From the IMG/VR virus record IMGVR_UViG_3300050821_019438: 64,000 nucleotides of DNA. One strand, written 5' to 3'. Numbering within the stretch: position 1 is the first letter of the stretch; the number at the start of each line of letters is the position of its first letter. Position numbers and translations under genes: made by a program. Under the pieces are notes generated by a model, which did not search any database, had not been told where the DNA came from, and was given only the letters and a program-made list of their open reading frames with translations. Positions 1-64,000 of this stretch are shown one piece after another. The stretch comes from an uncultured virus (IMG/VR IMGVR_UViG_3300050821_019438) (taxonomy: Duplodnaviria; Heunggongvirae; Uroviricota; Caudoviricetes).

Positions 1-360
1 CCACGAGCCCGGTTGTGAATGCCCACTTCCTGGACCATACGCAGGCGGACCACTACCCGGCTGCGGATGCCCACTTCCCGGGCCATAAGCCGGCGGTCCA
101 CCTCCAGCGGCGTGCTTTCCTGCGTGTCCGTGACTCGCGCGCCCGCTCCGCGCGCCACGACCCAAAGCACCGAGACCGGTCCAAGATGCCGGGACGTGAA
201 GCTGCTCTCCGACCGAGAAATCCGAGAAGGTCTTTCCCAGACCCGTTGGCGCCGTCGCCTTGTGCGGGTTCGCCGAAACGAGCTCCGGAAACCGTTGCCA
301 GTTCCCGGTGAGCTTGTGCGCGATTCGTGCCGGCGTGTCGCCGTGTTGGACGGTGTACAT
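1..360 (-). CDS. LysM-like domain virion protein, runs off the left edge (not in ORF track)
   Basis: ATG at 360 after GAGGGAAG reads MYTVQHGDTPARIAHKLTGNWQRFPELVSANPH...VGEQLHVP, paralogous to 848..1540; then two GPPAYGPGSGH(P/S)QPGS repeats. Confidence 0.75.
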   Translation of the reverse strand, partial: MYTVQHGDTPARIAHKLTGNWQRFPELVSANPHKATAPTGLGKTFSDFSVGEQLHVPASWTGLGALGRGARSGRASHGHAGKHAAGGGPPAYGPGSGHPQPGSGPPAYGPGSGHSQPGSW

Positions 361-389
361 GGGCTTCCCTCAGACGTGACTTGCCGTGA

Positions 390-836
390 TTACCTGCTGC
401 GGCGCGCGTACGCGCGGTGAGAAGACCGACTCGAGCGCGACCGACCTCCACCTCCCTGAACGGTCTTGCGGTGCGCGAAGTACGCAACGGCCGCGATTCC
501 ACCGATGACCGCGACGGCGCCAAGGATGAGCGGCGTGTTGCCCGTCGTCAGTGACGAGAGAACTGAAGAGACCGTTGTCCCGGTGGTCGACGAGGACGGA
601 CCGAGAGCACTGCCACCGCCTCCGCCTCCTCCACCTCCAGTGAACGTGACGGTGCCCGCTCCGGAATCGCCGGGCGCACCAGGCTCGCCTGTCGCCGGAT
701 TGATGAGACCGGTCGCCGGATCGACTTCGGAGAGCGAGTTGGTCGGGTCGCCGCTAGTGACGCTCGCGCCGCCGCCGAGGGGATCCTGTCCGAGGCCGAG
801 CCCCGTGAGAGAGTAGTGAAACGCCGGATCGTTCAT
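390..836 (-). CDS. Small membrane-anchored virion protein
   Basis: Start MNDPAF; N-terminal LTGLGLGQ, Gly/Ser/Thr linker, C-terminal TM (LILGAVAVIGGIAAVAYF) and Arg-rich tail. Confidence 0.7.
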   Translation of the reverse strand: MNDPAFHYSLTGLGLGQDPLGGGASVTSGDPTNSLSEVDPATGLINPATGEPGAPGDSGAGTVTFTGGGGGGGGGSALGPSSSTTGTTVSSVLSSLTTGNTPLILGAVAVIGGIAAVAYFAHRKTVQGGGGRSRSSRSSHRAYARRSR

Positions 837-847
837 GGTCTTTTTCC

Positions 848-1540
848 TCACCTATTCGTGATTACGTATGCCAGCCCGAATCCGGCTGCGATGCTGATGG
901 CTCCCACGGCAAGCGGCACGCCCCATCCTGAAAGCGCGTCGCCGATCGTCGAAGCGGTCGTCGTTGCGGTTGCAGCCTGTCCGAATCCCACTGGAAAGCT
1001 CGTGCTCCCGGGAATGGACGGCTGCGCCTTCGGTGCCGAGCACGGCGGCATCTGCACCGCGCACTTCGCGCCTTCGCAGGCTTCGCACGATCCACCTGAC
1101 GCGCAGCTGTTGCAACACGGCTTGCCTGTTCTCGACTGTCCCACGCCTTCACCCACGCGCTGCGCGGCCGGCACGCCGCGGTGGCCCATGATCGTGAGAA
1201 TGGGCTCGACGCCGTGGCCGCTATCGTCACCACCGCCGTCTGCCCCCGCTCGAGGACGCACCGCGTAGGCCGGCGCCGGCTGCGGGTACGCGTGTCCCGC
1301 GACGCCCGTCTGGCGTGACGGTCTCGTTAGGGACGCCCGGGACTCCCACGCCGGGGGTACCGTGAGGTGCTCGCCGACGTGAAGCTCTCGAAACGTAGGA
1401 ATCTGACCGAGCCCGACGCGCGCCGAGACAGAGGACTTGTGCGCGTTCGCGCGCACGAGCTCACCCATGCGTCCGGCGTTCCCGGTCAGCTTCTGGGCGA
1501 TCACCATCGGCGTGTCGCCTGGCTGAACGACGTAGATCAT
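848..1540 (-). CDS. LysM-like domain membrane-anchored virion protein
   Basis: Likely start MIYVVQPGDTPMVIAQKLTG at 1540 (ATGA overlap); LysM-like YxVxxGDT...LxVP pattern; Cys cluster CCNSCASGGSCEACEGAKC; C-terminal TM. Confidence 0.75.
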   Translation of the reverse strand: MIYVVQPGDTPMVIAQKLTGNAGRMGELVRANAHKSSVSARVGLGQIPTFRELHVGEHLTVPPAWESRASLTRPSRQTGVAGHAYPQPAPAYAVRPRAGADGGGDDSGHGVEPILTIMGHRGVPAAQRVGEGVGQSRTGKPCCNSCASGGSCEACEGAKCAVQMPPCSAPKAQPSIPGSTSFPVGFGQAATATTTASTIGDALSGWGVPLAVGAISIAAGFGLAYVITNR

Positions 1541-2733
1541 GTTCCAGGGCCTCCATTGCCGTCTCTCCATCTCGCGAGACGTCGAAGAGCTCTCGTAGAA
1601 GCCGTGTCTTCCACATTCTTCGGGAAGGTTCCGAGGCCCGCTCCTCGTTCCGGAAGAGGCAAAGGCACATTTCCGTGCTTGACTCTCCACTGCCGAGTCA
1701 GCCGACCGATCGTTGCCTTCGACGTGTCGGTCGAAACGGAAGGCAGACCCGACAAACGAGACGACGCGTTCGGGTGCGGAGGTGACGCCGGGCGCTTGGG
1801 CTGCGGCTCGCCAGATTGACCGCCTTCGGGCAAGCACGCGTTGTACGCGCTCGTGTCCTCGGCGCTGCGGCGCATCGTGTTGTCACCGACCTCGGTCGTG
1901 TCGCGCGTGAGTCGGTCGCCGTCGCCCGGACGTCGGTATGTCTTCGGCGCTCCGGTCGGTGCCTGCTCTTCCATCTCGAAGATGAGCGCACCGGCGATGC
2001 GGCCGTAGACAGATCCGGGATAGTTCTGCACGAACGCGTCCTCGGGCGTCGTGCCCTGCGTCGTGAGAAACTGAATGGCTCCTCCTCCAGACGCGGGCGG
2101 GGGCGCCGGGCGCGTGCCGGGAGCCGTTTGCTGCACGCTCGCCATGAAAACGATGTTGCACGGGCCCTCGAACGGAATGTCACAAGCCGACGGCTCGCTC
2201 CAATCCGTGCAACGCAGATCGAAGAAGCGACCGAGCTCAGGAGTCAGCACGTTGCCAGGAAACGCACCACCATACGGCGGCGTGACGATGTTGCCGACGA
2301 TGGTCTCGAAGAGCTGAGCCGGCGTCTGCGTCACTTCGAATGCGATGCCCTCTCCGTTCAACGGGTTCGCAAGCACCATGGCTCCCGGCGGAAGCTTTCG
2401 AATCCCCCAGAGCACGTTGCCGTCCACGTAGCTCCACGTCGGCGTCACCACCGGTCGCTCGAGTGGGAAGTTGTACGCGCCTGCCCCGGCACCTAGCGCG
2501 ATGCTGTCGAGAAGCGTCAGGTACTGGCGAAACCCTACCAACCGCCCGCGTTGCCCTACGTTGAAATATTTCGCGCAGAGCACGAAGAGCTGCCGCTGGG
2601 TCGGGATCTGCGGCCCACCGTTGACCCCGATGAAGAGGCCAAGGTCGTACGGACCACCGAGAGGATCGGACCCGACAAGCTGCCGGTTCGGATTCAGCCC
2701 GACGGTGACTATTTCGATTCGGCCTCGCCGCAC
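1537..2733 (-). CDS. Putative virion structural protein (beta-rich)
   Basis: 398-aa ORF in the capsid operon with alternating hydrophobic segments; function not recognised. Confidence 0.6.
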   Translation of the reverse strand: MRRGRIEIVTVGLNPNRQLVGSDPLGGPYDLGLFIGVNGGPQIPTQRQLFVLCAKYFNVGQRGRLVGFRQYLTLLDSIALGAGAGAYNFPLERPVVTPTWSYVDGNVLWGIRKLPPGAMVLANPLNGEGIAFEVTQTPAQLFETIVGNIVTPPYGGAFPGNVLTPELGRFFDLRCTDWSEPSACDIPFEGPCNIVFMASVQQTAPGTRPAPPPASGGGAIQFLTTQGTTPEDAFVQNYPGSVYGRIAGALIFEMEEQAPTGAPKTYRRPGDGDRLTRDTTEVGDNTMRRSAEDTSAYNACLPEGGQSGEPQPKRPASPPHPNASSRLSGLPSVSTDTSKATIGRLTRQWRVKHGNVPLPLPERGAGLGTFPKNVEDTASTRALRRLARWRDGNGGPGT

Positions 2734-2748
2734 GAAGTGCCTCCTATC

Positions 2749-3354
2749 TTAGGGGCACTCCACTGCCGGGGGGACCCAGAAGCCGAGCTCGCGAAGCTTG
2801 CAGGCAGCAACGTCCACACTGATCTCGTCCACAGTGTGATCGAGGAACTGCCACCCGTTGAACGTAAGTACACAGTTGTACGGGGGCGCATTGGGCTCGC
2901 TCGCCGGGAACGCCTGCGTGAGCATGAACTCGATCTCGATGTTCTGTTGCTTGTAGAGCGGCCACCCGCTCACCCAGCGCGACGAGATGAGGTTCACGAA
3001 GTTGTTGAGCGGCGTGAAATTCGGCGAGACGAGGTAGCGCGGTCCCGAGTGCACCGTGCAGAGCACCGAGATGCCTGGTGCCTGGCGCAGGTACGCGTCG
3101 TACTGCGTCTTGAAGATGTTGCCTGCGAAGACGTTCGGCTGCTGGAGGTCGTACTGGAGATTGTCGATCCAGGTTCGCTGCGCGATCGTCGTGTCGAGGC
3201 CGGCTTCGATGGGGAGCTGCCCCAGAGCCGCAGAGGAGAATGAACCCGATGCGTTGATCGAGATGGGAATCCGAGGAATCCCGAGGACGATACCGTACGC
3301 CGCGATCGGGTCCATGACCGCGAGGTCTTGAATGTACTGCGGCTTCGGTTCCAT
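2749..3354 (-). CDS. Putative minor capsid protein (single jelly-roll-sized, beta-rich)
   Basis: 201 aa, strong RBS (AAAGGAGG), directly downstream of the putative MCP; fold is inferred. Confidence 0.5.
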   Translation of the reverse strand: MEPKPQYIQDLAVMDPIAAYGIVLGIPRIPISINASGSFSSAALGQLPIEAGLDTTIAQRTWIDNLQYDLQQPNVFAGNIFKTQYDAYLRQAPGISVLCTVHSGPRYLVSPNFTPLNNFVNLISSRWVSGWPLYKQQNIEIEFMLTQAFPASEPNAPPYNCVLTFNGWQFLDHTVDEISVDVAACKLRELGFWVPPAVECP

Positions 3355-3420
3355 GTTCGTCCTCCTTTCCCTCTGACTGTCTCGTGAAGCGAAAGCTACG
3401 AAAGCAAGGATGCCCCGAAG

Positions 3421-3458
3421 CCACCCGGCCCTCCCTCCTAGGAGGAGAAGCCGGGTAG
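3421..3458 (-). other. Stem-loop after the capsid gene (terminator or RNA-processing signal); twin at 25811..25848
   Basis: Minus-strand CUACCCGGC-U-UCUCC...GGGAGGGCCGGGUGG, 15 nt after the MCP stop; no clear U-tract. Confidence 0.6.
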
Positions 3459-3473
3459 CTCAGGAGCCTACGA

Positions 3474-4715
3474 TCAGCCGCCCGCCGACTGCGCGGTCCC
3501 GACCACGCCCGCGGGGACGAGGTGGTTCAGGATGTACTGCTTCCAGGGTCCCCAGATCTCGAAGCCCTTGATGAGGATGGCGAGCTGGAGCGCGCCGCCC
3601 TTCATGAGGACTCGGTCGGTCTGGACGGCCTTGTTGACCAGGATGGTCGTCGGCTCGGCCGTGTCCGCGAACGACAGCTCGGCGATGGTCACCGCCGTGA
3701 GCCCATCGACCGTCGAGCTGATCGGCATCACCGTGTGGGTCGCGCCGAGGCCATGGTCGTTGTTGCTCAGGTACTGCTTCATGAGCGTCTGGTGGTACTC
3801 GTCCTGCGCCTTGAGCACCATCCCGATGGGGATGCCGCGCTCGAGCAGCACCGGCTTGAACAGCTTCCGGAACGGCTGGAGCATGCCCGTCATCCCCTGC
3901 GTGCGGAGACCGCCGTAGGTGACGTCGAGCAGATCGTACGCGCGAGTCGGGTGAAACACGCCCGTGCTCGTCGCGCCGCCGGTCGTGACCGACCCGATGC
4001 GCTGCGAGTTGATCGGCAGGAACGTGCCGGGATCCGCGATGGGCGCACCCTGGTACTTGTTGTTCACGCGGTCGACGTACCGCTGGAACGCCTGCTGCGA
4101 AGAGCCCGCGGCGACTGCCTCGGCGTACGAGCCGAAGTAGCTCACGTCCGCCGCCAGCTCCGAGATCAGCAGGTAGCGCTGCTGCATGATCCACTGAAAC
4201 TGATACGCATTCATCAAATGCCACAAGGCATTTTGTGCGCAGACACCCCACTCGAGCTCGGCCGGCGTCATCGTCTGAGGACCGGTGAGACCGAGGCCAG
4301 CGAGATCGTCCGTCGCGAACGAGTCGGGCGAGTTCGGGATCGCGCCAGGCGCCGGCTGGAAGTTGACGTAGTTGCCGATCTGCGTGCCCTGCTGGGGCTC
4401 GGCGAACCCGTGAACGCCGAAGCCGATCACGAGCATGTCGACTTGCAGGATGCCGTTGATGACGAACGAGCTGTCGACGTCCTGGACCCCGGGCACTGCC
4501 TTGGGGTTCTGGAGCACGTCGATCTCGTCACCGAACGTCCCGTCGATGAACGCATCGGCGACGGGCAGATCGATCGTCCACGTCACGTACTCAATGACTG
4601 GTACCTGGGTAAATCCGCACGTCAAAACGCTGTTGACGACGTTGTCGGAGGGAGCCGCTCCGAGTCCCACCATGCGGCTGGGATTCTCGAGCTTGTGCAT
4701 GCCTGAGCTTTTCAT
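3474..4715 (-). CDS. Putative major capsid protein (double jelly-roll candidate)
   Basis: 413 aa, strong C/G3 codon bias, RBS CAGGAG, beta-strand-rich, sits after a basic membrane protein and before a hairpin; N-terminal ENP and MVGLG motifs; no HK97 features recognised; fold unverified. Confidence 0.55.
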   Translation of the reverse strand: MKSSGMHKLENPSRMVGLGAAPSDNVVNSVLTCGFTQVPVIEYVTWTIDLPVADAFIDGTFGDEIDVLQNPKAVPGVQDVDSSFVINGILQVDMLVIGFGVHGFAEPQQGTQIGNYVNFQPAPGAIPNSPDSFATDDLAGLGLTGPQTMTPAELEWGVCAQNALWHLMNAYQFQWIMQQRYLLISELAADVSYFGSYAEAVAAGSSQQAFQRYVDRVNNKYQGAPIADPGTFLPINSQRIGSVTTGGATSTGVFHPTRAYDLLDVTYGGLRTQGMTGMLQPFRKLFKPVLLERGIPIGMVLKAQDEYHQTLMKQYLSNNDHGLGATHTVMPISSTVDGLTAVTIAELSFADTAEPTTILVNKAVQTDRVLMKGGALQLAILIKGFEIWGPWKQYILNHLVPAGVVGTAQSAGG

Positions 4716-4803
4716 CTGTTTCTCCTGCGCCTGCGGGAGACCCGCATTCGCATGATTGGTTTCGAGGCGTTTGACTACCGAGGCGAACTACGAACTACGA
4801 ACT

Positions 4804-6495
4804 TCAGTCCTCCGGGAACGAGGCGTACATCCCGAAGCCCTTGGGGAGAGCTCCGAGGCACGACTCGTCTCGAATGGCTGCCATCGCGGCAGCGTGCGTG
4901 GCGGCGATGCCGCCCGAGGTGCTCGTGCAAGGAGCACACTGGGGACCCGTGCTGGGACCGCCGGGAAGAACGGTTCCGGGCGGCGCAGACGCCACGACGT
5001 CACCCGTGTTCGTGGCGATTCCGAGCGGGTGATGCAGAGGATGCGCCGGATGTCCGACCGGAATGGTCGGAAGTCCGCCCGGCACGTAGACCGACGGAGG
5101 CGTACTGCCGCCCGGCAATCCCGGAGGAGCCTGTCCCGGTCCGCCAGGCGAGAACGGCGCCTGGTTCGGCTGAGGGAACGGGAGCACAGCCGACGGAGGA
5201 GCGTTGTTCAGAGGCGCCACCATCGTGGACACCGCCTGACCAACACCTGCGCGCGGTCCGGGGTCCCGAAGTGCCGGTCGACGACCGACACCGCGGGGAA
5301 GACCCGCCGTGCCTGTCGGCGCCGCTGCCGCGGTGCCGGCTGCCGGAGTGGCTGCCGTCACCGCTGCCTGCGCTTCGACCTCGGCGAGGTAGAGCTGCTG
5401 ACCGAGCGCCGTCGAACCGATCATGGAGGCCATGACCGACTTGAACAGGTTGCCGAACAGAGCCGCACCTGCACCGAGCATCGCTCCCTGAAGAGCCGCG
5501 CGGCCCCACGGAGAGTCGACGAACGCCGCTGCGATCCCGGGCACCGCGGCGATCCCGAACTGGGCCGCCATGGACTGCCATGAGGGAAACGCTGCGGTCG
5601 CGACGTCGTTCGGAACGACCTGCGTACCGCCGGGCGGCAAGCTGTTCGCCGGCTGACCGGCCGCGACGGCCGTCGTCGACATGTACCGTCCGACGAAGTC
5701 CGCGAGACCGTAGCCGAGGATGCCGGTGATGCCGACGAGGACGAGCTCTCCTCCGGAGAGCGGGTTCGAGAGCACATAGCCCTCAGCCCCGATGGTGTCG
5801 TACGCCTCTCGCTCGCTGTACCCGGAACCTCCGCGGGGCGGAAGCCGGTGCGAACGCGGAGTGCGACGCGGGCTCGACCGACGACGGCTCGAGCTGCGAC
5901 GCGCCTTGCGGTGACGACGCCGCGGAGCCGCACGACGAGTGCGACGCGCGTGCGACCGACGAACCGCGTGACGACGCCTGCGCCGCGGAGCCGCGAGGCC
6001 GAGTCGACGACGACGCCGACGGATGCCCTTCAGGGCCGCTTTGCGGTGACGGCGAGGCTGACCCCACCACTCACGTGCACGCGCCCTCTTCCGACGGCGA
6101 CGCGGAGCTGCGCGGCGAACCGCGCGACGCCGACGCCGACGAACCGGAGCGGCGTGGTGACGACGCGCCGCGAGGCGACGCCGACGCCGACGGATGCCCT
6201 TGCGAGCCGCGCGACGGTGACGAATCGGTTGTCCCTTCCAATCGGAAGCCTTCGCCCTGCGACGCCGACGGCGCTTGGGGGCGGCTGCCGCGGGGGCTGC
6301 GGCACGACGCCGACGACGACGACGCGGCGCTGCGGCGGGGGCTGCGGCTCGGCGACGACGCCTGCGCGGCGCTGCGGCAGGAGCTGCGGCCCTGCGACGA
6401 CGGCGACGCGGAGCTGCGGCGGACGACTTCACGAAGTGGCCGCGCTTGTTGCGCTTGCGACCGCGGGCTGCCCGACTTTTCCTTCGGCTCTTCAT
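4804..6495 (-). CDS. Arg-rich protamine-like protein fused to a multi-TM, Pro-rich domain (putative genome-condensing core/membrane protein)
   Basis: Probable start MKSRRK at 6495 after GGGAG (frame open to 6840); repeats of RRRRRRAAAPAAAP; SNP motif followed by hydrophobic helices. Confidence 0.7.
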   Translation of the reverse strand: MKSRRKSRAARGRKRNKRGHFVKSSAAAPRRRRRRAAAPAAAPRRRRRRAAAPAAAPRRRRRRRAAAPAAAAPKRRRRRRAKASDWKGQPIRHRRAARKGIRRRRRRLAARRHHAAPVRRRRRRAVRRAAPRRRRKRARAREWWGQPRRHRKAALKGIRRRRRRLGLAAPRRRRRHAVRRSHARRTRRAAPRRRHRKARRSSSRRRSSPRRTPRSHRLPPRGGSGYSEREAYDTIGAEGYVLSNPLSGGELVLVGITGILGYGLADFVGRYMSTTAVAAGQPANSLPPGGTQVVPNDVATAAFPSWQSMAAQFGIAAVPGIAAAFVDSPWGRAALQGAMLGAGAALFGNLFKSVMASMIGSTALGQQLYLAEVEAQAAVTAATPAAGTAAAAPTGTAGLPRGVGRRPALRDPGPRAGVGQAVSTMVAPLNNAPPSAVLPFPQPNQAPFSPGGPGQAPPGLPGGSTPPSVYVPGGLPTIPVGHPAHPLHHPLGIATNTGDVVASAPPGTVLPGGPSTGPQCAPCTSTSGGIAATHAAAMAAIRDESCLGALPKGFGMYASFPED

Positions 6496-7005
6496 TGAGA
6501 CATTCTCCCTAGTGGAAAATCGCGGCACTTTGGCCGACTTCGAAACGGTAACGAAGTAGCCGGATCTCGTCAAACGCCTTACGTGATTGGCAGTCTTCGA
6601 ACGTGGTTTACGACCGCGCGAATAGCGATGGATCACCGAGGATTTGGCTCTAGAACGCTTCGTAAGCCTCTTGGGACTTTTCGGCTTACGTCGGACTGTA
6701 ATACGCGTGTGTGCAACGCTTTTTCGGACTCCGTTAGTCCGTTTTGCACACACCGGTATTACAGAACCAGCTTCGTCATCGTCTTGCGAACGAAACGCGT
6801 TCATACGCGCCGCATAGTCCGCACCTAGTCGCTTGGGCATCCACTACGGATACGCTCAAGCTCTCGAGGCGACAAGTTGAGCCTCTGCTCAACTCGACGC
6901 GACGAGGTCAAAAGTCGCTGGAACCGTGAAGTAGTCTCGTCTTCGCGAATCCGATCGCACAAGATCGAATCCAAGCGGAAGCAGACAACTTGTCCTTCAC
7001 AGCAA

Positions 7006-7155
7006 CTACCGTAATTCGCTCCTCGAGTGGTCGCCTCGAAGCATGTCGCCCTTGATGACGGAGAGCTTGCCCTCCACCTCGCGCTTACGTACCAGCGCGG
7101 CGGGACCGTCAAGAGAAAGTACCTTCTCGATGATGTCGGTGGTAGCTTGAGTCAT
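7006..7155 (-). CDS. 49-aa hypothetical protein (below ORF track cutoff)
   Basis: MTQATTDIIEKVLSLDG... with GGAGGT RBS. Confidence 0.5.
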   Translation of the reverse strand: MTQATTDIIEKVLSLDGPAALVRKREVEGKLSVIKGDMLRGDHSRSELR

Positions 7156-7256
7156 CGGATTTACCTCCGGTCACGACCTCAGGGTGCTTGGTAGGCACCG
7201 CTGGGGTCTTTCAATTCCTAGACTAACTCGTCGAACCTGCTCTGTCTACCGACCCG

Positions 7257-7703
7257 TCACGGAAACACGTACCCGCGGTCGTCGACGATGCAGCCATTCC
7301 CGAGTGACAACTTGTAGAGGCGCCCGTTCTTGTAGAGCGTGGGCTGACGCGACTTGAACGGATGATGGAAGCCGCCTGGAGCGCGCTTGCCCTTACGCAC
7401 GTAAAGAATCTGCGCAACGTCGCCGACTTTCTTCCAACCATCCTTCGGAATCTTCGGGAGCGTCGCGAGTACGGCTTCGTAGTCCGCACCGAAGTAGCGC
7501 CGGTGCGATCGAGTCATCTCGACCGGGCGCCGCGTCTTCTTGAAGGGCCCGAAGAAGACATCGCACTTCGGAAGAACTTTGCCCTCCTGGTCGTGAATCG
7601 TGCCGTAGGAGCTCGGAAGCCGAATGGTCTTGCCGCTGACCATCTCGAAGGCCACACGATCCGACTCGACACGAATGGACGGCGTGTCGTCACTCATGAC
7701 CAC
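7257..7703 (-). CDS. Basic hypothetical protein
   Basis: 148 aa, GGAGG RBS, globular composition. Confidence 0.65.
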   Translation of the reverse strand: MVMSDDTPSIRVESDRVAFEMVSGKTIRLPSSYGTIHDQEGKVLPKCDVFFGPFKKTRRPVEMTRSHRRYFGADYEAVLATLPKIPKDGWKKVGDVAQILYVRKGKRAPGGFHHPFKSRQPTLYKNGRLYKLSLGNGCIVDDRGYVFP

Positions 7704-7776
7704 GCACCTCCACGCGACAACCCAGGCTCAGCATCACTAGCTGAGCCCGGGGAGTCCCATGTGAACCACCGCCGCA

Positions 7777-8079
7777 TCAGATCGCCGCGAGATTCGACGC
7801 GTAAGGCTGGAAGATGCTGGGCAGGTTCATGACTGCCTGCTGTCCGGCCGGCGTCTGAAGCCACGCCTGCTCGTTTGCAGTCACCGGCGTCGAGCCTGCG
7901 GGCAGCGTCGCGGCGTACGCGGCATTGAGCTGGGACGCCTCGTAGATCGTGTACACGATCCCGGCGGCGGTGAGAGTCCCGAGACCGATGAGCAACCACT
8001 CGATGCCGGTCGGGTTCTCTTTGCCGTAAGCGCGGGCGCTGCTGAACCGGCGGTGGGACCGGCGATGATGTCTTCGCAT
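7777..8079 (-). CDS. Small membrane protein: Arg-rich leader, NP motif, TM
   Basis: MRRHHRRSHRR...KENPTGIEWLLIGLGTLTAAGIVY. Confidence 0.7.
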   Translation of the reverse strand: MRRHHRRSHRRFSSARAYGKENPTGIEWLLIGLGTLTAAGIVYTIYEASQLNAAYAATLPAGSTPVTANEQAWLQTPAGQQAVMNLPSIFQPYASNLAAI

Positions 8080-8115
8080 GGGAATCTCCTGTTGGGTTGA
8101 GACGAAAGTACGCGG

Positions 8116-9504
8116 TTAGCCACCAGCTGTCGAGGCGGTACCTACGACACCAGCTGGGACGAGATCATTTAGCGTGTAGTAAGCGAACCAATATCCCGGC
8201 GCCGTCTCCTTCCAGCCTCCCTCAATCATCGCCTTGGTCACGAACGCTGAGTTCGACGCCAAGTAAAATGAGGGGGCTTCAATTGTCGGTCCAACAGTAT
8301 GACTGGTAGCTCCACCGAAGTGAGCAACCTGAACCTGCGCACTTCCGATTGGATACCAAACCCAAACGTTCGTCTGCTGTCCGTTTCGCGTCGTGGTTCC
8401 GATTTTCTTCCACTGCCCAACAGCATGAACGTTGCCAGGACATGTCGTCGACACTGGCGAACCCGTCCCGTCCGAACGCCAGTACCCCTTCGCCATGTCG
8501 AACACCGGCGTCGACGCGTAGTAGTTCTGGTCGCCGCTCTTCTGCGCCACCATATGCTGCGCGCTCGAGGACGACACCAGCTTCGCCTGCTGAATCGCCG
8601 TCGGCTTCACGGGCACTGCTCCCACCCCGCGCACCATCTGCTGCGCGAACGCGTAGTCCTTCGCCTCTTGTACGGGAGTGCCGTCGGGAAAGCACGGTAG
8701 CCCTCTCTCGAGCCCGACAGGCACGTAAGAAGCGCAGTCAGCGCCTTGAGCGAAAGCGTGATTCATCGGGAAGACGCCGACGCCGGTCGGCTCTGGTTGC
8801 ACGGGCACCGCGCCTACTCCGATGAAGTCGCCGTGGTCCGGTTCTTTGCCCATGGTCGTCGGAGCTCCGTTGGCTGAGGAAGACATCGTGCCGCTGATGG
8901 GGTCCATCCACCATTCCTTGGTGGCCGGATAGGATTCGTCGACTCCGTATTTCTCGGACGATGGGTCGACCTTCATCCAATTACCGTTCTCGCTGAGTAC
9001 GGCACAGATGACGTGGGTCGCTTGCGTCGTTCCGTACGCCTGACCCACGATTCGCGTTTCGATACCGATGCTCAACATCGCTGACGCGAATGCGATACAG
9101 CGGTCGTCGCAATCCGCGGCCGGCATGCAGAGGCCGTGCTCGTCCAGGCACAGCGTACGCGCCGGAGTCGCCATGAGCTCGGTGTTGACCGGGTCCTGGA
9201 CGTAGACGGTCCTCTTTCGAATCTCGTTGAGAATGGCCTGCGCCTGTCCCTTGACGGTCTTCGGTTTCCCCGCGGCAATGAGAACTTTCCCGGCGAACGC
9301 GCGCAGTCGTGGATCGTTACGACCATCGCGAATGAACTTCGCCATCTCGTTGAGTGAGTAGTTCGTTCCTTCTGTTCCGGGCGGATGTCGATCTTGAGTG
9401 ACAGGCGTTCCAAGCGCCTTCGCTGCCGCAGACGCGGACGGTGCAAAGCCTTTGCCGAGACCGGCAATCGGGCGCGGGAACGCAGGAACGTCGGAGTCGC
9501 TCAT
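8116..9504 (-). CDS. Transglutaminase-like cysteine enzyme (candidate virion maturation protease) with C-terminal Trp-rich domain
   Basis: DCDD nucleophile motif, THV, and WMKVDPS give the Cys-His-Asp order of the transglutaminase-like superfamily. Confidence 0.8.
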   Translation of the reverse strand: MSDSDVPAFPRPIAGLGKGFAPSASAAAKALGTPVTQDRHPPGTEGTNYSLNEMAKFIRDGRNDPRLRAFAGKVLIAAGKPKTVKGQAQAILNEIRKRTVYVQDPVNTELMATPARTLCLDEHGLCMPAADCDDRCIAFASAMLSIGIETRIVGQAYGTTQATHVICAVLSENGNWMKVDPSSEKYGVDESYPATKEWWMDPISGTMSSSANGAPTTMGKEPDHGDFIGVGAVPVQPEPTGVGVFPMNHAFAQGADCASYVPVGLERGLPCFPDGTPVQEAKDYAFAQQMVRGVGAVPVKPTAIQQAKLVSSSSAQHMVAQKSGDQNYYASTPVFDMAKGYWRSDGTGSPVSTTCPGNVHAVGQWKKIGTTTRNGQQTNVWVWYPIGSAQVQVAHFGGATSHTVGPTIEAPSFYLASNSAFVTKAMIEGGWKETAPGYWFAYYTLNDLVPAGVVGTASTAGG

Positions 9505-9507
9505 GAT

Positions 9508-10080
9508 TCAGCTCACCGCGATCTGCTGCTGCTTCGCGACCCAGTAGTTGTTGAACACCTGCACCCATCCTGGGCCGGGCGAGCCGACCTGGCACACCGC
9601 CATAAGATTGTGCGGCAGATTCGTCACACTCGACGGGCACCAAATCCAATGTTGACCGACCTGCTGCCAAACGCCATGACCGGCTTGCGGCGCGCTCGAC
9701 GGAAACGCTCCCTGCGTGTACCAGAAACCGCGAGGGTCGAACTTGGGCGCGTACTCCTTCGGAGCAGCGACGAGGTGCCCGGCGGTTTGGAGATTGGTCT
9801 TCGCCGCAGCAGGAGGCGCCGAGGAAAGCAACGGAATCTCCACGCCTTTCGACATGGTTGTTTCATCGTGGCTCACTGCTGGCTGCCCAACCCCCTCCGG
9901 TTCGGCTCCGACACCCTCCGGCTCCTTCCCCACACCCTCCGGATCCTTCACGGTGCTCTTCGTCGTCGTCGAGGCATCCGGCCACTTCTTCCTCTCACCT
10001 CCAGGAAGCAGGCCAAGGCCGCGGATGATCCCCTGTGGAAAGACGTATTCCTTGTCCAGATGACGGTCGTCGTCGCTCAT
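9508..10080 (-). CDS. Virion protein with PEGVG repeats and Trp-rich domain
   Basis: Start MSDDDR (ATGA overlap); IRGLG, three PEGVG repeats, GVWQQVGQHWIWCP. Confidence 0.65.
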   Translation of the reverse strand: MSDDDRHLDKEYVFPQGIIRGLGLLPGGERKKWPDASTTTKSTVKDPEGVGKEPEGVGAEPEGVGQPAVSHDETTMSKGVEIPLLSSAPPAAAKTNLQTAGHLVAAPKEYAPKFDPRGFWYTQGAFPSSAPQAGHGVWQQVGQHWIWCPSSVTNLPHNLMAVCQVGSPGPGWVQVFNNYWVAKQQQIAVS

Positions 10081-10565
10081 CTTGCGCTCCTTCGCTTCGC
10101 GCGTCGCACGCGCCGGAATCTTCGTTGCGTTCCGTGACCCATCCGCAGCGGGTTGGATCTCGAGGCCGCCGGAGCAACCGCCGGTCGCATCGCCGTCCAG
10201 GCGATGAACCCCAGCAGCCCGAGCAGTGCCGCGCCGCCGAGGACCCATGCCCAGGTGGGGACGGTCGAAGCGGGCGCCGCAGGAGCCGCAACGGGCGCAG
10301 CAACCGGACCGAGATAGGACACCGGCGGAACCACGAGCGATGTGGATGGAGGCGGAGGGAGCTCCATCCCACCCACGATCGGCGTCGTGTCCGCGACCAC
10401 CGCAGGACCGGGCGGTGTCGCGTCGGCGATGGGAGGAAGAGGCACCGGCGCGGGCATCGTGGCGGGTGCGAACTCGGACCCGGTCATTTGTCCAAGTCCT
10501 GTCGGCCCTGCGGGACCTATGGGAGGAGCGCCGTTTTGAACGGCGGGCGTAGCTGTTGCTTCCAT
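10077..10565 (-). CDS. Pro-rich membrane protein with C-terminal NP motif and Arg-rich tail
   Basis: PTGLGQ; TM WAWVLGGAALLGLLGFIAW; SRSNPLR...RRFRRVRR. Confidence 0.7.
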   Translation of the reverse strand: MEATATPAVQNGAPPIGPAGPTGLGQMTGSEFAPATMPAPVPLPPIADATPPGPAVVADTTPIVGGMELPPPPSTSLVVPPVSYLGPVAAPVAAPAAPASTVPTWAWVLGGAALLGLLGFIAWTAMRPAVAPAASRSNPLRMGHGTQRRFRRVRRAKRRSAR

Positions 10566-10603
10566 GCGCCTACAGTATCAGGCACTCCCAGGCTCGTCGA
10601 GAA

Positions 10604-11356
10604 TCACTGCGCTGAACCCTCGAGAGCGAGATAGACCACGCCGCCGAGCACTACGATTCCCAGCAGCCCGACGACCACCATCGCCGTCGTGGACATGCCA
10701 GTCGGAGCTGCGACAGGCGGCGCGTAATACTGCGTCGGTTGAGACTGGGCCCCCGCGAGCAAGGCCACCATCGCGGCATCGTTCACGACCGATGAGCTAG
10801 CAATCGGCGGGATAGCGCCTGGGTACACGTACCATGCGGCCTTGTACTGCGTGTTCACGAAAGCCGGCGGCGACGGAGGAGTGGGAACGGAGATGACCGG
10901 AGACTCGCCTGGAGCCAACGCCTGAATCTTACCTACTCCGTTGGGAAGTCCCATCACGCCTCCAATGACCGTACCTGATCCACCGAGCCCGCCCGTCTTG
11001 GACACGTAATGCGTTCCGTGCCCCGTGCTTTCCACGAACAGCCCATCGACGCAGATCCAGATTTCGTTCTTGCCGCCCTTTTGATACTTGCCGGTCTTGG
11101 CGTCGTAGCCGGTGTAAACGAACTTGAAGAGGTATCCTCCGAAAGTGAAGTATCGAGGAACCCCGACCGTGGACAGGTAGTAATCGAAGATCTTTTCGTA
11201 GTTGAACGCGGTACCTTCAACCGTGACGGCAATACCGTGTCCGCGCGTGATCACGCGCATCCAATGCTTGCACTGACGAGGATTGTTGGTCGGGACGATC
11301 CACTCCGGCGGAGTGGCGCCGAGACCCCGCACCAGCGCTGGATTGAACGCGTTCAC
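10604..11356 (-). CDS. C-terminally anchored virion protein
   Basis: GTG start, VRGLG near N-terminus, globular domain, C-terminal TM. Confidence 0.7.
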   Translation of the reverse strand: MNAFNPALVRGLGATPPEWIVPTNNPRQCKHWMRVITRGHGIAVTVEGTAFNYEKIFDYYLSTVGVPRYFTFGGYLFKFVYTGYDAKTGKYQKGGKNEIWICVDGLFVESTGHGTHYVSKTGGLGGSGTVIGGVMGLPNGVGKIQALAPGESPVISVPTPPSPPAFVNTQYKAAWYVYPGAIPPIASSSVVNDAAMVALLAGAQSQPTQYYAPPVAAPTGMSTTAMVVVGLLGIVVLGGVVYLALEGSAQ

Positions 11357-11365
11357 GTCTACCCC

Positions 11366-12745
11366 TTAGTCGAGGAGGTAGTACGCGCCCACTCCCGCAC
11401 CGCCGAGCAGCAGCAATGCCCAGAGCCACGCATAGGACGTGGGCACGACCGTCATCGTGGGCGCCCACGCCCAGTATCCGGGACCCGAGTTGATCCACTG
11501 CCCGACACCTGCGGCCGTTCCTGCGAGCTGAGGCGGGGGCGCGGTCGGCCTCGGCAGACCTGGGTTCGGAACCCCGAGAAGTTGATCGGAGTTCGTGAAC
11601 ACGAAGTACGTGTTGACTACGGCGAGCGTGCGAGGAGGTGACGGATACCACATCCAGAAGTGCGGGCGAACCAAGGCCCACACGCCAGGAAGCGTCACAC
11701 CTGGCGGCGGAGCGTTCGGTCGAGATCCGGGCGTCGGCGTCACGAGGACCCAGCTGAACTGACCCAGTCCAGGCGCCGTGACGAACGTCGGAACCCCGGG
11801 AGCCGGAGCATTCGGAGGAAGCGGCAGCGCGAAGAAAGCGGGACCGAGAGGATTCGCGGAATACTGCACCTGAGAGGCGCCTGTTGACGAGAAGGCCACG
11901 CCGACAACCGCTGCGCCTCCTGCTGCCACGGGCACGACCGGTGGCGAGACCGGCACGACCGCCGTATTGACAGTGCATCGGCTAATCACGCCGGTGGACG
12001 GGTTGTACCGTAGAGATGCTCCTCCACCGAGGGTGAAGTAGAGCCGACTGTCAGCGGCTACGGCGCCTCCTCCAGACGTGAGATACGAATTGAGGTTGGC
12101 GACCACCTGAGCATAGGAGTAGCCGTGAAACGAATTCGTCGAAGGCAACGACACCCAGCTGCTTCCGTTGGGGCACGTCACCAGTGGGGTAAAAGTGGTG
12201 ATCGTGCTCACTTGACCGAGACCCCGTACGAGCCTGGTCGCGTCCTGCGCGAACGCACCCTCTTGTCCGACACCGGTCGGAAGACCGTTGATGCCTTGGA
12301 AGTGCCCCGGCGTATGGTATACGGCGCCACGAGGGAAGAGTCCCTCATTGCCAGCCGACAACTCCTCGGAAGGTCCGCTCGAACCCGCTGCTGGTCCGAG
12401 GCGACCGCCGCCCTCACCGCCCACGTTGGACGCCGAGCCTGAAGAAGTCCCGCCCGAACCGATGTTGCCTCGCGGTCCACCGCCGGAGCTTCGAGGCTCC
12501 GGGGTCAAGTTCGTTCCTCCTGGTGTGACTTCACGCCAACCGCCAGGCTGTCCGACTCCTGCCGGCATTCCGGCGACACCGTGGAAGTGCTCTGGCGTGT
12601 GATAGATGGCTTCCTGCGTCGTCGGCGCTCGCAGCGTCAGACCCAATCCTGTGATCGGCATCGCGAAAGCTCGATCTCGAGGAGGACTCGCGGGAGCGCG
12701 TCCAAATCCAAGGTGACGAACGTCGAAGGCGCAATCCTGGGTCAT
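11366..12745 (-). CDS. C-terminally anchored virion protein (spike/adhesin-like), paralog of 12812..13438
   Basis: Seven G[LVF]G motifs before the TM, duplicated YHTPxHFxG unit, TM ending YYLLD. Confidence 0.7.
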   Translation of the reverse strand: MTQDCAFDVRHLGFGRAPASPPRDRAFAMPITGLGLTLRAPTTQEAIYHTPEHFHGVAGMPAGVGQPGGWREVTPGGTNLTPEPRSSGGGPRGNIGSGGTSSGSASNVGGEGGGRLGPAAGSSGPSEELSAGNEGLFPRGAVYHTPGHFQGINGLPTGVGQEGAFAQDATRLVRGLGQVSTITTFTPLVTCPNGSSWVSLPSTNSFHGYSYAQVVANLNSYLTSGGGAVAADSRLYFTLGGGASLRYNPSTGVISRCTVNTAVVPVSPPVVPVAAGGAAVVGVAFSSTGASQVQYSANPLGPAFFALPLPPNAPAPGVPTFVTAPGLGQFSWVLVTPTPGSRPNAPPPGVTLPGVWALVRPHFWMWYPSPPRTLAVVNTYFVFTNSDQLLGVPNPGLPRPTAPPPQLAGTAAGVGQWINSGPGYWAWAPTMTVVPTSYAWLWALLLLGGAGVGAYYLLD

Positions 12746-12811
12746 GGGCGGTCTCTCCTACCTGAGGAGACAGGGTAAACTAGCCTGAGGGGTACCGCAA
12801 CCACCCGATTT

Positions 12812-13438
12812 TTAGTCGATCAGGTAGTAGCCAGCGACCCCGACCGCCCCGAGCCCGAGCAGCACCCAAAGCCAGGTGTAACTCGTCGGCTGAACCTGGC
12901 CCGCCGGAGCGGGCCCCACGCCGTGCGTGGCCAGAATCGCAGCCATCGCGGCAGGGTTGTTGAGCACGGCGATGGGCGGCGCTCCCGAAACGACGATCGG
13001 CGCGGAGCCTCCTGCCTGATGAGCGGCGATAGAGCTCTCGTTCGCGCAAACGCTCACGTTGCCGAAGCCAGGAGTATACATCAACGGTAAACCGGTCTTC
13101 GTCCCCATGTGGAAATAGAAGTTACCGTCAGAGGCAGCTTTCGACGGATACAGGACCGCCCAGCTTCTCATCCATTTGACGAGAGCTCCCGTAAGCTGAG
13201 GCACATTAGGTGACGACGGCGAAGGCGGGTATGCACTCACCCAGGAGTAACCGGCCGGACACGAAATGGGCGTAGCCGACGAAAACAGCATGACCCCGCC
13301 AGGAGGCATGGCCGACAGTCCTACGCCCGTCGGCTTACTGGGTGCAGGCGGCGTCCACGCAAACGCGCGGTCGCTCGCGGAGCCCGGTGCGTCAGACGGC
13401 ACACGACCGAGTCCTTGAATGGGGAAAGCGTAGTCCAT
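12812..13438 (-). CDS. C-terminally anchored virion protein, paralog of 11366..12745
   Basis: IQGLG, DRAFA, CPAGYSWVS, TM ending YYLID. Confidence 0.7.
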   Translation of the reverse strand: MDYAFPIQGLGRVPSDAPGSASDRAFAWTPPAPSKPTGVGLSAMPPGGVMLFSSATPISCPAGYSWVSAYPPSPSSPNVPQLTGALVKWMRSWAVLYPSKAASDGNFYFHMGTKTGLPLMYTPGFGNVSVCANESSIAAHQAGGSAPIVVSGAPPIAVLNNPAAMAAILATHGVGPAPAGQVQPTSYTWLWVLLGLGAVGVAGYYLID

Positions 13439-13447
13439 GTCCTCTCC

Positions 13448-13717
13448 TTACTCGGTCGTATAGTAGACGATGGCGGCAAGAATCGCGACTCCTACCGCTC
13501 CGGCCAAAACATAGGGCACGTACGCGGTCGCGGGCGGAACAGCCGAGGCAACAGAAGACGCCGCTGCGACAGCCTGTAGATTTTGCTGCGCCGCTAGTGT
13601 CGTTGGACTCCAACTCGTAAGACCAGCCTGCGCGTCAGCGATTTGAGCGTCGTTGAACGCCATCGCGGCGTTCGTGATGGCGTCGCTCTGCGCTTGCGTG
13701 ATCCCGAGACCTCTCAT
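13448..13717 (-). CDS. Small membrane protein
   Basis: Start MRGLGITQ (ATGA overlap); C-terminal TM. Confidence 0.7.
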   Translation of the reverse strand: MRGLGITQAQSDAITNAAMAFNDAQIADAQAGLTSWSPTTLAAQQNLQAVAAASSVASAVPPATAYVPYVLAGAVGVAILAAIVYYTTE

Positions 13718-15198
13718 CGCCGAAACAGCCTTCCCGTTCGCGCTGCCGCGAGTCTCGCCGTCTCCACAGGAGAGGTGCGCGTATACGCCGAGTACCCGAG
13801 CACGCCGATGAGAAGCGCACCCGCGGCGCCCGCGGCGACCGCGCCGACCTTGCTCGAGGTGGTGAGAGAGGGAGTAAGAGCAACGGGTGTCGCAAGAACA
13901 GGCGGAGTCGTCCAACACTCGGGACCCGTCCAGTTCGCACCCTGCGCCAAGGCTCGCGCCATTGCAGAGTAGTCCGCAAGAAGCTGATGAACCGTAAGCT
14001 GAGCCTGCGTCATAGACCAACCGACGCCCTGAAGAGTGTGCCCCGGATACCCGAGCTCGAACTTCTGCCCTCCATTCGGTTGAGTTGAGCCAAATACGTT
14101 TCCGTGTAGGCTCAAAATGTACGCCTGAATGGATAGCTCACTGACGATCGACATCGGCGAGGCACCGCGACTCAGCATGCCAAGAACGGTCGCCATGGCG
14201 TTGATGCCGTCAGGGTTTCGATAAATGGTCTGCCCAGACGTCAAAAAACTGCTGTTGCTTGCATTACCGTAGAGGGTCATTCCAAAATACAGAGGGTCCG
14301 GTCGTCTCTGTTGAGCTCTCTGAACGATGACCTCTTGCGTCAGCGTGTTGCTCACACCCTGCGTCGACTGAATCCACGTATTTTGCAGCGAATCAGCGCT
14401 GTCTTTGGAATTTTTCCGATACAGGTCTAGTACACAATTTCCGACGAGCCCACCGGGCCCTGAATTCGTTGGCGTCGACCAATTCCACCACACGGGTGTG
14501 CAAAGTGCCTGCTCTTCACTTTTCCCGTTATTGCCATTCGCATTGGGAACGGATTGCAGAGATATTCCGTTGACGTCTTCGTTCAATGCCGCCGGTCCGT
14601 AATTCGGCAAGATCTGCAAAAACAAATCAGTAGCCAGTGCTCCGAACGCGAGTTTCCTCCACGTAGACTCTCTCTTCGAAATCGTCGGAGGATGAGCGAC
14701 GGCACACCAATCGGCCATGGCCCAGCCTTGAGGGTTGTTCGACCGAGGGTCGCGGTACGTGCTCGCATAACTGAGTACGCGCTGCGTGATGACCTCGGTC
14801 GCTTGACTCACACCACCGGTTCCGGTGACACCCAAGAACGTTCCAGCGCTCGCAAGACCTTCAACGAGTCCCGCTACAGCACCGACTGCCGCTCCATAAG
14901 GTCCAGCGATAGAAGCCCCGGCTAGAGCTCCGCTCAGAACATCGGAGGCCATGGTGGCGACTTGTGCGTACTCGCCGCCACCAATGCTGCCGATGAAAGA
15001 AATGCCCGCCTGAGCAAGCGACGCAATCGAGTCCGAGCTACCGCTCTGAATCGCATTGACGAGATTCTGTCCATGCGAAATGGCTTCGGACGGGTTGGAA
15101 GGAATGCTCGAGAGCTGGTTCTGAGGATTGTTGAGCTGAGAGATCAGCCCAGAGGCTGACGGCGGTATCGCCGGTTGCCCCAGTCCTCGAGCGCGCAT
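13714..15198 (-). CDS. Large membrane-associated virion protein with glycine zipper (possible entry protein)
   Basis: MRARGLGQ start; GALAGASIAGPYGAAVGAVAG; C-terminal TM; visibly lower GC than flanks. Confidence 0.65.
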   Translation of the reverse strand: MRARGLGQPAIPPSASGLISQLNNPQNQLSSIPSNPSEAISHGQNLVNAIQSGSSDSIASLAQAGISFIGSIGGGEYAQVATMASDVLSGALAGASIAGPYGAAVGAVAGLVEGLASAGTFLGVTGTGGVSQATEVITQRVLSYASTYRDPRSNNPQGWAMADWCAVAHPPTISKRESTWRKLAFGALATDLFLQILPNYGPAALNEDVNGISLQSVPNANGNNGKSEEQALCTPVWWNWSTPTNSGPGGLVGNCVLDLYRKNSKDSADSLQNTWIQSTQGVSNTLTQEVIVQRAQQRRPDPLYFGMTLYGNASNSSFLTSGQTIYRNPDGINAMATVLGMLSRGASPMSIVSELSIQAYILSLHGNVFGSTQPNGGQKFELGYPGHTLQGVGWSMTQAQLTVHQLLADYSAMARALAQGANWTGPECWTTPPVLATPVALTPSLTTSSKVGAVAAGAAGALLIGVLGYSAYTRTSPVETARLAAARTGRLFRR

Positions 15199-15246
15199 GC
15201 GCCCAGCCTACATCGGTCCCTCGTTGAACGCTACGGAACGCAACGT

Positions 15247-16962
15247 TCAGCCCCAGAGCGGCCCGGACGGCACCGGGATCGTCGGCTTTTTCGGAGCCGG
15301 CGGCGCAGGCGGAGGCGCAGGTCGAGGAGGAGGCGCGGCCTGTACTGGCATAGCCGATATCGGCGGAGGTACCGGCGCCTGTTGCGGCGGCGCCGCGGGA
15401 AGTACCTGTGTCACAGGCTGCTGCGCTCGCGTCACGGCGTTGGCGAGCTCGATTCGCTGCTTCACCGCACCCGCAGTCAAAGCCGCCTGGTGGTCGATGA
15501 TCTTTCGGTACTGGTCGACACCCTTCGTGATCGCATCGCTGATCTTGGGAAGCGCACCCACGAGCGTTGGCGCCCATGCAACCTTCCCCGTTGCACGATC
15601 GAGCGCCATGGAGATTCCACCCACGTCTTGGGTCAGCATCGCAGGCGGCACCTGCGGCGCATCCTGCGGCCCGTCGTCCGGCTCGTCATCGACGACCGGT
15701 GCTTGCGGCGCGAAGCCTGCGAACATGTCCTGCATGGATCGCATCCCGCCCAAGACCTCGGACATCATCGAGACGGTTCCTCGAATCTGCTGCGGAAAAG
15801 TCGGCTGAGGAGGCGGAGGCGGAGCTTGAACGATGACCTGAGCAGGCTGCGCTGGAGCAACGGCGACGGGCAGCTGACCGACTCCGGCCGGACCAACCGG
15901 GACAGGCGCGTACGCCGCCATCGGCGGTGCCGGCATCATGCCGCCCGGCACGCGCACGTAACCCGGGGGGACCGGATACTGCTCAGACGGAAGAGAAATG
16001 AAGCCGGCTGGCGGCTGTGGCTTCCTCACCTCGGCGATCATCTCTTTGAGCGTTGCCATCGTTGCAGCATTCGTTGCCTGCATCATCTCGAACAACGCGC
16101 GGTTCGGATCGAACGCCCCGGGGACAGGCGCCGGTGCCGGCGGAGGCGGCATGTAGATGGGCTGAGGCGCAGGAGCAGGCGCCGGGGGCGCCACTTGCTG
16201 CACCGGAGCTGCTGGTGGCGGCGGCTGATTGATCATGATGATGCGCTCTTGCTGCGGCGCTTGCGGCTGCTGCGGAGGAGGCCATGGATATCCTGGAGGA
16301 GGTCCGCCGTATCCTTGGCCACCACCTTGCGGACCGATTCCACCCTGACCTGAGTATCCGCCCGGGTACTGCTGCGGTACCGGTTGCTGCGGAGCTGCTG
16401 GCGTATTGATGACTTGCACCGCCGCAGGCGCGGTCTTGTCAGGCATGTGCAAGTCCGCTGCACCTCGCTCTGCACCTGAGCTCGATCGGAACGAGACGCG
16501 ATACTTTGCCGGACCGTTCGCTCCGTGATGCCCTGCTACGTAGGTGTAGAGGTCCGAGGCATTCTTGATGACCGAACCCATGGCCGGCGGCAGCGACGCT
16601 CTCGGTCCAGGCTCCACGCGGGACACCAAGATGATCATCGAGCCCCACTCGAGCGCGAAAACCATCGTGAGGTTCTGGATGAGCTCGAGAGCGTCGTCGG
16701 CATTCCACGGGACGCTCTTGCCAAGCGCCTTGTCGCGCAGCTTGCCGGCCATTCTTTTGTTCTTGCGATCACTCTCCACAGTGAGAGATCCGATGAGCTT
16801 GGCCTGATCTTCGGAAACCTCTCCCTCCATGGCGACAGTGCCGTCCGGATTGGTGGGTACGTGCGATGACGACGTCACGCGCGTTACGTCACCCATATCG
16901 ACGCTTCCGTCGTCGCCGGCTCCAGACACTTCCCCACCACGTCGAACACGATGACGAGCCAT
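15247..16962 (-). CDS. Pro/Gln-rich hypothetical protein
   Basis: 571 aa; globular N-terminal third, then low-complexity and Met-rich amphipathic segments. Confidence 0.7.
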   Translation of the reverse strand: MARHRVRRGGEVSGAGDDGSVDMGDVTRVTSSSHVPTNPDGTVAMEGEVSEDQAKLIGSLTVESDRKNKRMAGKLRDKALGKSVPWNADDALELIQNLTMVFALEWGSMIILVSRVEPGPRASLPPAMGSVIKNASDLYTYVAGHHGANGPAKYRVSFRSSSGAERGAADLHMPDKTAPAAVQVINTPAAPQQPVPQQYPGGYSGQGGIGPQGGGQGYGGPPPGYPWPPPQQPQAPQQERIIMINQPPPPAAPVQQVAPPAPAPAPQPIYMPPPPAPAPVPGAFDPNRALFEMMQATNAATMATLKEMIAEVRKPQPPAGFISLPSEQYPVPPGYVRVPGGMMPAPPMAAYAPVPVGPAGVGQLPVAVAPAQPAQVIVQAPPPPPQPTFPQQIRGTVSMMSEVLGGMRSMQDMFAGFAPQAPVVDDEPDDGPQDAPQVPPAMLTQDVGGISMALDRATGKVAWAPTLVGALPKISDAITKGVDQYRKIIDHQAALTAGAVKQRIELANAVTRAQQPVTQVLPAAPPQQAPVPPPISAMPVQAAPPPRPAPPPAPPAPKKPTIPVPSGPLWG

Positions 16963-16998
16963 GGTCCTTCTCTTTCTTCCGTTACTTCAGTGGCGACT

Positions 16999-17322
16999 TC
17001 ATGCGATGACAACTGGATCCGCGAGGACTTTGCACTTCAGTCCGGCCGCGAGCTGGTGTGTATAAAGGTCACGAAAAGGCGCCGCCTGGTCCGTGCCTGC
17101 TGGAAAGTTCGCGACGTACGCAGCGGTGTTGATCGCGAAGACGAGCGTCCGATTTGCCGTCCCTCCCGTAAGCGTCGTGTTGTCCGAGGTCAATGTGCAT
17201 CCCGTCATCTGGGAGATAGGCAGCGGGTCGAGGGTAATCGCCGCCATCGCGGCGGCGAGCGCCGTCGGCGTGATGGGACCCTGAACCGTAGCGTGGTACG
17301 TGAGGGTCGCGGTTGCGCTCAC
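16999..17322 (-). CDS. Hypothetical protein (Thr/Ala-rich)
   Basis: GTGA overlap with upstream gene. Confidence 0.6.
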   Translation of the reverse strand: MSATATLTYHATVQGPITPTALAAAMAAITLDPLPISQMTGCTLTSDNTTLTGGTANRTLVFAINTAAYVANFPAGTDQAAPFRDLYTHQLAAGLKCKVLADPVVIA

Positions 17323-17825
17323 GACGTCACCGCAGGAGGTGCGCCGTTCGCGACCGGCAACGATCCAGCTTCGGGCTCGTCAGGCTCGAGATCGTCATCA
17401 TCATCGTCATCCGGCGCGTTGGCTTCTTCCAACATCTCCTGCCAGACGTTGAACTTCGCGATGGTCAGCGTCCGCCGAATGGTCAGCGGATAGAGCGTGA
17501 TGACGATCGCGGTCTGCTGACGCTCAAACTCGCTGCCCGGGACCGGGACGGCGTAGACGTCCACGGAGGCGTCCTCGTTCGGGATCATGTCGACGATTCG
17601 AAGCGCCTGCCGCCCCGCCGTCCCCTCGATCTCTTTGCCATACGTGACGGGGTCGTTCGGATCGGTTCCGCGACTCAGCGTGGCGTCGGAACCGGGAACC
17701 CATCCGCCGAGTTGCCACATCTCGCCGTCGACGAGCGCGACGGTGAAGAGCTTCGGCGGCGGACGGTTCGGGTCGGGCTGCGGCGCAGACTGACCGTTAG
17801 GCTGCTGAACGATGGGCTGAGTCAT
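17319..17825 (-). CDS. Hypothetical protein with acidic C-terminus
   Basis: 168 aa, poly-Asp tract, ATGA overlap. Confidence 0.65.
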   Translation of the reverse strand: MTQPIVQQPNGQSAPQPDPNRPPPKLFTVALVDGEMWQLGGWVPGSDATLSRGTDPNDPVTYGKEIEGTAGRQALRIVDMIPNEDASVDVYAVPVPGSEFERQQTAIVITLYPLTIRRTLTIAKFNVWQEMLEEANAPDDDDDDDLEPDEPEAGSLPVANGAPPAVTS

Positions 17826-18118
17826 GAACGTGCTCCTTTGGCCGGCGTCTTACCCGGCGGTGATTTTCTTGGCGGCGGCTGCGGCATGCCGACAACGTCT
17901 TCACGTCGGTACACCTGACCGCCCATGCCGGTGAAGATGCCGTGCAGAGCGCTCTGCAAGAACTCCGCTCCAGCCTTGCTCGTCAGGTAGTCCGATATCC
18001 CGTCAAGGACTCCATGATGAAGCGTGGCCGACACCATCAGATCAGCGTCGGGAGTGATTTCCAGCGCCGACGAAATGATCTTCACGGACTTGGCAGGCTG
18101 CCGAACACGCTTCTTCAT
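17822..18118 (-). CDS. Hypothetical protein
   Basis: 98 aa, translationally coupled on both sides. Confidence 0.6.
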   Translation of the reverse strand: MKKRVRQPAKSVKIISSALEITPDADLMVSATLHHGVLDGISDYLTSKAGAEFLQSALHGIFTGMGGQVYRREDVVGMPQPPPRKSPPGKTPAKGARS

Positions 18119-18792
18119 GAAAGTCTTGCTCCTTTAGGAAGCGTGAGAGCCTCCTCCACGGACATTTTTCGGAGGCGACTATGCAAGCCGCCTCTGGACA
18201 TACCGAGCACGTTCATCCAATCCACGAGACACATTTCTCGACCGTCCGGATGCCTCAATAAACGATTGCGTGACGTGTTCCTAGCTTGTTCGTCGGCAGT
18301 CCCCCACTTGATGTTCCTTTTCAAGCCAGCTTTACGGCACTCCGAACATTGACCGCAGGAGTAATGCCCGTCGAGGTCTGGACGCTCCACCGAATCTTTC
18401 GATGCTGGCCTCTCTCCCATAATGGAGAAAAATCCCTCAAATGTACTGAGGTCCTCACAATATCGAATACCTCGACCGATGTACCTGTGTGCGTTATGCC
18501 TGTTCGGATTCGTAGTTCTTTGCTTCATGTTCATGAAGGCATTGAACTCGACGGTTTCGTGTCCGTGACTAGCGGCACCGTGCGTCACACTACATGTCTG
18601 CTTGTAACAGCCGCACGACGTCGTATGACCCTTTCGAAGATTGAACCCCCACACAACTTTGACCTTTGAACCGCAGTCACATTGAACAAGCCATCGACTC
18701 TGCAAACCCGATTTGCCGCAGACCTCGCTCTCGGCTCTCGAGAGTACGAGCAGCATACCGAAACGACGGCCTGTCAGGTCAACCAGTCTCAC
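18115..18792 (-). CDS. HNH-type homing endonuclease-like protein
   Basis: GTG at 18792; DLTGRRFG, CDCG, SCGC, YIGRGI, SVERPDLDGHY, NIKWGTADEQARN; lower GC. Confidence 0.8.
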   Translation of the reverse strand: MRLVDLTGRRFGMLLVLSRAESEVCGKSGLQSRWLVQCDCGSKVKVVWGFNLRKGHTTSCGCYKQTCSVTHGAASHGHETVEFNAFMNMKQRTTNPNRHNAHRYIGRGIRYCEDLSTFEGFFSIMGERPASKDSVERPDLDGHYSCGQCSECRKAGLKRNIKWGTADEQARNTSRNRLLRHPDGREMCLVDWMNVLGMSRGGLHSRLRKMSVEEALTLPKGARLS

Positions 18793-19820
18793 GTCTTCCC
18801 GAGCTTCCCCGCCTTCGCGAACGAGTAGTGTTTCGATCCGGCCAAGATCACGTGATCCAGCAGGACCAGATCTACTTCCTTGCAAGCGCGTTGAATCGTC
18901 TTCGTGAGCGCGACATCTGAATCGCTTGGTCGAACAACGCCACTAGGATGGTTATGGCAAACGATTATCCCAGTAGCTCCGTCTACCAAAGCGATTCTGA
19001 GAACTTCCGCCGTCGGCACCTCAACACGGTCCCTCGCGCCGCGAGCAATCTCGCTCAGCCCGCGGCACTGAAGTTGAGTGTCGATCAGGATCACGACGAA
19101 AATTTCTTGCCCCTTAGTCGACATGAACTTGCCGACGATTTCAGCAACCTTCTTCGAGTTCTTGATCGGCCCAAGCGCCCGCAATTCCGCCAGGCACCCC
19201 TTGAACGTCTCCGGATTTTGCTGCTCTATCCGGACCCACGGCAAGCAGTTGTGCTCTCGCTTCGCGTACGCACCTGCTAGCTTCTCTGGGAAAGCGTGCT
19301 CCGTGGAGCTCTTGACCTCATATCCTCCGCCCTCTTTTGCTACGTAGCGATCGAAGATCAGGGCGTTCGGTGTACCGGACCCGTCCCCGCAATCTGATCC
19401 ACAGCACGCGACCTGATCGCCGCTCGGCTCCGCGACCGCGAAGAGCGGCTCGCTCGCCGTGTTGCCGGTCATGAGTCGTCCACGACCGGCGAACGCGACC
19501 TCGGTCTTCTGGGTGCCGACGACTGCAACATCAACGGCACCTGCACCGCCGCACCCACAGCCGCCGGGCTTGGCGGCGCCCCCCTCTATAGAGGTGAGGG
19601 GTGCCGGCCGACCGTACGTCTGCTCGTCGACGGCGAGGCCGCTGAGCTCGTCCGCTTGATCAGCCTGGACCCAGCGCTTGGCCTGGTCGAACGGAACGGC
19701 GACCAAAACGGCTGTACCTCCGAGCGAGCTCAGCATCCAAGCTCGAGTCGTCCCGTCTTTCAGGGTGAAGACGAGCTGAAGGCGGACAGAATAGCCAGGT
19801 GTGTTTTGTGCGTGGTTCAT
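18789..19820 (-). CDS. JAB/MPN (RadC-like) domain protein with long N-terminal extension
   Basis: QEIFVVILID...HNHPSG...PSDSD...LLDHVI JAMM motif; probable start MNHAQ. Confidence 0.85.
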   Translation of the reverse strand: MNHAQNTPGYSVRLQLVFTLKDGTTRAWMLSSLGGTAVLVAVPFDQAKRWVQADQADELSGLAVDEQTYGRPAPLTSIEGGAAKPGGCGCGGAGAVDVAVVGTQKTEVAFAGRGRLMTGNTASEPLFAVAEPSGDQVACCGSDCGDGSGTPNALIFDRYVAKEGGGYEVKSSTEHAFPEKLAGAYAKREHNCLPWVRIEQQNPETFKGCLAELRALGPIKNSKKVAEIVGKFMSTKGQEIFVVILIDTQLQCRGLSEIARGARDRVEVPTAEVLRIALVDGATGIIVCHNHPSGVVRPSDSDVALTKTIQRACKEVDLVLLDHVILAGSKHYSFAKAGKLGKT

Positions 19821-19861
19821 GCGACCCAGCTTACCCCAGTCCGCGTTCCTGGTCCTCGTCC

Positions 19862-20317
19862 CTAGTCCGCCGCCGTCATGGCTTCGACGATCGATTTGCC
19901 GTCGACTTCGCCGTTCGTTGTCGGCACCGTCACACCACCGCGGGTGGGCACGGCGACCGCTGAATTCGGCGCGTCGTTCGGGACGAGGCGACCGCAGACG
20001 GCCGAGCCGTTTTGCAAGACACGAACGAAGACGCCGTACCCCGTCTCGCCGCCGCGCTCGATCGAGATGATGTCTCCCTCGTTGTAGCCGACGACGTCGG
20101 GACCGATGCTCAGGACGACGTAGCAAGCGTCTTTCGTCTTGTTACCCGGAAGTACCAGTGTCGACTTGTTCGGTTCGTACGCCACCTTCTGGCAGAAGAG
20201 GAACCCCGGGCCCGCTTGCCACTTGTAATTGCCCGCCGTCAGGCGAGGGTCCTTCTCCGGCTCGTACGTCCTCACGCTGCCCACCGGCACCGTTGTCTTC
20301 ATGTCGTCCGTTCCCAT
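19862..20317 (-). CDS. GroES/Cpn10-like co-chaperonin (divergent)
   Basis: LVLPGNKTKD...VVLSIGPDVVGYNEGDII resembles the GroES mobile loop and VxAVGP..V..GD pattern; GGAGGAG RBS. Confidence 0.55.
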   Translation of the reverse strand: MGTDDMKTTVPVGSVRTYEPEKDPRLTAGNYKWQAGPGFLFCQKVAYEPNKSTLVLPGNKTKDACYVVLSIGPDVVGYNEGDIISIERGGETGYGVFVRVLQNGSAVCGRLVPNDAPNSAVAVPTRGGVTVPTTNGEVDGKSIVEAMTAAD

Positions 20318-20520
20318 CACTCATCTCCTCCGGAAGTTCTTCGTGTAGCAGTCGGTCGTAAAGCCTCTTCGTGATGACGTCGAGCTCGGTAGCAAGCCAA
20401 ACCCGTTCCTTGTCGTCGCTTTGCCCGGTCCACGCTTTCTTGAGCGCAGCGTCGCGCAACCTGACAACGTTCTGCAAAACCCGCAAGTGCTGGAGTAGCG
20501 CTGAGCTCATTTTTCCCTCG

Positions 20521-20666
20521 TTGGCTGAAAGCCCCCGCGCGACTCTGTCCGACCCTACGCGCAGGTCAGACCTCGCAACGACCGGTCCGCGGAGAAGCGC
20601 CGCTAAGGGGCTTTCAACCAAAGAAGAGCGCGCCCCCGCTGGGAGGTTCAATTCCGACGGGGGCAC
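20521..20666 (-). ncRNA. Structured leader or small RNA upstream of ATG at 20510
   Basis: 15-bp stem 20521-20535/20607-20621 enclosing two hairpins, plus a GC-rich hairpin at about 20630-20666. Confidence 0.4.
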
Positions 20667-20702
20667 GTGCTCTTGTAATACGAAAGTGTGCGGGGCGTCA
20701 AC

Positions 20703-20918
20703 TCACGCTGGCACGGCCGGCAAGGCTTTGATGGCCTGCACGGCCTGGTCGAATTCTGCCTGCGTCGCACCCGATTTGACCAGGAGCCACGCCGCGAGAT
20801 TCGCCGCGGACTCCACGGTCATCACCGCCGGGCGCTTCGCGATGTTGCCGATGGTGATGTTCTCGTCATCCGCGCCGCTAATGGCGACGGCAAAGATGTT
20901 GTCGATATCAATCTTCAT
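20703..20918 (-). CDS. Hypothetical protein
   Basis: 71 aa, AAGGAG RBS. Confidence 0.6.
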   Translation of the reverse strand: MKIDIDNIFAVAISGADDENITIGNIAKRPAVMTVESAANLAAWLLVKSGATQAEFDQAVQAIKALPAVPA

Positions 20919-20929
20919 GGGGACGCTCC

Positions 20930-21205
20930 TTACCTACGGCTCCTAGCACGCTTCGCCGGACGCTCCTCTTCTTCTTCCTCTTCCTCTTCTTCCTCTTCGT
21001 CTTCAGGATCGGGCCGCTCGTAACCCGGTTCGTAGCGCTCGAGGTACTCCTCGACCATCTCGTCGGCGAGCTCCACCGCGTCGTCGAGAACTTCCTCGAA
21101 CTTCTTCTTCGGATTTCCGCCGAGCCCCGAGAGCGCCGCCGACGCAAACGCGAGCCACGCCTGCCGCTCTTCGAGCGGACTAATGGTACCGTCGGTCTTG
21201 CTCAT
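20930..21205 (-). CDS. Small acidic protein with poly-Glu tract
   Basis: Start MSKTDG (ATGA overlap); long Glu run then basic tail. Confidence 0.65.
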   Translation of the reverse strand: MSKTDGTISPLEERQAWLAFASAALSGLGGNPKKKFEEVLDDAVELADEMVEEYLERYEPGYERPDPEDEEEEEEEEEEEERPAKRARSRR

Positions 21206-22083
21206 GATTCCACCATCCAAGGTTGCGGAAATAGGTTTGGCGCTTGCTCGACTGCAACCTTTCGGAGCTTCCGCGCGAAGCGCTGAATCTCGAGGTCCGC
21301 GGCGTTGTTCGCGCGCTCACGCACCAACTTTGCAATGGCTGCTGGGTTGGTCGTCCAAATGAAACTGGTCTCGGCTTGATGCGGCAGAAAGCTTGAGGCG
21401 GCCTCGTAGATACGTTTCTTGTCAAGGCTGGTGGGCGGCTTTCCGTACACGATTTCCCACGCGTCGCATTCGCGGGAGACTGCGCCAAGATAATTGGCGT
21501 AGGCCGACTGCATCGACTCCTTGAAATGCGTCTGCATACGAAGACGATGCGTCTCGTCCGCGTATCCAAACTCGAGGCTAGAATACTTCGGGGGCTCGAT
21601 GAAAAAGCCGTAGTGATGAGTAAAGCGCGTCGATTCCTGCGACGGAGCGCCCTCCTCGTCACGGTCTGCACCGACGTAGTTGCGGATGATCTCGTGGCTC
21701 ACGCGTCGAGAGACTCCCGCAAAGAAGAACGTCATCTTCGCGTGATAGAGAATGCTGGCGTGCGGGATGTCGCCCTGCTGCGTATTCTTGATGTACTCGG
21801 CGTTCGTCTTCTTGCCTGCTTTGAGTCCGAACGAGTCGTAGCATTTTCGCCCAGCCAGCTCGACGAGCAGCTCGTTGTCTGACAGCCGGCGCCCGTTCTC
21901 CATGAACGGATGAGGGAAAAGAGATTCCCAATTGCGATTTGGCTCGTCGGGCAAGCACTCAGGTCGATGGGTCTCGACCCAATTCATCATCTCAGTGATT
22001 CCGGACGGAACGAGTTCCATGGCCGCGATGAGCAAGACAGTGGGCTCGTCAGTGAGAATGGTGACTTTCTTCTCGATGCTCAT
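21202..22083 (-). CDS. thyX: Flavin-dependent thymidylate synthase (divergent motif)
   Basis: ELAGRKCY, HASILYH, VSRRVSHEIIR, SQESTRF, ADLEIQRFA. Confidence 0.85.
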   Translation of the reverse strand: MSIEKKVTILTDEPTVLLIAAMELVPSGITEMMNWVETHRPECLPDEPNRNWESLFPHPFMENGRRLSDNELLVELAGRKCYDSFGLKAGKKTNAEYIKNTQQGDIPHASILYHAKMTFFFAGVSRRVSHEIIRNYVGADRDEEGAPSQESTRFTHHYGFFIEPPKYSSLEFGYADETHRLRMQTHFKESMQSAYANYLGAVSRECDAWEIVYGKPPTSLDKKRIYEAASSFLPHQAETSFIWTTNPAAIAKLVRERANNAADLEIQRFARKLRKVAVEQAPNLFPQPWMVES

Positions 22084-23213
22084 GTGAACGAGAACCTCGA
22101 CTTCGGAGGAGCCGCTGCCGGTGGCGGCGGAGCTGCCTGAGGCACTGCCGGCTGAGGAGCTGCCTGAGGTGCTGCCGGCGGAGGCGCTGCCTGCGGCGCC
22201 TGCGTCGCCGCCGCGTAATAAGCTTTCATGCGTTCGACCAAGAACTCCGGAGGTTCACACTCCGGGTGCATGGTCCACGCGCGGGCGAGATCACACTGCA
22301 TGCTCGTCCACTCCGCGACCTCGATGAGGTTGAGCGGTAGTCCAAGCTTGGCCAAGTCCGTGACGAGCTGCGACAGGTTCTCCCGGGCCGCAGCCGGCTT
22401 TTCCCTCGCCGCTGTCGGCGCCGCTACCGGCATCACAACCGACGCCGCACCTTCACGCGACGCCTTCAACCTCTCGAGCTCGTCAGTCGACGTCTCAGGA
22501 GTTCGGCCGAGCGCTGCATCACGCGCCGCTTTGTTCTCGGGCGTCTCGGCTGGAATCGCCGCCGCAGCCGCAGCCGCCGCAGCTTCCGCCGCCAGCGTCT
22601 TCTTGTTTTTCGCGCCAGCCGGACGACCTTTCCCCTTCTTCCCCTTGTTCTCGGTCTCTTCCACGCTCCGAATCGTGACCGACCAGCTCACATGACACTG
22701 CGAGCACGTCACGACATGCGGTCCGGGCTTGTCGTCCTTCGGCTCGATGGTCCATCCTGTCGTCGGACATGTGCACGGCCCGTCGACCATTCGCGCAGGC
22801 GGAGTCGGGGTCTTGCAAAGCTTCCCCTCACCGGTGTGCCTGTACACCGTATCGACGTTGACCTCTACGCCTTGATCACAGGCAGCGCAGCCTGCCGCAA
22901 CGGCTGGCTCGCTAGCTGCCGATGCAGGCAGCACCGGTGTCGTCTTGGGCTCCTGAGTCGGAGGAGTCGGAACGCTCTCACCTACGATCGTCGCTTCAGG
23001 GTGATCCTTCTTGAACGCCGCGTTGTCGGCCGCCACTTTGGCGCCGCGCTCCTCGAGCCCCTTGAGGAATCCTCGCAAGATGGCGAGCACGCACTCGTGC
23101 GAACACGCGTCGGCACGAGCCGTCTCTCCCCACCCGGCCGCTAGCGTCACGCCTCCGTTGAAGTCGTCTACCTTTCGACCGCACGCATCACACGTCACCG
23201 TCATTGTTCTCAT
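22080..23213 (-). CDS. Zn-finger and low-complexity hypothetical protein
   Basis: Probable start MRTMTVTCDACG; several CxxC pairs; Pro/Ala/Gln tail. Confidence 0.65.
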   Translation of the reverse strand: MRTMTVTCDACGRKVDDFNGGVTLAAGWGETARADACSHECVLAILRGFLKGLEERGAKVAADNAAFKKDHPEATIVGESVPTPPTQEPKTTPVLPASAASEPAVAAGCAACDQGVEVNVDTVYRHTGEGKLCKTPTPPARMVDGPCTCPTTGWTIEPKDDKPGPHVVTCSQCHVSWSVTIRSVEETENKGKKGKGRPAGAKNKKTLAAEAAAAAAAAAIPAETPENKAARDAALGRTPETSTDELERLKASREGAASVVMPVAAPTAAREKPAAARENLSQLVTDLAKLGLPLNLIEVAEWTSMQCDLARAWTMHPECEPPEFLVERMKAYYAAATQAPQAAPPPAAPQAAPQPAVPQAAPPPPAAAPPKSRFSFT

Positions 23214-23367
23214 CGCCCCACCTTCACCTTTCGTTTCGACCGCTCTCGCCGCAGGCGCTTCTTCGTGAGTCGCCGGTAGTAGAGGTGCTCGCTGTACGGG
23301 CGTCCGCGAATCCAACCGCGCTCCACCGAGCTACGGCGCTTTGACTTGTTCGGTCTCGTTCCCGCAA

Positions 23368-23604
23368 TCATTGGCATCTCCTCATCAACTTTCGGAAGAC
23401 TCTTGCCGACGTCGACGGACGACTCTCGAGCGCAAGCACGCGCTGGAGAGTCATCACGTTTTCGTCGAGCCTCTTTGCAAGCTCTCCTATCGACATGTTC
23501 CCGCGACCGTCACAGCACGGGCACCGAACGGCTAGGTCGTATCCGTCACGAGGACGTAAGACCCAGCCGAGGGTGCAGCGCTCACACCGGAACGGTCGCG
23601 TCAC
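23368..23604 (-). CDS. Small Zn-ribbon/HTH protein
   Basis: CERC...CPCC then SIGELAKRLDENVMTLQRV. Confidence 0.55.
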   Translation of the reverse strand: MTRPFRCERCTLGWVLRPRDGYDLAVRCPCCDGRGNMSIGELAKRLDENVMTLQRVLALESRPSTSARVFRKLMRRCQ

Positions 23605-23765
23605 CTTTTCTTCGGTCCCATCAAGACTTCGATGATTCCGATCAGAGCCGTGCGAAGCTCGTGCGCTGCAAACTGATCGAACTTCGCACGTTCGAGACGA
23701 TCTCGAATTCTCTCGAGCCTCTCCCGCTTCGTCTCTTCTTGCTGCCCGTTGACGTAACGATTCAC
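23601..23765 (-). CDS. 54-aa hypothetical protein (below ORF track cutoff)
   Basis: GTGA overlaps at both ends; MNRYVNGQQEETKRERLERIRDRL... Confidence 0.5.
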   Translation of the reverse strand: MNRYVNGQQEETKRERLERIRDRLERAKFDQFAAHELRTALIGIIEVLMGPKKR

Positions 23766-24421
23766 GCCTCGGCTGCCGCGCCCGATACGCCGTTCGACTC
23801 GATGTGTTTGTCGAGGGCCGCGAGCGCCTTCTTCTTGCTCTTCTTCGGCGCCTTCGGCTTCGCTGCGCCGTTCGACTTGGCCTTTGCCTTGGCCGGCTTC
23901 GCCTTCGCGGGCTTCGCCTTCTTCGGCGCCGCCTTCGCCCTGGCCTTCGCCGGCTTGGACTTCTTCGCCGGCTTGGCCTTCGCGGGCTTCGCCTTCGCAG
24001 CGCTCTTGACCGCGCCGACGGTGTACTCGGTCGCGCGCTTGTTACCCTGCTTCTTCAGGCCCTTGGTGTCGAGCGCGAGCTGGAGCGGCTTCATCCACTC
24101 CTTCTTGTCGATGGCGAGCGCGGCTCGGACGGCCTCGGCGCGCATGGGGACCCCCGCCTGCTTCACGTAGGCGACGATCTTGTTGGCCATCCCGTCGATG
24201 TCCTCCGCGGACCGACGCGCGAGACGACCGGACTTCTTGGCGGGGCCCGGCGGACGACCGCGGCGGGGCTTGTCACCACCGTTGGTGGTGGGCGCAGTGG
24301 TGCGAGCGCCGCTGAACCGGTCGCCGATGAGGTCTTCGAGCGAGCACTCGCGAATGGCGGCCATGACGCCCGAGACGAAGTCAGCTGAGAGCGATGCGAT
24401 CTTTTCACGAAGCTGTTCCAT
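23762..24421 (-). CDS. Histone-like DNA-binding protein (AT-hook-like motif, winged-helix-like core, Lys/Ala tail)
   Basis: RRGRPPG; RRSAEDI...LKKQGNKRATEY; AKPAKAK repeats; AAAGGAG RBS. Confidence 0.8.
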   Translation of the reverse strand: MEQLREKIASLSADFVSGVMAAIRECSLEDLIGDRFSGARTTAPTTNGGDKPRRGRPPGPAKKSGRLARRSAEDIDGMANKIVAYVKQAGVPMRAEAVRAALAIDKKEWMKPLQLALDTKGLKKQGNKRATEYTVGAVKSAAKAKPAKAKPAKKSKPAKARAKAAPKKAKPAKAKPAKAKAKSNGAAKPKAPKKSKKKALAALDKHIESNGVSGAAAEA

Positions 24422-24444
24422 GAGATTTCTCCTTTGTTGATCCG

Positions 24445-24503
24445 TGGACCGTGGGGGAGTCGAACCCCCGTGCCTAGGATGCGCTTCCCGCGCCTAACGG
24501 CCC
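24445..24503 (-). ncRNA. 59-nt tRNA-like element lacking a D arm, with Ala identity elements
   Basis: Acceptor GGGCCGU/ACGGUCC (G3-U70), discriminator A, T arm GGGGG-UUCGACU-CCCCC, one central hairpin; no encoded CCA. Confidence 0.65.
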
Positions 24504-25113
24504 GGTAATAGTAACGAGGGTGAGGTTATGCAAGCGTCTTGACGATTATTTAGTTCTGAAGCTCCTTATTTTTCTCCGTTCGCCGCTCGAACGCAGTCAA
24601 CCCGGCTCGGTCCAGTCGATTATTGACCTCGTCGATGCGTTTGCTCTGAATGTCGAGTCTCTCCGACATGATTCGAATGGTCGAGCGCACAACAAAGAAC
24701 GTGATCATCGACGCCGCACATTGAATCAACGTGCATATGGTGATGAATAGGCTCATGCGTTCTTCTTCCTGTTCTTCAACCTCTTTTTGAGACGAGCGAT
24801 CTCCTGCCACGAAACCTGCTGAGCGCCTTCTGCCTGCGTAACCCGCGCATGCAGCTGAGCCGTGATGGTCTTGTTGCGCTCGACCTCACGATCGAATTCC
24901 TGCTTCAGGTAAGCAGCTTCGGCCTCCGCGACGAGCGCCCGCAACTCGGCGGCGTAGCGCTTCGCCTTCTCCGTCGAGATGAACGCACCTGGCTCCCACG
25001 GACACGGAATGTTCCAAAAACTTCTGGGAGTCCCTAGGCTCGACGGCTTGTCTCCGAGCGGTCGTGCCGAGGAGATGCGCGCGTCCATGTCGTCTTGGCT
25101 CAAAATTTCCATC

Positions 25114-25398
25114 TCACTTTCCGAAATCGAACTTCGCCCAGATCTCCGCGATGGCAGTGGCCTTCACGACCTTCTTCTCACCCGCGTGCAGCGCGAACCA
25201 ATCCCGCATCGCGTCAGCGCAGTCGCGCGCCTCTTCGATCTTCCCTGCCGAGTCCTCGCCGAGCTTGTCCCTAATTAGGGCCCAGAGACCAACGAGGAGG
25301 TGCGCGCTCGGGTCACGCGCCAGCAGGACGAACATCGGCTCGTCCGGCGCGGCAGCAGCGTAGCAGTCGAACTCGCCCGGCTTCTCTTTCGTCCCCAT
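25114..25398 (-). CDS. Conserved phage hypothetical protein (DEPMFVLLARD type)
   Basis: FDCYAAAAPDEPMFVLLARDPSA motif familiar from phage proteins. Confidence 0.65.
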   Translation of the reverse strand: MGTKEKPGEFDCYAAAAPDEPMFVLLARDPSAHLLVGLWALIRDKLGEDSAGKIEEARDCADAMRDWFALHAGEKKVVKATAIAEIWAKFDFGK

Positions 25399-25793
25399 CA
25401 GTACCTCGTCTTCCTAAAGTTCACGTACATCACTAACTCCGGGTAGTCCGCGACCAGCTTCCTCGCGATATAGGCCGTGTAGTTGTTGTTGAGGAGGTAT
25501 TCCTCGGTCTCTCCTTTCATGAGCTCGCACTCCCATCGCACGCGTTCCGCCAGGTGCTTCGCTCCGAACTTCTGGAAACGCGCTTTCTTCTCCATCGCGA
25601 ACTGGACGAACAGCGCATAGACGTACGGATGCGTGAGTAGGTATTGCTCGGTCTCCTCTCGTAGGTTCCTCTTCCCTGGGTTGTTCTTTCGTGCCGGCGT
25701 GACAACCGGTGGGTCGGTGATCTGGAACTGGAAGCGCTGTGGTGTCGTTGGCGGCGTCGCGGCCGGCGGACCGAAGGTGAACCTACTGCTCAT
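25398..25793 (-). CDS. Conserved phage hypothetical protein
   Basis: FGAKHLAERVRWE...LNNNYTAYIARKL. Confidence 0.65.
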   Translation of the reverse strand: MSSRFTFGPPAATPPTTPQRFQFQITDPPVVTPARKNNPGKRNLREETEQYLLTHPYVYALFVQFAMEKKARFQKFGAKHLAERVRWECELMKGETEEYLLNNNYTAYIARKLVADYPELVMYVNFRKTRY

Positions 25794-25810
25794 TCAAGAA
25801 CCCTCGGCGG

Positions 25811-25848
25811 CAACCCAGCCCTCCCGGTCGAGAGGAGGAGCTGGGTTG
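25811..25848 (-). other. Stem-loop, twin of 3421..3458
   Basis: Minus-strand CAACCCAGC-U-CCUCCU...GGGAGGGCUGGGUUG in an intergenic gap. Confidence 0.6.
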
Positions 25849-26307
25849 AGAGGCAGGCCACGCTGCGTGTTCGTAGTACGCTGCGCCGTTCGCCCCTTAC
25901 CCTGGTGTCGAAGGGCTCCCGCCGGAATCATCACCACGTTCTACTCGCCTTGTCCCTCGCTGACTCGAGAGCTCCTTTGATTCCTTCTCTGGCAGCCTTC
26001 TCGACTTGCTTGATCGCCGCGTCGATGAGTTGCTTCTCGATTGCTGGCAGCGCAGCGAGGATGGCTTCCGTCATCCTCTCCTTCATTCCACTCTTCGTCA
26101 GGACTTCCGGAACAATAGCCTCCATCGCCGCACGCAGTGCGTTCCAGTCTCCGGCGGCCGCAGTGATGAGCTGATCGGCGAGCTTCTGTCTGTACTCCGG
26201 CGAGGCGTCCGTCCACGCCTGCCGAATGAGCTGGGCGAGCCCTTGCGCTCCCGCGATCTCGCGCGTGAGCTCGACGATGCGCGAGGCTTCTTGTCCTCCG
26301 GGCTGCG

Positions 26308-26511
26308 TCATTCGGGTAGCGCCGCGCGCACGGCGGCGTCCTTTCCTTCGAGGAGCTTGCGCAATGCGACCGTGCGCTCGGCGTTTCGCGGCAGCGTCTG
26401 CACGAGATGCTCGGCGAGGTCCGCGAACGGCTTGGAGACCGCTCGCAGCTTGTCGTCCAGGTGCGTGTACGAGAAGAACCTCATGATGGGGTCGATGTTC
26501 GGGGTATTCAT
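26308..26511 (-). CDS. Helical-hairpin protein, possible Acb2/Tad1-like signal sponge
   Basis: FFSYTHL...VSKPF...LPRNAERTVALRKLLEGKDAAVRA; family assignment is an inference. Confidence 0.45.
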   Translation of the reverse strand: MNTPNIDPIMRFFSYTHLDDKLRAVSKPFADLAEHLVQTLPRNAERTVALRKLLEGKDAAVRAALPE

Positions 26512-28487
26512 CTGTCGTTTGCCCTTTCCATTTGTTTCTCCAACTCCGCCCACTCGACGAGCAGGGCATCAACCTTTGCCGTGTGTTCGGCGCGCTCCTT
26601 CAACATGGTCGGTAGTGAATCGGCCGACGCACCGGGGATGTAATGCTTCAACTTCTGTCGAAGCGCCTGCACCTTCTCCCAAAGCTGACCATAAGCACTC
26701 ACGAGCCCGCCCCCACGACGACAGCCACGAGAAACCAGAACACGCAGAGCGCGACGAGACACACGACGCCGACGATCTTGAGGGTCCGGTCGTTCACGCT
26801 CCCTCCAACTGCTGCTGTCGGAGTCGCGCGTTTTTCAACTGTCTCTCGAACTCGACAATCTCTTTGGCGAGCTCTTGAAGCTCCTCTCGTATATGGAAAG
26901 GGCACCTGTTGACCCGAAGTGCTGGCGAGCCACATATCACGTTCCCACCGTTCTCTGAGTCCGAGGTGAATCTCGCCGTACAATTCGTGGTAACGCGCCC
27001 CGCGCGCTCGTCGCGCTTGAATCGTGCGCAGTCCTGAGAGCACGCGACACCATCGGGACCGCTGCCGTCGCCGTCCACCCAGATAGACGTCCATCTCTTT
27101 GGCGGAATCGGACGCGTCGACGTGACTTGCTTGCCACACGCCTCACAGGTGAAGACAGCGCTCATGGTGCCTCCGGCAAATATCCGTCTCGAATCATTCG
27201 CGCTGTGTGTTCGTGTCGACCCGTCTTGGTCGCAAGCTCACGCAACTGTTCCGAAACGTCTATGCGTAACAGCGCATGATCAGCTCCATGCTGCCAATGC
27301 CAATCCCGACGGCGACGCAGGATCTTTTTGCAGTCCGCGATAAGCCGCGTCGCGCGACGCTTCCATGTGCGGTACTTCACGTTGCTTCCTTCTTTTTCAC
27401 GTCCGCCGGCAGGTACTTCATCGTGTGGCTCACCGCCGCGCGCCAATCACCAGGGGCCACCTCGGTGAGCCGCGTGACCCAGAGCTCTTTCTCGAAGATC
27501 TCCGAGATGCGCAGCGGCACGCCGTCCCAGAACTTGGAGGTGAGCACGTCGCCCTTCTTGAAGCCGAGCCGAACACAGGCTTGCACCGCGGTCTCGAGGG
27601 GTGTGGAGGAGGTTTTCATTCCTCGAACCTCTCCATGTCGACGCGGTACCAGCCAAACACTCCCGGCGATCCAATCTTCATACTAAAACGCCAGATTCCG
27701 CCGTCCTCGTCGAGGGCCAATCTCGTCTCATCAGGTTCCGTCATGATCTGCACGAACGGCGCAGGACCCTCCTTCTCCTCAATCCCGTTGCTCAGCGCCT
27801 TCACGATGAGGTCGCGGCAGTCTTCGCATAGAACGAGACTTCCCTCCTGCACGCCATTCAGTGCGGCGTGGGTCACGTCCACGAAGACGAAGTTGTCGAT
27901 AGGACGTCCACACCAGGTCTCGCGCTCTTTGCCTTGGCACGAGATGAGTGCGCACGCGATGTGCTCGGAACGATCACTCATCTCGGCTCCTTCGGAGCAC
28001 TGAGCGCGTCTTTGATGGCACCGTCCGTAATTGCCAGACACTTCAAACAGACCGGTGGCTCCACATCCCTGCCGTCGATCCCGGCTGCGACACCGTGAAC
28101 AAAGGCGAGTGTCACAGCCGAACGCGCTTTGACCTCAGGAGCGAGTCCGTTGTCGAGCAACAGCTGGTCCACGATACCACAGAGCACGCAGGCGCTCATT
28201 TCTTCTCCCCGAGCGACACGAGCGCCGTCTCGAGCCCCTCGCGAAAGGCTTCCTGCTGCTGCGCCCAGGCGAGGCTCCGCGATGCCTCGACGTACTGCGA
28301 GTGCTTGATGTTCCACCGGAGCATGGAACGTTGATTCTGCTCTCGCTTCCGAGCCTCTACGATGAGCCTCCGGATGATCTTCAACGCGTCCTTGTAGACG
28401 CGCTTGGCTTCCTCCGGCTTGGCCAGCTTTTTCATGACGACACCCTTTCCTCGCCCGCCCTCGACGGCGTTTTCTGCGAGTTTTCCT

Positions 28488-28516
28488 GTTGTACACGTCC
28501 GTATTACGAACGGCAA
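28488..28516 (-). promoter_or_regulatory. Possible sigma70-type promoter
   Basis: TTGCCG-17 nt-TACAAC in the gap upstream of the small-gene run. Confidence 0.35.
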
Positions 28517-28525
28517 GTAAAATGA

Positions 28526-29011
28526 CTAGAGGCCCCCTCGGAACGCGTGAAGGCCCACGCCGATCGCATCGAGCACATTGTGCATTTGCTTCGCGGTCAC
28601 GACCTTCTCGCACTCACGCAGGACCGCCAGCTCCTCTGGAAAAAGAAGACTTCGCACCCGAAGTGCGCAAACAGGCTTCGGCATGTTCCCCTTCCAGGTG
28701 TGCGGCCAGACCGTCTGCACGTCGAGGTCAACGCCCGCGGTAGCAGCGTACCGGCCTGCCTGGAACGCCAGCGTGACCAAGTCGTTATAGGGGACCGGAG
28801 AGTTGGGGTACGCCTGAGGAAGCTCGATGACGAGACGTCGCACGCCCTCGAACGGCGGTTCACCGGTACCGCACGCAATGAGCTGACCTCGAATCACTCC
28901 GCTCCAAAGCGCCCACCCTGTATGGATCCCGGGGTCGATGCTCAAGTCAAACCCGTTCCCGAGCGGCACATGCGAACCCTTGCGCGGCGCGAAGGGCTTG
29001 ACGGTCTTCAT
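28526..29011 (-). CDS. RuvC-like Holliday junction resolvase
   Basis: SIDPGIHTGWA, VIELP, WKG, HNVLDAIGVG. Confidence 0.8.
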   Translation of the reverse strand: MKTVKPFAPRKGSHVPLGNGFDLSIDPGIHTGWALWSGVIRGQLIACGTGEPPFEGVRRLVIELPQAYPNSPVPYNDLVTLAFQAGRYAATAGVDLDVQTVWPHTWKGNMPKPVCALRVRSLLFPEELAVLRECEKVVTAKQMHNVLDAIGVGLHAFRGGL

Positions 29012-29267
29012 GCCCACCTCGCGCGCTGACGGGCTCTCGCCCGTTGATGTACTTCTTCGGTGACCTTTGCTTGCTCCTCTTCGGGTGCGTCGATGCAGAG
29101 CGCCGAAAAGCAATACCCCTCCTGGTCAAAATCCTCGTTGAGCGTTGCCTTCGCCTTCGCCTCCTCTTCGTCTCCTCTATAGGGAGAAAGGCGTCCATTG
29201 CCGTGCTCCTCTTGAAGCCAGCCGACGCTGAACTCGCCGTCCGAGAACCAGACGCCCCAGCGGTCGC

Positions 29268-31370
29268 TCATGCCGCCTCCGGAATCATCTGCCGTCCCTT
29301 GTCGTCGTACAGGTAGACCATTCCCTTCTTCCAATCCTTCATGATCTCCGGCGACCACGGAATCAGCCGCTTGTTCGAATCAAAGATAGCCTTTGCTTTC
29401 TTCGACCAACAGCGTGCCAAGAGCGGCTCGGCTTTCGCCGGCACGTCTGGTAGAAACAGGTTCGCGCCAGCGATCATGATGCGACTGAGCTCGACGGCCT
29501 TATCGTGCGCGTACTCGTCGTCGTCAACCTCGGCGAACACTTCGTCATGGACGAAGTTGACTGGCCGGCTGCCGAACATGACGCTTTGCGGTTCCGCATA
29601 GCAAGCACGTGATACTAGGTAGTTGGCCCACTTCGCAGCGTCTGCCGCGAGCGACTGAAAAAATCCGTTGCATAAGGCTGTGTAATGGGTCCCCCCTCTC
29701 CAACGATTGGAGAAGAGTGTCTGCATTGCACCAAGCCCCGTGTCTTGATTGATGAGGTTGCCTACGTACTGGAAAAAGAGCCTCATCTCCGGCCAGCGCG
29801 CCAACCATGCCACCTTGAGTGCTTTTGCCCGCTCCTCCGTCAGCGTGACGTTGTAGGACTTGCGCGCGTACAGCACGAGGGACTCGGCACCCAATCCGCC
29901 GGGGAATCCGAAGTTCGCGACCTTCGCCGTCTGCCTTCGATCGTCGAAGATCGGTTCGTTAGCCTTCTTGCGCTGGACTCCTTCCTCGTACGAAATGCCG
30001 AGAATGCTACACGCGAAGTCCGTGTGCGGGTCGATGCCGGCGTTGAGCGCGTCCCCCAGCGCTGAAAATCCGAAGAGCGAAATGCACACCTGCGCGAGCG
30101 TGCACAGCTCCATCGCCGAGAAGTCTGCCTGCGCGAAGACCTTGCCCTGACGAGGGACGAAGCACTCGCGTACGTCCGGGAGTCGATACTTCATCACGCC
30201 GTTGCGCCAGATCTCGTTCTTGCGCTTCGGGTTCTGAACGTTGGGCTTGCTCGATGTCGACCGGCCCGACGCCGCCAAGCCGTACGACGTGTGCACTGGG
30301 AACACGGTCCCTGATTGCAGCGCCGGGATGTCTTTTGACAACATCGCCTTGAGCGACGTGAGCTCGGCGTAGTCCTCGAGAATGTGATCCTCGGTCGCCT
30401 CGCAGGCGTCCGAGTCGAGACACACCCCGCCCTTGTCCGTGAGTCGGACGATCATCCCCTTCTGCGCGCACACGGAAATCATGCGGGCCTTCGCGACCTT
30501 CGTGTCGCGGGTCCCGGCTTTCTTCCCCTTCGAGCGCACGAGCCCAACATCCTTGAGTCCGTCCTCGATGTTCGCGAGCGCTTCGATGGTCTCCTTCTCG
30601 AGCTTGTCCACGCTCGCGCCGTGCGTGCGCAACCCCCACGTGTGCTCCAGGTGCAAAGCCCACGCGCCCATCGCCTGATGAAACTGGTTCGGGATGAACT
30701 GCGCGTGCACTTCCTGGCTCAGGAAAACGTCTAGTGTCGCGCGAGCGTCTTCAAGTGGATAGAGCCGCGCACCCTCGGGCCACCGCTCGATAGGCACGTT
30801 CAGGAACTCGCCGTAGCGCAGGCGCCAAATGTCTTTCTCGAGTCGTCGCCCAGTGTGTCTGTAGCAGAGGTCTTCGAGGTCGTATTTGTGAGGAATCCAC
30901 CGCGCCGCCTTGACCTTCCTCTTCAGCGTGATCTGCTCAACGTGACCGATCTCTCCTCGCTGAAACGAAAGCTGTTGCGCAGCCACAGCCGCCGCGAGCT
31001 CGTCCGGGGTGAGCTCGATGTCTTTGTGATACTCGTGGAACCGGCCGCGGAACTCACCTCCCGCGATGTCCAGGAGCTGCTGGCGGATCTTCGTGCACGT
31101 AATCTGTCCCCGGTCGTACTTCCTGAAGATGAGAGGTACGAGATGAGGCCGCCACGCAGCGACCACGGCCAAGTCATAACAAACGTGCTGGCCAACCAGG
31201 AGCGCGTCACTCTCGAGCCACGACGTGACGAGCGGCAGCGTTCGAGGATCGTTCGCGTGAATGAGCTGCGGGCCCTCGCCTGGACGTTGGTGCGAAATAC
31301 ACACCATCTCGGGCGCCATGACGCCCGGTCTGAAGAGACACGTCTCGGTATCGAAGACCTGTACGCTCAC
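29268..31370 (-). CDS. polA: Family A DNA polymerase with 3'-5' exonuclease
   Basis: GTG at 31370; Exo FDTET, HVCYD, YPLED; motif A ADFSAMEL; motif B RQTAKVANFG; motif C FVHDE. Confidence 0.93.
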   Translation of the reverse strand: MSVQVFDTETCLFRPGVMAPEMVCISHQRPGEGPQLIHANDPRTLPLVTSWLESDALLVGQHVCYDLAVVAAWRPHLVPLIFRKYDRGQITCTKIRQQLLDIAGGEFRGRFHEYHKDIELTPDELAAAVAAQQLSFQRGEIGHVEQITLKRKVKAARWIPHKYDLEDLCYRHTGRRLEKDIWRLRYGEFLNVPIERWPEGARLYPLEDARATLDVFLSQEVHAQFIPNQFHQAMGAWALHLEHTWGLRTHGASVDKLEKETIEALANIEDGLKDVGLVRSKGKKAGTRDTKVAKARMISVCAQKGMIVRLTDKGGVCLDSDACEATEDHILEDYAELTSLKAMLSKDIPALQSGTVFPVHTSYGLAASGRSTSSKPNVQNPKRKNEIWRNGVMKYRLPDVRECFVPRQGKVFAQADFSAMELCTLAQVCISLFGFSALGDALNAGIDPHTDFACSILGISYEEGVQRKKANEPIFDDRRQTAKVANFGFPGGLGAESLVLYARKSYNVTLTEERAKALKVAWLARWPEMRLFFQYVGNLINQDTGLGAMQTLFSNRWRGGTHYTALCNGFFQSLAADAAKWANYLVSRACYAEPQSVMFGSRPVNFVHDEVFAEVDDDEYAHDKAVELSRIMIAGANLFLPDVPAKAEPLLARCWSKKAKAIFDSNKRLIPWSPEIMKDWKKGMVYLYDDKGRQMIPEAA

Positions 31371-31906
31371 TGCCAGCTCGCTCCGCGAATCCTTGCAATG
31401 AACTCCCGCCACGGAATCGTGGGCCCGCTTGCACCCGATTCGCGCTCCCAGAAGCCCCAGTCGCTCGTCTTGGGCCCGGCGATGAAGAACGACCAGGAGT
31501 CGTCCTCCAAGAGGTCGACACGGTGAAAGTGGTCGGCGTTGATCTTCACCCAGTCACCCGGACGAATCGTCCGGCGCACCACCGTCTCCCGGTCCGGCTC
31601 GCGCCGCTCTTCCGAGTACCCTCCGGCGAGAATCAGCGACCGCGCCCACTCCCACGGATGGTTGTGCAGCGCGTTGTCGTCGTCGCTGCGATGGAACTTG
31701 TGCAGGTAGATCGCAAACCCGAGCGTCTTCGGGAAGATGGCTTCCGGCTTCGGATTGCCGAACCGGTCAATCGGTTCGCTGCCGTCGGCCATGTAGGGCC
31801 GCCCGATAATGTAATAGCGCGAGAGATAGGGTGACTTCCCCTCTCGGTCGTAGATGACCCGCGGCGACGACATGTGTGAAACCAACCAACGAAGAAACGA
31901 ACGCAT
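31367..31906 (-). CDS. Cupin-like conserved phage protein
   Basis: LHKFHRSDDDNALHNHPW...ILAGGYSE...FHRV...WGFW. Confidence 0.7.
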   Translation of the reverse strand: MRSFLRWLVSHMSSPRVIYDREGKSPYLSRYYIIGRPYMADGSEPIDRFGNPKPEAIFPKTLGFAIYLHKFHRSDDDNALHNHPWEWARSLILAGGYSEERREPDRETVVRRTIRPGDWVKINADHFHRVDLLEDDSWSFFIAGPKTSDWGFWERESGASGPTIPWREFIARIRGASWQ

Positions 31907-32012
31907 TGAGAACCTCCCATCCGTCGAGTGCTGCCCACTCAAACCCTCACGGGCGGGCTCCAATGAGCAGCACACGACGGGCGAGCCGAAGCTCGCCAAT
32001 CGCTTTCTACGC

Positions 32013-32873
32013 TCAGCCCGCCGCAGGCGGAGCTGCCGGTCGACCTTGACCCTGATCGATGATTCTCCCGAAGTTGTGCCGGGAGAAGTCGGTGCCTTCC
32101 GGAACACCAGGCTTCGGCTTGGTCTTGATCGTGATGACCTCGAGCGGCAGGAGGAAGTTGTTGATGGTTCCCTGCTGCACGCACGAGCTCAAGAAGCCCT
32201 CGACGTCTCGGATGAAGGTCGGATCCTTGGGATCCACTCCGAGAATCTGAGCGGCAAAGCCCTTGAGCGAGCCCCAGCCGATCGCCTTGTCCTGGAGGCT
32301 CTGAAACCACGACGCCGTCTCGCCGACTTGGTTCGGCAGCGCCTTGTTGAGCTCCACGAGGTTGTACTGCTGGCCGTTGTACGCCCTCACGGCGGTGTCG
32401 AACGCGCTCATGTAATTGGACTTCTCGACGACGAACTCGAGAATGAACGCGTCGTAGCCCTTGCGGACCGTCTTCAGGATCGCCTTCTTGACGCGGACCT
32501 CGTAGAGGCCGTGCTTCATGTAGGCGCCGCGCTCGGAGACCTCCGCGTTGGCGAGGCCCGCGAAGAGGTTCGTCTGTCCCGGTCCCGGAGGCATCATGCC
32601 CGGGATCGACATCCCAGGCAGTCCCGGCGGCAGTCCAGGCGGCAACCCGGGCGGCGCGTAGGGGTACTGAGGCTGCGCGTATTGCGAAGCCGGCTGAGGC
32701 GGCGGTTGGTACTGCTGCTGCGGCGGCGGTTGGTACTGCTGCTGCGGCGGCGGTTGGTACTGCTGCTGCGGCGGCTGATGCTGCGGCGGCGGTTGGTACT
32801 GCTGCGGTGGCTGATACTGCGGAGGCTGCCCGCCATACGGCGGGGGCTGCGGAGGTTGTCCAAAATTGCTCAT
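32013..32873 (-). CDS. Putative ssDNA-binding protein with Pro/Gln/Tyr-rich N-terminus
   Basis: Probable start MSNFGQ after AAAGGA (frame open to 33062); position between helicase and PolA; beta-rich core; QQQYQPPP repeats. Confidence 0.55.
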   Translation of the reverse strand: MSNFGQPPQPPPYGGQPPQYQPPQQYQPPPQHQPPQQQYQPPPQQQYQPPPQQQYQPPPQPASQYAQPQYPYAPPGLPPGLPPGLPGMSIPGMMPPGPGQTNLFAGLANAEVSERGAYMKHGLYEVRVKKAILKTVRKGYDAFILEFVVEKSNYMSAFDTAVRAYNGQQYNLVELNKALPNQVGETASWFQSLQDKAIGWGSLKGFAAQILGVDPKDPTFIRDVEGFLSSCVQQGTINNFLLPLEVITIKTKPKPGVPEGTDFSRHNFGRIIDQGQGRPAAPPAAG

Positions 32874-33052
32874 GTTCCAGTTCCTTTGGCAGTTTGATTT
32901 TTGGTTTGAAGCTAAGTCGAATTTCGCTACTTCTAAAGCAATCAGACGCCCTTTGTCCGGGCAAAGTCCTCGACACACCTGACACTTCTCTTCGTCATCG
33001 TTGTTCGCGATAGCGCAGTTGTTGATGGTCCCGTCTGGGTTCCGTGGAAGAC

Positions 33053-34807
33053 TCACGCCCATAGCGGCCCCTGCTTGTCAGCAATCGAATAAGGGAAGGT
33101 GATCGTCGCGAGCAGGAGCTTTTGATCGTGACCGAGCGTGTCGGCCGCAGCTCGCGCGCCGTCGAGTGCGCGGTTGAACGACTCGAAGTGATCCATGCAC
33201 CCGAGCAGGATATCGACCGTGACCTCGTCCTCTTCCTGTCCGTCGCGGTGCGTGCGCCCGATGGTTTGCTCCAGCGTGGACGAGCCCGGCGGACACGACG
33301 TGATGAGGTTCTTCGAGAACATCTGGAGGTTCTTGCCCGTCGAGTTTGCTGCAATCGACGCGATGATGGCGCGGCCCGGCTTGACGAGCACGATGTTCTC
33401 GCCCTTCTCGTTCACGCCGTCGGCGCCGAAGTACGAGCACCCCGTCATCTCGGCGAGCCGCTTGGCAAAGAACGTATGCTCGGTCCAAACGATACCCTTC
33501 TCGCTCTCCATCCACTTCGCGGTAGCGATGAGCGCCGAGTCGTCGTGCCAGACCGGCTTCGGCTGAATCTTGAAGATGTCTTTGACCGCGCGCCAGTTCG
33601 CTAGCAGTCCACCATCGTCTAGCTTTTTTGGCTTCCACCAACCGTTCATCCCCTCGATGGCTTGCCCGTCCACGGCGTGCACGACTTGAAGCTCGGTGTC
33701 GAGCGTTCGCGAGTGCGAAAGAATCTCCCGGACCCACGACGCCCACGCTTTCCGTGCTGCGAGCCAGTGCGGAGGCGGGCGCGGGTCCCAGACGCCGTGA
33801 AAGCCCATGGCGAGCTCACGCATGTAACGACGCATTTGAAGCGCTTCGATGAAGGGCCAGCCGTCCGGCGTGGTCCACGTGCCCCGCAGATGCTGGACGT
33901 GCGCTTCCGTGAGCGCGGACGCCTTGTACTCGAGCGCGTTGATGACGAGGCTGCAATCGACGCCGTCGGTCTTCGACGACGCAACCACGCCGCGCGTTTC
34001 AAGCAGGCGCTCTTGAAAGACCTGCCGCGCCGCGGGCAGCGTCATCACGGCGCGCGGCGGCCAGGCGATGTTCTGAAGTGCACCGGGTCGGCGGCGTTGC
34101 AATGGGTTGATCTTCTCGTCGAGCGCTTCAGACCACGTCGCGGTTTCGTCGACGGTGGCCGGGATGGGCGCGTTCTCTTTGAGGGCCCAGCGCAGGAGCG
34201 GCGCGAAGTCGACGATCGATGCCTTCATGATCGTGCCCGACAGCGCGCAAAACATCGTCTTCGGGTGATCGTTCATATATCGCTTCACGCGCTTGGTCCG
34301 ACCCGCACGAGGGGACTTCAAGTAATGGCACTCGTCCGAGATGATGAGATCGGGCGCGATGTATTCGAGCGTTTGAATGCTTTGGACCAAGCCCAACATC
34401 TCGTACGAGAGAAGTTGCAAGTTCGTGGGAAGTCGCCAGTGCACGGCGAGCTCTTTGTAATCCTTCTTCGTCTTCTCGATGAGGCCCGCAGGAAGCAGGA
34501 GCACCGGGCGAATCGCCATGAGCACGAGCGCGAGCAAGAGCGTCTCGAGCGTCTTTCCAGCACCGACGCGCTGCGGCCCGAACATCCCCTTCATCAGCAT
34601 TGCCTCGTAGAGTCCGATGGCCTGTACCGAGCGCAGACTCATCGTCCCCTGCGGCGTCTTGAGCTCACGCGTCAGATCCGCCGCGAGGTCGAGACCCTCC
34701 TGTTCGGTCCACACGCGCCGAGGAAGTCGCGCAATGCGATCGATCTCGGGCGTGTGCACGACGACCTCTTTACCGAAGAGGGGGATGATGGGACCGGAGG
34801 AGTTCAT
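33053..34807 (-). CDS. SF2 (SNF2-like) helicase
   Basis: VGAGKT, DECH, SGT, GKNLQ, EQTIGRTHRDGQ. Confidence 0.9.
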   Translation of the reverse strand: MNSSGPIIPLFGKEVVVHTPEIDRIARLPRRVWTEQEGLDLAADLTRELKTPQGTMSLRSVQAIGLYEAMLMKGMFGPQRVGAGKTLETLLLALVLMAIRPVLLLPAGLIEKTKKDYKELAVHWRLPTNLQLLSYEMLGLVQSIQTLEYIAPDLIISDECHYLKSPRAGRTKRVKRYMNDHPKTMFCALSGTIMKASIVDFAPLLRWALKENAPIPATVDETATWSEALDEKINPLQRRRPGALQNIAWPPRAVMTLPAARQVFQERLLETRGVVASSKTDGVDCSLVINALEYKASALTEAHVQHLRGTWTTPDGWPFIEALQMRRYMRELAMGFHGVWDPRPPPHWLAARKAWASWVREILSHSRTLDTELQVVHAVDGQAIEGMNGWWKPKKLDDGGLLANWRAVKDIFKIQPKPVWHDDSALIATAKWMESEKGIVWTEHTFFAKRLAEMTGCSYFGADGVNEKGENIVLVKPGRAIIASIAANSTGKNLQMFSKNLITSCPPGSSTLEQTIGRTHRDGQEEDEVTVDILLGCMDHFESFNRALDGARAAADTLGHDQKLLLATITFPYSIADKQGPLWA

Positions 34808-34974
34808 GCTGTTTTGATTACGCTCCCGCTTCCATTACATGCGGTGCAAAGAACGCCTATCCCATCATCCGTAGGTAGTTGACCCTCTCCGCCGCACCCC
34901 AAACAGATTCCTTTGTCCCTCAACTCCTTTTGTACCTCCTCGAGACTTTTCGCTTTCTTGAGTTTGAGCTCCAT
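34804..34974 (-). CDS. Small Zn-finger protein
   Basis: MELKLKK...CLGCGGEG...CTACNGSG; coupled overlaps. Confidence 0.55.
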   Translation of the reverse strand: MELKLKKAKSLEEVQKELRDKGICLGCGGEGQLPTDDGIGVLCTACNGSGSVIKTA

Positions 34975-35801
34975 CACTGACCTCCCTGCTGCGCTACCCG
35001 ATTCGCCGCGATCCGCGCCGTGTTGTCGGCCATCCGCTTCATGTCGGCGGCCCGAGCCTGACTTGCGACGATGAACTTCTGATAGCGAGCTTCGTCGTCG
35101 TACATTGCGACGGTTCCGCTCACGCGTAGCCTCGCCTGCTCGACCCACTTCGCGTCGAGCTCGCTACCGACGAAGTTTCGCCCGAGCGCCAGGCACGCAA
35201 GCGCCGTCGTGCCGCTCCCCGTGCACGGATCGCAAACCCACTCGCCGGGCTCCGAAAACCACTCGACGAAGTCCAAGACCTGATCGAGTGGCTTCTGCGT
35301 CTTGTGCTTGCCATCGCCGCGCATGCAGGTGTGCGCCACATGCGTGACGTGCGTGAGGTTCCCGGGCCCGTTCCAGGATTTCTTCCCGCCCTGCGAGCCC
35401 CACGCTAGGAGGATCATCTCATGCCCCTGCGGCGGTCGGTCGCCGGAGAGCTGCGGCATCGACCACCGAATCCACGGCATGCTGCGGATGTATGTGGCAC
35501 CCGCGGCCTCGAGCCCGTCCTTCCACGCGCCGACGCTCTCGGCGTCGGTGTAGATGACGGACCACCGCTTCGTTCGCGCGGCGAGCATGCAGACGAAGTC
35601 GCGGAGCTGGTCGCCAAGCGAGACGAACCCGAGGTCCCGGTGCGCCGCACCCTTCCGTGCTTTGGAAGGACGGGCGCCGGGCGTGCCGCACGATGTCGCG
35701 GCAGCGTGGACATGCTCTCGGTAGGGAGGGTCGACGATCATCACGTCCGGCAGGACGTCGGCGAGCGTGATGAGAGAATCGCCGTGGCGAATGTCAATCA
35801 T
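34974..35801 (-). CDS. N6-adenine/N4-cytosine DNA methyltransferase (beta class)
   Basis: DPPY precedes HKTQKP and DPCTGSGTT. Confidence 0.88.
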   Translation of the reverse strand: MIDIRHGDSLITLADVLPDVMIVDPPYREHVHAAATSCGTPGARPSKARKGAAHRDLGFVSLGDQLRDFVCMLAARTKRWSVIYTDAESVGAWKDGLEAAGATYIRSMPWIRWSMPQLSGDRPPQGHEMILLAWGSQGGKKSWNGPGNLTHVTHVAHTCMRGDGKHKTQKPLDQVLDFVEWFSEPGEWVCDPCTGSGTTALACLALGRNFVGSELDAKWVEQARLRVSGTVAMYDDEARYQKFIVASQARAADMKRMADNTARIAANRVAQQGGQ

Positions 35802-35988
35802 GCTGCCTCCAAGAAAGAGGACAGCCGAATCAACACTTCGCCGACCTGGTCTCGCATTTCTTTGAAAAATGCGTAGTCCAGATGATCCAACCCGTGGCGG
35901 GGTTTGTCTTTATGAAACCATCTGCCACATTCACACGGACAAGCCTGCCAGCCCGTCTTCGAAAGAAGAGAGCCTTTTTGCTTGTCGG

Positions 35989-37896
35989 TCACCGAACGAC
36001 GAGCCGAGCGCGTACCTGGAACTCGAACGCCACGACCTGCCCCTCGGGCGTCTTCGTATCGAGGCACACGTGCTCGATCCCACCCATCGCGATGGCGCAG
36101 TGATCGATCGCCGCCGCCGTCGCTTCCGCCAGGAGTCCGGGCCCGCGGCCGTACTCCACGTAGCGCCAGTCCGCCACGGCGCCCGCGGCGAGGCGCGACT
36201 TCGCCTCGAGAATGAGGACGTTCGCATCGAAACGCGGCGCGTTCACCGGGCCGCAGTCGATGTAGAGAACCCCGATGTTCTTGGCTGGCCCCGCGGTCGG
36301 GTTCACGGGCGGCTGCACGTACTGCTGAGGCTGAGGAGGAGGAGGCGGAGGCGCCGCATACTGCGGAGCTGCCGGAGGAGGCGCGTACTGCGGCGGAGGC
36401 GCCATTTGCTGCGGCGGCTGCGCGTACTGCTGCGGGGGCGCCGCCGGAGGGGGAGCGAACGCCTGCGGTGCCGCCGGTGCCACCGGTGCTGCCGCCGGTG
36501 CCGCCGTGGGCGCAGCCTGAGGCAACGTCGCGAGGAGGTTCGCTTCGATCTCGAGCAGCGCCGGAATGTCCTCGCCGGCCTGGCCGAGGAAGCCGAACGT
36601 CTGGGCCTGATACGGCGTCCCCGACGCGAGCTTCAAGATCTTCTTCTTGATCGTCTTGGCCGAGCGCTGACGACCCCTCGGCGCCGCTGCCGCCGTCGCA
36701 GCCAGTGCTTCGGGCGATCCCGGAGCGGGCGGCGGAGGAGGCGGAGGCTGCCACTCCGGCGGGTTGACGGCGGGGCCCGCCGAAGCGGCCGGTGGCGCCA
36801 TCCCCGGAACCGCTCCCGGTACCGTCATCCCGCGGTTCTCACCGAGCTTCGCGAGAAGCGCGTTCGGTGCGAGCACGGGTGCGGCGCCGGGAGCGGTCGA
36901 ATACTGCTGCGCGGGGGGTGCCGCGTACTGCGGTGCCTGAGGCGCTGCGTACTGCGGCGCCTGCGGTGCCTGAGGCGCTGCATACTGCGGCGGCGCCTGC
37001 GGTGCCTGAGGCGCTGCGTACTGTTGCTGAGGCGGTGCGTATCCACCGCCGCCGTACGCTGCCGGAGCAGCGGCAGCGTGCGTTGCCGGTCCCCCGGCTC
37101 CGTTCTGCTGATGGACCAGTGCAAGAAGTGTGTTTCCCGGTTTGGCTTCTTCCATGTGAATGACCGCCTTGTCTTGTTGTGCGAGCGAGTGGAGTTTCTC
37201 TAGGGGCGAGAGGTTACATTTTCCTTGGAAAAAGCAGCCTCCGTACGCTGAGCAATGATCAACGTTTGGTGCCAGTTTCAGAACGAATGCTTCTTTGTCT
37301 TGGACGTCTGCGGCAGCAGTGTGAATAGACGCCATTTCGCGGCAGGTAGCTTCGATCTTTTGCAGTTCCAGGTAGACATGCTGTTGATTGATTCGCAGTT
37401 TGGTTACAGCGCTTTTTCGCGTTTTTCCAGTTGAATAATAGATCCACCGGTTTTCGACTTCCATCTCCGCCGGGTGGTTTATGAAATACCAAGCTGAGTA
37501 GATGATGCTCTGTTCGTCGGTGAGAAGGTCTTGCTCTGTCTTTTGCCAGACAAAGTTCTTAGTCGTTTTGTGGTCGCCGATCGTTCCGGGGACTGTGAAG
37601 TCAATACGTCCAGAATACTGATGCTCCCACGGGCCTTGAAAGTAAAAGTCGCCCTCGATGCGAAGTCCTGGAGTCCCCGGTCTAGGCAGGTGCTCAATGC
37701 CGGAGGCGGCGATGTATCCAACCTCCGTTCGAAAATCGATCTGCCCACCGCGCAGGTACTTCTCGAGCTCGTTGTGAACAGCAGTTCCAAGTTCCGCGGC
37801 CGGACTGGGTGGCGCCACGATGCCTGCTACGACACGCCAGGCCCACTTCCGCTTGCATCCACGGAACGTGGAAATTTGCGTCGGAGAAAAGCGCAT
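35989..37896 (-). CDS. PD-(D/E)XK nuclease (RecB/Cas4-like) with long Pro/Ala/Gln-rich region
   Basis: SPTQISTFRGCKRKW, GTAVH, GRID, DHKT, C-terminal Cys cluster; QYAAPQAP repeats. Confidence 0.85.
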   Translation of the reverse strand: MRFSPTQISTFRGCKRKWAWRVVAGIVAPPSPAAELGTAVHNELEKYLRGGQIDFRTEVGYIAASGIEHLPRPGTPGLRIEGDFYFQGPWEHQYSGRIDFTVPGTIGDHKTTKNFVWQKTEQDLLTDEQSIIYSAWYFINHPAEMEVENRWIYYSTGKTRKSAVTKLRINQQHVYLELQKIEATCREMASIHTAAADVQDKEAFVLKLAPNVDHCSAYGGCFFQGKCNLSPLEKLHSLAQQDKAVIHMEEAKPGNTLLALVHQQNGAGGPATHAAAAPAAYGGGGYAPPQQQYAAPQAPQAPPQYAAPQAPQAPQYAAPQAPQYAAPPAQQYSTAPGAAPVLAPNALLAKLGENRGMTVPGAVPGMAPPAASAGPAVNPPEWQPPPPPPPAPGSPEALAATAAAAPRGRQRSAKTIKKKILKLASGTPYQAQTFGFLGQAGEDIPALLEIEANLLATLPQAAPTAAPAAAPVAPAAPQAFAPPPAAPPQQYAQPPQQMAPPPQYAPPPAAPQYAAPPPPPPQPQQYVQPPVNPTAGPAKNIGVLYIDCGPVNAPRFDANVLILEAKSRLAAGAVADWRYVEYGRGPGLLAEATAAAIDHCAIAMGGIEHVCLDTKTPEGQVVAFEFQVRARLVVR

Positions 37897-38632
37897 CTAA
37901 AACTGCCAGTCCGTGCCGAGGGACATATCTGCAAGACGCTCTCGCGCTCTATCTTCAGCGTCTTCTGCGATGAGAAGCTCCCGTAGGCCGATAGAAAGTT
38001 CCGCGCCTTTTCGAGACACCCGTGCTGCTCGCGCTGCTCGCATTTTTGCTTTCGCGGCGTCACTGCGTTTCCGACCTCTAGCAGAGAGTATCGGTACCCC
38101 GGTGTGAGACAGTCTATTTTTCTCTTTGAACTCAGGGCTTCGCTTCTTTCCGGTTATCGCTATTCGCATCTTCTCCCGCGTCTCAAGCGTGCGCACCTTT
38201 CCGGTATTGGCTAAAGAGATCTTATTCTTAGTTTCAGGACTCTGAACTTTGCCCAACTGTGCTGAGCGTATTTTCTCTATGGTTTCCGGACTGCGCGGTT
38301 TACCTTTTCGCGCGAGAGCAATTTTTTCCCGTGTTTCCGAGCGCATCTTATGCCCAGAAGTACCCTCCCCGCCTTCGGTGAAGTTACAACCCAAATCTGT
38401 TCCGAACGTTCCGACAACACGCTTACACCCGTACTTCACCGAAATATGCGTGTGCTTCTCATTTCGCTTGAAATGCTTCACCCGGTGGTCTGTCCCTTTC
38501 CCCACGTATTCGTGTTTCGACGTCGATGGAAAGGGTTGGCACCTAGGGATGGTCCGAGCAGGGGAGAAGGTCTTCTACGGCTACGTCGATTATACGGACG
38601 ACGGCCGGGCCTTCTCGGCGTCGAAACACGAA
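37897..38632 (-). pseudogene. GIY-YIG/NUMOD3 homing endonuclease gene with inverted 5' segment and apparent internal deletion
   Basis: Minus strand has YVGKG...NFTEGGEG and NUMOD3-like repeats; the matching N-terminus MVRAGEKVFYGYVDYTDDGRAF is on the plus strand at 38549-38614. Confidence 0.8.
38509..38632. repeat. 18-bp inverted repeats (1 mismatch) flanking an 88-bp segment
   Basis: TTCGTGTTTCGACGTCGA at 38509-38526 and TCGGCGTCGAAACACGAA at 38615-38632. Confidence 0.9.
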
Positions 38633-39087
38633 CCGCAGGGTTGCTGCGCGCGTGCCAACCCCGCGGTACAAATGCTTCGTCTCGGGTAGCGAACACATAG
38701 TGACCATTAGAGAGCTAGTTGCGAGGTGTAGCGCCGCCGCGCGCGACCTGTCCACCAGAAAAATTTGTTCTACGTGAGGTCTTGGTCGTATTCCGGCGGA
38801 AGCCTTCGGAAAGCTCCGCGAGAGAAATCAACGCGCCCGAAATCGACCTGCAAAAAACTTGACCGGTCCGCTTGAGTTGGGGCATTGGTCGTCGCTCGAC
38901 GTCTTCGCTCTCCTAGCCAGCCCGCGGGTGCGCTGGCCCCACCTGCGGTCCGCGGTCTGGCTCGGGAAGCGGAGAAAAAATTCCAAGAAAGCGGTGGGGC
39001 CGCCCATGGTTACGCGTATTTCGCCGACGGGAGACCGTCGGCCATGATCTTCGTCGTCCTCTCAGTCCGAGCACGGACGGCGACGCC

Positions 39088-41334
39088 TTGATCTACATCT
39101 TCCCCCTACGTGAAATCCTCCGAGCCCCGGACGGCTCGGTGTCGTGTTCGTGCTCCGACGGCGCGGCGTGCCGCGTCATCGGAAAGCACCCCGCCGTCAT
39201 CGGCTGGGCGGACGGCACGTACTGGAACGGACTCGCGCCGCAGAACGGCGTCGTCGGTCGCCGGGGGCCCGGCGGCGGCTTCGGTCTCACCACCGGCGTT
39301 CGCAACAACCTCCTGGTCATCGACACGGACGTAAAGGCGGCTACGGCAACAACACCTGGCATCGACGGCGTCGCGAACCTCCTCGCGATGGGGCCGCTAC
39401 CCCAAACCCGCGTCATCCAGTCGCCGAGCGGGGGCGTCCACTTCTACTTCACGTACCCGGAAGGCTTCAACATCAGGAACAGCGTCAGCATCCTCGCGCC
39501 GGGTGTCGACGTCCGCGGCGAGGGCGGCATGGTCGTCGGCGAAGGATCCCCCCACAAGCGCGGCGGGCTCTACAAGGTCGTCGTCGACGTCGAAGCCGCT
39601 CCGCTCCCGCTCTGGCTACTCGAGAGGCTACGCGTCATCGCACAGCGCGACGCTTCCCCCGCGAGAGAGTCGTCGTCGCAGCCGACGATCGACCCCGACT
39701 CACCCGAGGGTCTTCAAGCCGTCGCGTGGGCTCGTGAGTACCTCGACAAGGCACCGCCAGCCATCGAAGGCCAAGACGGCAGCGGCACCCTGTTCTCGGT
39801 CGCGTGCCGCCTGATGTACTCGTCGCTCCCGCTCGAGACCCTTCAGGATCTCATCGAGGAGTCCTACAACTCTCGCTGCGTCCCGCCGTGGTCCCCCGAG
39901 GAAATCGAGCACAAGCTCGAGGACGCCGACCGCATGATGGAAGACCCGCGTGGGCTTCCACCCGAGGGGATCTTCGACAGGATGAAGGGCCTCGTCGCTC
40001 CCCCGCCCCGAGCCGGCGACCCCGGCGCTCCCCCCGATGCACCGTTCGGCGAAGACAACTGCGGTCGCCCCGTTGGCGAGACCTCGAAAATCAGCTTCGC
40101 GAACCTCGTTTCCGATCTTCGGTACAAGAAAGAGTGGGTGGGCGTGCTCCGATTCGACGACCTGAGAAAGTGGATCACCTGCGTCAACCCTCCCATCGCG
40201 CTCGACGCTCAGCGAGGCAACATCACCACGGTCGACTACTCGCGCATCCGCGCCTGGTTCGAGCGCAACGGCAAGAAGGCGACGAAGGAAGACGTCGCCG
40301 ACGCCGTGGAGCTCGTCGCCCGGGAGTCCCGCTACAACCCGGTGCTCATGTACCTCGACGCTCTCCCTCCGGTCACCATCCGTCGCAACGGCTACGAGGG
40401 CTCGACCGGCACGGTGCTCGACCAGCTCGCCGCCCGCGCGCTCGGCAACACCGACCCGCTTGCACAGGACGTTCTCGTCAAGACGCTCATCGCCGCCGTG
40501 CGGCGCATGCGCTACCCAGGCACGAAGGTCGACACGGTGCTCGTCCTTCGCGGTCTCCAGTCCAAGAGGAAGAGCACGTTCCTGGTGACGCTCTTCGGAG
40601 AGGAATACGTGAAGAGTCAAATGGCCGACCTATCCAACAAGGACGCGAGCGTGGGCCTTCGAGGCATGTGGGCTGTCGAGCTCGCGGAGCTCGACCGCAT
40701 CATCCGCGCCGAAAGCTCGACGGTGAAGGAGTTTCTCTCGCGCGCGATCGACTCGTACCGGCCCCCGTACGGCCGCACCGAGGAGCAGTTCCCGCGCCAG
40801 TGCGTCTTCTTCGGCACGACCAACGACGACAACTTCCTCGTCGACGTCACCGGCAACCGGCGATTCTGGGTCATCGAGGTCACCGAGTTCGACCTCAAGT
40901 GGGTCGCCGTGAACCGGGACGCGATCTGGGCGGCGGTCTGCGCGCTCGAGAAAGCCGGCGTGCCACACTGGTTCGAGGACGAAGCCAAGGCGGCGCCTCT
41001 TCAATCCCCCTACGAGTACGTGGACGGCTGGGAAGCCCCGATCCGCGACTACTGCGCCGGCCGCGCGCGAGTCTCCAGCGCCGCCGACATCTTCACCGAG
41101 GTCATCGCGAAGGGGGACGCGAGCGCTCTTCTGAAGCTCGACAAGCGCTCCCAGAACCGCATCGCCGGCATCCTCCGAAAGCTCGGGTGCGAAGCCAAGC
41201 GCAGCCACGGCAAGTATTGGATCGAGGTGCCGCTCGCGCTCCAGCAGGAAACGCCATCGGACGCTGAAATCAAGCGTCGCGCGGCTGTCGAGGCGGTTGC
41301 TCGCGTGCTCTCGGCCACCAAGGCGCCGAACTAG
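39088..41334 (+). CDS. Bifunctional primase-polymerase fused to a VapE-like (SF3-type) helicase
   Basis: GKHP, VIDTD, SGGVHFYF, GVDVRGEGG; C-terminal PGTKVD, LRGLQSKRKST, ELAEL, GTTN, TGNRRF; start uncertain (TTG). Confidence 0.88.
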   Translation: MIYIFPLREILRAPDGSVSCSCSDGAACRVIGKHPAVIGWADGTYWNGLAPQNGVVGRRGPGGGFGLTTGVRNNLLVIDTDVKAATATTPGIDGVANLLAMGPLPQTRVIQSPSGGVHFYFTYPEGFNIRNSVSILAPGVDVRGEGGMVVGEGSPHKRGGLYKVVVDVEAAPLPLWLLERLRVIAQRDASPARESSSQPTIDPDSPEGLQAVAWAREYLDKAPPAIEGQDGSGTLFSVACRLMYSSLPLETLQDLIEESYNSRCVPPWSPEEIEHKLEDADRMMEDPRGLPPEGIFDRMKGLVAPPPRAGDPGAPPDAPFGEDNCGRPVGETSKISFANLVSDLRYKKEWVGVLRFDDLRKWITCVNPPIALDAQRGNITTVDYSRIRAWFERNGKKATKEDVADAVELVARESRYNPVLMYLDALPPVTIRRNGYEGSTGTVLDQLAARALGNTDPLAQDVLVKTLIAAVRRMRYPGTKVDTVLVLRGLQSKRKSTFLVTLFGEEYVKSQMADLSNKDASVGLRGMWAVELAELDRIIRAESSTVKEFLSRAIDSYRPPYGRTEEQFPRQCVFFGTTNDDNFLVDVTGNRRFWVIEVTEFDLKWVAVNRDAIWAAVCALEKAGVPHWFEDEAKAAPLQSPYEYVDGWEAPIRDYCAGRARVSSAADIFTEVIAKGDASALLKLDKRSQNRIAGILRKLGCEAKRSHGKYWIEVPLALQQETPSDAEIKRRAAVEAVARVLSATKAPN

Positions 41335-41353
41335 CCAGAAAGGGGCGCTAGCC

Positions 41354-41574
41354 GGGCACCTGAGGCACCTGTTAGCACCTGTCTCGTTCGACACACGAGA
41401 GCCCTCATTATTTCAACGAGTTACCTATTAGGGCACCTAAGGCACCTATCTTTTTGAAGATCATTCTAGAAAGAGGAAGGGTGCCGGAAGCAACAGCAGG
41501 GTGGGTAGGGGGACCCGTTTTAGAACTCACTAAGGTCTTCTAAAGACGGGTGCCTTAGGTGCCCATAGGTGCCC
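41354..41574. repeat. GGCACCT repeat cluster, candidate replication origin
   Basis: Five direct GCACCT copies at 41354-41448, inverted copies at 41479 and 41548-41574; perfect 16-bp IR 41431-41446/41549-41564; relatively AT-rich; right after the primase-helicase. Confidence 0.7.
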
Positions 41575-41819
41575 GAAATATTCTAAGTGTGCGGAACATC
41601 GTAAAACGGCATTATTTCTCGATTTCGGGGTCAAGTTCTCCACAACTGCGACGTGTCGACTTCGTTCGAACCAGTCAGCAGAAAATAATCAGAAGATACA
41701 GGTAGGCCGCACTGGCGAGCCACGTGGCTTCGGAAGGCGAAGAAGGTGGCGCTCTCGCATCCGGACGAACGGTACTTGTCCTGATGTTTCCCATCGAGCC
41801 GGTTCCCTGGTAGGCTTCA

Positions 41820-42260
41820 ATGGTGACGGACCCCACCCGCCGCGTGCAGCAGCTCCTGAACCTCGCCGTAGATCCGGCAGCGTCCAGCGAGGAAGCCCGC
41901 ACCGCGGCGCTCGAGGCCGCGCGTCGCATCAAACAGCACGGTCTCCAGGTGGTGGCCGAGGAGGAGTGGGATAGGCCGGGCCCGCCGAACCACTACACCT
42001 CGCACGGTCACACGCACCCCTACGGCACGAACGTCACGCCCCAGAGCCGCCAGATGGGCCAGGGGGCGCCGCGCCTGCATCCGCGGCCGACGCCGTCGTC
42101 GCGTAGCATGTCGGTAGCCCGAGACGAGACCGGTTACGGTACCGAGCCGGTGCGCGGCGGGGCGCACGTGGTGGACTGGGACTTCAAGGACGACGTGCCC
42201 GGGGAGAAGCCCGAGCAGGCGTTCTCGCCTGCGCTCCTGGCGCTGCTGAGACGTCGCTAG
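41820..42260 (+). CDS. Hypothetical protein (DUF2786-like N-terminus)
   Basis: RVQQLLNLA...SSEEARTAALEAARRIKQHGL. Confidence 0.55.
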   Translation: MVTDPTRRVQQLLNLAVDPAASSEEARTAALEAARRIKQHGLQVVAEEEWDRPGPPNHYTSHGHTHPYGTNVTPQSRQMGQGAPRLHPRPTPSSRSMSVARDETGYGTEPVRGGAHVVDWDFKDDVPGEKPEQAFSPALLALLRRR

Positions 42261-42607
42261 ACCTTCTCCCCCGGCCGACAGAACGCGCAGTCTGGGTCGA
42301 TGATCTGCGGCACCTTGTGCGCAGCGATGAGCTTCGCTCGCTCGAGGGCTACTAGGCGTGCGACGTGAACCGAGATCGTGTCACCGAACGGCGGTCGGCA
42401 CGGCATCCCTGGAAGGGCCTTGCACTCGGGGCAGGTAACAGAATGGACACTCTCCACGACGCTCTCCTTCTGGTCGCACCGCGACCCGGAAAGCGCCTTT
42501 AGGAGCTCAGCGGAAGATTCCGCCTTTTTCACGGTTGCCCGTGACCTCGACCTCTGGCGCAGGAAACAGGCTATCGCGCTCGCTCGGACTTGTCTATCCT
42601 CGCCGCC

Positions 42608-43317
42608 ATGCTCCGCCAGATCCTCGCGTTCCTCGTCGCCCTCTTCCTCGTTGCGTGCCCATCCAACACGTGTCCTCCTGCGCCCGATGCGGCGCCGTCC
42701 GTGCCCGAGGCAGCAGCCGAAGTCGCCCCCGCGGTCTCGAGCGGCACGAGCGTCATCGTCAAGAACCCAGGCCCTGACGCCGTGAGCGTTGCGGTCGCCT
42801 TCGGGAGCGACTCGCAGGTGACGGGCTTCTCCTTCTGCAACCCGACCGGAGCGCCGACCGGAGCGCTCACGTGCTCGTTCAAGCTGGACGGCAAGGCGTC
42901 GCGCGAGCTCCCCCTCGCGGCGGGTACCTGAACGCCACGTTCGCGTTCAACACGTCGGTCGGGTGCGGCTCGACGAAGGCCGAGATCAACGTGAACAACC
43001 CGCAGTGGTACAACACCGTCGACATCAGCCTCGTCGACGGGTTCTCCACGCCGCTGACTCTCGTCTACAAGGACCCCTCTGGCAGCCACACGTTCTCGGT
43101 GTCCGGCAAGCTCGGCAACGAGCGAGCCCCGGCGGTCTTCCCCCTCGGCTGCGACACGTGCGTGGCGAGGACCAAGCCCGCGTGCGGGATGTCGCCGGGC
43201 AAGGACGGCTGCAAGGCAGGGACGCAGTTCGCGCCGGTCCCGCCGTGCCAGTTCCAGGGGAGCACGATGAGCGGTCACGCGACGACCGTCGAGATCGTCC
43301 TCGGTGCGCCGGCCTGA
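42608..43317 (+). pseudogene. Thaumatin-like Cys-rich lipoprotein gene split by a 1-nt frameshift
   Basis: Lipobox LVAC; frame 1 stops at 42931, the other frame continues GGYLNATF...TKAE...VDISLVDGF. Confidence 0.65.
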
Positions 43318-43672
43318 TACTACGCGCGAGGCGGCTTTCCAGGGCCGCGACCCTTTCTCCTAGAGCTCTCTACGATGACCACGTGTAGGCGTAACTTTCG
43401 TACTACTTCGAGTTGATCGTCCGGGCCTGGAGGTGGCGCGGCTCGAAGCAGGAAATCTGAGCTTACTCGCGCGATCGGAGACTACGACTCCGGCAGATGG
43501 TCAGGCAAGACGAAAAATGGTGGCCCGCTCGCGAGCATCGTCTCTCGAAGCCGGTCGTTGATGCGGTTGATCATCTTCGCCGTCGCGAACCATTCGACGA
43601 GCCGACGCTTCGCGCGCCGCCCTTTGCGACCGCGGTAGAGCGCGCGGCGACGGAGAGTAGGGAGGGAGGCGG

Positions 43673-43870
43673 TCATCCGATGTAGAGGTCGGCACCGCCG
43701 CGCATGTCGGCGTGGATTTCGACCATCTCGGTTTCGCGAGCGTCTTCGAGGATGAGGCGAGCGCTGGTCTTCGGGATCTGGATGTAGACGCCGTCGTCTC
43801 GATGGTAGGGCACCCAGGCGTAGACGGTTTTCGCCTGCCGGATGCACGACGCGAACTTCCCGATGTTCAC
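43673..43870 (-). CDS. Small hypothetical protein
   Basis: GTGA overlap; MNIGKFASCIRQAKTVYAWV... Confidence 0.55.
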   Translation of the reverse strand: MNIGKFASCIRQAKTVYAWVPYHRDDGVYIQIPKTSARLILEDARETEMVEIHADMRGGADLYIG

Positions 43871-44403
43871 GTGTCGGCCTCTTCTTCCTCCTCTTCCTCC
43901 TCGTCCTCTTCCTCTTCTTCCTCTTCTTCCTCGTCTCCACCGCCGAGGTCGACGTCGTAACGGTCTTCGACGGACTTCTTGTCGAGCACGAGTGGGTACT
44001 GGTCGAATTCGCCCCAGCCGTAGTTCGCGGCGTAGACCTCGTAAGCCCACGCGCGCTCCATGGGGTCGTCGCTCATGAACGCGGCCTTGACCTCGCTGGG
44101 CTTCTGTCCCGATGTCTGGGCGGCGGACTTCAAGCTCCCCCAGGTCGGGACGCCTCGGTCGAGAGGGACGCGGTAGATGGTCCAGCGCGCCTCCTTGTCG
44201 TCGAAGTCGATGTCGTCGGGCGGCACCTCGACGTACTCGAGCTCGTAACCGTCGCTGCGGCCCGTGCTGGCTTCCTGCGGCGACTTGAGCACCTGGCCGC
44301 CGTCGTACTCGGGGAAGTTGACGTCGCCGACGGTACCGATGATCTCGTCACCGAACTTGTTCTTCTTGGGTTCACGTGCGCGGCGGGTGCGTGTTCGAGC
44401 CAT
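43867..44403 (-). CDS. Acidic protein with basic leader and poly-Glu tail
   Basis: MARTRTRRARE...; long Glu/Asp run at the C-terminus. Confidence 0.7.
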   Translation of the reverse strand: MARTRTRRAREPKKNKFGDEIIGTVGDVNFPEYDGGQVLKSPQEASTGRSDGYELEYVEVPPDDIDFDDKEARWTIYRVPLDRGVPTWGSLKSAAQTSGQKPSEVKAAFMSDDPMERAWAYEVYAANYGWGEFDQYPLVLDKKSVEDRYDVDLGGGDEEEEEEEEEDEEEEEEEEADT

Positions 44404-44413
44404 GGCGAGCAGA

Positions 44414-44705
44414 TTACCCCACCTCGTCGGGACGCACCAGATACGCCGGAGTTCGCGGCCCGACCCACGAACCCTCGGTGTTGACTGAGAAATGCTCCTC
44501 GGCGGTTTCGTGGATCGAAAGCTCAAGTTCGGCACCACCTCGGTAGGGGGTGGCGGCTATTTGCGACATCAAGATCTCGATGCACTTCTCCCGGTCGTAC
44601 ACCACAATGGTGGGCTGACCGCAGCGCGTCACCACGCCGAGGATGGCGTCGTCGAAGCCGGAGGTCGGGATCGTCGGTGAGCTCGACGAGGTCTTGGCGG
44701 GTCAT
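44414..44705 (-). pseudogene. Conserved phage hypothetical gene with frameshift
   Basis: MTRQDLVELTDDPDL in one frame, GFDDAILGV...VYDREKCIEIL...GPRTP in another; start-to-stop span is 292 nt (3n+1). Confidence 0.6.
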
Positions 44706-44923
44706 GGTGTGCAACCGACCAGGGTGGTGGGGAGCGTGGCGTAGGACGGAAAGTTTCGGATGCAAGGGTAGCCTTGGTGGGCACCGGGAGGTTTCGGGCG
44801 CGAGAGGATGCCCGGTACGCATCGAATGCGCTTTTCGCAGTAGGCACATCGGTAGATGAAGATGCTGCGTGGCTCGTTCTCGTCGCCGGAGATGAGCTTC
44901 CATTCGTGGTTGTTCATGACGGA

Positions 44924-46165
44924 TCACGACGCTCCTTTTGCATCGAGCGACTTGAGCTTCTTTACGCTCCAGACGGAATCACGAATCTTGAGAGTTGGGT
45001 CCTTTCCGAATTTGGCATTGACCACGTCCATGACGCCCATGAACGCGGGCTGGTAGTCGTGACCCGAGAGCGTGCCTCCGACCTTGACCTTCGGCCACCA
45101 TGTCTCGGTGTCTTGCCAGAACGCTTCTTTCTCGTGGCTGCCGTCGAGGAACACGAGGTCGAGCGACTCGTCTTCGAAGTGTTTGGAGCCTTCCACGCTC
45201 GTTTCTGGAAGTGCAATGACCTTGACTGTTTTGAACTCGTTCTTGACGGCTTCGATGTTCTTGAGGAGCTCCTCACGACCGCCGGGGTGCATGAAAGGCT
45301 CGGCGCCGGTGTTGGTCGTGTCGTCGAGCCAATCCGTGCCTGGGTCCACGCCCCAAACGGTCGCCTTGAGCTTGCCGTGGGCCGCGAGGTCCGTAGCGAG
45401 AAAGAGCATGGACCGACCCTTGTAGACGCCCACCTCCACACACCGGGCATCCTCGGGGAGGGTCTGAGCTTGAGCGCGGTAGAACGGCAGGATGTCGACC
45501 GACCACCCATCGATTTCCGGGTGCCACAGCTGCGTGGGTGTGGCGGGTGCCAGGTGCTTGACGATCGCCGCCCGGAACGCTGCGTGCGCCGCCGGGCTCG
45601 ACGCCGCGCTCATGAAGATGGTGGTGTTGGGTCGGCCGAGGACGACGGCGTAGCCCGTCATGCCGGGGTAGGGGCACGAGTCTACGATCTTCTTGACCCA
45701 GGCGCCCGCGAGCTCGCCGAGGTCTTGCTCGGATGGCTCTTTGACTTTGATGACGACATCGCCTGGCTTGGGGGGAGCGAGCACGGGGGGGATGTACCCG
45801 AGTTCCCACGGCGCCGGATCCGGCACGCCGCAGACCGTCACGAAGCCTTGGAATTGCTTCTCGACGTGCACCGGGCGTGCGATGTCCCAGACCCCAGGGC
45901 CGAGGCGATTGAGGGGGTAGCGGTCGCTTCGTGTGCCCATGGGGTCGACGGCGACGAAGTGCTTCTGGCGCTTGCCAGGGCCGCGCTGGAGCGCGAACGC
46001 GAGCTTCCAGACGCCGCCTCCGGTTGCGCCGGTGTCGCGCGAGATGTGGCCGCAGGGCCTGCTGCCTTCAGGGGAGGTGGTCGCCGAGATGTTGCTCTCA
46101 ACCCACCAGACGAGGGTCCGCATGATGATCGAGTCGTTACCGGGGTCTTGGTTCGCTGGGTTCAT
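44924..46165 (-). CDS. Class I SAM-dependent methyltransferase (Methyltransf_24-like) with N-terminal extension
   Basis: VEVGVYKGRS, GVDP, DLVFLDGSH, GGTLSGHDY. Confidence 0.85.
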   Translation of the reverse strand: MNPANQDPGNDSIIMRTLVWWVESNISATTSPEGSRPCGHISRDTGATGGGVWKLAFALQRGPGKRQKHFVAVDPMGTRSDRYPLNRLGPGVWDIARPVHVEKQFQGFVTVCGVPDPAPWELGYIPPVLAPPKPGDVVIKVKEPSEQDLGELAGAWVKKIVDSCPYPGMTGYAVVLGRPNTTIFMSAASSPAAHAAFRAAIVKHLAPATPTQLWHPEIDGWSVDILPFYRAQAQTLPEDARCVEVGVYKGRSMLFLATDLAAHGKLKATVWGVDPGTDWLDDTTNTGAEPFMHPGGREELLKNIEAVKNEFKTVKVIALPETSVEGSKHFEDESLDLVFLDGSHEKEAFWQDTETWWPKVKVGGTLSGHDYQPAFMGVMDVVNAKFGKDPTLKIRDSVWSVKKLKSLDAKGAS

Positions 46166-46322
46166 GGGTCCTCGAAGTAGGTGATGTAAACGCGTCCGTG
46201 TTCGCCGTCGCCGCCTCGACCGCGCCGGCCTCCTTTACCACCGCGACCTCCGGGCAGGCGCTCTCGGCGGAGGCCGAGATAGGCAAGCACCCCGAAGAAG
46301 AGCAGGAAGATGAGGAAGGTGA

Positions 46323-46916
46323 TCATCCCTTCCACCCCTGCTTTCGTAGCTCCGCGGCGATGTCCGGCGGCGTCCAGCCCTTGGGCTTGAGGCGCTTGCG
46401 CGCGCCTGGCCCGTCGGACCAGACGGGTTCGCCGATGAATTTGGCCATGTTGGTTCGCTGGATTTCGGCGGCGATGGGAGCGCCGTCGATGCCGAACTCG
46501 AGACGGGTGCCCTCGACGACATAATCCAAGTCGCCCATGCCGTCGGCGAGCTCGGGGAGGTTGATTTGTACTTCGGAGAGTGTGATCGTTCGAAACAAGT
46601 GCCTACGAAGATCGGATAAAGTGTGCGTGCTTATTCCACTTGCTCCCTTGAGCATTGCCTCCATCACCTCGAAAAATTCCTCTGCTATGAGCTTCGCCCT
46701 CAGCCTGACGCGGTCGTCGGATATGACGGTCGGCGTCGATGGATCCTGCATGCCCATCGCGTCGTGGAACTCGGCGACCTGCTCGCGGAGGGTCTGCTTT
46801 GGTGGGAACGGCTCGACCCAGTCGTGGGCGCCAGAAACGGTCTTGAAGCATCGACCGAGTCTGTCCTCCACCGGATTGGTCTCGCCGCACTCACGGCAAA
46901 CGATGGTTCGGATCAC
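46323..46916 (-). CDS. MazG-like/PRA-PH family NTP pyrophosphohydrolase
   Basis: VAEFH, LIAEEFFE, LADGMGDLDYV, TNMAK, KPKGWTPPD. Confidence 0.85.
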   Translation of the reverse strand: MIRTIVCRECGETNPVEDRLGRCFKTVSGAHDWVEPFPPKQTLREQVAEFHDAMGMQDPSTPTVISDDRVRLRAKLIAEEFFEVMEAMLKGASGISTHTLSDLRRHLFRTITLSEVQINLPELADGMGDLDYVVEGTRLEFGIDGAPIAAEIQRTNMAKFIGEPVWSDGPGARKRLKPKGWTPPDIAAELRKQGWKG

Positions 46917-49314
46917 GTCACCACCGGCCCTTTCATCTGCTCCAGCTTCAATGCCGCCCGCCCCGCCTCGGTGATGTAGTGGCCGCAGCCTGCGATGGCG
47001 ATGCCGGTGTCGAGCCAGCCCTCCCGTAGGATGTTCTCGCGCTCGGCGTCCCATTCGCTTCGGGTCGAGCGCACGTGGCCTTCGGATCGATAGAGCTGGA
47101 CAAGGCTCTTGTCGTCGAAGTCTTCGAGGATGCGGCGTTGGGCGTCGGTCATGTCGGTAGCTTTCCTGACTTGAGAACAGCGTTGATGTCCACGCCCGCG
47201 CGAGCGTACGCGGCGGACTTCGTTCCTTCCGGCGAGTTCGAAATGAAGCGACGTCCGTACGGGTCGCAGTGGTAGCACTTCCATTCCGAACCGCGTCCGT
47301 AATCGGGACTGTTGAGAACACATTCGTTTCCGCAGGTAGGACAATTCATCTGTTTTTCCTCGGTTTAGCGCAGCACGACGGCGCTCACGATTTCGACTCG
47401 ACTGGCGCGCTTCGTACATAGTGTCGGCGCATGAAGTCGCGCCCGTACTTCACGCACTCCTCACACCTCGACTTCGACCTCTTCGACACCGGCCGACGCC
47501 CACACCTGATGCATAGTCCCAGCTTGCGGCACCTAGCCTGCGCTTCTCGCGTCCTCGGCGACTGCATCTCCGTCTACCCCTTCATCGTGCGCATCATCGG
47601 GAGTGCGTCTTCCGCCGTTTCGGCTTCGCTGGGACTTCTGCCCAACGGCACAACAAGTCGTCCGGGACACCTCTCCCTACCAGCGCTGCCGCACCTGCCC
47701 TCACGTACGACTCTCGCTTCGCTTGGCTGAGATCTTCCCATGCCAGCCTGCGCGCCTCATCCATCACAAAGTCGATGAACCTCATCGTCGAACCTCCGCG
47801 CGCACCTTCCCGTCGTCGTCGAGCGTCTTGGCCATGTCGCGGCACCGAGCTTCGAGCTTCAGTCGACGGCCCTTCTCGGCGGGCGTCTCGTGAACGCTCA
47901 CGATTGCACCATCGCGAGCGCGTCCTTCGGGTCAGAGCCGGCCGACACCAGCGCCTTCCACGCACGCCTCTGGGGACGTGTGAGCCACCGCACCGATGTC
48001 ACCAACTCGCGCGGGATCTCGGTGAGCCCCTTCGCTTTCGCTTCCTGTATGGATACGCCTCGCGTTGTGAGGTCGTGAATCTTTCCGCTGTCATCCATCG
48101 TCGTTTCCTCCGTCTAGGCTTCAATCGCGCGCATCACTTCAGCTCTCGAATCCACTTCGCGCACCCCTCGGCGGCACGCGACGTGTCGTTGTCCGGCAAG
48201 GGCGGTACTGCGTACTTGATCGGCTCGGGAGAGGCGAGCGCTGCTCTTGCGTAAGCCTCACATCGCTGCGCAGCCTCCTCCAGCACCGCCGCCCTCTCCT
48301 CTTTCGTCATCATGGGCCCATCCTCTCTTGTCTCGCGCGCACGGTCATCGAGGAAGGCGTCCGCGTGCGTCGAGCGCCTTCGCTAGCACACCTTGGCTCC
48401 GCTCCAAGAGCGTCGCGAGCGATTCGAGGCTCAGGGCCGCCGCCGCGATCGTGTCGGCGTCCAGCATCCCTGCGCGAAGCCGGCTAGCAAGCTCGCGGCC
48501 GATGTCTGCGTTGCTGGGGTCGAAGCCCACGATCGCTTTCACTTCGGCCATGATGTCGTCATTCGCGCGCATTTTCATGTTTGTCCTTTTCGCCAATCTC
48601 GAATGCCGAGAAGGGTCTCCCCGATGCGTCGGTCGACCTCCCGGTCCGCGTCCCCGAGCTGCTCCCATGGTAGGAGGTGATGCGGCTTGACCTCCTCACC
48701 GAGGTTCTTTCGGTCAGTCGCCCACACTACCCACACCTCTCGGACCAACCTGCCAAGGGCCTCTCGCGTGAGAGAATCGGGTGCGTTGTAGTGACCGTCT
48801 GGACATCGCCATGAGCATGACGTTTTTCGAGAAAGGTTTGTCTATGGGAGCGTTCATGAAGAAACTCACAAGCTCCTCTACGTCCTCCATGTTTACCTTG
48901 AGCGGTTCGGTCATCGCATCACCTCGCGTGCATTTTCGGTGTTATTTTGCCGCGTGTTGCAGCAACGTGACCGCGTCATCGACTAGCTTCCACCGGCCGT
49001 CTCTCTTCGCGAGCAGACGTCCGATTCGGTCCTTCAGGTCGCCCTTGCCGTGCTCGACGCGGAGACCGGCGGCCTCAGAAAGTAATTGTCGGGCGCACTG
49101 TTCCCACGTGTGGATATTGTACCCCCACCCTGGGTCCGGCTTGTCGCTCAGCGCGTGCATCCCGGTATCGACTCCGCAAGTCTCACAATTCATCGAATTG
49201 CCTCCGCGCGTACTACCGATAATCCGGTACGTACCATTCCCAACTTTCTACCCACCTTTCCACGCCGTCTTGTAGCTCCCAGCGGAGCACCCATCGCCAG
49301 TATCCGAGCATTGG

Positions 49315-49947
49315 TCACCTCGCGAACGTTTCCAGCTCTTGCCGCATGTTTATCCGAGCGAATGAGTCGAATCGCTCGTGCGCCCAATCCGTCTGGAAGA
49401 GCCTCGCCCGTTCGAGCATCTTGGCTAGAAAGCCGCTACGTCCAACCTTCCACGCCTCATCGCTGACCGTCGCGTACTCCTGCCGGATGTCCCGAACGTA
49501 CTTGCGGTACGTGGCCGACTCGGACCCGAGGATCGCTAAGTCGATATCAATCGTGAGACGGGCGATCTCGTTGCTGGCAACCGTCTCGTGATTCTTGGTA
49601 GCGAGGATCGCGTCGCAGGCTGCGTCCCAATGTCCTGAGTGGACCGCCCACGGAACGAGCACCAAGGACCGCAAGAGGCCGGCGCTCAGCTCTTCGTTGC
49701 GTTTGTCGCCAGGTACGTAGACCGCGTCGTGCCAGAAGAGCGCCAGCTCCACGACCGGCGTGCCTTCGCAGGCGCCGTCACGTCGCGCCTCGGCGAGCAG
49801 GTCCATGCACGCGTCGATGTGCGTGAGATTGTGATAGGCGCGGTGGGGTTCGCCGTAGAGCGTTTCGAGCACGCGCCATGTCCAGTCGACGTGGGCAGGC
49901 TCAACGAAGTTGGCCCACTGCTTTTTCAGGTCGTTGTTCATTGTCAT
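49315..49947 (-). CDS. HD-superfamily metal-dependent phosphohydrolase
   Basis: RAYHNLTHI, WHDAVY, NEELSA, DIDLAILG, IRQEY. Confidence 0.85.
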   Translation of the reverse strand: MTMNNDLKKQWANFVEPAHVDWTWRVLETLYGEPHRAYHNLTHIDACMDLLAEARRDGACEGTPVVELALFWHDAVYVPGDKRNEELSAGLLRSLVLVPWAVHSGHWDAACDAILATKNHETVASNEIARLTIDIDLAILGSESATYRKYVRDIRQEYATVSDEAWKVGRSGFLAKMLERARLFQTDWAHERFDSFARINMRQELETFAR

Positions 49948-50968
49948 CCTCGCCGCAGCATGGCGTCCGCCCATGCCAAGAACTCGGGGGTAGCCTTTCC
50001 ATCGTCGTCGAGCACTCGGATGATGACCGTTTTCCGAGCTCGGCGGCGGGTGGCACGCGTGCGCCGTTTACGACGATCCTCTCTGCCGTTTCGTTTTTTC
50101 ATTGTCGTGCGCCTATTTTCATCGCGTCGCACTTCGATTCGCAAGTCAGCTCGACAGCGAAGATCTCCTCCCACATCCGGTCGGAGGCGCCTCGGTCTCC
50201 TCGTTTCCATGCCTCGATGGCTGGGACGATGTCGGGCCTTGGCGCCCCGTCGACGAAGAACCTTTCCTGGCAGCGCTCTCGACACACGATGATGTTCTCT
50301 GCCGAGACCCGTCGCGTGTGCGGCGCAGGATCGCAGGCCGCCGCGAAAGCAAGAATGACGAGAGTGCGTATCACTTGATCAATCCGATCATCGGCCGCGC
50401 GAGGTCGCCCGGGTCAATGTGATCGACCAGCGTGGTCAAAGCCTGGAGCATGGCGGCTCTCCCCGCTTCGGCGGTCATCTTCTTGGTCTCTCCGTGGGCC
50501 CGGCCGACGTTGTAGGCCATGATGAGGAGCCCTTCGAAAATCGACTGCTGCGGCGAATCCTTTCGAGTGCCGCCTCTTCGCTCTCGTCGGGAACGATACC
50601 CATCTGGTCGGCAAACGCAGGGGAGATCAGGCAGTCCTTACTCGCGCCGTTGGTCATCATTTCCACGGCTCCGGCGACGGCGGACAAAGTCTCTTTCAAG
50701 ATCAGGGCGGGCACAGGCGCAACCGAAGGTTCGACGTGCGCGTGTCGCGTCTCGCGCGCCGGGTTCTTGTCGACGAGAACGCGACCGTCGTTCAGGTCGT
50801 TCGAGCCCAACTCGTAGACCGCGGCGGCGATCTCGTCGAGTGTAGGAGGCGTGATGAGACGAAAGACCTCGCCGATCTCCATGGCGAATAGTGAGATTGC
50901 AGCCTGTCTCGTTTCTTGGTGCACGATGAAGGTTCGACCCTCGTGCTTCAGACACCAACGCTTGTCGG

Positions 50969-51247
50969 TCATGACTTCCTCTTCTTGGCCGTCGGTCTCT
51001 TCTTGGTCTTCCAGTCGGAGAACACGATCACCGCAGGGTGAACGTTCAGAGCGACCGCGAGCTTCTTAGCCCGAGCGAGACCGATCGGAAGACGCTCGTG
51101 TTCAAGTGCACAAATACACGACTCGGTGAGTCCGCTGTATTTGGACAACTCATTTATAGTAATACCCTGAAGCTCGCGAATGAGCTTCAGAGCGCGACCT
51201 GGCGTCAGTCGTCCACGACGCTTGGTTGGGTAGTACTTCTCACTCAT
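50969..51247 (-). CDS. XRE-family HTH regulator (HigA-like)
   Basis: TPGRALKLIRELQGITINELS...ALEHERLPIGLARAKKLAVAL. Confidence 0.8.
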   Translation of the reverse strand: MSEKYYPTKRRGRLTPGRALKLIRELQGITINELSKYSGLTESCICALEHERLPIGLARAKKLAVALNVHPAVIVFSDWKTKKRPTAKKRKS

Positions 51248-52768
51248 GACTGTCTTTCAATGCAGGTGCTCCAGCGAGGAGCCCTCTTTGGGTCGCGGCG
51301 ACGGGAAGTCGATGGTCGGACAGGACTCGCGGAGACGTTCGAGCAGCGCTTCCAGATTCGCTACACGGCACGCCGGGCAGCCATTCATGAGCGTGGTCGT
51401 GTCCGTCGTGCCTTTCTCGTTGTCGAAGGCAACGACTATGAGCATCGTTGAGACTTCGCACTCGTCGGCAACCTCGGTAAGCCGAGACATAAAGCGTTTC
51501 TGATTTGCGCTCCCTCTGTCTCCGGTCTGCTGAATTGATCGCTTACGCATCACGGCCTCTGCTCGGTCGTAATCTTGCCGTCGAGCCGCAGCGTTTGCCA
51601 CGGCTGACCGACGCGACAGCCCGGCAAGCACGGTGGCATGAGCTTGTTTTCCTTCGCCGCGCCGACGCGAATCGCTTGGCAGTCGTCGTCGTGGGGCCGG
51701 GTCGTGTGCCAGAAGTTGGGGCTCGGGTCGTCTTTCATGATGCCTTTCTCGATTCGTTTATAGCTGTGAAGAAAATTGCTCCGCAGGTTGAGCAGGTTGC
51801 ATGAAGGTGTGACTCCGATCGAGCCTCACATTTCTTCGGATCCGGACAAGCCTTCGGAATGTCTTTTACACCGTGAATGCGTTCCGTTTTAGGCTTTCCT
51901 ACGGGATACCAGCAGCTGGATGCATGTACGGGAAGATTCGAAACTTGGGAGGGGGCGGAGGATCGTCCTCTTCGACTTGTCTCTTGAGCACGCGGTCCGC
52001 GAATCCCAGCGATGCGATGATGACCGCTGCCGTAGCGATGATGGCGGTTTCGATGATCACGGCTCGGTCCAGGGAGGCATCGTCTCCCAGTCGACGAGCT
52101 CGCCGAGAGATTCGAGTGCGGCGCGGGCGTCAGCAAGTCGGTGTTCGTTGGACGCAATGACGCTCTTGAGCCGTTCACGGGCCTCTTCCGTGGGTGTTCT
52201 TGCGTGATCAGGGTAGTGCCGACGGCGCCAGCCGCGAATGGTGAAGCGCTTGCCTGTTGGAGACTCGAGCCCTTCGATGTCACCTCTCGGTTCGGAGTAG
52301 AGCACGACGCACGCGAGGCCCTTCATGCGTTCGGGGTCGGCACAGTCGAACGTAGAGCAGATTTCCGACAGGAGCTGGCGTGCTTCGGCCTTGTTCTTCA
52401 TGCAGAAGGGACCAAAGCCTTGTCCCCAGCCTGGTCCTTCGATTTGAACGTGGACCGTCTCGATGAGATGGTCTCCGTCGTAGTCCTGGCGCGCGGCCGT
52501 GATCGTCGCCGGCACTCGTAGGTCTTTCGGCTCGTACTTCATTTGACCCTCCTCAGCTTTGGCGGCGACTTGGGCGTGACGATGCGGCGCCGTGGTTTCC
52601 CCTCGACCGTCCTCGCGTGAAGCATCAGGAGCTTCGCCGCCGCGTCGATGCCTTTGACGACTTCCTCGAGCCGTGTTTGCTCTTCGACCGTGACGTCGTT
52701 CCAATAATGCTCGTGTTGAATCGACCGAGCGATGCGAAGGAGCGCGACGGCTTTATCGCTGAGGGAGC

Positions 52769-53293
52769 TCATTCCGCGTCATCCGCGCGGCTCACGAGTA
52801 TGTCGAATTTCTCGAGCAGGTCGGGAGCGATTTCTTCGAGGTATTCACGAACCATCTTGTCATCAAGTCCCTTCTTCAGGAGCTGAACGACGTCTTCCTG
52901 GTCTTTTCGACGCCATGCCTTCAGCTTCAAATAGACGAGCGCACCAGGATCGACGATGGGGATACCCTCGGACTCGTAAGGCTCTTCCACTTGCTCTTCG
53001 ACGACCTCGTCCGCCATGACGTCGACGACGACACCGTTGACGAGAATGGGCATGCCGGGTTTGAAGGTTACAATTCCTCCACCGTGTCGTTCGAACCCCT
53101 CTTCACCAACAAGAAAGTCAGCATCCTTGGTGGCGCGCGGATAGCCGTAGGCACCGACCGCTAACGCTCCGATGAGGGCATGACGGATTCCTAGTCGATC
53201 GAGCTCTTTTGATGCTCGGATGGTCGCGTCGAGAATGCGGTCGGAGACAACGCCGTTGAGAAGTTTGAAGTCTGGCAGATGAACGCGTTTCAT
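52769..53293 (-). CDS. Nucleotidyltransferase (Pol-beta superfamily, AbiEii/DUF6036-like)
   Basis: IGALAVGAYGYPRATKDAD...KLKAWRRKDQED. Confidence 0.8.
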   Translation of the reverse strand: MKRVHLPDFKLLNGVVSDRILDATIRASKELDRLGIRHALIGALAVGAYGYPRATKDADFLVGEEGFERHGGGIVTFKPGMPILVNGVVVDVMADEVVEEQVEEPYESEGIPIVDPGALVYLKLKAWRRKDQEDVVQLLKKGLDDKMVREYLEEIAPDLLEKFDILVSRADDAE

Positions 53294-53313
53294 GTTTTTC
53301 TCCCGTGAACCCG

Positions 53314-53487
53314 TCAGTAGCGACCTTCTGCCTCCTGTCGAATCCACTTGCGCAGCATTCCGCTCGCGGTCAGACCGTTAGCCTTGGCGGCCTTGAGCAG
53401 CCATTCTTTCTCGGTCTTGGAGAGAGTGAGGTGGATGTGTTCCGGTCTGTACGTGAGATCCACGACATCCGGGCGCTGTTTCTTCAT
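53314..53487 (-). CDS. 57-aa ribbon-helix-helix-like protein (below ORF track cutoff)
   Basis: HIHLTLSKTEKEWLLKAAKANGLTASGMLRKWI. Confidence 0.65.
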   Translation of the reverse strand: MKKQRPDVVDLTYRPEHIHLTLSKTEKEWLLKAAKANGLTASGMLRKWIRQEAEGRY

Positions 53488-53590
53488 GACCCACTTTCTG
53501 AACTAAAAATGAACATCGGTCAAGACGGATTCGAAAGGCCCGTGTCGATTTGCCATACAGGCCCGGACCGGTGTAGTCTCGTTTCTCGAG

Positions 53591-53986
53591 ATGCCGACCA
53601 AGCAAAAGTCCGTGAACGAACGCAGTCTTACCCCTCTCTGTCTTCGATTCCGGTCTCAAGACCTGGAGCTGGTGCGCGCGGTCGCCGCGAAGGCCAGCGA
53701 AGCCGCCACGGTTTTTCTTCGCGAGGTCATCATGACCCGCGTCGTGGCCATCGAGAGTGAGATCGACGTACCGAAGCTCACGTACGGCAAGAACGGCGTC
53801 GTCAGCGAGTCGATCTCGATTCGGTTCCGCCCCGCCGAGTACAAGCGCGCTGCGCGCGTGGCAGCCAGAGACGGCGTGCCGTTCAGCCTCTGGGGTCGCG
53901 CCGTCGTGCTCGAGTACGTGCAGCGGCCGAAGGTGCCGTCGATTCGCAACGGTCGGCAGGAGCGGGACGCGGCGGTCGGGGAATGA
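53591..53986 (+). CDS. Tandem ribbon-helix-helix regulator
   Basis: Two units: LCLRFRSQDLELVRAVA...FLREVI and ISIRFRPAEYKRAARVA...WGRAVV. Confidence 0.7.
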   Translation: MPTKQKSVNERSLTPLCLRFRSQDLELVRAVAAKASEAATVFLREVIMTRVVAIESEIDVPKLTYGKNGVVSESISIRFRPAEYKRAARVAARDGVPFSLWGRAVVLEYVQRPKVPSIRNGRQERDAAVGE

Positions 53987-55316
53987 GCGAGAAGGTACCG
54001 AAGGAGCTCACGGGAATACTGGATCGAGCGATCGTGCTCTGTTCGACGTACGTGCCGCACGAGCACCGAAATCCAACGCCCGGCGGAGGGAACGTGCTCA
54101 CGACGGCAACGGCGATTCTCGTCGCGGGTCGCGCGGTTGTCGAAGCCGTCATCGAGTACGAGGCTCGCAGTAAATGAGCATTGAGGACGATCAGGACCGA
54201 CTCGCGCAGAAGGTCGCGGAGGCCATTCGTTCAGCGTACGCGGGGCAGCCCGACGCGCTCGTATTCTGTCTCCGCGGCACAGAGATTCAAGCGTGCTTGA
54301 TCGAAGCGGCAGAAGAAGCTGAGGCCGAGGCAGAGAGAGAGTCTCTTCCAAAAAATGTCCGTCCCATCGGGAGACCGGTTCATCCGTCTCGACCGATATA
54401 CCCTCAAGGGCATGGGTATCCTCAACCACCCTCGAGTGAAGAGATTGCCGCGACGTACGCAGCGATGGCGCAGGAGCGCGCGAAGTCGTTGCGAGCCAAC
54501 GCCAAGACGTTTCGGTTCCTCGCCGCGCACGTCGAGGAGGACAAGTATTTTCGCCTCGGCATTCACGATCTGGCGTTCTTGGGCCTCGTACCGTCGCGAG
54601 CCGGGCAATGCGGGCCGATGCCTTTGTCGCAATACCTTCCTACGGGGATGTAGATGAGCGGAACGCAGCCCAAAGGTCGCAAGACCGTCGAGGCGAAAGC
54701 AGACGTCACGGGTCCATGCCCGTTCTGTCACACGAAGGGCGGGCAGATCACGGTGGACTGGGGTGAAGCGGCGCAGGGGAGCAAACCCGCGCGCGACGGC
54801 ATGCTCTTCCACTCGTTGCCGTACTGCGGGACCTACGAGCGCCTGTCGGCCGACGAGTTCGTGCGCGCGGTCATCGAGCGAAAGCACCTGTCATGAAGTG
54901 GACCCCGGTGCGCTGGTACAAATACCTGCGGCGCGCGAACTTCACGCACTTCGAGTCGTTCTGGTACGCGCTCATCCCGCAGCTCATCTTCCGATCGAAG
55001 GTTCCGCCCGGCTGAGCTACGATGTAGGCCCATGGAACGCGAGCAGCTCAGGGCCCAGGCGACAGACCTCCTGAACCACCTGCGCGCGGACCCAGCCGTT
55101 CCTCAGGCGCTCTTCGAGCTCCTCGACAACTTCAGTCGGCGGCTCGACCGGCTCGAGCTCGGGGCGTTCGTAACCGAGGAGGAGACACCGACGCGTCCTG
55201 ATCGGAAGCAGTCTTCGGGCGGTATACCCGCGGTGCGTGAGGCGGTGAAAGACTCGCTCTCGGGACGCATCGCCGAGATCTTCGACGAGGTGAAGCCGAG
55301 GAAAGACGGGGAGTAG
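53983..55316 (+). other. Short plus-strand operon of about five hypothetical genes
   Basis: Closely packed ORFs including 53983-54177, 54174-54653, 54654-54896 and 55032-55316. Confidence 0.6.
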
Positions 55317-55318
55317 CG

Positions 55319-55558
55319 TCAGCCTGTCGCGACGGCCGCCGGTTGCATGCTTTCGTAGACGAGATAGCCGCCGAACGCGACCGCGAGGACGCAGCCGGCG
55401 AGAAGCGGAAGATCCGAGCCGAAAATCGGATTGGACCTCGACCGTCCTGCCTTCCGATACGCGATGGCGATGGCCTGCTTCTGCTTGTAGCCATCATGGC
55501 GTAGCGTTCGGATGTTGTCGCTGATGACTTGGTTGGAGCTTCCGCGGCGTAACGGCAT
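55319..55558 (-). CDS. MPLxxG-type small basic phage domain, NP motif, TM
   Basis: MPLRRGSSNQVISDNIRTL...QKQAIAIAY then RSNPIFG and TM. Confidence 0.7.
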   Translation of the reverse strand: MPLRRGSSNQVISDNIRTLRHDGYKQKQAIAIAYRKAGRSRSNPIFGSDLPLLAGCVLAVAFGGYLVYESMQPAAVATG

Positions 55559-55646
55559 CACTTTCCTCTTCCGCTGAAATGAATCGCTGCAATGACCATG
55601 ACTGCGACGACGGCCGCCAAGCCGAGCTTGATGAGCAGGTCGTTGG

Positions 55647-55916
55647 TCATCGAGGAATCGGTTCCTGCTCACGCTTCATGCGAGATTCGTAGTTCGCGGC
55701 GTCGTATCCGGCGGCCACGTACTGCTCGAGCGTCGGAAGAAAGTAATCGCCGTGATCGGGGTGGCACTTCTTCCCGGACTTGCCCATCTGCGGGTGAGTC
55801 CACACGCCGTTGATCAACGCCGACCCGCAATTGGAGCACCAGGACTGGATCCGCACCGTTGCATCGGTGGCCCCGTCGGTTTTCGACGAGGCGCCCGGGT
55901 GCTTGCAGTCGCGCAT
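55647..55916 (-). CDS. Small Cys-containing hypothetical protein
   Basis: MRDCKH...WCSNCG...PTLEQYVAAGY; TGATG overlap. Confidence 0.55.
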   Translation of the reverse strand: MRDCKHPGASSKTDGATDATVRIQSWCSNCGSALINGVWTHPQMGKSGKKCHPDHGDYFLPTLEQYVAAGYDAANYESRMKREQEPIPR

Positions 55917-56359
55917 CAGCCCCCGGAGAGTGGGGACATCGCCGGGTTCGTGATCTGCGGCGCTCCTGCGGTCGCCTGGTAGACCGACTGCGTAGGCGTC
56001 GTGGGACCGAAGAGACCGGGCTGTTGTCCTGCGGGCGTGGTTTGGTCGGGGTTGACCGACATGAGACCGAGCTCGGGGAGCCCTGGTCCGGTGCACTGGG
56101 CGCCCATGCCGAGCACGCCGTTCTTGTTGATGGACGCGGCGGCCCAGATGCCGGCGGCGATGCTCGAGGCCAGGCCGGCGGCGGCCGTGATGGCGAAGCC
56201 TTTGCGGTATTCGTCGGACGCGACGGCGCCGATGATGCCGATGAGCATCGCAAGGCTGCCGCCCCCGGCGAGGACCATCTGGGGGATGGTCTGCGTCTCG
56301 TCGACGTACGTGCACGTGGGCATTACTTGTCCGAGACCGCGATGACGACGACGAACCAT
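55916..56359 (-). CDS. Two-TM virion membrane protein
   Basis: MVRRRHRGLGQ leader, two hydrophobic helices. Confidence 0.7.
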   Translation of the reverse strand: MVRRRHRGLGQVMPTCTYVDETQTIPQMVLAGGGSLAMLIGIIGAVASDEYRKGFAITAAAGLASSIAAGIWAAASINKNGVLGMGAQCTGPGLPELGLMSVNPDQTTPAGQQPGLFGPTTPTQSVYQATAGAPQITNPAMSPLSGG

Positions 56360-56363
56360 GGGA

Positions 56364-56591
56364 CTATCTCCTTTTCAGTAACATCAAGGCGGTGAGCCCG
56401 CCGACCAGCAAGAGCGGTACGCCCGCCCAGTAATTGGATTCGTTGTAGAGCAGTCCGGCGCCGAGGCCCACCGCGGCAGCGCTCCCCGCGAGCAGGAGCT
56501 CTTCTTCCTCGCCCTCGTTCTTCGAATACGCGTAGGCCGCGCCGGCAGCTCCGAGAGCTGCGGCGGGGATGAGCGTAGCGGGGGCGGTCAT
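56364..56591 (-). CDS. Small multi-TM protein
   Basis: 75 aa, three Gly/Ala/Leu-rich segments. Confidence 0.6.
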   Translation of the reverse strand: MTAPATLIPAAALGAAGAAYAYSKNEGEEEELLLAGSAAAVGLGAGLLYNESNYWAGVPLLLVGGLTALMLLKRR

Positions 56592-56595
56592 GGCT

Positions 56596-57141
56596 TCATC
56601 CTACCGCGGAGGGGCCGAGGGGGGTAGTGCTGCCGCCGGAGCCCAGATCCGTCTGACTCGTGAACGGCACCGGGATGGGTCCTCCCGGCATGTCGATGGG
56701 CGGGAGCGGGTCGACGCCGGGCGTCGTTGGCAAGAGGAGTGGCAGCGTGTTCCGGACGGTAGGGACCGACGCCATCATCTTCTGGTAGATGAGGTAGCCC
56801 GCCACGCCGACGATTAGCGCGCCACCTGCGAGCAAGATGACGTCCTGAAGAGCGCCGGCAGCGGCGAGTTGGAAGATGCTCGGCTGCGCAGGGTTTTCGT
56901 CGAAATCTTCGTCGTCGACTTCGTCACCCAGTGCCAAAGCGTTGATCGCATCATCTCTCGTAGGCTTTCCCATGACGAGAACTTCGCCCTTGCGGTCCCA
57001 GACCCACCATGAGCCGCCAGCCTGGTCGACGATCAATCCTTCCCGCTGGATGCGCTTGTGCGCATGGAAGCGTTTGCTTTTACAGGTCTGACAGTAACCG
57101 GTAGACCCGATTGTCTGGTTTCCGCATCCTGCGCAGCGCAT
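56596..57141 (-). CDS. Zn-finger domain, NP motif, TM
   Basis: MRCAGCG...CQTC...FDENPAQ...TM. Confidence 0.7.
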   Translation of the reverse strand: MRCAGCGNQTIGSTGYCQTCKSKRFHAHKRIQREGLIVDQAGGSWWVWDRKGEVLVMGKPTRDDAINALALGDEVDDEDFDENPAQPSIFQLAAAGALQDVILLAGGALIVGVAGYLIYQKMMASVPTVRNTLPLLLPTTPGVDPLPPIDMPGGPIPVPFTSQTDLGSGGSTTPLGPSAVG

Positions 57142-57452
57142 CAGCCACCAGCGGACGGGTTGTAGGTCGCCGAGGGACCGAGCGCGCCCGGCGTCTGGTT
57201 CGAGAACACGCCGATGCCGCCGGGCGTGACGTACGAGAAGGTCGGGTTTCCGCTCGAGTCGACGCCGGTCTGAATCTGCGTCGGAGGAGCGTTCGCTTCG
57301 GCCGCAGCGGCTTGGGACTTCGAATAGAGGAAGTAGGCGAGTCCGCCCACGATCGCGCCGATACCGATGAGAATGAGCCCGTCGGTGTAGGTCGTGACGG
57401 GACCGGCGATGGGATTGCGGCGTGAACGACGACGTCTCGGGTTGATCATCAT
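57141..57452 (-). CDS. Arg-rich leader, NP motif, TM
   Basis: MMINPRRRRSRRNPIAG...TM. Confidence 0.72.
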   Translation of the reverse strand: MMINPRRRRSRRNPIAGPVTTYTDGLILIGIGAIVGGLAYFLYSKSQAAAAEANAPPTQIQTGVDSSGNPTFSYVTPGGIGVFSNQTPGALGPSATYNPSAGG

Positions 57453-57793
57453 AGCTGGTTCCACCAATTGGCGGCAGACTGAGCTGCGGTGACCGCAGGA
57501 GACTGAGCCTGCGTTTGAACCGTCTGGTTTGCGTTGTAGATCTGGTCGCTGACGTTTTGCGCTGCCTGGGACGCTTGAGCGATTTGATTCGCCACGCTAT
57601 CGGCCGAGCTCGATGCTCCGGAGATGACGTCATTCGTGTTGGCCAAAGTGTCTTGGGCCTGACCGAGCTGGTAAATCGCATAGACGATCGCGCCGAGCAG
57701 CGCAGTCCCCATGCCGAGCATGAGTATCGTGTTCGTGTTCAATCCGGTGTCTTGCGGATTGGGACGTCGATAGTGGCGGCGACGACGCTTCAC
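57449..57793 (-). CDS. Arg-rich leader, NP motif, TM, Gln/Ala-rich helix
   Basis: MKRRRRHYRRPNPQD...TM. Confidence 0.72.
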   Translation of the reverse strand: MKRRRRHYRRPNPQDTGLNTNTILMLGMGTALLGAIVYAIYQLGQAQDTLANTNDVISGASSSADSVANQIAQASQAAQNVSDQIYNANQTVQTQAQSPAVTAAQSAANWWNQL

Positions 57794-58038
57794 GACCCCC
57801 ACCTGTTGCCGACGAACACGGCGGCGATGATTCCGCCCACCCCGATGAGACCTCCGGCGATCATCTCGGCGTCGCCGGCTTCAGGGTCGAGCGCCATGCC
57901 GAGCCCAACACCGGCCGCAGTCGTCCCGGCAATTTGGGCAATCTTTCGGACGTCGCTGCCGGTCGACAAGATTGCCGCGCCGATGCCGAGGACGGCGCCG
58001 AGCGAACCGAGCTCGATGGGGATGCCGAGGTCTGCCAT
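57790..58038 (-). CDS. Small three-TM protein
   Basis: 82 aa, Gly-rich hydrophobic helices. Confidence 0.65.
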   Translation of the reverse strand: MADLGIPIELGSLGAVLGIGAAILSTGSDVRKIAQIAGTTAAGVGLGMALDPEAGDAEMIAGGLIGVGGIIAAVFVGNRWGS

Positions 58039-58048
58039 GGGTGTCCTT

Positions 58049-58255
58049 TCAGCTGCCCGTCACGGTCGCAGGCGTCAGGTCGATGATGCGCTGCGCGTTC
58101 TTCCCTGCGTTGTACAAAAGGTAGCCGAAGAAGCTCGCGGCGAGAACCCCGCCGCCCGCAAGCCAGAGAGCCTGCTCGGTCGTGAAGGTCGTGAGCGGGT
58201 TCTCGCAGCTCGAGCAGCAGCGCGCCGAGCGCTTCATCATGGTTCGCCTTCGCAT
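58049..58255 (-). CDS. Basic leader, NP motif, TM
   Basis: MRRRTMMKRSARCCSSCENPLT...TM. Confidence 0.65.
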   Translation of the reverse strand: MRRRTMMKRSARCCSSCENPLTTFTTEQALWLAGGGVLAASFFGYLLYNAGKNAQRIIDLTPATVTGS

Positions 58256-58257
58256 GG

Positions 58258-58671
58258 TCAGCTTCCTTGGGGTCCGGTCGGTTGGTTGGCAGGCAGCGGC
58301 ACGGTCGAGCCGCCGGAACCGATCACACCGGGGGGTTGGGTCGTGGCGACGGTAGCGGGCGTTTGCTGCGACTTCCAGATGAGGTAGCCGACGAGCCCGA
58401 GAACCGCAGCGCCGCCGACGACCATGCACGTCATCTTGAGGTGCTCCTCGTCGGTGGAGGGGTTGCGCTTTCCTGCGCCACCGCCTTCGCCCTCTACGTA
58501 CGACTTCGCGAGTGCGAGCGATGAGTGGTAAGGCCCGATGCGACGAAGGTGCTGGTCGCTTCCGTAGAGAACGACATACCCTTTGGGCCACTTCAGGATC
58601 TCGTACACGCGTGTGCCGCTTTTCGCGGTCCAGATCTCCACGCCGTCTTGCTGACGAGTTGACCAGTTCAT
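58258..58671 (-). CDS. Soluble domain, NP motif, TM
   Basis: About 65-aa globular domain then KRNPST and TM VVGGAAVLGLVGYLIWKSQ. Confidence 0.7.
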   Translation of the reverse strand: MNWSTRQQDGVEIWTAKSGTRVYEILKWPKGYVVLYGSDQHLRRIGPYHSSLALAKSYVEGEGGGAGKRNPSTDEEHLKMTCMVVGGAAVLGLVGYLIWKSQQTPATVATTQPPGVIGSGGSTVPLPANQPTGPQGS

Positions 58672-58943
58672 GCGACCCGTCCTTCGCTCTCGGCGGTGAT
58701 TCGAATTCGATCGGAGACGCTCGCTTCTGGGTCTTCATCGTACTGCTCGACGGCGTAGTCGCCGCCGTAGTGCCGAGCTCCGGCGCGGCTGTAGATGAGC
58801 ACGTCGATGTAGACTGGGCTTTTGCCGGACATGCCCATCGAGACCGCGAAGCCGGCGGCTTCATCGGGTGTCTTGAAGATGCGCTCCTGCCCCGAGCCGT
58901 CTTCGACGGCGTACTCGACGTCTTTATGCGTGTGCTTCGCCAC
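58668..58943 (-). CDS. Small acidic soluble protein
   Basis: 91 aa, GGAGG RBS, no TM. Confidence 0.65.
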   Translation of the reverse strand: MAKHTHKDVEYAVEDGSGQERIFKTPDEAAGFAVSMGMSGKSPVYIDVLIYSRAGARHYGGDYAVEQYDEDPEASVSDRIRITAESEGRVA

Positions 58944-58946
58944 GAC

Positions 58947-59207
58947 TCAACCTCCCGCGCTGGCTTGGGCCGGTGTGACGTTGCCGAGCTGGATCTGCTG
59001 CATGACCCAGGCGTCGTACGCCTCCTGCGTTGCGTTGCTCGGCGCGGTGGGGGCGCTCGGGCTTGCTGCGGCGGAGCTCGCGTTCATCTTTGTGTAGAGC
59101 CCATACGCGACAAGCCCTACGACGGCGACGCCGAGGAAGGCCAAGCCGAGGTCTTCGGAGCCGGTGAGCGGGTTGGGGCGGCGGAAACGCTTCAATGAAC
59201 GACGCAT
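58947..59207 (-). CDS. Arg-rich leader, NP motif, TM
   Basis: MRRSLKRFRRPNPLTG...TM. Confidence 0.7.
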   Translation of the reverse strand: MRRSLKRFRRPNPLTGSEDLGLAFLGVAVVGLVAYGLYTKMNASSAAASPSAPTAPSNATQEAYDAWVMQQIQLGNVTPAQASAGG

Positions 59208-59217
59208 GGGGGCTCCT

Positions 59218-59637
59218 CTATGTACCTGAAACAAATGGCGGGACGGCGTCCTGCGCGTCGGCTTGCTGCTGAGGCGTGAGCTGGTTCTGAGCGACGGGTG
59301 AGACGGGAGATGCGGCGCTCGAGGATTGTGAGTTCTTCCAGATGGAGTACCCGATCATCGCAACGGCTCCGACGCCAATGGCGATGAGAGCAGCGGTTGC
59401 GGGCGCGATAGGGTTCTCTCTCGCGAAATCACCCCGCTCATCGAGGAGGTCGACGGTGCCGCGCTCGTTCATGTAATAGACGTCGGAATAGAACCCCTCT
59501 TTCTCCATGCGCCGTCGCGCGGCGGAGAACGCGGCATCTCGAGTTCGGTACTTGCCGAGAGAGTGCCCGCTGGTGAAGAGCATGTACCCGCCGGACTTCG
59601 CGTCCGTGATGATGTAGTCGTCTTCTTGAGGTTCCAT
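59218..59637 (-). CDS. Soluble domain, NP motif, TM
   Basis: About 70-aa domain then ARENPIA and TM. Confidence 0.7.
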   Translation of the reverse strand: MEPQEDDYIITDAKSGGYMLFTSGHSLGKYRTRDAAFSAARRRMEKEGFYSDVYYMNERGTVDLLDERGDFARENPIAPATAALIAIGVGAVAMIGYSIWKNSQSSSAASPVSPVAQNQLTPQQQADAQDAVPPFVSGT

Positions 59638-59640
59638 GGG

Positions 59641-60435
59641 TCAGACCGTTGGTGTTCGCGTCACGAGGTAAGCGATCCCCAATATGCCGGCTGCGGCAGT
59701 GACGAGCCCGACGACTACCAATGCGGTGCTGGGGCCGGCAGAGACAGGAGTGATCGGCGCAGGAGGAGGTGCCAGGTAGGGAGAACCTCCGCTTCCGGGA
59801 CCCGGTATAGTCACAGGCGCAGGAGGCGGCGTGTAAACGCCTGGCGCTGTAGCGCTTCCCGGAACCCAGATATAGTAGTTGGGAGCTGGGTTCAACCAAC
59901 GAGCCGGAGAACCAGCACTGACCGCTGCCATGTTCCCTGCCTGCGGTGGACTGGTTGGAGCAGGAAACGGAGCTGCTGTCGGATGCCCGGCGGAGTCAAT
60001 CGGACCCGAGTAGTTAGGCCGCGCCTGGGCGTACACGGAATAGGTAAGTCCGTCACCGCCCACCATTTGACTGGAAGGGCTGATGATGTCCGGAGATATT
60101 GCGTTGCCTCCTGATGCTGTATCGTTGTATCCAGGACTTACGACAGTCCATGGGTACCAGATCCATTTAGTGGGCTCGCTCGGACCCGCAGGAATCCAAG
60201 ACCCGGTTGTGTTGCTCGGCTGATGTGGAGGAGGCACTACGTTCAGCTGAGTAGGGTAGGGCGGATCGACCAAAAGGACGTGCGGATTGGTAGCGTCGGC
60301 CGCAGTAGTGAAGTAGTTCCACATGGTGCCGGCACCCGGTCGAGCCTGGACCCACCAGAGCCCGGACGCACCAACGGGAGGCAGTCCGACCTGAAATGAG
60401 GTCGGCGTAGTCGGTTGTCCCATTCCTCGGTTCAT
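59641..60435 (-). CDS. Pro/Trp-rich C-terminally anchored virion protein
   Basis: MNRGMGQ start; three Trp-rich units; C-terminal TM. Confidence 0.7.
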   Translation of the reverse strand: MNRGMGQPTTPTSFQVGLPPVGASGLWWVQARPGAGTMWNYFTTAADATNPHVLLVDPPYPTQLNVVPPPHQPSNTTGSWIPAGPSEPTKWIWYPWTVVSPGYNDTASGGNAISPDIISPSSQMVGGDGLTYSVYAQARPNYSGPIDSAGHPTAAPFPAPTSPPQAGNMAAVSAGSPARWLNPAPNYYIWVPGSATAPGVYTPPPAPVTIPGPGSGGSPYLAPPPAPITPVSAGPSTALVVVGLVTAAAGILGIAYLVTRTPTV

Positions 60436-61142
60436 TGGAGGATAGAACCGGGAACTCCTGGGTTTCCTGGTGCGCCACTGTATGGCACAACGGCGCCGCT
60501 GCCGCCGAGGTTCGGGTCGTAGACCTGACCTCCTGGTGTGCCGCTGCCGCCGAGGTTTGGATCGTAGACCTGGCCTCCCGTTACGACTCCGTAGTTCGGA
60601 GCGCCGGGCGTACCGGGAGCCGGCGTCGTTCCAGGCATCGGTGTTGTAACGACAGGCAGCTGTGCAGCGGTCGACGCGGCGCCCTGCGACTTCCAGATGA
60701 GGTATCCGACGATGCCGAGGACCGCGGCTCCAGCCGCAGCGACGCCGACTTTTTCGCCAGTTGAGAGAGAAGAGAAGGAGAGTGGATTGCGTCGGCTCAT
60801 TTCGGCAGCTCCTGGCTCACCAAAGAGCCCCTTCGGTTTTTCTTCGATGTGATGGTGTCGTTCGTACTCGAGTTGGTAGAGCGGCTCTTCTCTACCTCTC
60901 TTGAGGTAGGTAATGAACAGGACGCCGTCGTCGTCGCCTTCGATGTCGAGATCGTCCGCGACCATCCAGCTGTTCAAGTAGCTGCCGTCGACGAGTGCCA
61001 TGACGAGAGCGCGGTTGCTGACACTCCATTGGCCGGACTTGTTTTTCCTGTCCGTGCGAACGCTGACGTGACCCGCTTGGCCGTCGCTACCAGGTTCGGG
61101 GTGAACCTTGTAGATGACGGTGCTCTTGTTGGCGAAGCTCAC
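60432..61142 (-). CDS. Soluble domain, NP motif, TM, Gly/Pro tail
   Basis: About 115-aa domain, SRRNPLS, TM, two GGQVYDPNLGGSG repeats. Confidence 0.7.
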   Translation of the reverse strand: MSFANKSTVIYKVHPEPGSDGQAGHVSVRTDRKNKSGQWSVSNRALVMALVDGSYLNSWMVADDLDIEGDDDGVLFITYLKRGREEPLYQLEYERHHHIEEKPKGLFGEPGAAEMSRRNPLSFSSLSTGEKVGVAAAGAAVLGIVGYLIWKSQGAASTAAQLPVVTTPMPGTTPAPGTPGAPNYGVVTGGQVYDPNLGGSGTPGGQVYDPNLGGSGAVVPYSGAPGNPGVPGSILQ

Positions 61143-61151
61143 GAGCCGATC

Positions 61152-61490
61152 TCAGCCCAGCTCGATGTTCTGCGTCACTGGAGGGGCGGTCGCGGCCGAG
61201 GGGCCGTACGCTGTCGAGGTCGAGTAGTCGATCCCCTGCGTGCTGGCGGCCGGCATGCCTGTCGAAGTTGACGTACCGAGCTGGTAGGGCTGATTGCCGC
61301 TCGAGATGGTTCCGCCACCCGCCGCCGCGGTCGAAGCCGCCTGCGACTGGTTGTAGAGGTAGTAGCCGATGCCACCGATGACGGCGACCCCAGCGAGCGC
61401 GAAGGCGATCTTGGCGCCGTCGGACATGCCGGAGGACTTGGAAGAGGGACGTGGGTTTTTGTAATACGATTGTGTGCGGCGACGGGCCAT
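61152..61490 (-). CDS. Basic leader, NP motif, TM
   Basis: MARRRTQSYYKNPRP...TM; AGGAG RBS. Confidence 0.72.
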   Translation of the reverse strand: MARRRTQSYYKNPRPSSKSSGMSDGAKIAFALAGVAVIGGIGYYLYNQSQAASTAAAGGGTISSGNQPYQLGTSTSTGMPAASTQGIDYSTSTAYGPSAATAPPVTQNIELG

Positions 61491-61675
61491 GGGATTCTCC
61501 TATAGGACGTCCCCCTTGACGAGGACCGTCATCGTGCACATGCGAGCATATCCCACCCAAACCAGCTAGTCGAGGTTGACCAGAAAGTCGGTTCCGGGCA
61601 CGGTTTGGGAGACAAAAAGCGGCCCGACGGCGTTCCACCGCCCCGGGCCCGACCATCACCTTGTGCGAGGCGACG

Positions 61676-62131
61676 ATGAGTCAGGCTATCACGCTCGAAT
61701 ATTTTCGAAGCCCATCTTTCGTAGACTGGTTCTTCGGAAACACCTGCCCAGAGCCTAACTCTGGTTGCCTTCTATGGACCGAATCGCTCGACAAGGATGG
61801 CTACGGAAGAGTCAGGACCACATGGAAGAAAAGCGGGAACATTCCAGCGCATAGATTGGCCTGGCTCATCGCTTACGGTCGATGGCCCGAGCCGTGTGGT
61901 TTGCATAGATGTGATACGCGTCCGTGCGTGAACGTGCAGCATCTCTTCGAAGGGACTCGAGAAGACAATATGCGCGACATGTGGAGTAAGGGAAGAGGCG
62001 CACAGACCCAAAAGACGCACTGCCCTAACGGCCACGAGTACGCAGGCTATAACTTGATATTACACGGAAGGCGCAGATATTGTCGCACCTGCATGAATGA
62101 GCATAAACGTAACTTCCGTGCGCGGAGCTAA
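61676..62131 (+). CDS. HNH endonuclease (homing type), opposite strand to the virion module
   Basis: SGCLLW, GYG, AHRLAW, HRCDTRPCVNVQHL, DNMRD, THCPNGH...CRTC. Confidence 0.88.
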   Translation: MSQAITLEYFRSPSFVDWFFGNTCPEPNSGCLLWTESLDKDGYGRVRTTWKKSGNIPAHRLAWLIAYGRWPEPCGLHRCDTRPCVNVQHLFEGTREDNMRDMWSKGRGAQTQKTHCPNGHEYAGYNLILHGRRRYCRTCMNEHKRNFRARS

Positions 62132-62682
62132 CGTGTTGCGACCGGCGCCATGTACGGGTGCTTCGACCACCAGGAAAAGGCTCTTTCCATGCGTCGCCGC
62201 GCTTGCGGTTCCCCTGGTTCGCAGTGGCCAACGGTGTAGCCGGTGATGCGGTCGGCTGGCGGCCCGAACTTGCACATGGCCCACGAGTCCCGGAGCGCGC
62301 GGAGCATCCCGCGGAAGCATGAGACGCGGTCGGTGAGCCCGCGAGCGTAGTGCGACGGCTCCTCGTCGTGTAGCTGGGCGATGCACCAGGCGTGTCCTCC
62401 GTCGCCGGTAGGCTTGTCCTGGCGGTCCACGTCGGAGCGAAACTGTCCTGACTCGTAGCTTGCGATGGCCAGCATGACGAGCGCGGTCTGAGCTCGACCT
62501 ATTTCGCCCCCGGCGAATAGCGGAACCTCGTCCGGGTCGAGTGCAACGGTCGCCAGATCGGAAGCGATGCTCTCGTAGCGTGCCTCTGTCTCGGCTCGAG
62601 GTGTCTTGGTGTAGTCGTGGACCGAAGGCGGTGCCCAGAGTGACATGGCGGCGAGCAGGTAAGCAGCGAGTCCGTGAAGCAT
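62128..62682 (-). CDS. Secreted lytic transglycosylase-like (lysozyme-fold) protein
   Basis: Signal-like N-terminus; LAIASYESG catalytic-Glu pattern; GDGG...CIAQL; later GYTVG. Confidence 0.55.
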   Translation of the reverse strand: MLHGLAAYLLAAMSLWAPPSVHDYTKTPRAETEARYESIASDLATVALDPDEVPLFAGGEIGRAQTALVMLAIASYESGQFRSDVDRQDKPTGDGGHAWCIAQLHDEEPSHYARGLTDRVSCFRGMLRALRDSWAMCKFGPPADRITGYTVGHCEPGEPQARRRMERAFSWWSKHPYMAPVATR

Positions 62683-62819
62683 GCGAGACCTCCGTGGTTC
62701 TGCGTTCGAAGGAAGGCGGAGGTTCTAGCGCAGACAGAGACTCAAGCGCAAACTTCAATCCTATTCAGCTCATGCGATATGCAGGTTGTGCGCCACGCTG
62801 ATGAAGATAAAGTAGACGC

Positions 62820-63047
62820 ATGGCCACCCTCATCTACTTCTTCATCCAGCTCCTCGTCCTCATCTGCGTGTTCTCGCTATTTTACTACATCATCCAGCTG
62901 ATCGTCGGAGAGATCCCAGTGCCGGCAAAGTCGAAGGTAAGAGCAGCGCTGCTCATCCTCCTCTGCCTCATCGCGATTTGCTGCCTGCTCGGTAGCGTCG
63001 GTTTATGGGACGCGCCGTGGGCGTTCAGCCATCGTCCGAAGTGGTAG
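62820..63047 (+). CDS. Two-TM membrane protein (holin-like candidate)
   Basis: 75 aa, two hydrophobic helices, divergent from the transglycosylase-like gene. Confidence 0.5.
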   Translation: MATLIYFFIQLLVLICVFSLFYYIIQLIVGEIPVPAKSKVRAALLILLCLIAICCLLGSVGLWDAPWAFSHRPKW

Positions 63048-63078
63048 TGGCGCTACGACCTAGCGCTTGCGCTTCGCC

Positions 63079-63621
63079 TCAGTTGAGTTGTGATGTTGAG
63101 CCTTGCGGACCGGGCACGCGTCCCATTCCCGCGGCAGGACCTGTGAGACCGACAGCGCCTCCGGTACCTCCGGTCGCGCCCGTGGCACCCGTGGGTCCTG
63201 ATGTCGTGCTCGCGGAGGCGGTCGACGACATGATGACAGAGCCGACTACGAAGAGGACCGCGGCACCTGCGGCGGCGATGGCGACTTTCTGGCCGGTGGA
63301 GAGACCACTGCTGCTGCTTCTGGAGCTCTTACGTCTTCGCATGGGATTGTTTCCTCCGTATTCGAGTAGACCCTTGCGGACCTTCTCGAAGTGAGCTTTG
63401 GCTTCGGCGCGGCTTCCCGCTCTCGTTGTGAAGGTTCTACCAGACTCCTCGTCATACCACTCGTAGACCGGAGCTCCAGAGCCGAAGTATTTTCCCTCCC
63501 ACGTGTAGCCGTTGCGATCGAGCCGTACACGTTGAAAGTCGATTCGACCCAAGGGAGCAACAGGTGGACTCACACGATTGTAGGAGCCCGTTCTAGGGTC
63601 TAGTTCGAACCTGACAGCCAT
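63079..63621 (-). CDS. Soluble domain, NP motif, Arg-rich linker, TM
   Basis: RVRLDRNGY...YFGSGAP domain then GNNPMRRRK...STGQKVAIAAAGAAVL. Confidence 0.7.
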   Translation of the reverse strand: MAVRFELDPRTGSYNRVSPPVAPLGRIDFQRVRLDRNGYTWEGKYFGSGAPVYEWYDEESGRTFTTRAGSRAEAKAHFEKVRKGLLEYGGNNPMRRRKSSRSSSSGLSTGQKVAIAAAGAAVLFVVGSVIMSSTASASTTSGPTGATGATGGTGGAVGLTGPAAGMGRVPGPQGSTSQLN

Positions 63622-63630
63622 TCGGAGAGA

Positions 63631-64000
63631 TTAGACCCGCTCCCGACAGAAGTCGAGATTCCGCTGCACGCGCTCCCGCTCGTTCTCGGGCAGCCCTTGT
63701 CCGCTCAAGAGCTCCTCGTTTAGCGAAAAAGCCTCATCGTACCGACCGGTCCAGTAGGCCGCTACGGCGTGCTCGTCCTTCGCGCGCCACGCGTAGACCG
63801 AGTCGTCGATGAACAGGATGTCGTCGGGCCGTGGCAACTTACTCGCGAGACGGGCGAACGGGTAGCCCGCGGCGACGCGGTCCTGTTCGCGCATGTACAT
63901 CGCCAAGTAGCAGAGGGACTCGGCACGTGTCGGTCGGCGCTCGTACGCGTGCAGGAAGGCGTTGATGACGGTGGGGGTGCTGAGCTTCAGCTTCGCGTTG
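63631..64000 (-). CDS. C-terminal TPR-like part of a protein (possibly a glycosyltransferase); start lies beyond the window
   Basis: AYERRPTRAESLCYLA...LFIDDSVYAWRAKDE...YWTGRYDEA; frame open to the right edge. Confidence 0.6.
   Translation of the reverse strand, partial: NAKLKLSTPTVINAFLHAYERRPTRAESLCYLAMYMREQDRVAAGYPFARLASKLPRPDDILFIDDSVYAWRAKDEHAVAAYWTGRYDEAFSLNEELLSGQGLPENERERVQRNLDFCRERV

What the first reader, a model, noticed from the sequence alone, without database searches (positions are those of the whole stretch)
3474..8178. Capsid protein and candidate protease end in the same 20-aa tail, conserved as protein and not as DNA
Seen: the MCP ends YILNHLVPAGVVGTAQSAGG* (3474-3536) and the transglutaminase-like protein ends YTLNDLVPAGVVGTASTAGG* (8116-8178). 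16 of 20 residues are identical and 11 of those 16 use different synonymous codons; the rest of the proteins look unrelated. Inference: the enzyme copies the capsid tail to dock at the same lattice or membrane site, or both tails are read by one partner. Alternative: the more AT-rich 3' end of the enzyme gene was captured from a related virus.
Basis: partly seen in the sequence, partly recalled or inferred. Interest (0 to 1): 0.82.

Follow-up and report, generated by a model that had tools for sequence, protein, structure and literature searches.

The report
Capsid tail grafted onto virion enzyme
In an uncultured tailless bacterial virus, an add-on domain at the end of a particle-associated cysteine enzyme carries a copy of the shell protein's own flexible C-terminal arm, most likely as a docking tag that places it in the shell; the feature is real and under selection, but it is optional and confined to a few related viruses.

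Summary
ORF 3474-4715(-) and ORF 8116-9504(-) end in tails identical at 16 of 20 residues. 11 of the 16 shared residues use different codons, and DNA identity is 41/60. No other ORF in the window comes close (score 80, next 31-34).

The first protein is a probable double jelly-roll capsid protein of a large, unnamed family of tailless phages. The structural support is weak (PRD1 P3, Z 5.3). The second is a transglutaminase-fold Cys-His-Asp enzyme fused to a small beta domain, here called TGc. The tail sits on TGc, not on the enzyme core.

The tail is not a family trait. Only 3 of 81 distinct enzyme C-termini carry it, and the closest complete relative (capsid 94% identical) lacks TGc altogether. 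Other ends are membrane anchors, poly-Arg or short stubs.

Capsid-tail copies recur on TGc-family proteins of four viruses, at the end or in a loop, and one is joined to a copy of the capsid N-arm. Each copy matches a variant of the capsid tail.

Best reading (about 0.45): arm mimicry that docks TGc, and the enzyme before cleavage, where capsid arms bind. Binding is not shown.

Earlier notes of this scan described this virus family, its Gly-x-Gly tags and the enzyme, but not the shared tail.

The parts
3474..4715 (-). Gene of P0001, 413 aa, a probable double jelly-roll major capsid protein (MCP)
   Evidence: ORF and translation. Highest GC3 among the picked ORFs of the window (0.89). More than 400 metagenomic homologues. 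AlphaFold model pLDDT 83, beta-rich. Best structural matches are PRD1 P3 (Z 5.3, 168 residues aligned, rmsd 6.4), PR772, STIV, D13, PBCV-1, Faustovirus and FLiP capsid proteins; all are weak.
3477..3536 (-). MCP C-terminal tail YILNHLVPAGVVGTAQSAGG (stop codon at 3474-3476)
   Evidence: LVPxGxVGTA is conserved in the near MCP clade and replaced by other tails in distant clades. pLDDT falls from 87 to 42 along residues 391-413.
4659..4667 (-). Gly-Leu-Gly (residues 17-19) in the MCP leader MVGLG|AAPSDNVVNSVL; a putative maturation cut site
   Evidence: Position. The cleavage is inferred, from earlier scan notes. The segment after it is copied in P0178.
8116..9504 (-). Gene of P0002, 462 aa: transglutaminase-fold Cys-His-Asp enzyme fused to the TGc domain
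   Evidence: Syntenic upstream of the MCP gene in the fetched loci: 66 ORFs match P0002 by phmmer.
8962..9267 (-). Transglut_core region (residues 80-181) with Cys132 (9109-9111), His164 (9013-9015) and Asp180 (8965-8967)
   Evidence: Pfam PF01841, E 1.2e-7, 32.4 bits against a cut-off of 23. The three residues are invariant in an alignment of 30 homologues. Coordinates.
8620..8628 (-). Gly-Val-Gly (residues 293-295) in DYAFAQQMVRGVG|AVP, the boundary between the enzyme and TGc
   Evidence: Many homologues stop a few residues after this motif (P0123-P0126, L001). Stand-alone TGc proteins begin with the same motif.
8119..8610 (-). TGc accessory beta domain (residues 299-462)
   Evidence: 16 hits in an exhaustive HMMER search of 1.84 billion representatives. 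AlphaFold pLDDT 79 with the core above 90. No convincing PDB fold match: VIA Z at most 3.7, Foldseek E at least 0.63. Absent from the closest relative.
8119..8178 (-). Enzyme/TGc C-terminal tail YTLNDLVPAGVVGTASTAGG (stop codon at 8116-8118)
   Evidence: pLDDT 52-56 in the isolated domain model. LVPAG(V/I)VGTASTAGG is kept 14 of 15 in orthologue P0178, while the segment before it has diverged.
9508..10248 (-). g6 (P0175): a TGc-like paralogue without the tail. The real start is probably Met57 (nt 10080), giving the leader EYVFPQGIIRGLG and three PEGVG repeats
   Evidence: hmmsearch with the TGc profile, E 3.1e-10. Translation. The C-terminal domain of the L003 enzyme is g6-like (tblastn).

Best explanation
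**Proposed mechanism: capsid-arm mimicry.** The MCP of this tailless phage ends in a flexible arm, LVPAGVVGTA..GG, that follows its last jelly-roll strand.

A small accessory beta domain (TGc) is fused here behind the Gly-Val-Gly boundary of the particle's transglutaminase-fold cysteine enzyme. TGc has acquired a protein-level copy of that arm. The copy lets TGc occupy the site that MCP arms normally occupy: a neighbouring capsomer, a cementing protein or the membrane-facing base of the shell. The enzyme would be held there too, until it is cut off at the boundary. So the module is built into the particle at the shell.

The tail is one of several interchangeable C-terminal anchors of this enzyme family. 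The others are transmembrane segments, poly-Arg ends and short stubs.

**Shown:** the shared tail; its saturation at synonymous sites; its conservation between orthologues; its recurrence on TGc-family proteins; its absence from most relatives.

**Inferred:** that the MCP arm is a lattice contact; that the copy binds the same site; that the Gly-x-Gly motifs are cut.
For: 1. The match is specific. The tail scores 80 against a next best of 31-34 in the window. The reciprocal scan starting from the enzyme tail finds the MCP as best match in the window and in L003 only.

2. It is not a recent DNA copy. 11 of 16 identical residues differ in codon against 9.9 expected, and DNA identity is 41/60. In L003, 11 of 16 residues are identical, 7 of those use different codons, and DNA identity is 31/48.

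3. There is selection on the tail. The window enzyme and P0178 are collinear orthologues, 66% identical overall. The final LVPAG(V/I)VGTASTAGG is 14 of 15 identical, although the 50 residues before ETAPGYWFA align poorly and with gaps.

4. Grafts recur on the same domain family.
   - L003 carries the tail on a g6-like paralogous domain.
   - P0178 has a second, internal copy (17 of 22 identical to MCP P0010, E 6e-8). It is joined to a copy of the MCP N-arm (11 of 19, E 0.016) and is followed by Gly-Thr-Gly.
   - The stand-alone TGc protein P0172 ends in a 27-residue copy (score 98 against a shuffle maximum of 68).

5. The copies come in capsid-clade flavours. The window type is LVPAGVVGTA..AGG and the L003 type is LVPSG. 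The P0172 type is closest to the P0013/P0014 MCP tail (..VD..ST.SG..).

6. The two families are otherwise unrelated (hhalign probability 0.15%). This makes the tail a graft, not shared ancestry.

7. The enzyme's C-termini are modular. Among 81 distinct ends, at least 11 are transmembrane-like, 2 are poly-Arg, 13 stop just after a Gly-x-Gly, 29 end in Y-P-x-I-R and 3 carry the MCP-like tail. This fits the idea of interchangeable anchoring modules.

8. There is precedent in a solved double jelly-roll phage. In PR772 the C-terminal region of MCP P3 takes four conformations. They reach the membrane, the space between trimers, the adjacent trimer and the tape-measure protein P30. In addition, P31 and the similar N-terminal domain of P5 share the penton position (PMC6750898, passages read).
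Against: - No binding is shown.
- The tail is rare: 3 of 81 distinct enzyme C-termini carry it.
- The closest complete relative, G001 (MCP 94% identical, enzyme N-part 92% identical), has no tail-bearing TGc anywhere in its 127.5-kb record. Whatever the tail does is therefore dispensable.
- Cognate-specific co-variation is not resolved. The cognate MCP tail ranks 3 of 180 for the window and 11 of 180 for L003.
- Only two pairs are known on one contig.
- The MCP assignment itself rests on weak structural scores (Z about 5). Where the MCP arm sits in the shell is unknown.
- The weaker look-alikes (P0162, P0165/P0180, P0170) do not exceed shuffled controls.
Confidence: 0.45

Rival explanations
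1. The tail is a recognition or processing element rather than a lattice arm. The cysteine enzyme, or a third factor such as a chaperone or membrane protein, reads the same peptide on the MCP and on TGc. It would do so to trim them, to cross-link them, or, on the enzyme's own chain, to act as a pseudo-substrate or cofactor.
For: - The enzyme has an intact, invariant Cys-His-Asp triad.
- Candidate Gly-x-Gly cut sites flank its domains and the MCP leader. Earlier notes of this scan on related viruses propose cutting at such tags.
- In P0178 the internal tail copy is followed directly by Gly-Thr-Gly. In P0165/P0180 a tail-like stretch precedes Gly-Leu-Gly. After a cut both would become C-terminal, like the MCP's own ...AGG end.
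- Adenovirus protease uses a C-terminal peptide of a capsid precursor as cofactor (recalled, not from a call).
Against: - The tail itself holds no Gly-x-Gly.
- Tail ends vary: AGG, AGS, ANH, ASA, TAK.
- The Gln and Lys positions of the MCP tail are not kept in the enzyme's copy, which argues against a transglutaminase cross-link site.
- The tail also occurs on a stand-alone TGc protein with no enzyme attached (P0172).
- Relatives with the same MCP tail have enzymes with no such tail (L001, L002, L004).
Confidence: 0.25
2. This rival concerns origin only. The 3-prime part of the enzyme gene, with its tail, was captured by recombination from a related virus of lower G+C content. The similarity to the resident MCP tail reflects the donor's MCP-derived sequence.
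For: - GC3 drops to 0.54, 0.60 and 0.38 over the last 112 codons, against 0.70-0.90 upstream.
- TGc is present or absent among close relatives.
- The enzyme tail ends ..TASTAGG, like the MCP tail of relative P0004 (..NTASTAGG). It scores slightly higher against the P0005 and P0004 tails than against the cognate tail (84 and 82 against 80).
Against: - A GC3 of 0.554 is only the 8.5th percentile of this genome's own 112-codon windows.
- The drop begins in the middle of TGc, not at its boundary.
- The orthologue P0178 has the same fusion and the same tail end. Any capture therefore predates their divergence, and the tail has been kept since.
- The same A/T-ending codon bias is seen in the independent L003 tail (6 of 16 G/C-ending).
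- An origin by capture does not explain why the tail is maintained.
Confidence: 0.2
3. The tail is a neutral relic. A chance illegitimate recombination duplicated the MCP 3-prime end onto a neighbouring gene, and it has no function there.
For: - The tail is rare and dispensable.
- It is predicted disordered in isolation (pLDDT 52-56).
Against: - Synonymous sites are saturated while the peptide is kept.
- The tail is 14 of 15 identical between orthologues whose adjacent domain sequence has diverged.
- At least three separate architectures carry significant copies: at the end of TGc, at the end of a g6-like domain, and in a loop insertion.
Confidence: 0.08

Closest known systems
[quoted passage not shown]
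   Same: A second virion protein carries a sequence-similar copy of a shell component. It can therefore take the same lattice position: the penton base is a heteropentamer of 3 P5 and 2 P31 subunits (PMC6750898, passages read). Both are membrane-containing viruses with jelly-roll capsids.
   Different: In PR772 a whole folded domain of about 125 residues is shared, and it is a vertex protein. Here only a flexible arm of 15-27 residues is shared, once together with the MCP N-arm. It is copied from the major capsid protein onto an unrelated domain attached to an enzyme. Occupancy in the particle is not shown here.
Terminal arms of double jelly-roll MCPs as lattice switches (P3 of PRD1/PR772)
   Same: A short C-terminal extension after the last jelly-roll strand. 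In PR772 it contacts the membrane, neighbouring trimers and the tape-measure protein P30 (PMC6750898). This is the kind of site the copied tail would address.
   Different: There is no sequence similarity: the MCP profile finds no PDB chain at E up to 10. The position of this MCP's tail in its shell is unknown.
Capsid-targeting peptides of tailed phages, herpesviruses and encapsulins (T4 capsid targeting sequence, C-terminal tail of the herpesvirus protease-scaffold, HK97 protease C-terminus, encapsulin cargo-loading peptides). Recalled, not from a call.
   Same: A short terminal peptide on an enzyme or cargo directs it into an assembling shell. In several cases the cargo is the maturation protease, and it is later cut free.
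   Different: Those peptides bind the shell protein but are not copies of the shell protein's own terminus. Those shells are HK97-fold. Here the peptide is a near-copy of the MCP's own arm in a probable jelly-roll virus.
Adenovirus protease AVP with its (M/I/L)XGX|G sites and pVIc cofactor. Recalled; the earlier scan notes name it too.
   Same: A cysteine enzyme of a jelly-roll virus. Candidate hydrophobic-x-Gly-x-Gly sites lie at leaders and domain boundaries (MVGLG, IAGLG, FIGVG, TGVG, VRGVG). A C-terminal peptide of a capsid component is associated with the enzyme.
   Different: The fold family differs: transglutaminase-like (Pfam PF01841), not adenain. No cleavage has been shown. Here the peptide is covalently part of the enzyme's own chain and copies the MCP, not a minor protein.

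Membership tests
Transglutaminase-like superfamily (Pfam PF01841, papain-like Cys-His-Asp enzymes) | Profile match above the curated cut-off | tested here: met
   P0002 residues 80-181, E 1.2e-7, 32.4 bits against a cut-off of 23. Orthologue P0178 scores 26.8 bits.
Transglutaminase-like superfamily (Pfam PF01841, papain-like Cys-His-Asp enzymes) | Conserved catalytic Cys, His and Asp | tested here: met
   Cys132, His164 and Asp180 are invariant columns in the alignment of 30 homologues, A5. An intein-like insert sits immediately before Cys132 in L003.
Transglutaminase-like superfamily (Pfam PF01841, papain-like Cys-His-Asp enzymes) | Activity (protease, transglutaminase or other) | not testable with these tools
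'Protease' is an inference from the Gly-x-Gly motifs and from earlier notes.
Double jelly-roll major capsid proteins (PRD1-adenovirus lineage) | Two jelly-roll barrels spanning the chain, structurally similar to known members | tested here: inconclusive
   The model has pLDDT 83 and about 19 strands. The best matches are PRD1 P3 (Z 5.3, rmsd 6.4, 168 aligned, model 21-413 against chain 22-385), PR772 (4.9), STIV (4.7), D13, PBCV-1, Faustovirus and FLiP. SPV1 (5.1) and PRD1 (4.7) appear in the wide search. All Z values lie below the level at which chance arrangements are common. Foldseek gives only weak matches to jelly-roll capsid proteins.
Double jelly-roll major capsid proteins (PRD1-adenovirus lineage) | Sequence-profile match to a known MCP family | tested here: not met
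   No Pfam or PHROG family matches. No PDB sequence matches at E up to 10 with the 36-sequence profile. There is no tblastn match in 50,697 phage records. This protein family is itself undescribed.
Double jelly-roll major capsid proteins (PRD1-adenovirus lineage) | Companion genes of the lineage (FtsK/HerA-type packaging ATPase, penton protein) | tested here: inconclusive
   Pfam scans of 60 window ORFs found no such ATPase. Only Pfam thresholds were used, and no structural search of the neighbouring ORFs was made.
Capsid-targeting or cargo-loading peptides | Short terminal peptide shared by proteins that enter the shell | tested here: met
   A shared terminal peptide of 15-27 residues occurs on the MCP and on TGc-family proteins of four viruses. 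The difference is that one bearer is the shell protein itself.
Capsid-targeting or cargo-loading peptides | Peptide binds the shell protein and is needed for incorporation | not testable with these tools
   This needs binding or incorporation experiments. The only computational attempt gave no verdict (see Tried and rejected).

The most novel reading that the evidence does not exclude
Viruses of this family repeatedly graft the MCP's own N-terminal and C-terminal arms onto an unrelated small domain. After cutting at the adjoining Gly-x-Gly sites, the fragments would have MCP-like ends and would be woven into the jelly-roll lattice as pseudo-subunits, for instance at positions where a capsomer arm has no partner. 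On this reading the particle's cysteine enzyme rides in on one of them. This would be a so far undescribed way of recruiting minor capsid proteins and a maturation enzyme, by mimicry of the major capsid protein's terminal arms. The recoding of the tail into A/T-ending codons in two genomes would then reflect selection against recombination between the two copies.
Probability: 0.2. Interest if true: 0.75.

Novelty: new variant of a known kind. Interest (0 to 1): 0.55.

Why it matters
**If the reading is right.** This would be a natural case in which a virus directs an enzyme-bearing module to its shell by copying the shell protein's own flexible arm, rather than by evolving a separate binding peptide.

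- It points to the MCP C-terminal arm as a transferable address tag in a large, uncultured group of tailless, probably membrane-containing phages.
- It gives a simple test: incorporation with and without the last 15-20 residues.
- It suggests a way to load foreign proteins into such shells.
- It marks the C-terminus of the family's cysteine enzyme as a swap site for anchors (membrane, DNA, shell). That in turn indicates where in the particle the enzyme acts.

**If the reading is wrong.** The finding is still a clean example of a short peptide kept by selection in two unrelated proteins while the DNA has fully diverged.

Tried and rejected
- **Complex prediction.** MCP residues 1-390 (alignment A1) were folded with TGc (alignment A4) as the partner. 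The verdict was 'no answer', score 0.00 against a mark of 0.32. Controls were not run, and the partner's own fold was uncertain in at least one run. This counts neither for nor against binding.

- **Known phages.** tblastn of both proteins against 50,697 phage records gave no match. PHROGs gave no family for either.

- **Fold of TGc.** No convincing match was found. VIA wide search gave Z at most 3.7 and Foldseek against PDB gave E at least 0.63.

- **Deeper homology between MCP and TGc.** Rejected: hhalign probability 0.15%.

- **More contig-paired examples.**
  - The TGc profile and P0159 in viral contigs found nothing.
  - P0172 found only the MCP tails of L002 and L004.
  - A word search with residues 296-462 found nothing in the 254-809 aa range. 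P0178's cluster is represented by a 135-aa fragment, which lies outside that range.

- **Weaker look-alikes.** P0162 (VEVYGPWKDYYPK), P0165/P0180 (ALIPQGLAG before GLG) and the loop insert of P0170 (ALVPSGIVGT) do not exceed shuffled controls. They are not counted as grafts.

- **Transglutaminase cross-link site.** Considered and set aside. The Lys and Gln of the MCP's WKQY and the Gln of TAQS are not kept in the enzyme's copy.

- **Assembly artefact.** Rejected. The tail pair recurs in an independent complete record, L003 (equal to L041), with different DNA.

- **Other tails shared within loci.** The reciprocal scan from every enzyme tail found none.

- **Literature.** Searches listed no paper on a capsid tail shared with a virion enzyme, or on transglutaminase-fold enzymes in double jelly-roll phages. 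Only the held open-access library was searched.

- **Whole genome.** None is held for this window.
Full report
**Observation.** The window holds ORF 3474-4715 on the minus strand (P0001, 413 aa) and ORF 8116-9504 on the minus strand (P0002, 462 aa). They end YILNHLVPAGVVGTAQSAGG* and YTLNDLVPAGVVGTASTAGG*.

One search counts 16 of 20 identical residues. 11 of those 16 use different codons, against 9.9 expected if codons were drawn independently from each gene's usage. DNA identity is 41 of 60.

In a six-frame scan of the whole window, the capsid tail scores 80 against the enzyme's C-terminus. No other ORF exceeds 31 at its end or 34 anywhere. BLASTP aligns only the last 59 residues (E 3e-6).

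**What the two proteins are.** The window is a virus-like genome of about 62% G+C. It encodes a family A DNA polymerase, a primase-polymerase/VapE protein, ThyX, RadC and a methylase. It has no tRNA and no match among 50,697 deposited phage genomes for either protein.

P0001:
- It has the highest GC3 of the picked ORFs (0.89).
- It has more than 400 metagenomic homologues.
- It matches no Pfam, PHROG or PDB sequence.
- Its AlphaFold model (36-sequence alignment, pLDDT 83) is beta-rich.
- The best whole-length structural matches are double jelly-roll capsid proteins: PRD1 P3 (Z 5.3, 168 residues, rmsd 6.4), PR772, STIV, vaccinia D13, PBCV-1, Faustovirus and FLiP. These scores are in the range where chance arrangements occur, so 'double jelly-roll MCP' is probable, not shown.
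- A language-model look-up gave 'phage major capsid protein' clusters at 0.95, but with few shared features.
- Earlier notes of this scan on other genomes reached the same view of this virus family. They describe it as tailless and membrane-containing, with Gly-x-Gly tags and a transglutaminase-fold enzyme. Those notes are leads, not independent evidence.

P0002:
- It passes Pfam Transglut_core (32.4 bits against a cut-off of 23).
- Cys132, His164 and Asp180 are invariant in 30 homologues.
- Its gene lies upstream of the MCP gene throughout the family: 66 ORFs in the fetched loci match it.

**The tail sits on an accessory domain.** Residues 299-462 of P0002 form a separate beta domain, here called TGc. 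It follows the motif DYAFAQQMVRGVG (Gly-Val-Gly at residues 293-295).

An exhaustive HMMER search of 1.84 billion representatives found 16 relatives of TGc. They fall into three groups:
- fused to the enzyme (P0130, P0132, P0148, P0178);
- stand-alone proteins that begin with the same ..AFPQ..RGLG leader (P0162, P0164, P0169, P0170, P0172);
- the first domain of 650-740-aa proteins that end in a membrane anchor (P0161, P0166-P0168).

The window also has a tail-less paralogue, g6, directly upstream (E 3.1e-10). The TGc model is confident in its core (pLDDT above 90) and has no convincing PDB match. Its last 20 residues have pLDDT 52-56, as expected of a free peptide.

**Distribution of the tail.** I fetched 116 loci around MCP homologues. 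Several are the same contig held in two collections, for example L003 and L041.

An unbiased comparison of each MCP tail with every other ORF end in its locus singled out only the window (score 80) and L003/L041 (score 55). The background has a median of 27 and a 95th percentile of 36. The reverse scan from the enzyme tails gave the same two.

Among 104 enzyme sequences with 81 distinct C-termini, the classes are:

| C-terminal class | Distinct ends |
|---|---|
| MCP-like tail | 3 |
| Conserved ..Y-P-x-I-R (distant clade) | 29 |
| Stop within 30 residues after a Gly-x-Gly | 13 |
| Transmembrane-like segment | at least 11 |
| Poly-Arg | 2 |
| Other | 23 |

The closest relative is L001, in the complete record G001 (MCP 94% identical, enzyme N-part 92% identical). 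Its enzyme stops right after VRGVG, and no tail-bearing TGc occurs anywhere in its 127.5-kb record. P0124 keeps a short remnant of the TGc linker.

So the tail is not a property of the enzyme family. It is dispensable, and it belongs to an optional module.

**Evidence that the tail is nevertheless selected.**

1. Synonymous sites between the two copies are saturated in the window and in L003 (11 of 16 residues identical, 7 with different codons, 31 of 48 bases). These are not recent DNA copies.

2. P0178 is a collinear orthologue of P0002, 66% identical overall. It shares a 90% cluster with the fragment P0159. It ends LVPAGIVGTASTAGG, 14 of 15 identical to the window's tail. The preceding 50 residues of the domain align poorly and with gaps.

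3. Significant copies of the MCP tail occur in different architectures.
   - L003 has it at the end of a g6-like domain fused to an intein-bearing enzyme.
   - P0172 is a stand-alone TGc protein ending AWKQYILNNLIPGGVVDTAS.. (score 98 against a shuffle maximum of 68).
   - P0178 has a second copy inside a loop of TGc (WKQYILNHLVPEGVVGTATGTG). It is 17 of 22 identical to the MCP P0010 (E 6e-8). It runs straight into APPTGNVVDSVL, a copy of the MCP segment that follows the leader's Gly-Leu-Gly (11 of 19, E 0.016).

4. The copies come in MCP-clade flavours.
   - Window and P0178: LVPAG..GTA..AGG.
   - L003: LVPSG, as in its own MCP.
   - P0172: closest to the P0013/P0014 MCP tails (..VD..ST.SG..).
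   - Cognate-level tracking is not resolved: the cognate ranks 3 of 180 distinct MCP tails for the window and 11 of 180 for L003.

5. The MCP and TGc families are otherwise unrelated.

**Mechanism.** The most economical reading is arm mimicry.

In the solved double jelly-roll phage PR772, the C-terminal region of MCP P3 adopts four conformations. They reach the membrane, the space between trimers, the neighbouring trimer and the tape-measure protein P30. The penton position is shared by P31 and the sequence-similar N-terminal domain of P5 (PMC6750898, passages read).

By analogy, the arm after the last strand of this MCP is a lattice or membrane contact. A copy of it on TGc would place that domain at the same site. 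The enzyme would be placed there too, until it is cut off at VRGVG. The variety of other enzyme C-termini (membrane anchors, poly-Arg) fits a general pattern of interchangeable anchors that position the enzyme inside the particle.

None of the following is shown: that the arm is a contact, that the copy binds there, or that the Gly-x-Gly sites are cut. I put this reading at about 0.45.

**Rivals.**
- *A common reader of both tails* (about 0.25). In its favour, two internal copies lie just before a Gly-x-Gly, so they would become C-terminal after a cut. Against it, the tail holds no Gly-x-Gly, its ends vary, and a stand-alone TGc protein carries it without an enzyme.
- *Capture from a lower-G+C relative* (about 0.2, not exclusive). 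This concerns origin only. GC3 of the last 112 codons is 0.554, only the 8.5th percentile of the genome's own windows, and the orthologue P0178 already has the same fusion.
- *A neutral relic* (about 0.08). This is unlikely given points 1 to 3 above.

**An unexplained detail.** In both genomes the enzyme's tail uses A/T-ending codons where the MCP uses G/C-ending ones. G/C-ending codons number 9 of 20 in the window and 6 of 16 in L003 (p about 0.01-0.02 each). This could reflect a foreign origin, low expression, or selection against recombination between two direct repeats that flank essential genes. I could not tell these apart.

**Comparison with what is known, and novelty.** Short terminal peptides that load enzymes into shells are known from tailed phages, herpesviruses and encapsulins (recalled). 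Sharing of a folded module between two proteins that take one lattice position is known from PR772.

I found no description of a targeting tag that is a near-copy of the major capsid protein's own flexible arm, grafted onto an unrelated domain of a transglutaminase-fold enzyme in a jelly-roll virus. The searches covered the open-access library only. I rate it a new variant of a known kind.

Interest is moderate (0.55). The phenomenon is real, selected and mechanistically suggestive. The P0178 graft of both MCP termini is striking. But the feature is confined to a few related uncultured viruses, is dispensable, and has no demonstrated binding.

Noticed in passing
P0178 residues 355-388 (metagenome protein; no locus held): A loop of the TGc domain holds an insert that reads like a head-to-tail junction of the capsid protein. 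The MCP C-tail copy is followed by Gly-Thr-Gly and then by a copy of the MCP N-arm that follows the leader's Gly-Leu-Gly. The same protein also ends in the tail.
   Followed up: partly
L003:4868-7513 (+), also L040, L043, L049, L010: The enzyme gene of L003 is interrupted directly before the catalytic Cys (..GDC|FPKGTLV....VSN|CDDRC..) by an insert of about 400 aa. The insert has a weak Hint-module match (E 6e-4, below Pfam's cut-off) and is probably an intein. tblastn hits to the enzyme are split at the same place in four other loci.
   Followed up: partly
window 9508-10248 (-): g6 is a tail-less paralogue of TGc. It has the leader EYVFPQGIIRGLG and three PEGVG repeats. The listed ATG start is probably too far upstream; Met57 at nt 10080 fits the homologues.
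   Followed up: partly
window 2749-3354 (-): The real gene after the MCP gene is this 201-aa ORF (P0176). It is 97% identical in L001 and 51-89% in the other loci compared, often more conserved than the MCP. It has no Pfam match. The longer overlapping ORF 2744-3424 has GC3 0.43 and looks spurious. P0176 may be a second capsid or vertex protein.
   Followed up: partly
window 8119-8178 and L003:7462-7510: Both enzyme tails are written in A/T-ending codons (CTA, AAT, GAT, CCA, GCT, GGT, GTA in the window; TTA, CTA, AGT, GTA, CCT in L003), while the MCP tails use G/C-ending codons. The cause is unknown.
   Followed up: partly
L007-L036 and L072-L116, enzyme C-termini: In the distant clade nearly all enzymes end in a conserved GDFVGMSG ... 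LDLLYPGIR. That end matches no other ORF end in its locus. Its role is unknown.
   Followed up: no
window 4659-4667, 9454-9462, 8812-8820, 8776-8784, 8620-8628: Hydrophobic-x-Gly-(Leu/Val)-Gly motifs lie at the MCP leader and at every domain boundary of the enzyme. This matches the Gly-x-Gly tag that earlier notes of this scan describe in related viruses.
   Followed up: partly
window 3418-3460: An inverted repeat (CCCGGC ... GCCGGG) lies directly after the MCP stop codon on the gene strand. It looks like a terminator (read; no scan was run).
   Followed up: no
window 37897-38505 (-): This ORF has a NUMOD3 motif (E 1.4e-11) and is probably a homing endonuclease. It lies next to a PD-(D/E)XK nuclease gene.
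   Followed up: no
G001 (record of L001): The closest relative's record is 127,529 bases with direct terminal repeats. That is about twice the 55-63 kb of G002-G004 and of this 64-kb window, so it may be a head-to-tail dimer assembly.
   Followed up: no

Follow-up and report, generated by a model that had tools for sequence, protein, structure and literature searches.

We observed that the genes at 55319-63621 of the window (the whole 64,000-nucleotide stretch of uncultured virus DNA that was analysed) form a tightly packed, minus-strand, late-type operon of an uncultured phage. The majority of the operon genes encode members of a single expanded family of membrane proteins that cross the membrane once. 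Ten operon genes, together with 7777 and 4804, share a homologous module of ~45 residues. It consists, in order, of a basic cluster, the motif [R/K]-x-Asn-Pro-[L/I]-[S/T/G], a polar or acidic spacer (mostly 5-8 residues, full range 0-21), a single Gly-rich transmembrane (TM) helix ending in G-Y-x-h-[Y/W], and a low-complexity tail rich in Ala, Thr, Pro, Gly, Ser and Gln. Before Asn-Pro (NP), about two thirds of members have an Arg-rich leader and about one third have one of a set of small, mutually unrelated domains. The best explanation overall, to which we assign a probability of about 0.5, is that the module is a membrane anchor with a short linear NP motif that ties interchangeable heads to a membrane used by the virus.

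Translation placed an NP motif ahead of one hydrophobic helix in all eleven genes listed in the original prediction, all on the minus strand, in the order given there. The count of five genes with only a leader and six with a domain was also correct, with leaders of 11-21 residues and domains of 42-118 residues. The leader genes are 57141..57467 (RRNP; 83% identity to 98710 of the related genome G001), 57449..57802 (RPNP, with a Gln/Ala-rich tail; 90% identity to G001 99012), 58049..58258 (CENP, with a basic Cys-bearing leader; SENP in the G001 orthologue 99611), 58947..59234 (RPNP) and 61152..61490 (YKNP; YTNP in the G001 orthologue 102599). The domain-bearing genes are 55319..55558 (RSNP; a 40-residue basic head of phrog_2423 type, E 2.9e-15; RSNP retained in the G001 orthologue 97091), 56596..57141 (DENP; an 82-residue Cys-x2-Cys, zinc-ribbon head, whose sole Pfam match is weak, DZR_2, E 0.026), 58258..58671 (KRNP; a 69-residue head), 59218..59637 (RENP; a 74-residue acidic head; KENP in the G001 orthologue 100811), 60432..61142 (RRNP; a 118-residue folded head) and the degenerate member 63079..63621. 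Two anchor strings said to be shared between genes, AAVLGxVGYLIWKSQ (58258 and 60432) and STGxKVxxAAAGAAVL (60432 and 63079), were both present in the translations. The sole DNA repeat within the cassette belongs to the 58258/60432 pair (58366-58407 and 60684-60725; 42 nt, 90% identity).

The further NP cases proposed elsewhere in the window were real. Gene 7777..8079 (minus strand, KENP, leader only) lies within the structural module, and its G001 orthologue 48393 retains KENP. Gene 4804..6840 (minus strand, 678 aa) adjoins the capsid gene and encodes an Arg-rich N-terminal half (18% R), then L-S-N-P-L-S-G and a TM helix with the GY motif. The layout is inverted in 10077..10565 (minus strand), where the TM helix is followed by S-R-S-N-P-L and a basic C-terminus; a clear orthologue was not found. 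The NP in the capsid-protein leader (ENP) is present in the window, but only 14/54 homologues have it.

One assignment did not hold. In the 63079 product a 91-residue head, whose last residues are NNP, is followed by a basic/Ser linker and an anchor that lacks the GY end. Its NNP, originally taken as the module NP, is the end of the N-domain. All five homologues of this N-domain that we inspected (three found by N-domain search, two by module search) have a separate basic-NP further downstream, and the domain-end NP aligned with NNP is kept in 2/5 (P0275, P0159). The alignment indicates that the downstream basic-NP has been lost in the window copy.

The window and G001 share a conserved, collinear cassette. 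The other minus-strand genes encode a soluble Cys-rich protein of 89 aa without a TM helix (55647..55916; 88% identity to G001 97411), a two-TM protein outside the NP-TM family with an N-terminal R-G-L-G-Q motif (55916..56359; orthologues in G001, G002 and G003), a Gly/Ala-rich 75-aa protein and a Gly-rich 82-aa protein with two TM helices each (56364..56591 and 57790..58038), and a soluble 91-aa protein without a TM helix (58668..58943; 98% identity to its G001 copy). Gene 59641..60435, for a Pro-rich protein of 264 aa that has a TM helix at its C-terminus and no NP module, is without a G001 orthologue, and the NP-TM gene 101258 occupies that position in G001. For a 184-aa protein with a hydrophobic N-terminus (62128..62682; 88% identity to its G001 copy), Pfam and structure-relative searches found neither a family nor a solved relative. 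On the plus strand are a 75-aa two-TM protein (62820..63047; 79% identity to G001 103633) and an HNH endonuclease gene (61661..62131; Pfam HNH_3; phrog_826, E 1.1e-31), which runs opposite to the operon and, by comparison with G001 (only ~36 nt at that place), is an insertion.

As had been predicted, a single NP-TM cassette occurs behind N-terminal parts that are unrelated to one another. The 58258 product and the database protein P0257 shared 75% identity over the stretch that starts two residues ahead of NP and runs to the C-terminus, and were unrelated upstream of it, and the 56596 product aligned with its positional G001 orthologue, which has a 4-residue MRRR leader, from the anchor onward only. 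Among the best 150 matches to a module profile, only ~10 residues precede NP in 92/143 members and heads of up to 130 residues do so in 51/143; these 51 N-domains fell into 35 BLAST clusters. These comparisons show that the exchange of parts falls exactly at NP. For just one head, the 40-residue phrog_2423 domain of 55319, did we find stand-alone homologues that lack the anchor; this domain also matches the N-terminus of head-maturation proteases of tailed phages (116 phage records). None were found for the other heads.

To assess how often NP occurs, we combined a crude gene caller with Kyte-Doolittle TM prediction. NP lay within 25 residues upstream of the helix in 13/27 single-TM proteins of the window compared to 1.6 expected (~8-fold), a count that takes in two doubtful TM calls (3474 and 11366) and leaves out 58049 and 4804. 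It lay downstream of the helix in just 2/27, and was absent upstream in eight window proteins with a TM helix at or near the C-terminus. In G001, G002 and G003, NP was upstream in 26/49, 9/25 and 5/20 proteins compared to 2.6, 1.0 and 1.3 expected, and the enrichment was 8- to 10-fold in the window, G001 and G002 and 4-fold in G003; binomial P values for such counts overstate independence, since the NP-TM genes are paralogues. Upstream of single TM helices NP was the top-enriched dipeptide (9.8-fold).

NP was also kept in homologues. It was retained in 10/10 window-G001 orthologue pairs, although the preceding residue differed in five, and N119 and P120 were invariant across the 60432 family (9/9 members). 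All eight Asn/Pro codon pairs are used to encode it. Our module alignment comprised 43 modules, drawn from the window together with G001, G002 and G003, and the profile search of public data matched 363 protein clusters at E <= 1e-3. NP and a TM helix were present in 143 of the best 150 of these matches, an NP count that is biased upward because NP was fixed in the profile behind this wide search. Among the same best 150 matches, R or K occupied position -2 in 108/143, L, I, V or M occupied position +2 in 95/143, and the helix ended in G[YFW]..[YWF] in 131/143. Full-length module matches occurred only in records with a capsid protein at least 44% identical; further records gave any module match in 12/30, most covering the helix only. 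Being confined to a subclade, the module cannot be a general assembly requirement of the virus group.

Several data connect the module to the particle. The Arg-rich core gene adjoining the capsid gene bears the module motif in 4/4 genomes, and the 55319 head corresponds to the N-terminal motif of head-maturation proteases. The candidate major capsid protein (3474..4715, minus strand) has more than 401 homologues, with no Pfam family among the 120 matches listed. Its AlphaFold (AF2) model is all-beta (pLDDT 84.5) and is predicted to be a jelly roll. This model was best, though weakly, matched by capsid proteins of membrane-containing viruses, including PRD1 P3 (Z 5.2), all jelly-roll matches being at Z <= 5.3, under the tool's own trust level; protein-atlas features instead suggest, at a score of 0.95 and with a low shared count, a capsid family of HK97 type. 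Pfam scans of 121 + 83 + 68 proteins and PHROGs scans of 59 + 24 gave no terminase, portal or tail family, which also favours the link of the module to the particle. Against the anchor-and-motif explanation stands that none of the proteins could be recognised as a packaging ATPase, whatever its type. A virion membrane is plausible but unproven.

In the 60432 AF2 model, the head had a pLDDT of ~80 and the NP linker a pLDDT below 50, and the helix spanned residues 130-152, beginning 10 residues past NP (low confidence). The low-confidence linker and the distance to the helix argue for a linear motif, as does the occurrence of S-R-S-N-P-L after the TM helix, by the basic C-terminus, in 10077. The module may thus combine a membrane anchor with a short recognition or hinge motif, in which NP would form a turn read by a putative viral assembly partner rather than an FlhB-like self-cutting bond. 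It would tie the heads, among them a long Arg-rich protein that is probably nucleic-acid-binding, to what is probably the virion membrane. On average, K+R number 4.4 within the 20 positions preceding the helix and 0.7 within the 20 following it, so that by the positive-inside rule the heads and NP are predicted to face the cytoplasm and the tails the far side. In PRD1-type assembly the cytoplasmic face lies towards the capsid and not towards the genome. Packaging of the domains on the inner membrane face and their release, both part of the original prediction, are unproven.

A possible, though less than probable, alternative is that the family acts outside the particle, at the membrane of the host cell, for example to exclude superinfecting phages, time lysis or take over the host, with NP as an inherited hinge or helix-start signature of a gene family enlarged by duplication. 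Copy number varies (~24, 12, 8 and 4 in four genomes, 14 to 0 elsewhere) as is typical of accessory arms-race genes, and N-domain turnover is fast. The presence of the module in a conserved core structural gene beside the capsid gene in all four genomes, the conserved and collinear cassette, the head-assembly motif of 55319 and the modelled distance between NP and the helix start (low confidence) argue against this alternative.

It is unlikely that NP is a processing site, at which Asn self-attack upon assembly (of the asparagine-lyase type) or a viral protease would free the leader or head from its anchor. Asparagine peptide lyases are a class of Asn self-cutting proteins, and Asn-Pro is the autocleavage bond of FlhB/YscU (NPTH). 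Asn is invariant in the module and Pro nearly so; the five members without Pro keep Asn (NQ, NQ, NA, NT, NE), which would fit Asn-based chemistry too. The domain-exchange seam at NP is also consistent with processing, as are the encoded candidate proteases (Transglut_core at 8119-9504; a subtilase beside the cassette in G001). A passage of PMC10328401 documents Asn-Pro self-cleavage beside the TM helix of RsgI and cites it also for the capsid proteins mu1 of reovirus and VP5 of aquareovirus. The proposed analogy with FlhB/YscU was nevertheless unsupported: NPTH occurred in 0/11 window genes and 0/143 profile matches, and Pfam scans of the NP-TM proteins detected neither a Bac_export_2 (export-gate) domain nor, the weak DZR_2 match aside, any other, and showed no similarity to an autoproteolytic domain. 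Known Asn-Pro self-cutters keep the bond in a folded turn, whereas here it is in a predicted disordered linker. The residues that follow it (L/I, then S/T/G) are unlike those of all known sites, and the 92 members with so few residues ahead of NP also weigh against cutting.

We consider it very improbable that leader and NP form a class III (type IV prepilin-like) signal, from which a prepilin-type peptidase would remove the basic leader at the cytoplasmic face and leave a hydrophobic N-terminal helix. The layout is identical (short basic leader, conserved motif, hydrophobic helix), and an acidic residue often lies 4-6 residues downstream of NP. The prepilin-type signal, however, requires Gly before the cut, and in the module Pro or Asn precedes the would-be cut, never Gly; the motif thus appears already to largely refute this signal. 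The long heads in 51/143 members, the variable spacer and the lack of a Peptidase_A24 or N_methyl match by Pfam point the same way. Asn and Pro often occur where helices begin, but an ordinary helix cap at background frequency was rejected on the enrichment (NP ranking first among dipeptides), the conservation across orthologues with varying codons, the absence of NP upstream of C-terminal anchors in the same genomes and the 363-cluster profile result.

The anchor-and-motif explanation can be compared with several known systems. The Asn-Pro self-cutters (FlhB/YscU, RsgI, mu1/VP5) likewise have a conserved Asn-Pro beside a membrane-spanning or membrane-active segment, and, in a passage of PMC10328401 on mu1/VP5, Asn-X self-cleavage is the means by which viruses release peptides within particles. 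The module differs from them in that it has no NPTH and no homologous domain, and its NP belongs to a predicted disordered linker, on the basic flank ahead of the helix. PRD1-type internal-membrane phages (Tectiviridae and kin) encode small TM proteins in a late operon with a jelly-roll capsid protein, and the clusters of small TM proteins, the predicted capsid fold and the lack of tail genes here resemble them. There is, however, no sequence similarity, the genomes of this phage's relatives are several-fold larger (55-127 kb), an FtsK/HerA-type ATPase was not recognised here and the capsid fold is weakly matched (Z 5.2). To our knowledge, PRD1-type small membrane proteins share no NP motif, and a literature search found none. 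NPxY is a sorting motif of eukaryotic membrane traffic. In the same traffic, NPF is read by the EH domain, according to a passage of PMC12370899. Both are short linear motifs built on Asn-Pro that lie in disordered cytosolic segments and are recognised by a partner domain; they are eukaryotic and require an aromatic residue after NP, and the analogy with our module is one of mechanism only. Internal proteins of phage T4 carry an N-terminal, soluble capsid-targeting sequence that is cut off by the prohead protease. In contrast to that tag, the common part here is membrane-spanning and lies C-terminal to the variable part; the likeness is that a short common tag brings unrelated, interchangeable cargo into the particle.

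Translation of the window bore out the original prediction that eleven genes of one cassette (55319-63621, minus strand) encode Asn-Pro (NP) shortly before a single transmembrane (TM) helix, and that further cases occur in the genes at 7777, 4804 and 10077 and in the leader of the capsid candidate. The cassette genes, named here by their lower coordinates, form one tightly packed operon in which stops and starts overlap or nearly abut. For counting, genes were called crudely by our own procedure and helices were predicted from hydropathy. On this basis, 13 of the window's 27 single-TM proteins have NP at most 25 residues before the helix (1.6 expected), a count that takes in two doubtful helices (3474 and 11366) and misses 58049 and 4804. 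The corresponding counts in three related IMG/VR genomes were 26 of 49 (G001; 2.6 expected), 9 of 25 (G002; 1.0 expected) and 5 of 20 (G003; 1.3 expected). In an equal stretch downstream of the helix, NP was present in 2, 5, 1 and 2 proteins of the window, G001, G002 and G003, respectively. NP was the most enriched dipeptide upstream of helices (9.8-fold; 56 there vs 190 elsewhere). Because the genes are related, P values for these counts are not those of independent events. Eight window proteins have a helix at or near the C-terminus and none of them has NP upstream, so NP is not a general habit of this genome's helices.

We took 47 NP-plus-helix segments from the four genomes, of which three were dropped as unconvincing (G001 14163, 93066 and 96985) and one for crossing a locus boundary. 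The remaining 43 segments aligned. Their similarity is not confined to NP: it is preceded by basic residues and followed by L or I and then S, T or G, while the helix, often with an acidic residue immediately in front, has Gly at constant positions and finishes in G-Y-x-h-[Y/W]. Searched against 1.84 billion representative proteins, a profile of the NP-TM module matched 363 clusters at E ≤ 1e-3, 17 of them at E ≤ 1e-10. In the best 150 of the 363 matches, NP stood before one helix in 143, a count biased upward because NP is fixed in the profile; four had the helix with NQ, NQ, NA or NT replacing NP, and three were judged false (repeat proteins). Across the 143 members, position -2 was R or K in 108, position +2 was L, I, V or M in 95, position +3 was S, G or T in 104, and the helix end was aromatic in 131. 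On these alignments, the NP-TM module is one homologous unit and not eleven coincidences.

Pfam at E ≤ 1 gave only sub-threshold, TM-driven matches for 21 cassette proteins (e.g., Chordopox_A13L, E 0.003, below its cutoff). A tblastn search with one module copy found no match in the phage collection, where low-complexity filtering may hide the module. The protein atlas, queried with one leader-only member, returned scores of at most 0.80, which we treat as a lead only.

We observed that NP was retained in all ten window genes with a G001 orthologue, and that the residue before NP differed in five of them. Within the 60432 family, N119 and P120 were invariant (9/9) and flanking residues varied. 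Each of the four genomes keeps L-S-N-P-L-S-G in the Arg-rich core protein, a 678-residue protein encoded by gene 4804. The 44 module NPs draw on all eight possible codon pairs, which indicates selection for the amino acids themselves rather than for a DNA word. Taken together, sequence comparison shows a conserved anchor module, an NP under selection and a seam, or exchange point, located at NP. AAT, the less common Asn codon, encodes the module Asn in 25 of 44 modules, compared to 41 of 177 at other Asn of the same genes in the window and G001-G003 (P = 3e-5, Fisher test, relatedness ignored).

Upstream of the seam, a short Arg-rich leader was the only element in 92 of the 143 members, and a head of at least 40 residues was present in 51. 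BLAST grouped these 51 heads into 35 clusters of at most 7 members, an upper estimate of head kinds because several heads may share a small beta-beta-alpha shape invisible to BLAST. Pfam recognised DUF6582 in 1 of the 51 heads and nothing else. The six window heads had no significant mutual similarity (best E 0.2), and the 60432 head, used as a fold-search query, matched nothing clearly (the top score, Z 5.8, went to a protein of unknown function). Head exchange was visible in individual pairs. The 58258 protein and the database protein P0257 are unrelated up to a point two residues before NP and share 75% identity from there to the C-terminus; 56596, with a Cys-x2-Cys head, aligned with its positional G001 orthologue, which starts M-R-R-R-N-P, from the anchor onward only. 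The sole DNA repeat within the cassette (42 nt) encodes the anchor end common to 58258 and 60432.

For one head, relatives outside the NP-TM family came to light. The 40-residue head of 55319 matched phrog_2423 (E 2.9e-15, profile positions 1-44 of 52) and has relatives without the anchor; its motif was present in 116 phage records (tblastn), and in Acinetobacter phage AB1 it lies at the very N-terminus of the annotated head-maturation protease. Searches with the 58258 and 63079 heads returned three and four proteins, respectively, all with the anchor (lengths of 75-240 aa and 99-315 aa were covered; shorter forms are possible). The NNP that had placed 63079 among the eleven is present, but it aligns with an NP at the end of the N-domain and not with the basic-NP of the module. 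Five homologues of 63079 (three found via the N-domain, and P0245 and P0269 via the module search) have the canonical basic-NP a few residues further on, and the database proteins P0275 and P0159 also keep the N-domain-end NP, aligned with the NNP. The window copy has neither the downstream basic-NP nor the GY end of the anchor, so the cassette consists of ten canonical members and one decayed member.

Other genes of the cassette were also compared with the relatives. A soluble 91-aa protein mid-cassette (58668-58943, minus strand) is 98% identical to its G001 orthologue, against 68-90% for its neighbours; the constraint on it is unusually strong. The minus-strand operon is interrupted by an HNH homing-type endonuclease gene (61661-62131, plus strand), a recent insertion, since at the same junction G001 has only ~36 nt. 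In G001, a subtilase-family (Peptidase_S8) gene adjoins the cassette (104082-105422; locus L018 4085-5422), where the window has 63079 and a TPR-like gene. A lytic transglycosylase identity for 62128 was not supported: neither Pfam nor PDB gave a match, and the protein does not resemble the product of the SLT-like gene in G003.

Lys and Arg together averaged 4.4 in the 20 residues before the helix and 0.7 in the 20 residues after it. By the positive-inside rule, this would place heads and NP in the cytoplasm and tails on the far side. In 10077, S-R-S-N-P-L follows the helix, beside the basic C-terminus, which indicates that NP travels with the basic side and not with the helix start. The tails had a median length of 66 residues, consisted to 67% of Ala, Thr, Pro, Gly, Ser and Gln, and ended in Gly-Gly in 15 of 143 members. 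In the AlphaFold model of 60432 (9-sequence alignment, mean pLDDT 58.7), the head was folded over residues 1-100 (pLDDT about 80), stretch 103-140 with NP at 119-120 was mostly below pLDDT 50, the helix spanned residues 130-152, and the tail was disordered. The model thus places the NP of 60432 outside any fold and not in the helix's first turn.

The window (G+C ~62%) contains phage replication genes, including family-A DNA polymerase, PrimPol-VapE primase, ThyX, RadC, methylases and HNH endonuclease. Pfam families were assigned to 11 of 121 window ORFs of at least 150 aa (E ≤ 0.01) and PHROGs to 7 of 59 chosen proteins; neither database recognised any structural gene of the window. Megablast of the region found no near match in deposited phage records. 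The capsid candidate (3474-4715) has relatives in G001 (127.5 kb, terminal repeats), G002 (55 kb) and G003 (60 kb, terminal repeats), with capsid proteins 94%, 72% and 67% identical to that of the window, respectively. The 39.6-104 kb region of G001 is collinear with the window at 68-93% nucleotide identity. The wider group comprises more than 401 capsid homologues on contigs of up to 198 kb, with complete genomes of 55-127 kb; MAG bins with capsid relatives, on short contigs only, were labelled Acidimicrobiales, Binatia and Polyangiaceae. A literature search, mostly at title and abstract level, found no description of the NP motif or of the virus group.

In the window, G001 and G003, Pfam and PHROGs identified neither a terminase nor a portal nor any tail family; matches to "tail protein" PHROGs were weak (E about 2e-5). 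No packaging ATPase, FtsK/HerA-type or other, was recognised by Pfam or PHROGs, and a Walker-A scan gave replication-type ATPases only. Membrane-anchored proteins were unusually abundant in the conserved structural module, and they are the sole pointer to a lipid membrane in the particle. Many proteins of this module (390-15198) have a TM helix at the C-terminus (e.g., ending Y-Y-L-I-D) or followed by a short basic tail, which is unusual in capsid gene clusters.

The AlphaFold (AF2) model of the capsid candidate (54 sequences; pLDDT 84.5, pTM 0.82) was all-beta, in two halves with a helix in each. In a fold search with a Foldseek-independent aligner, jelly-roll capsid proteins of membrane-containing viruses were near the top, all with Z below the tool's trust level: SPV1 (Z 5.3), PRD1 P3 (Z 5.2 over 154-165 residues spanning both proteins) and STIV (4.9), followed by HHIV-2, HCIV-1, P23-77, FLiP and PBCV-1 (Z 3.9-4.7). 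No HK97-type chain was among the fold matches listed. Protein-atlas features of the capsid candidate pointed the other way, to the HK97-type family SU10_MCP (score 0.95, low shared count). Foldseek with the same model returned only papillomavirus L1 (TM 0.08), and BFVD nothing at E ≤ 0.001. The capsid-family profile found nothing among PDB sequences, tblastn with the capsid protein gave no match in the phage collection, and no Pfam family was found among 120 listed capsid homologues. A tail-less, membrane-containing particle is, in our estimate, somewhat better than an even bet (probability roughly 0.55-0.6).

Two short motifs recur among the structural proteins. The capsid candidate and the transglutaminase-like protein at 8116-9504 share near-identical last 14 residues (V-P-A-G-V-V-G-T-A-x-x-A-G-G), and several cassette proteins (55916, 57141 and 58947) also have a Gly-Gly C-terminus. 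The second motif, h-x-G-[L/V/F]-G-[Q/K/R]-x-P, recurs near N-termini and inside structural-module proteins, in G001-G003 as well. In the window it occurs in 3474-4715 (residues 15-22), 8116-9504, 9508-10080, 10604-11356, 11366-12745 (8 copies), 12812-13438, 13448-13717, 13714-15198 and 55916-56359. Its G17, G19 and P22 are at least 90% conserved in the capsid family. The motif resembles the consensus of the adenovirus protease, (M/L/I)-x-G-x-G, and may mark maturation cleavage sites.

Among 30 further IMG/VR records with the capsid family, 12 had a module-profile match at E ≤ 1e-3. Matches covering the NP part were present in only five of them (G004, with 14 matches, and G005-G008), whose capsid proteins are 44-70% identical to that of the window; records with ~40-43% capsid identity had no module match or a match to the helix only. 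This limitation to closer relatives suggests that the family is an expansion in one subclade and is not universal in the virus group. A module match lay within 10 kb of the capsid gene in 6 of 37 loci. The Arg-rich core protein beside the window's capsid gene uses the module, which suggests that at least some heads bind nucleic acid. That the family instead acts on the host membrane, in a role outside the virion, is a reading that we consider doubtful, and it fares best among the alternatives.

Self-cleavage of the module's Asn-Pro bond is less probable, and we regard it as unlikely. The Asn was never lost, even where Pro was, and passages of PMC10328401 describe genuine Asn-Pro self-cleavage adjoining a TM helix, in RsgI and in reovirus capsid proteins; the folded context needed by all known cases is absent from the module. 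According to those passages, the Asn-Pro of RsgI sits on the outer side, past the TM helix, in a folded domain where it belongs to the beta1-beta2 turn (PMC10328401). The module's NP instead comes before the helix, on the basic side, and the 60432 model puts it in a linker scoring below pLDDT 50. A broader proposal that builds on this cleavage is improbable in our judgement: the module would be a virus-encoded tag for loading and release in a new lineage of large, membrane-containing phages with jelly-roll capsids. Any head preceding Asn-Pro would ride on the membrane into the particle, and the bond would break at assembly or entry by Asn-driven self-cleavage as in reovirus mu1, so that Arg-rich peptides and small effector domains are freed with the genome.

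The analogy to FlhB/YscU autocleavage was not supported. NPTH was absent from all 11 window genes and all 143 profile matches; in the module, NP is followed by L or I and then S, T or G. Pfam found no Bac_export_2-type domain (four TM helices and a folded cytoplasmic NP domain) in the 21 cassette proteins (E ≤ 1) or the 121 ORFs (E ≤ 0.01). FlhB, YscU and SpaS have NPTH, four TM helices and an export-gate domain, whereas the NP-TM proteins have a single TM helix and none of these features. A class III type IV prepilin signal (Gly at -1, hydrophobic at +1, Glu at +5, short leader) was rejected, since -1 would be Pro in 143 of 143 members, 51 of 143 have at least 40 aa before NP, and the acidic residue lies at no fixed distance.

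We favour a reading in which the module would tie variable heads to a membrane on its cytoplasmic side, and NP, a turn-forming pair in a flexible linker, would act as a hinge or as a short recognition signal that a viral partner reads as assembly proceeds. The NP-TM proteins constitute a newly defined, unannotated viral membrane-protein family (363 clusters, no Pfam or PHROG model) with an invariant two-residue seam and repeated head exchange. The module is useful as an annotation marker for these genomes even if NP is only structural. If the seam works in sorting or processing, it would account for the way in which an uncharacterised, widespread group of large phages selects the proteins of its membrane, a group in which capsid-protein homologues number more than 400 and neither terminase nor portal is recognisable. 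It would also be a natural tag for attaching foreign proteins to the viral membrane. In its logic, the proposed reading of NP is comparable to the NPF/NPxY sorting motifs and to the capsid-targeting tag of T4 internal proteins.
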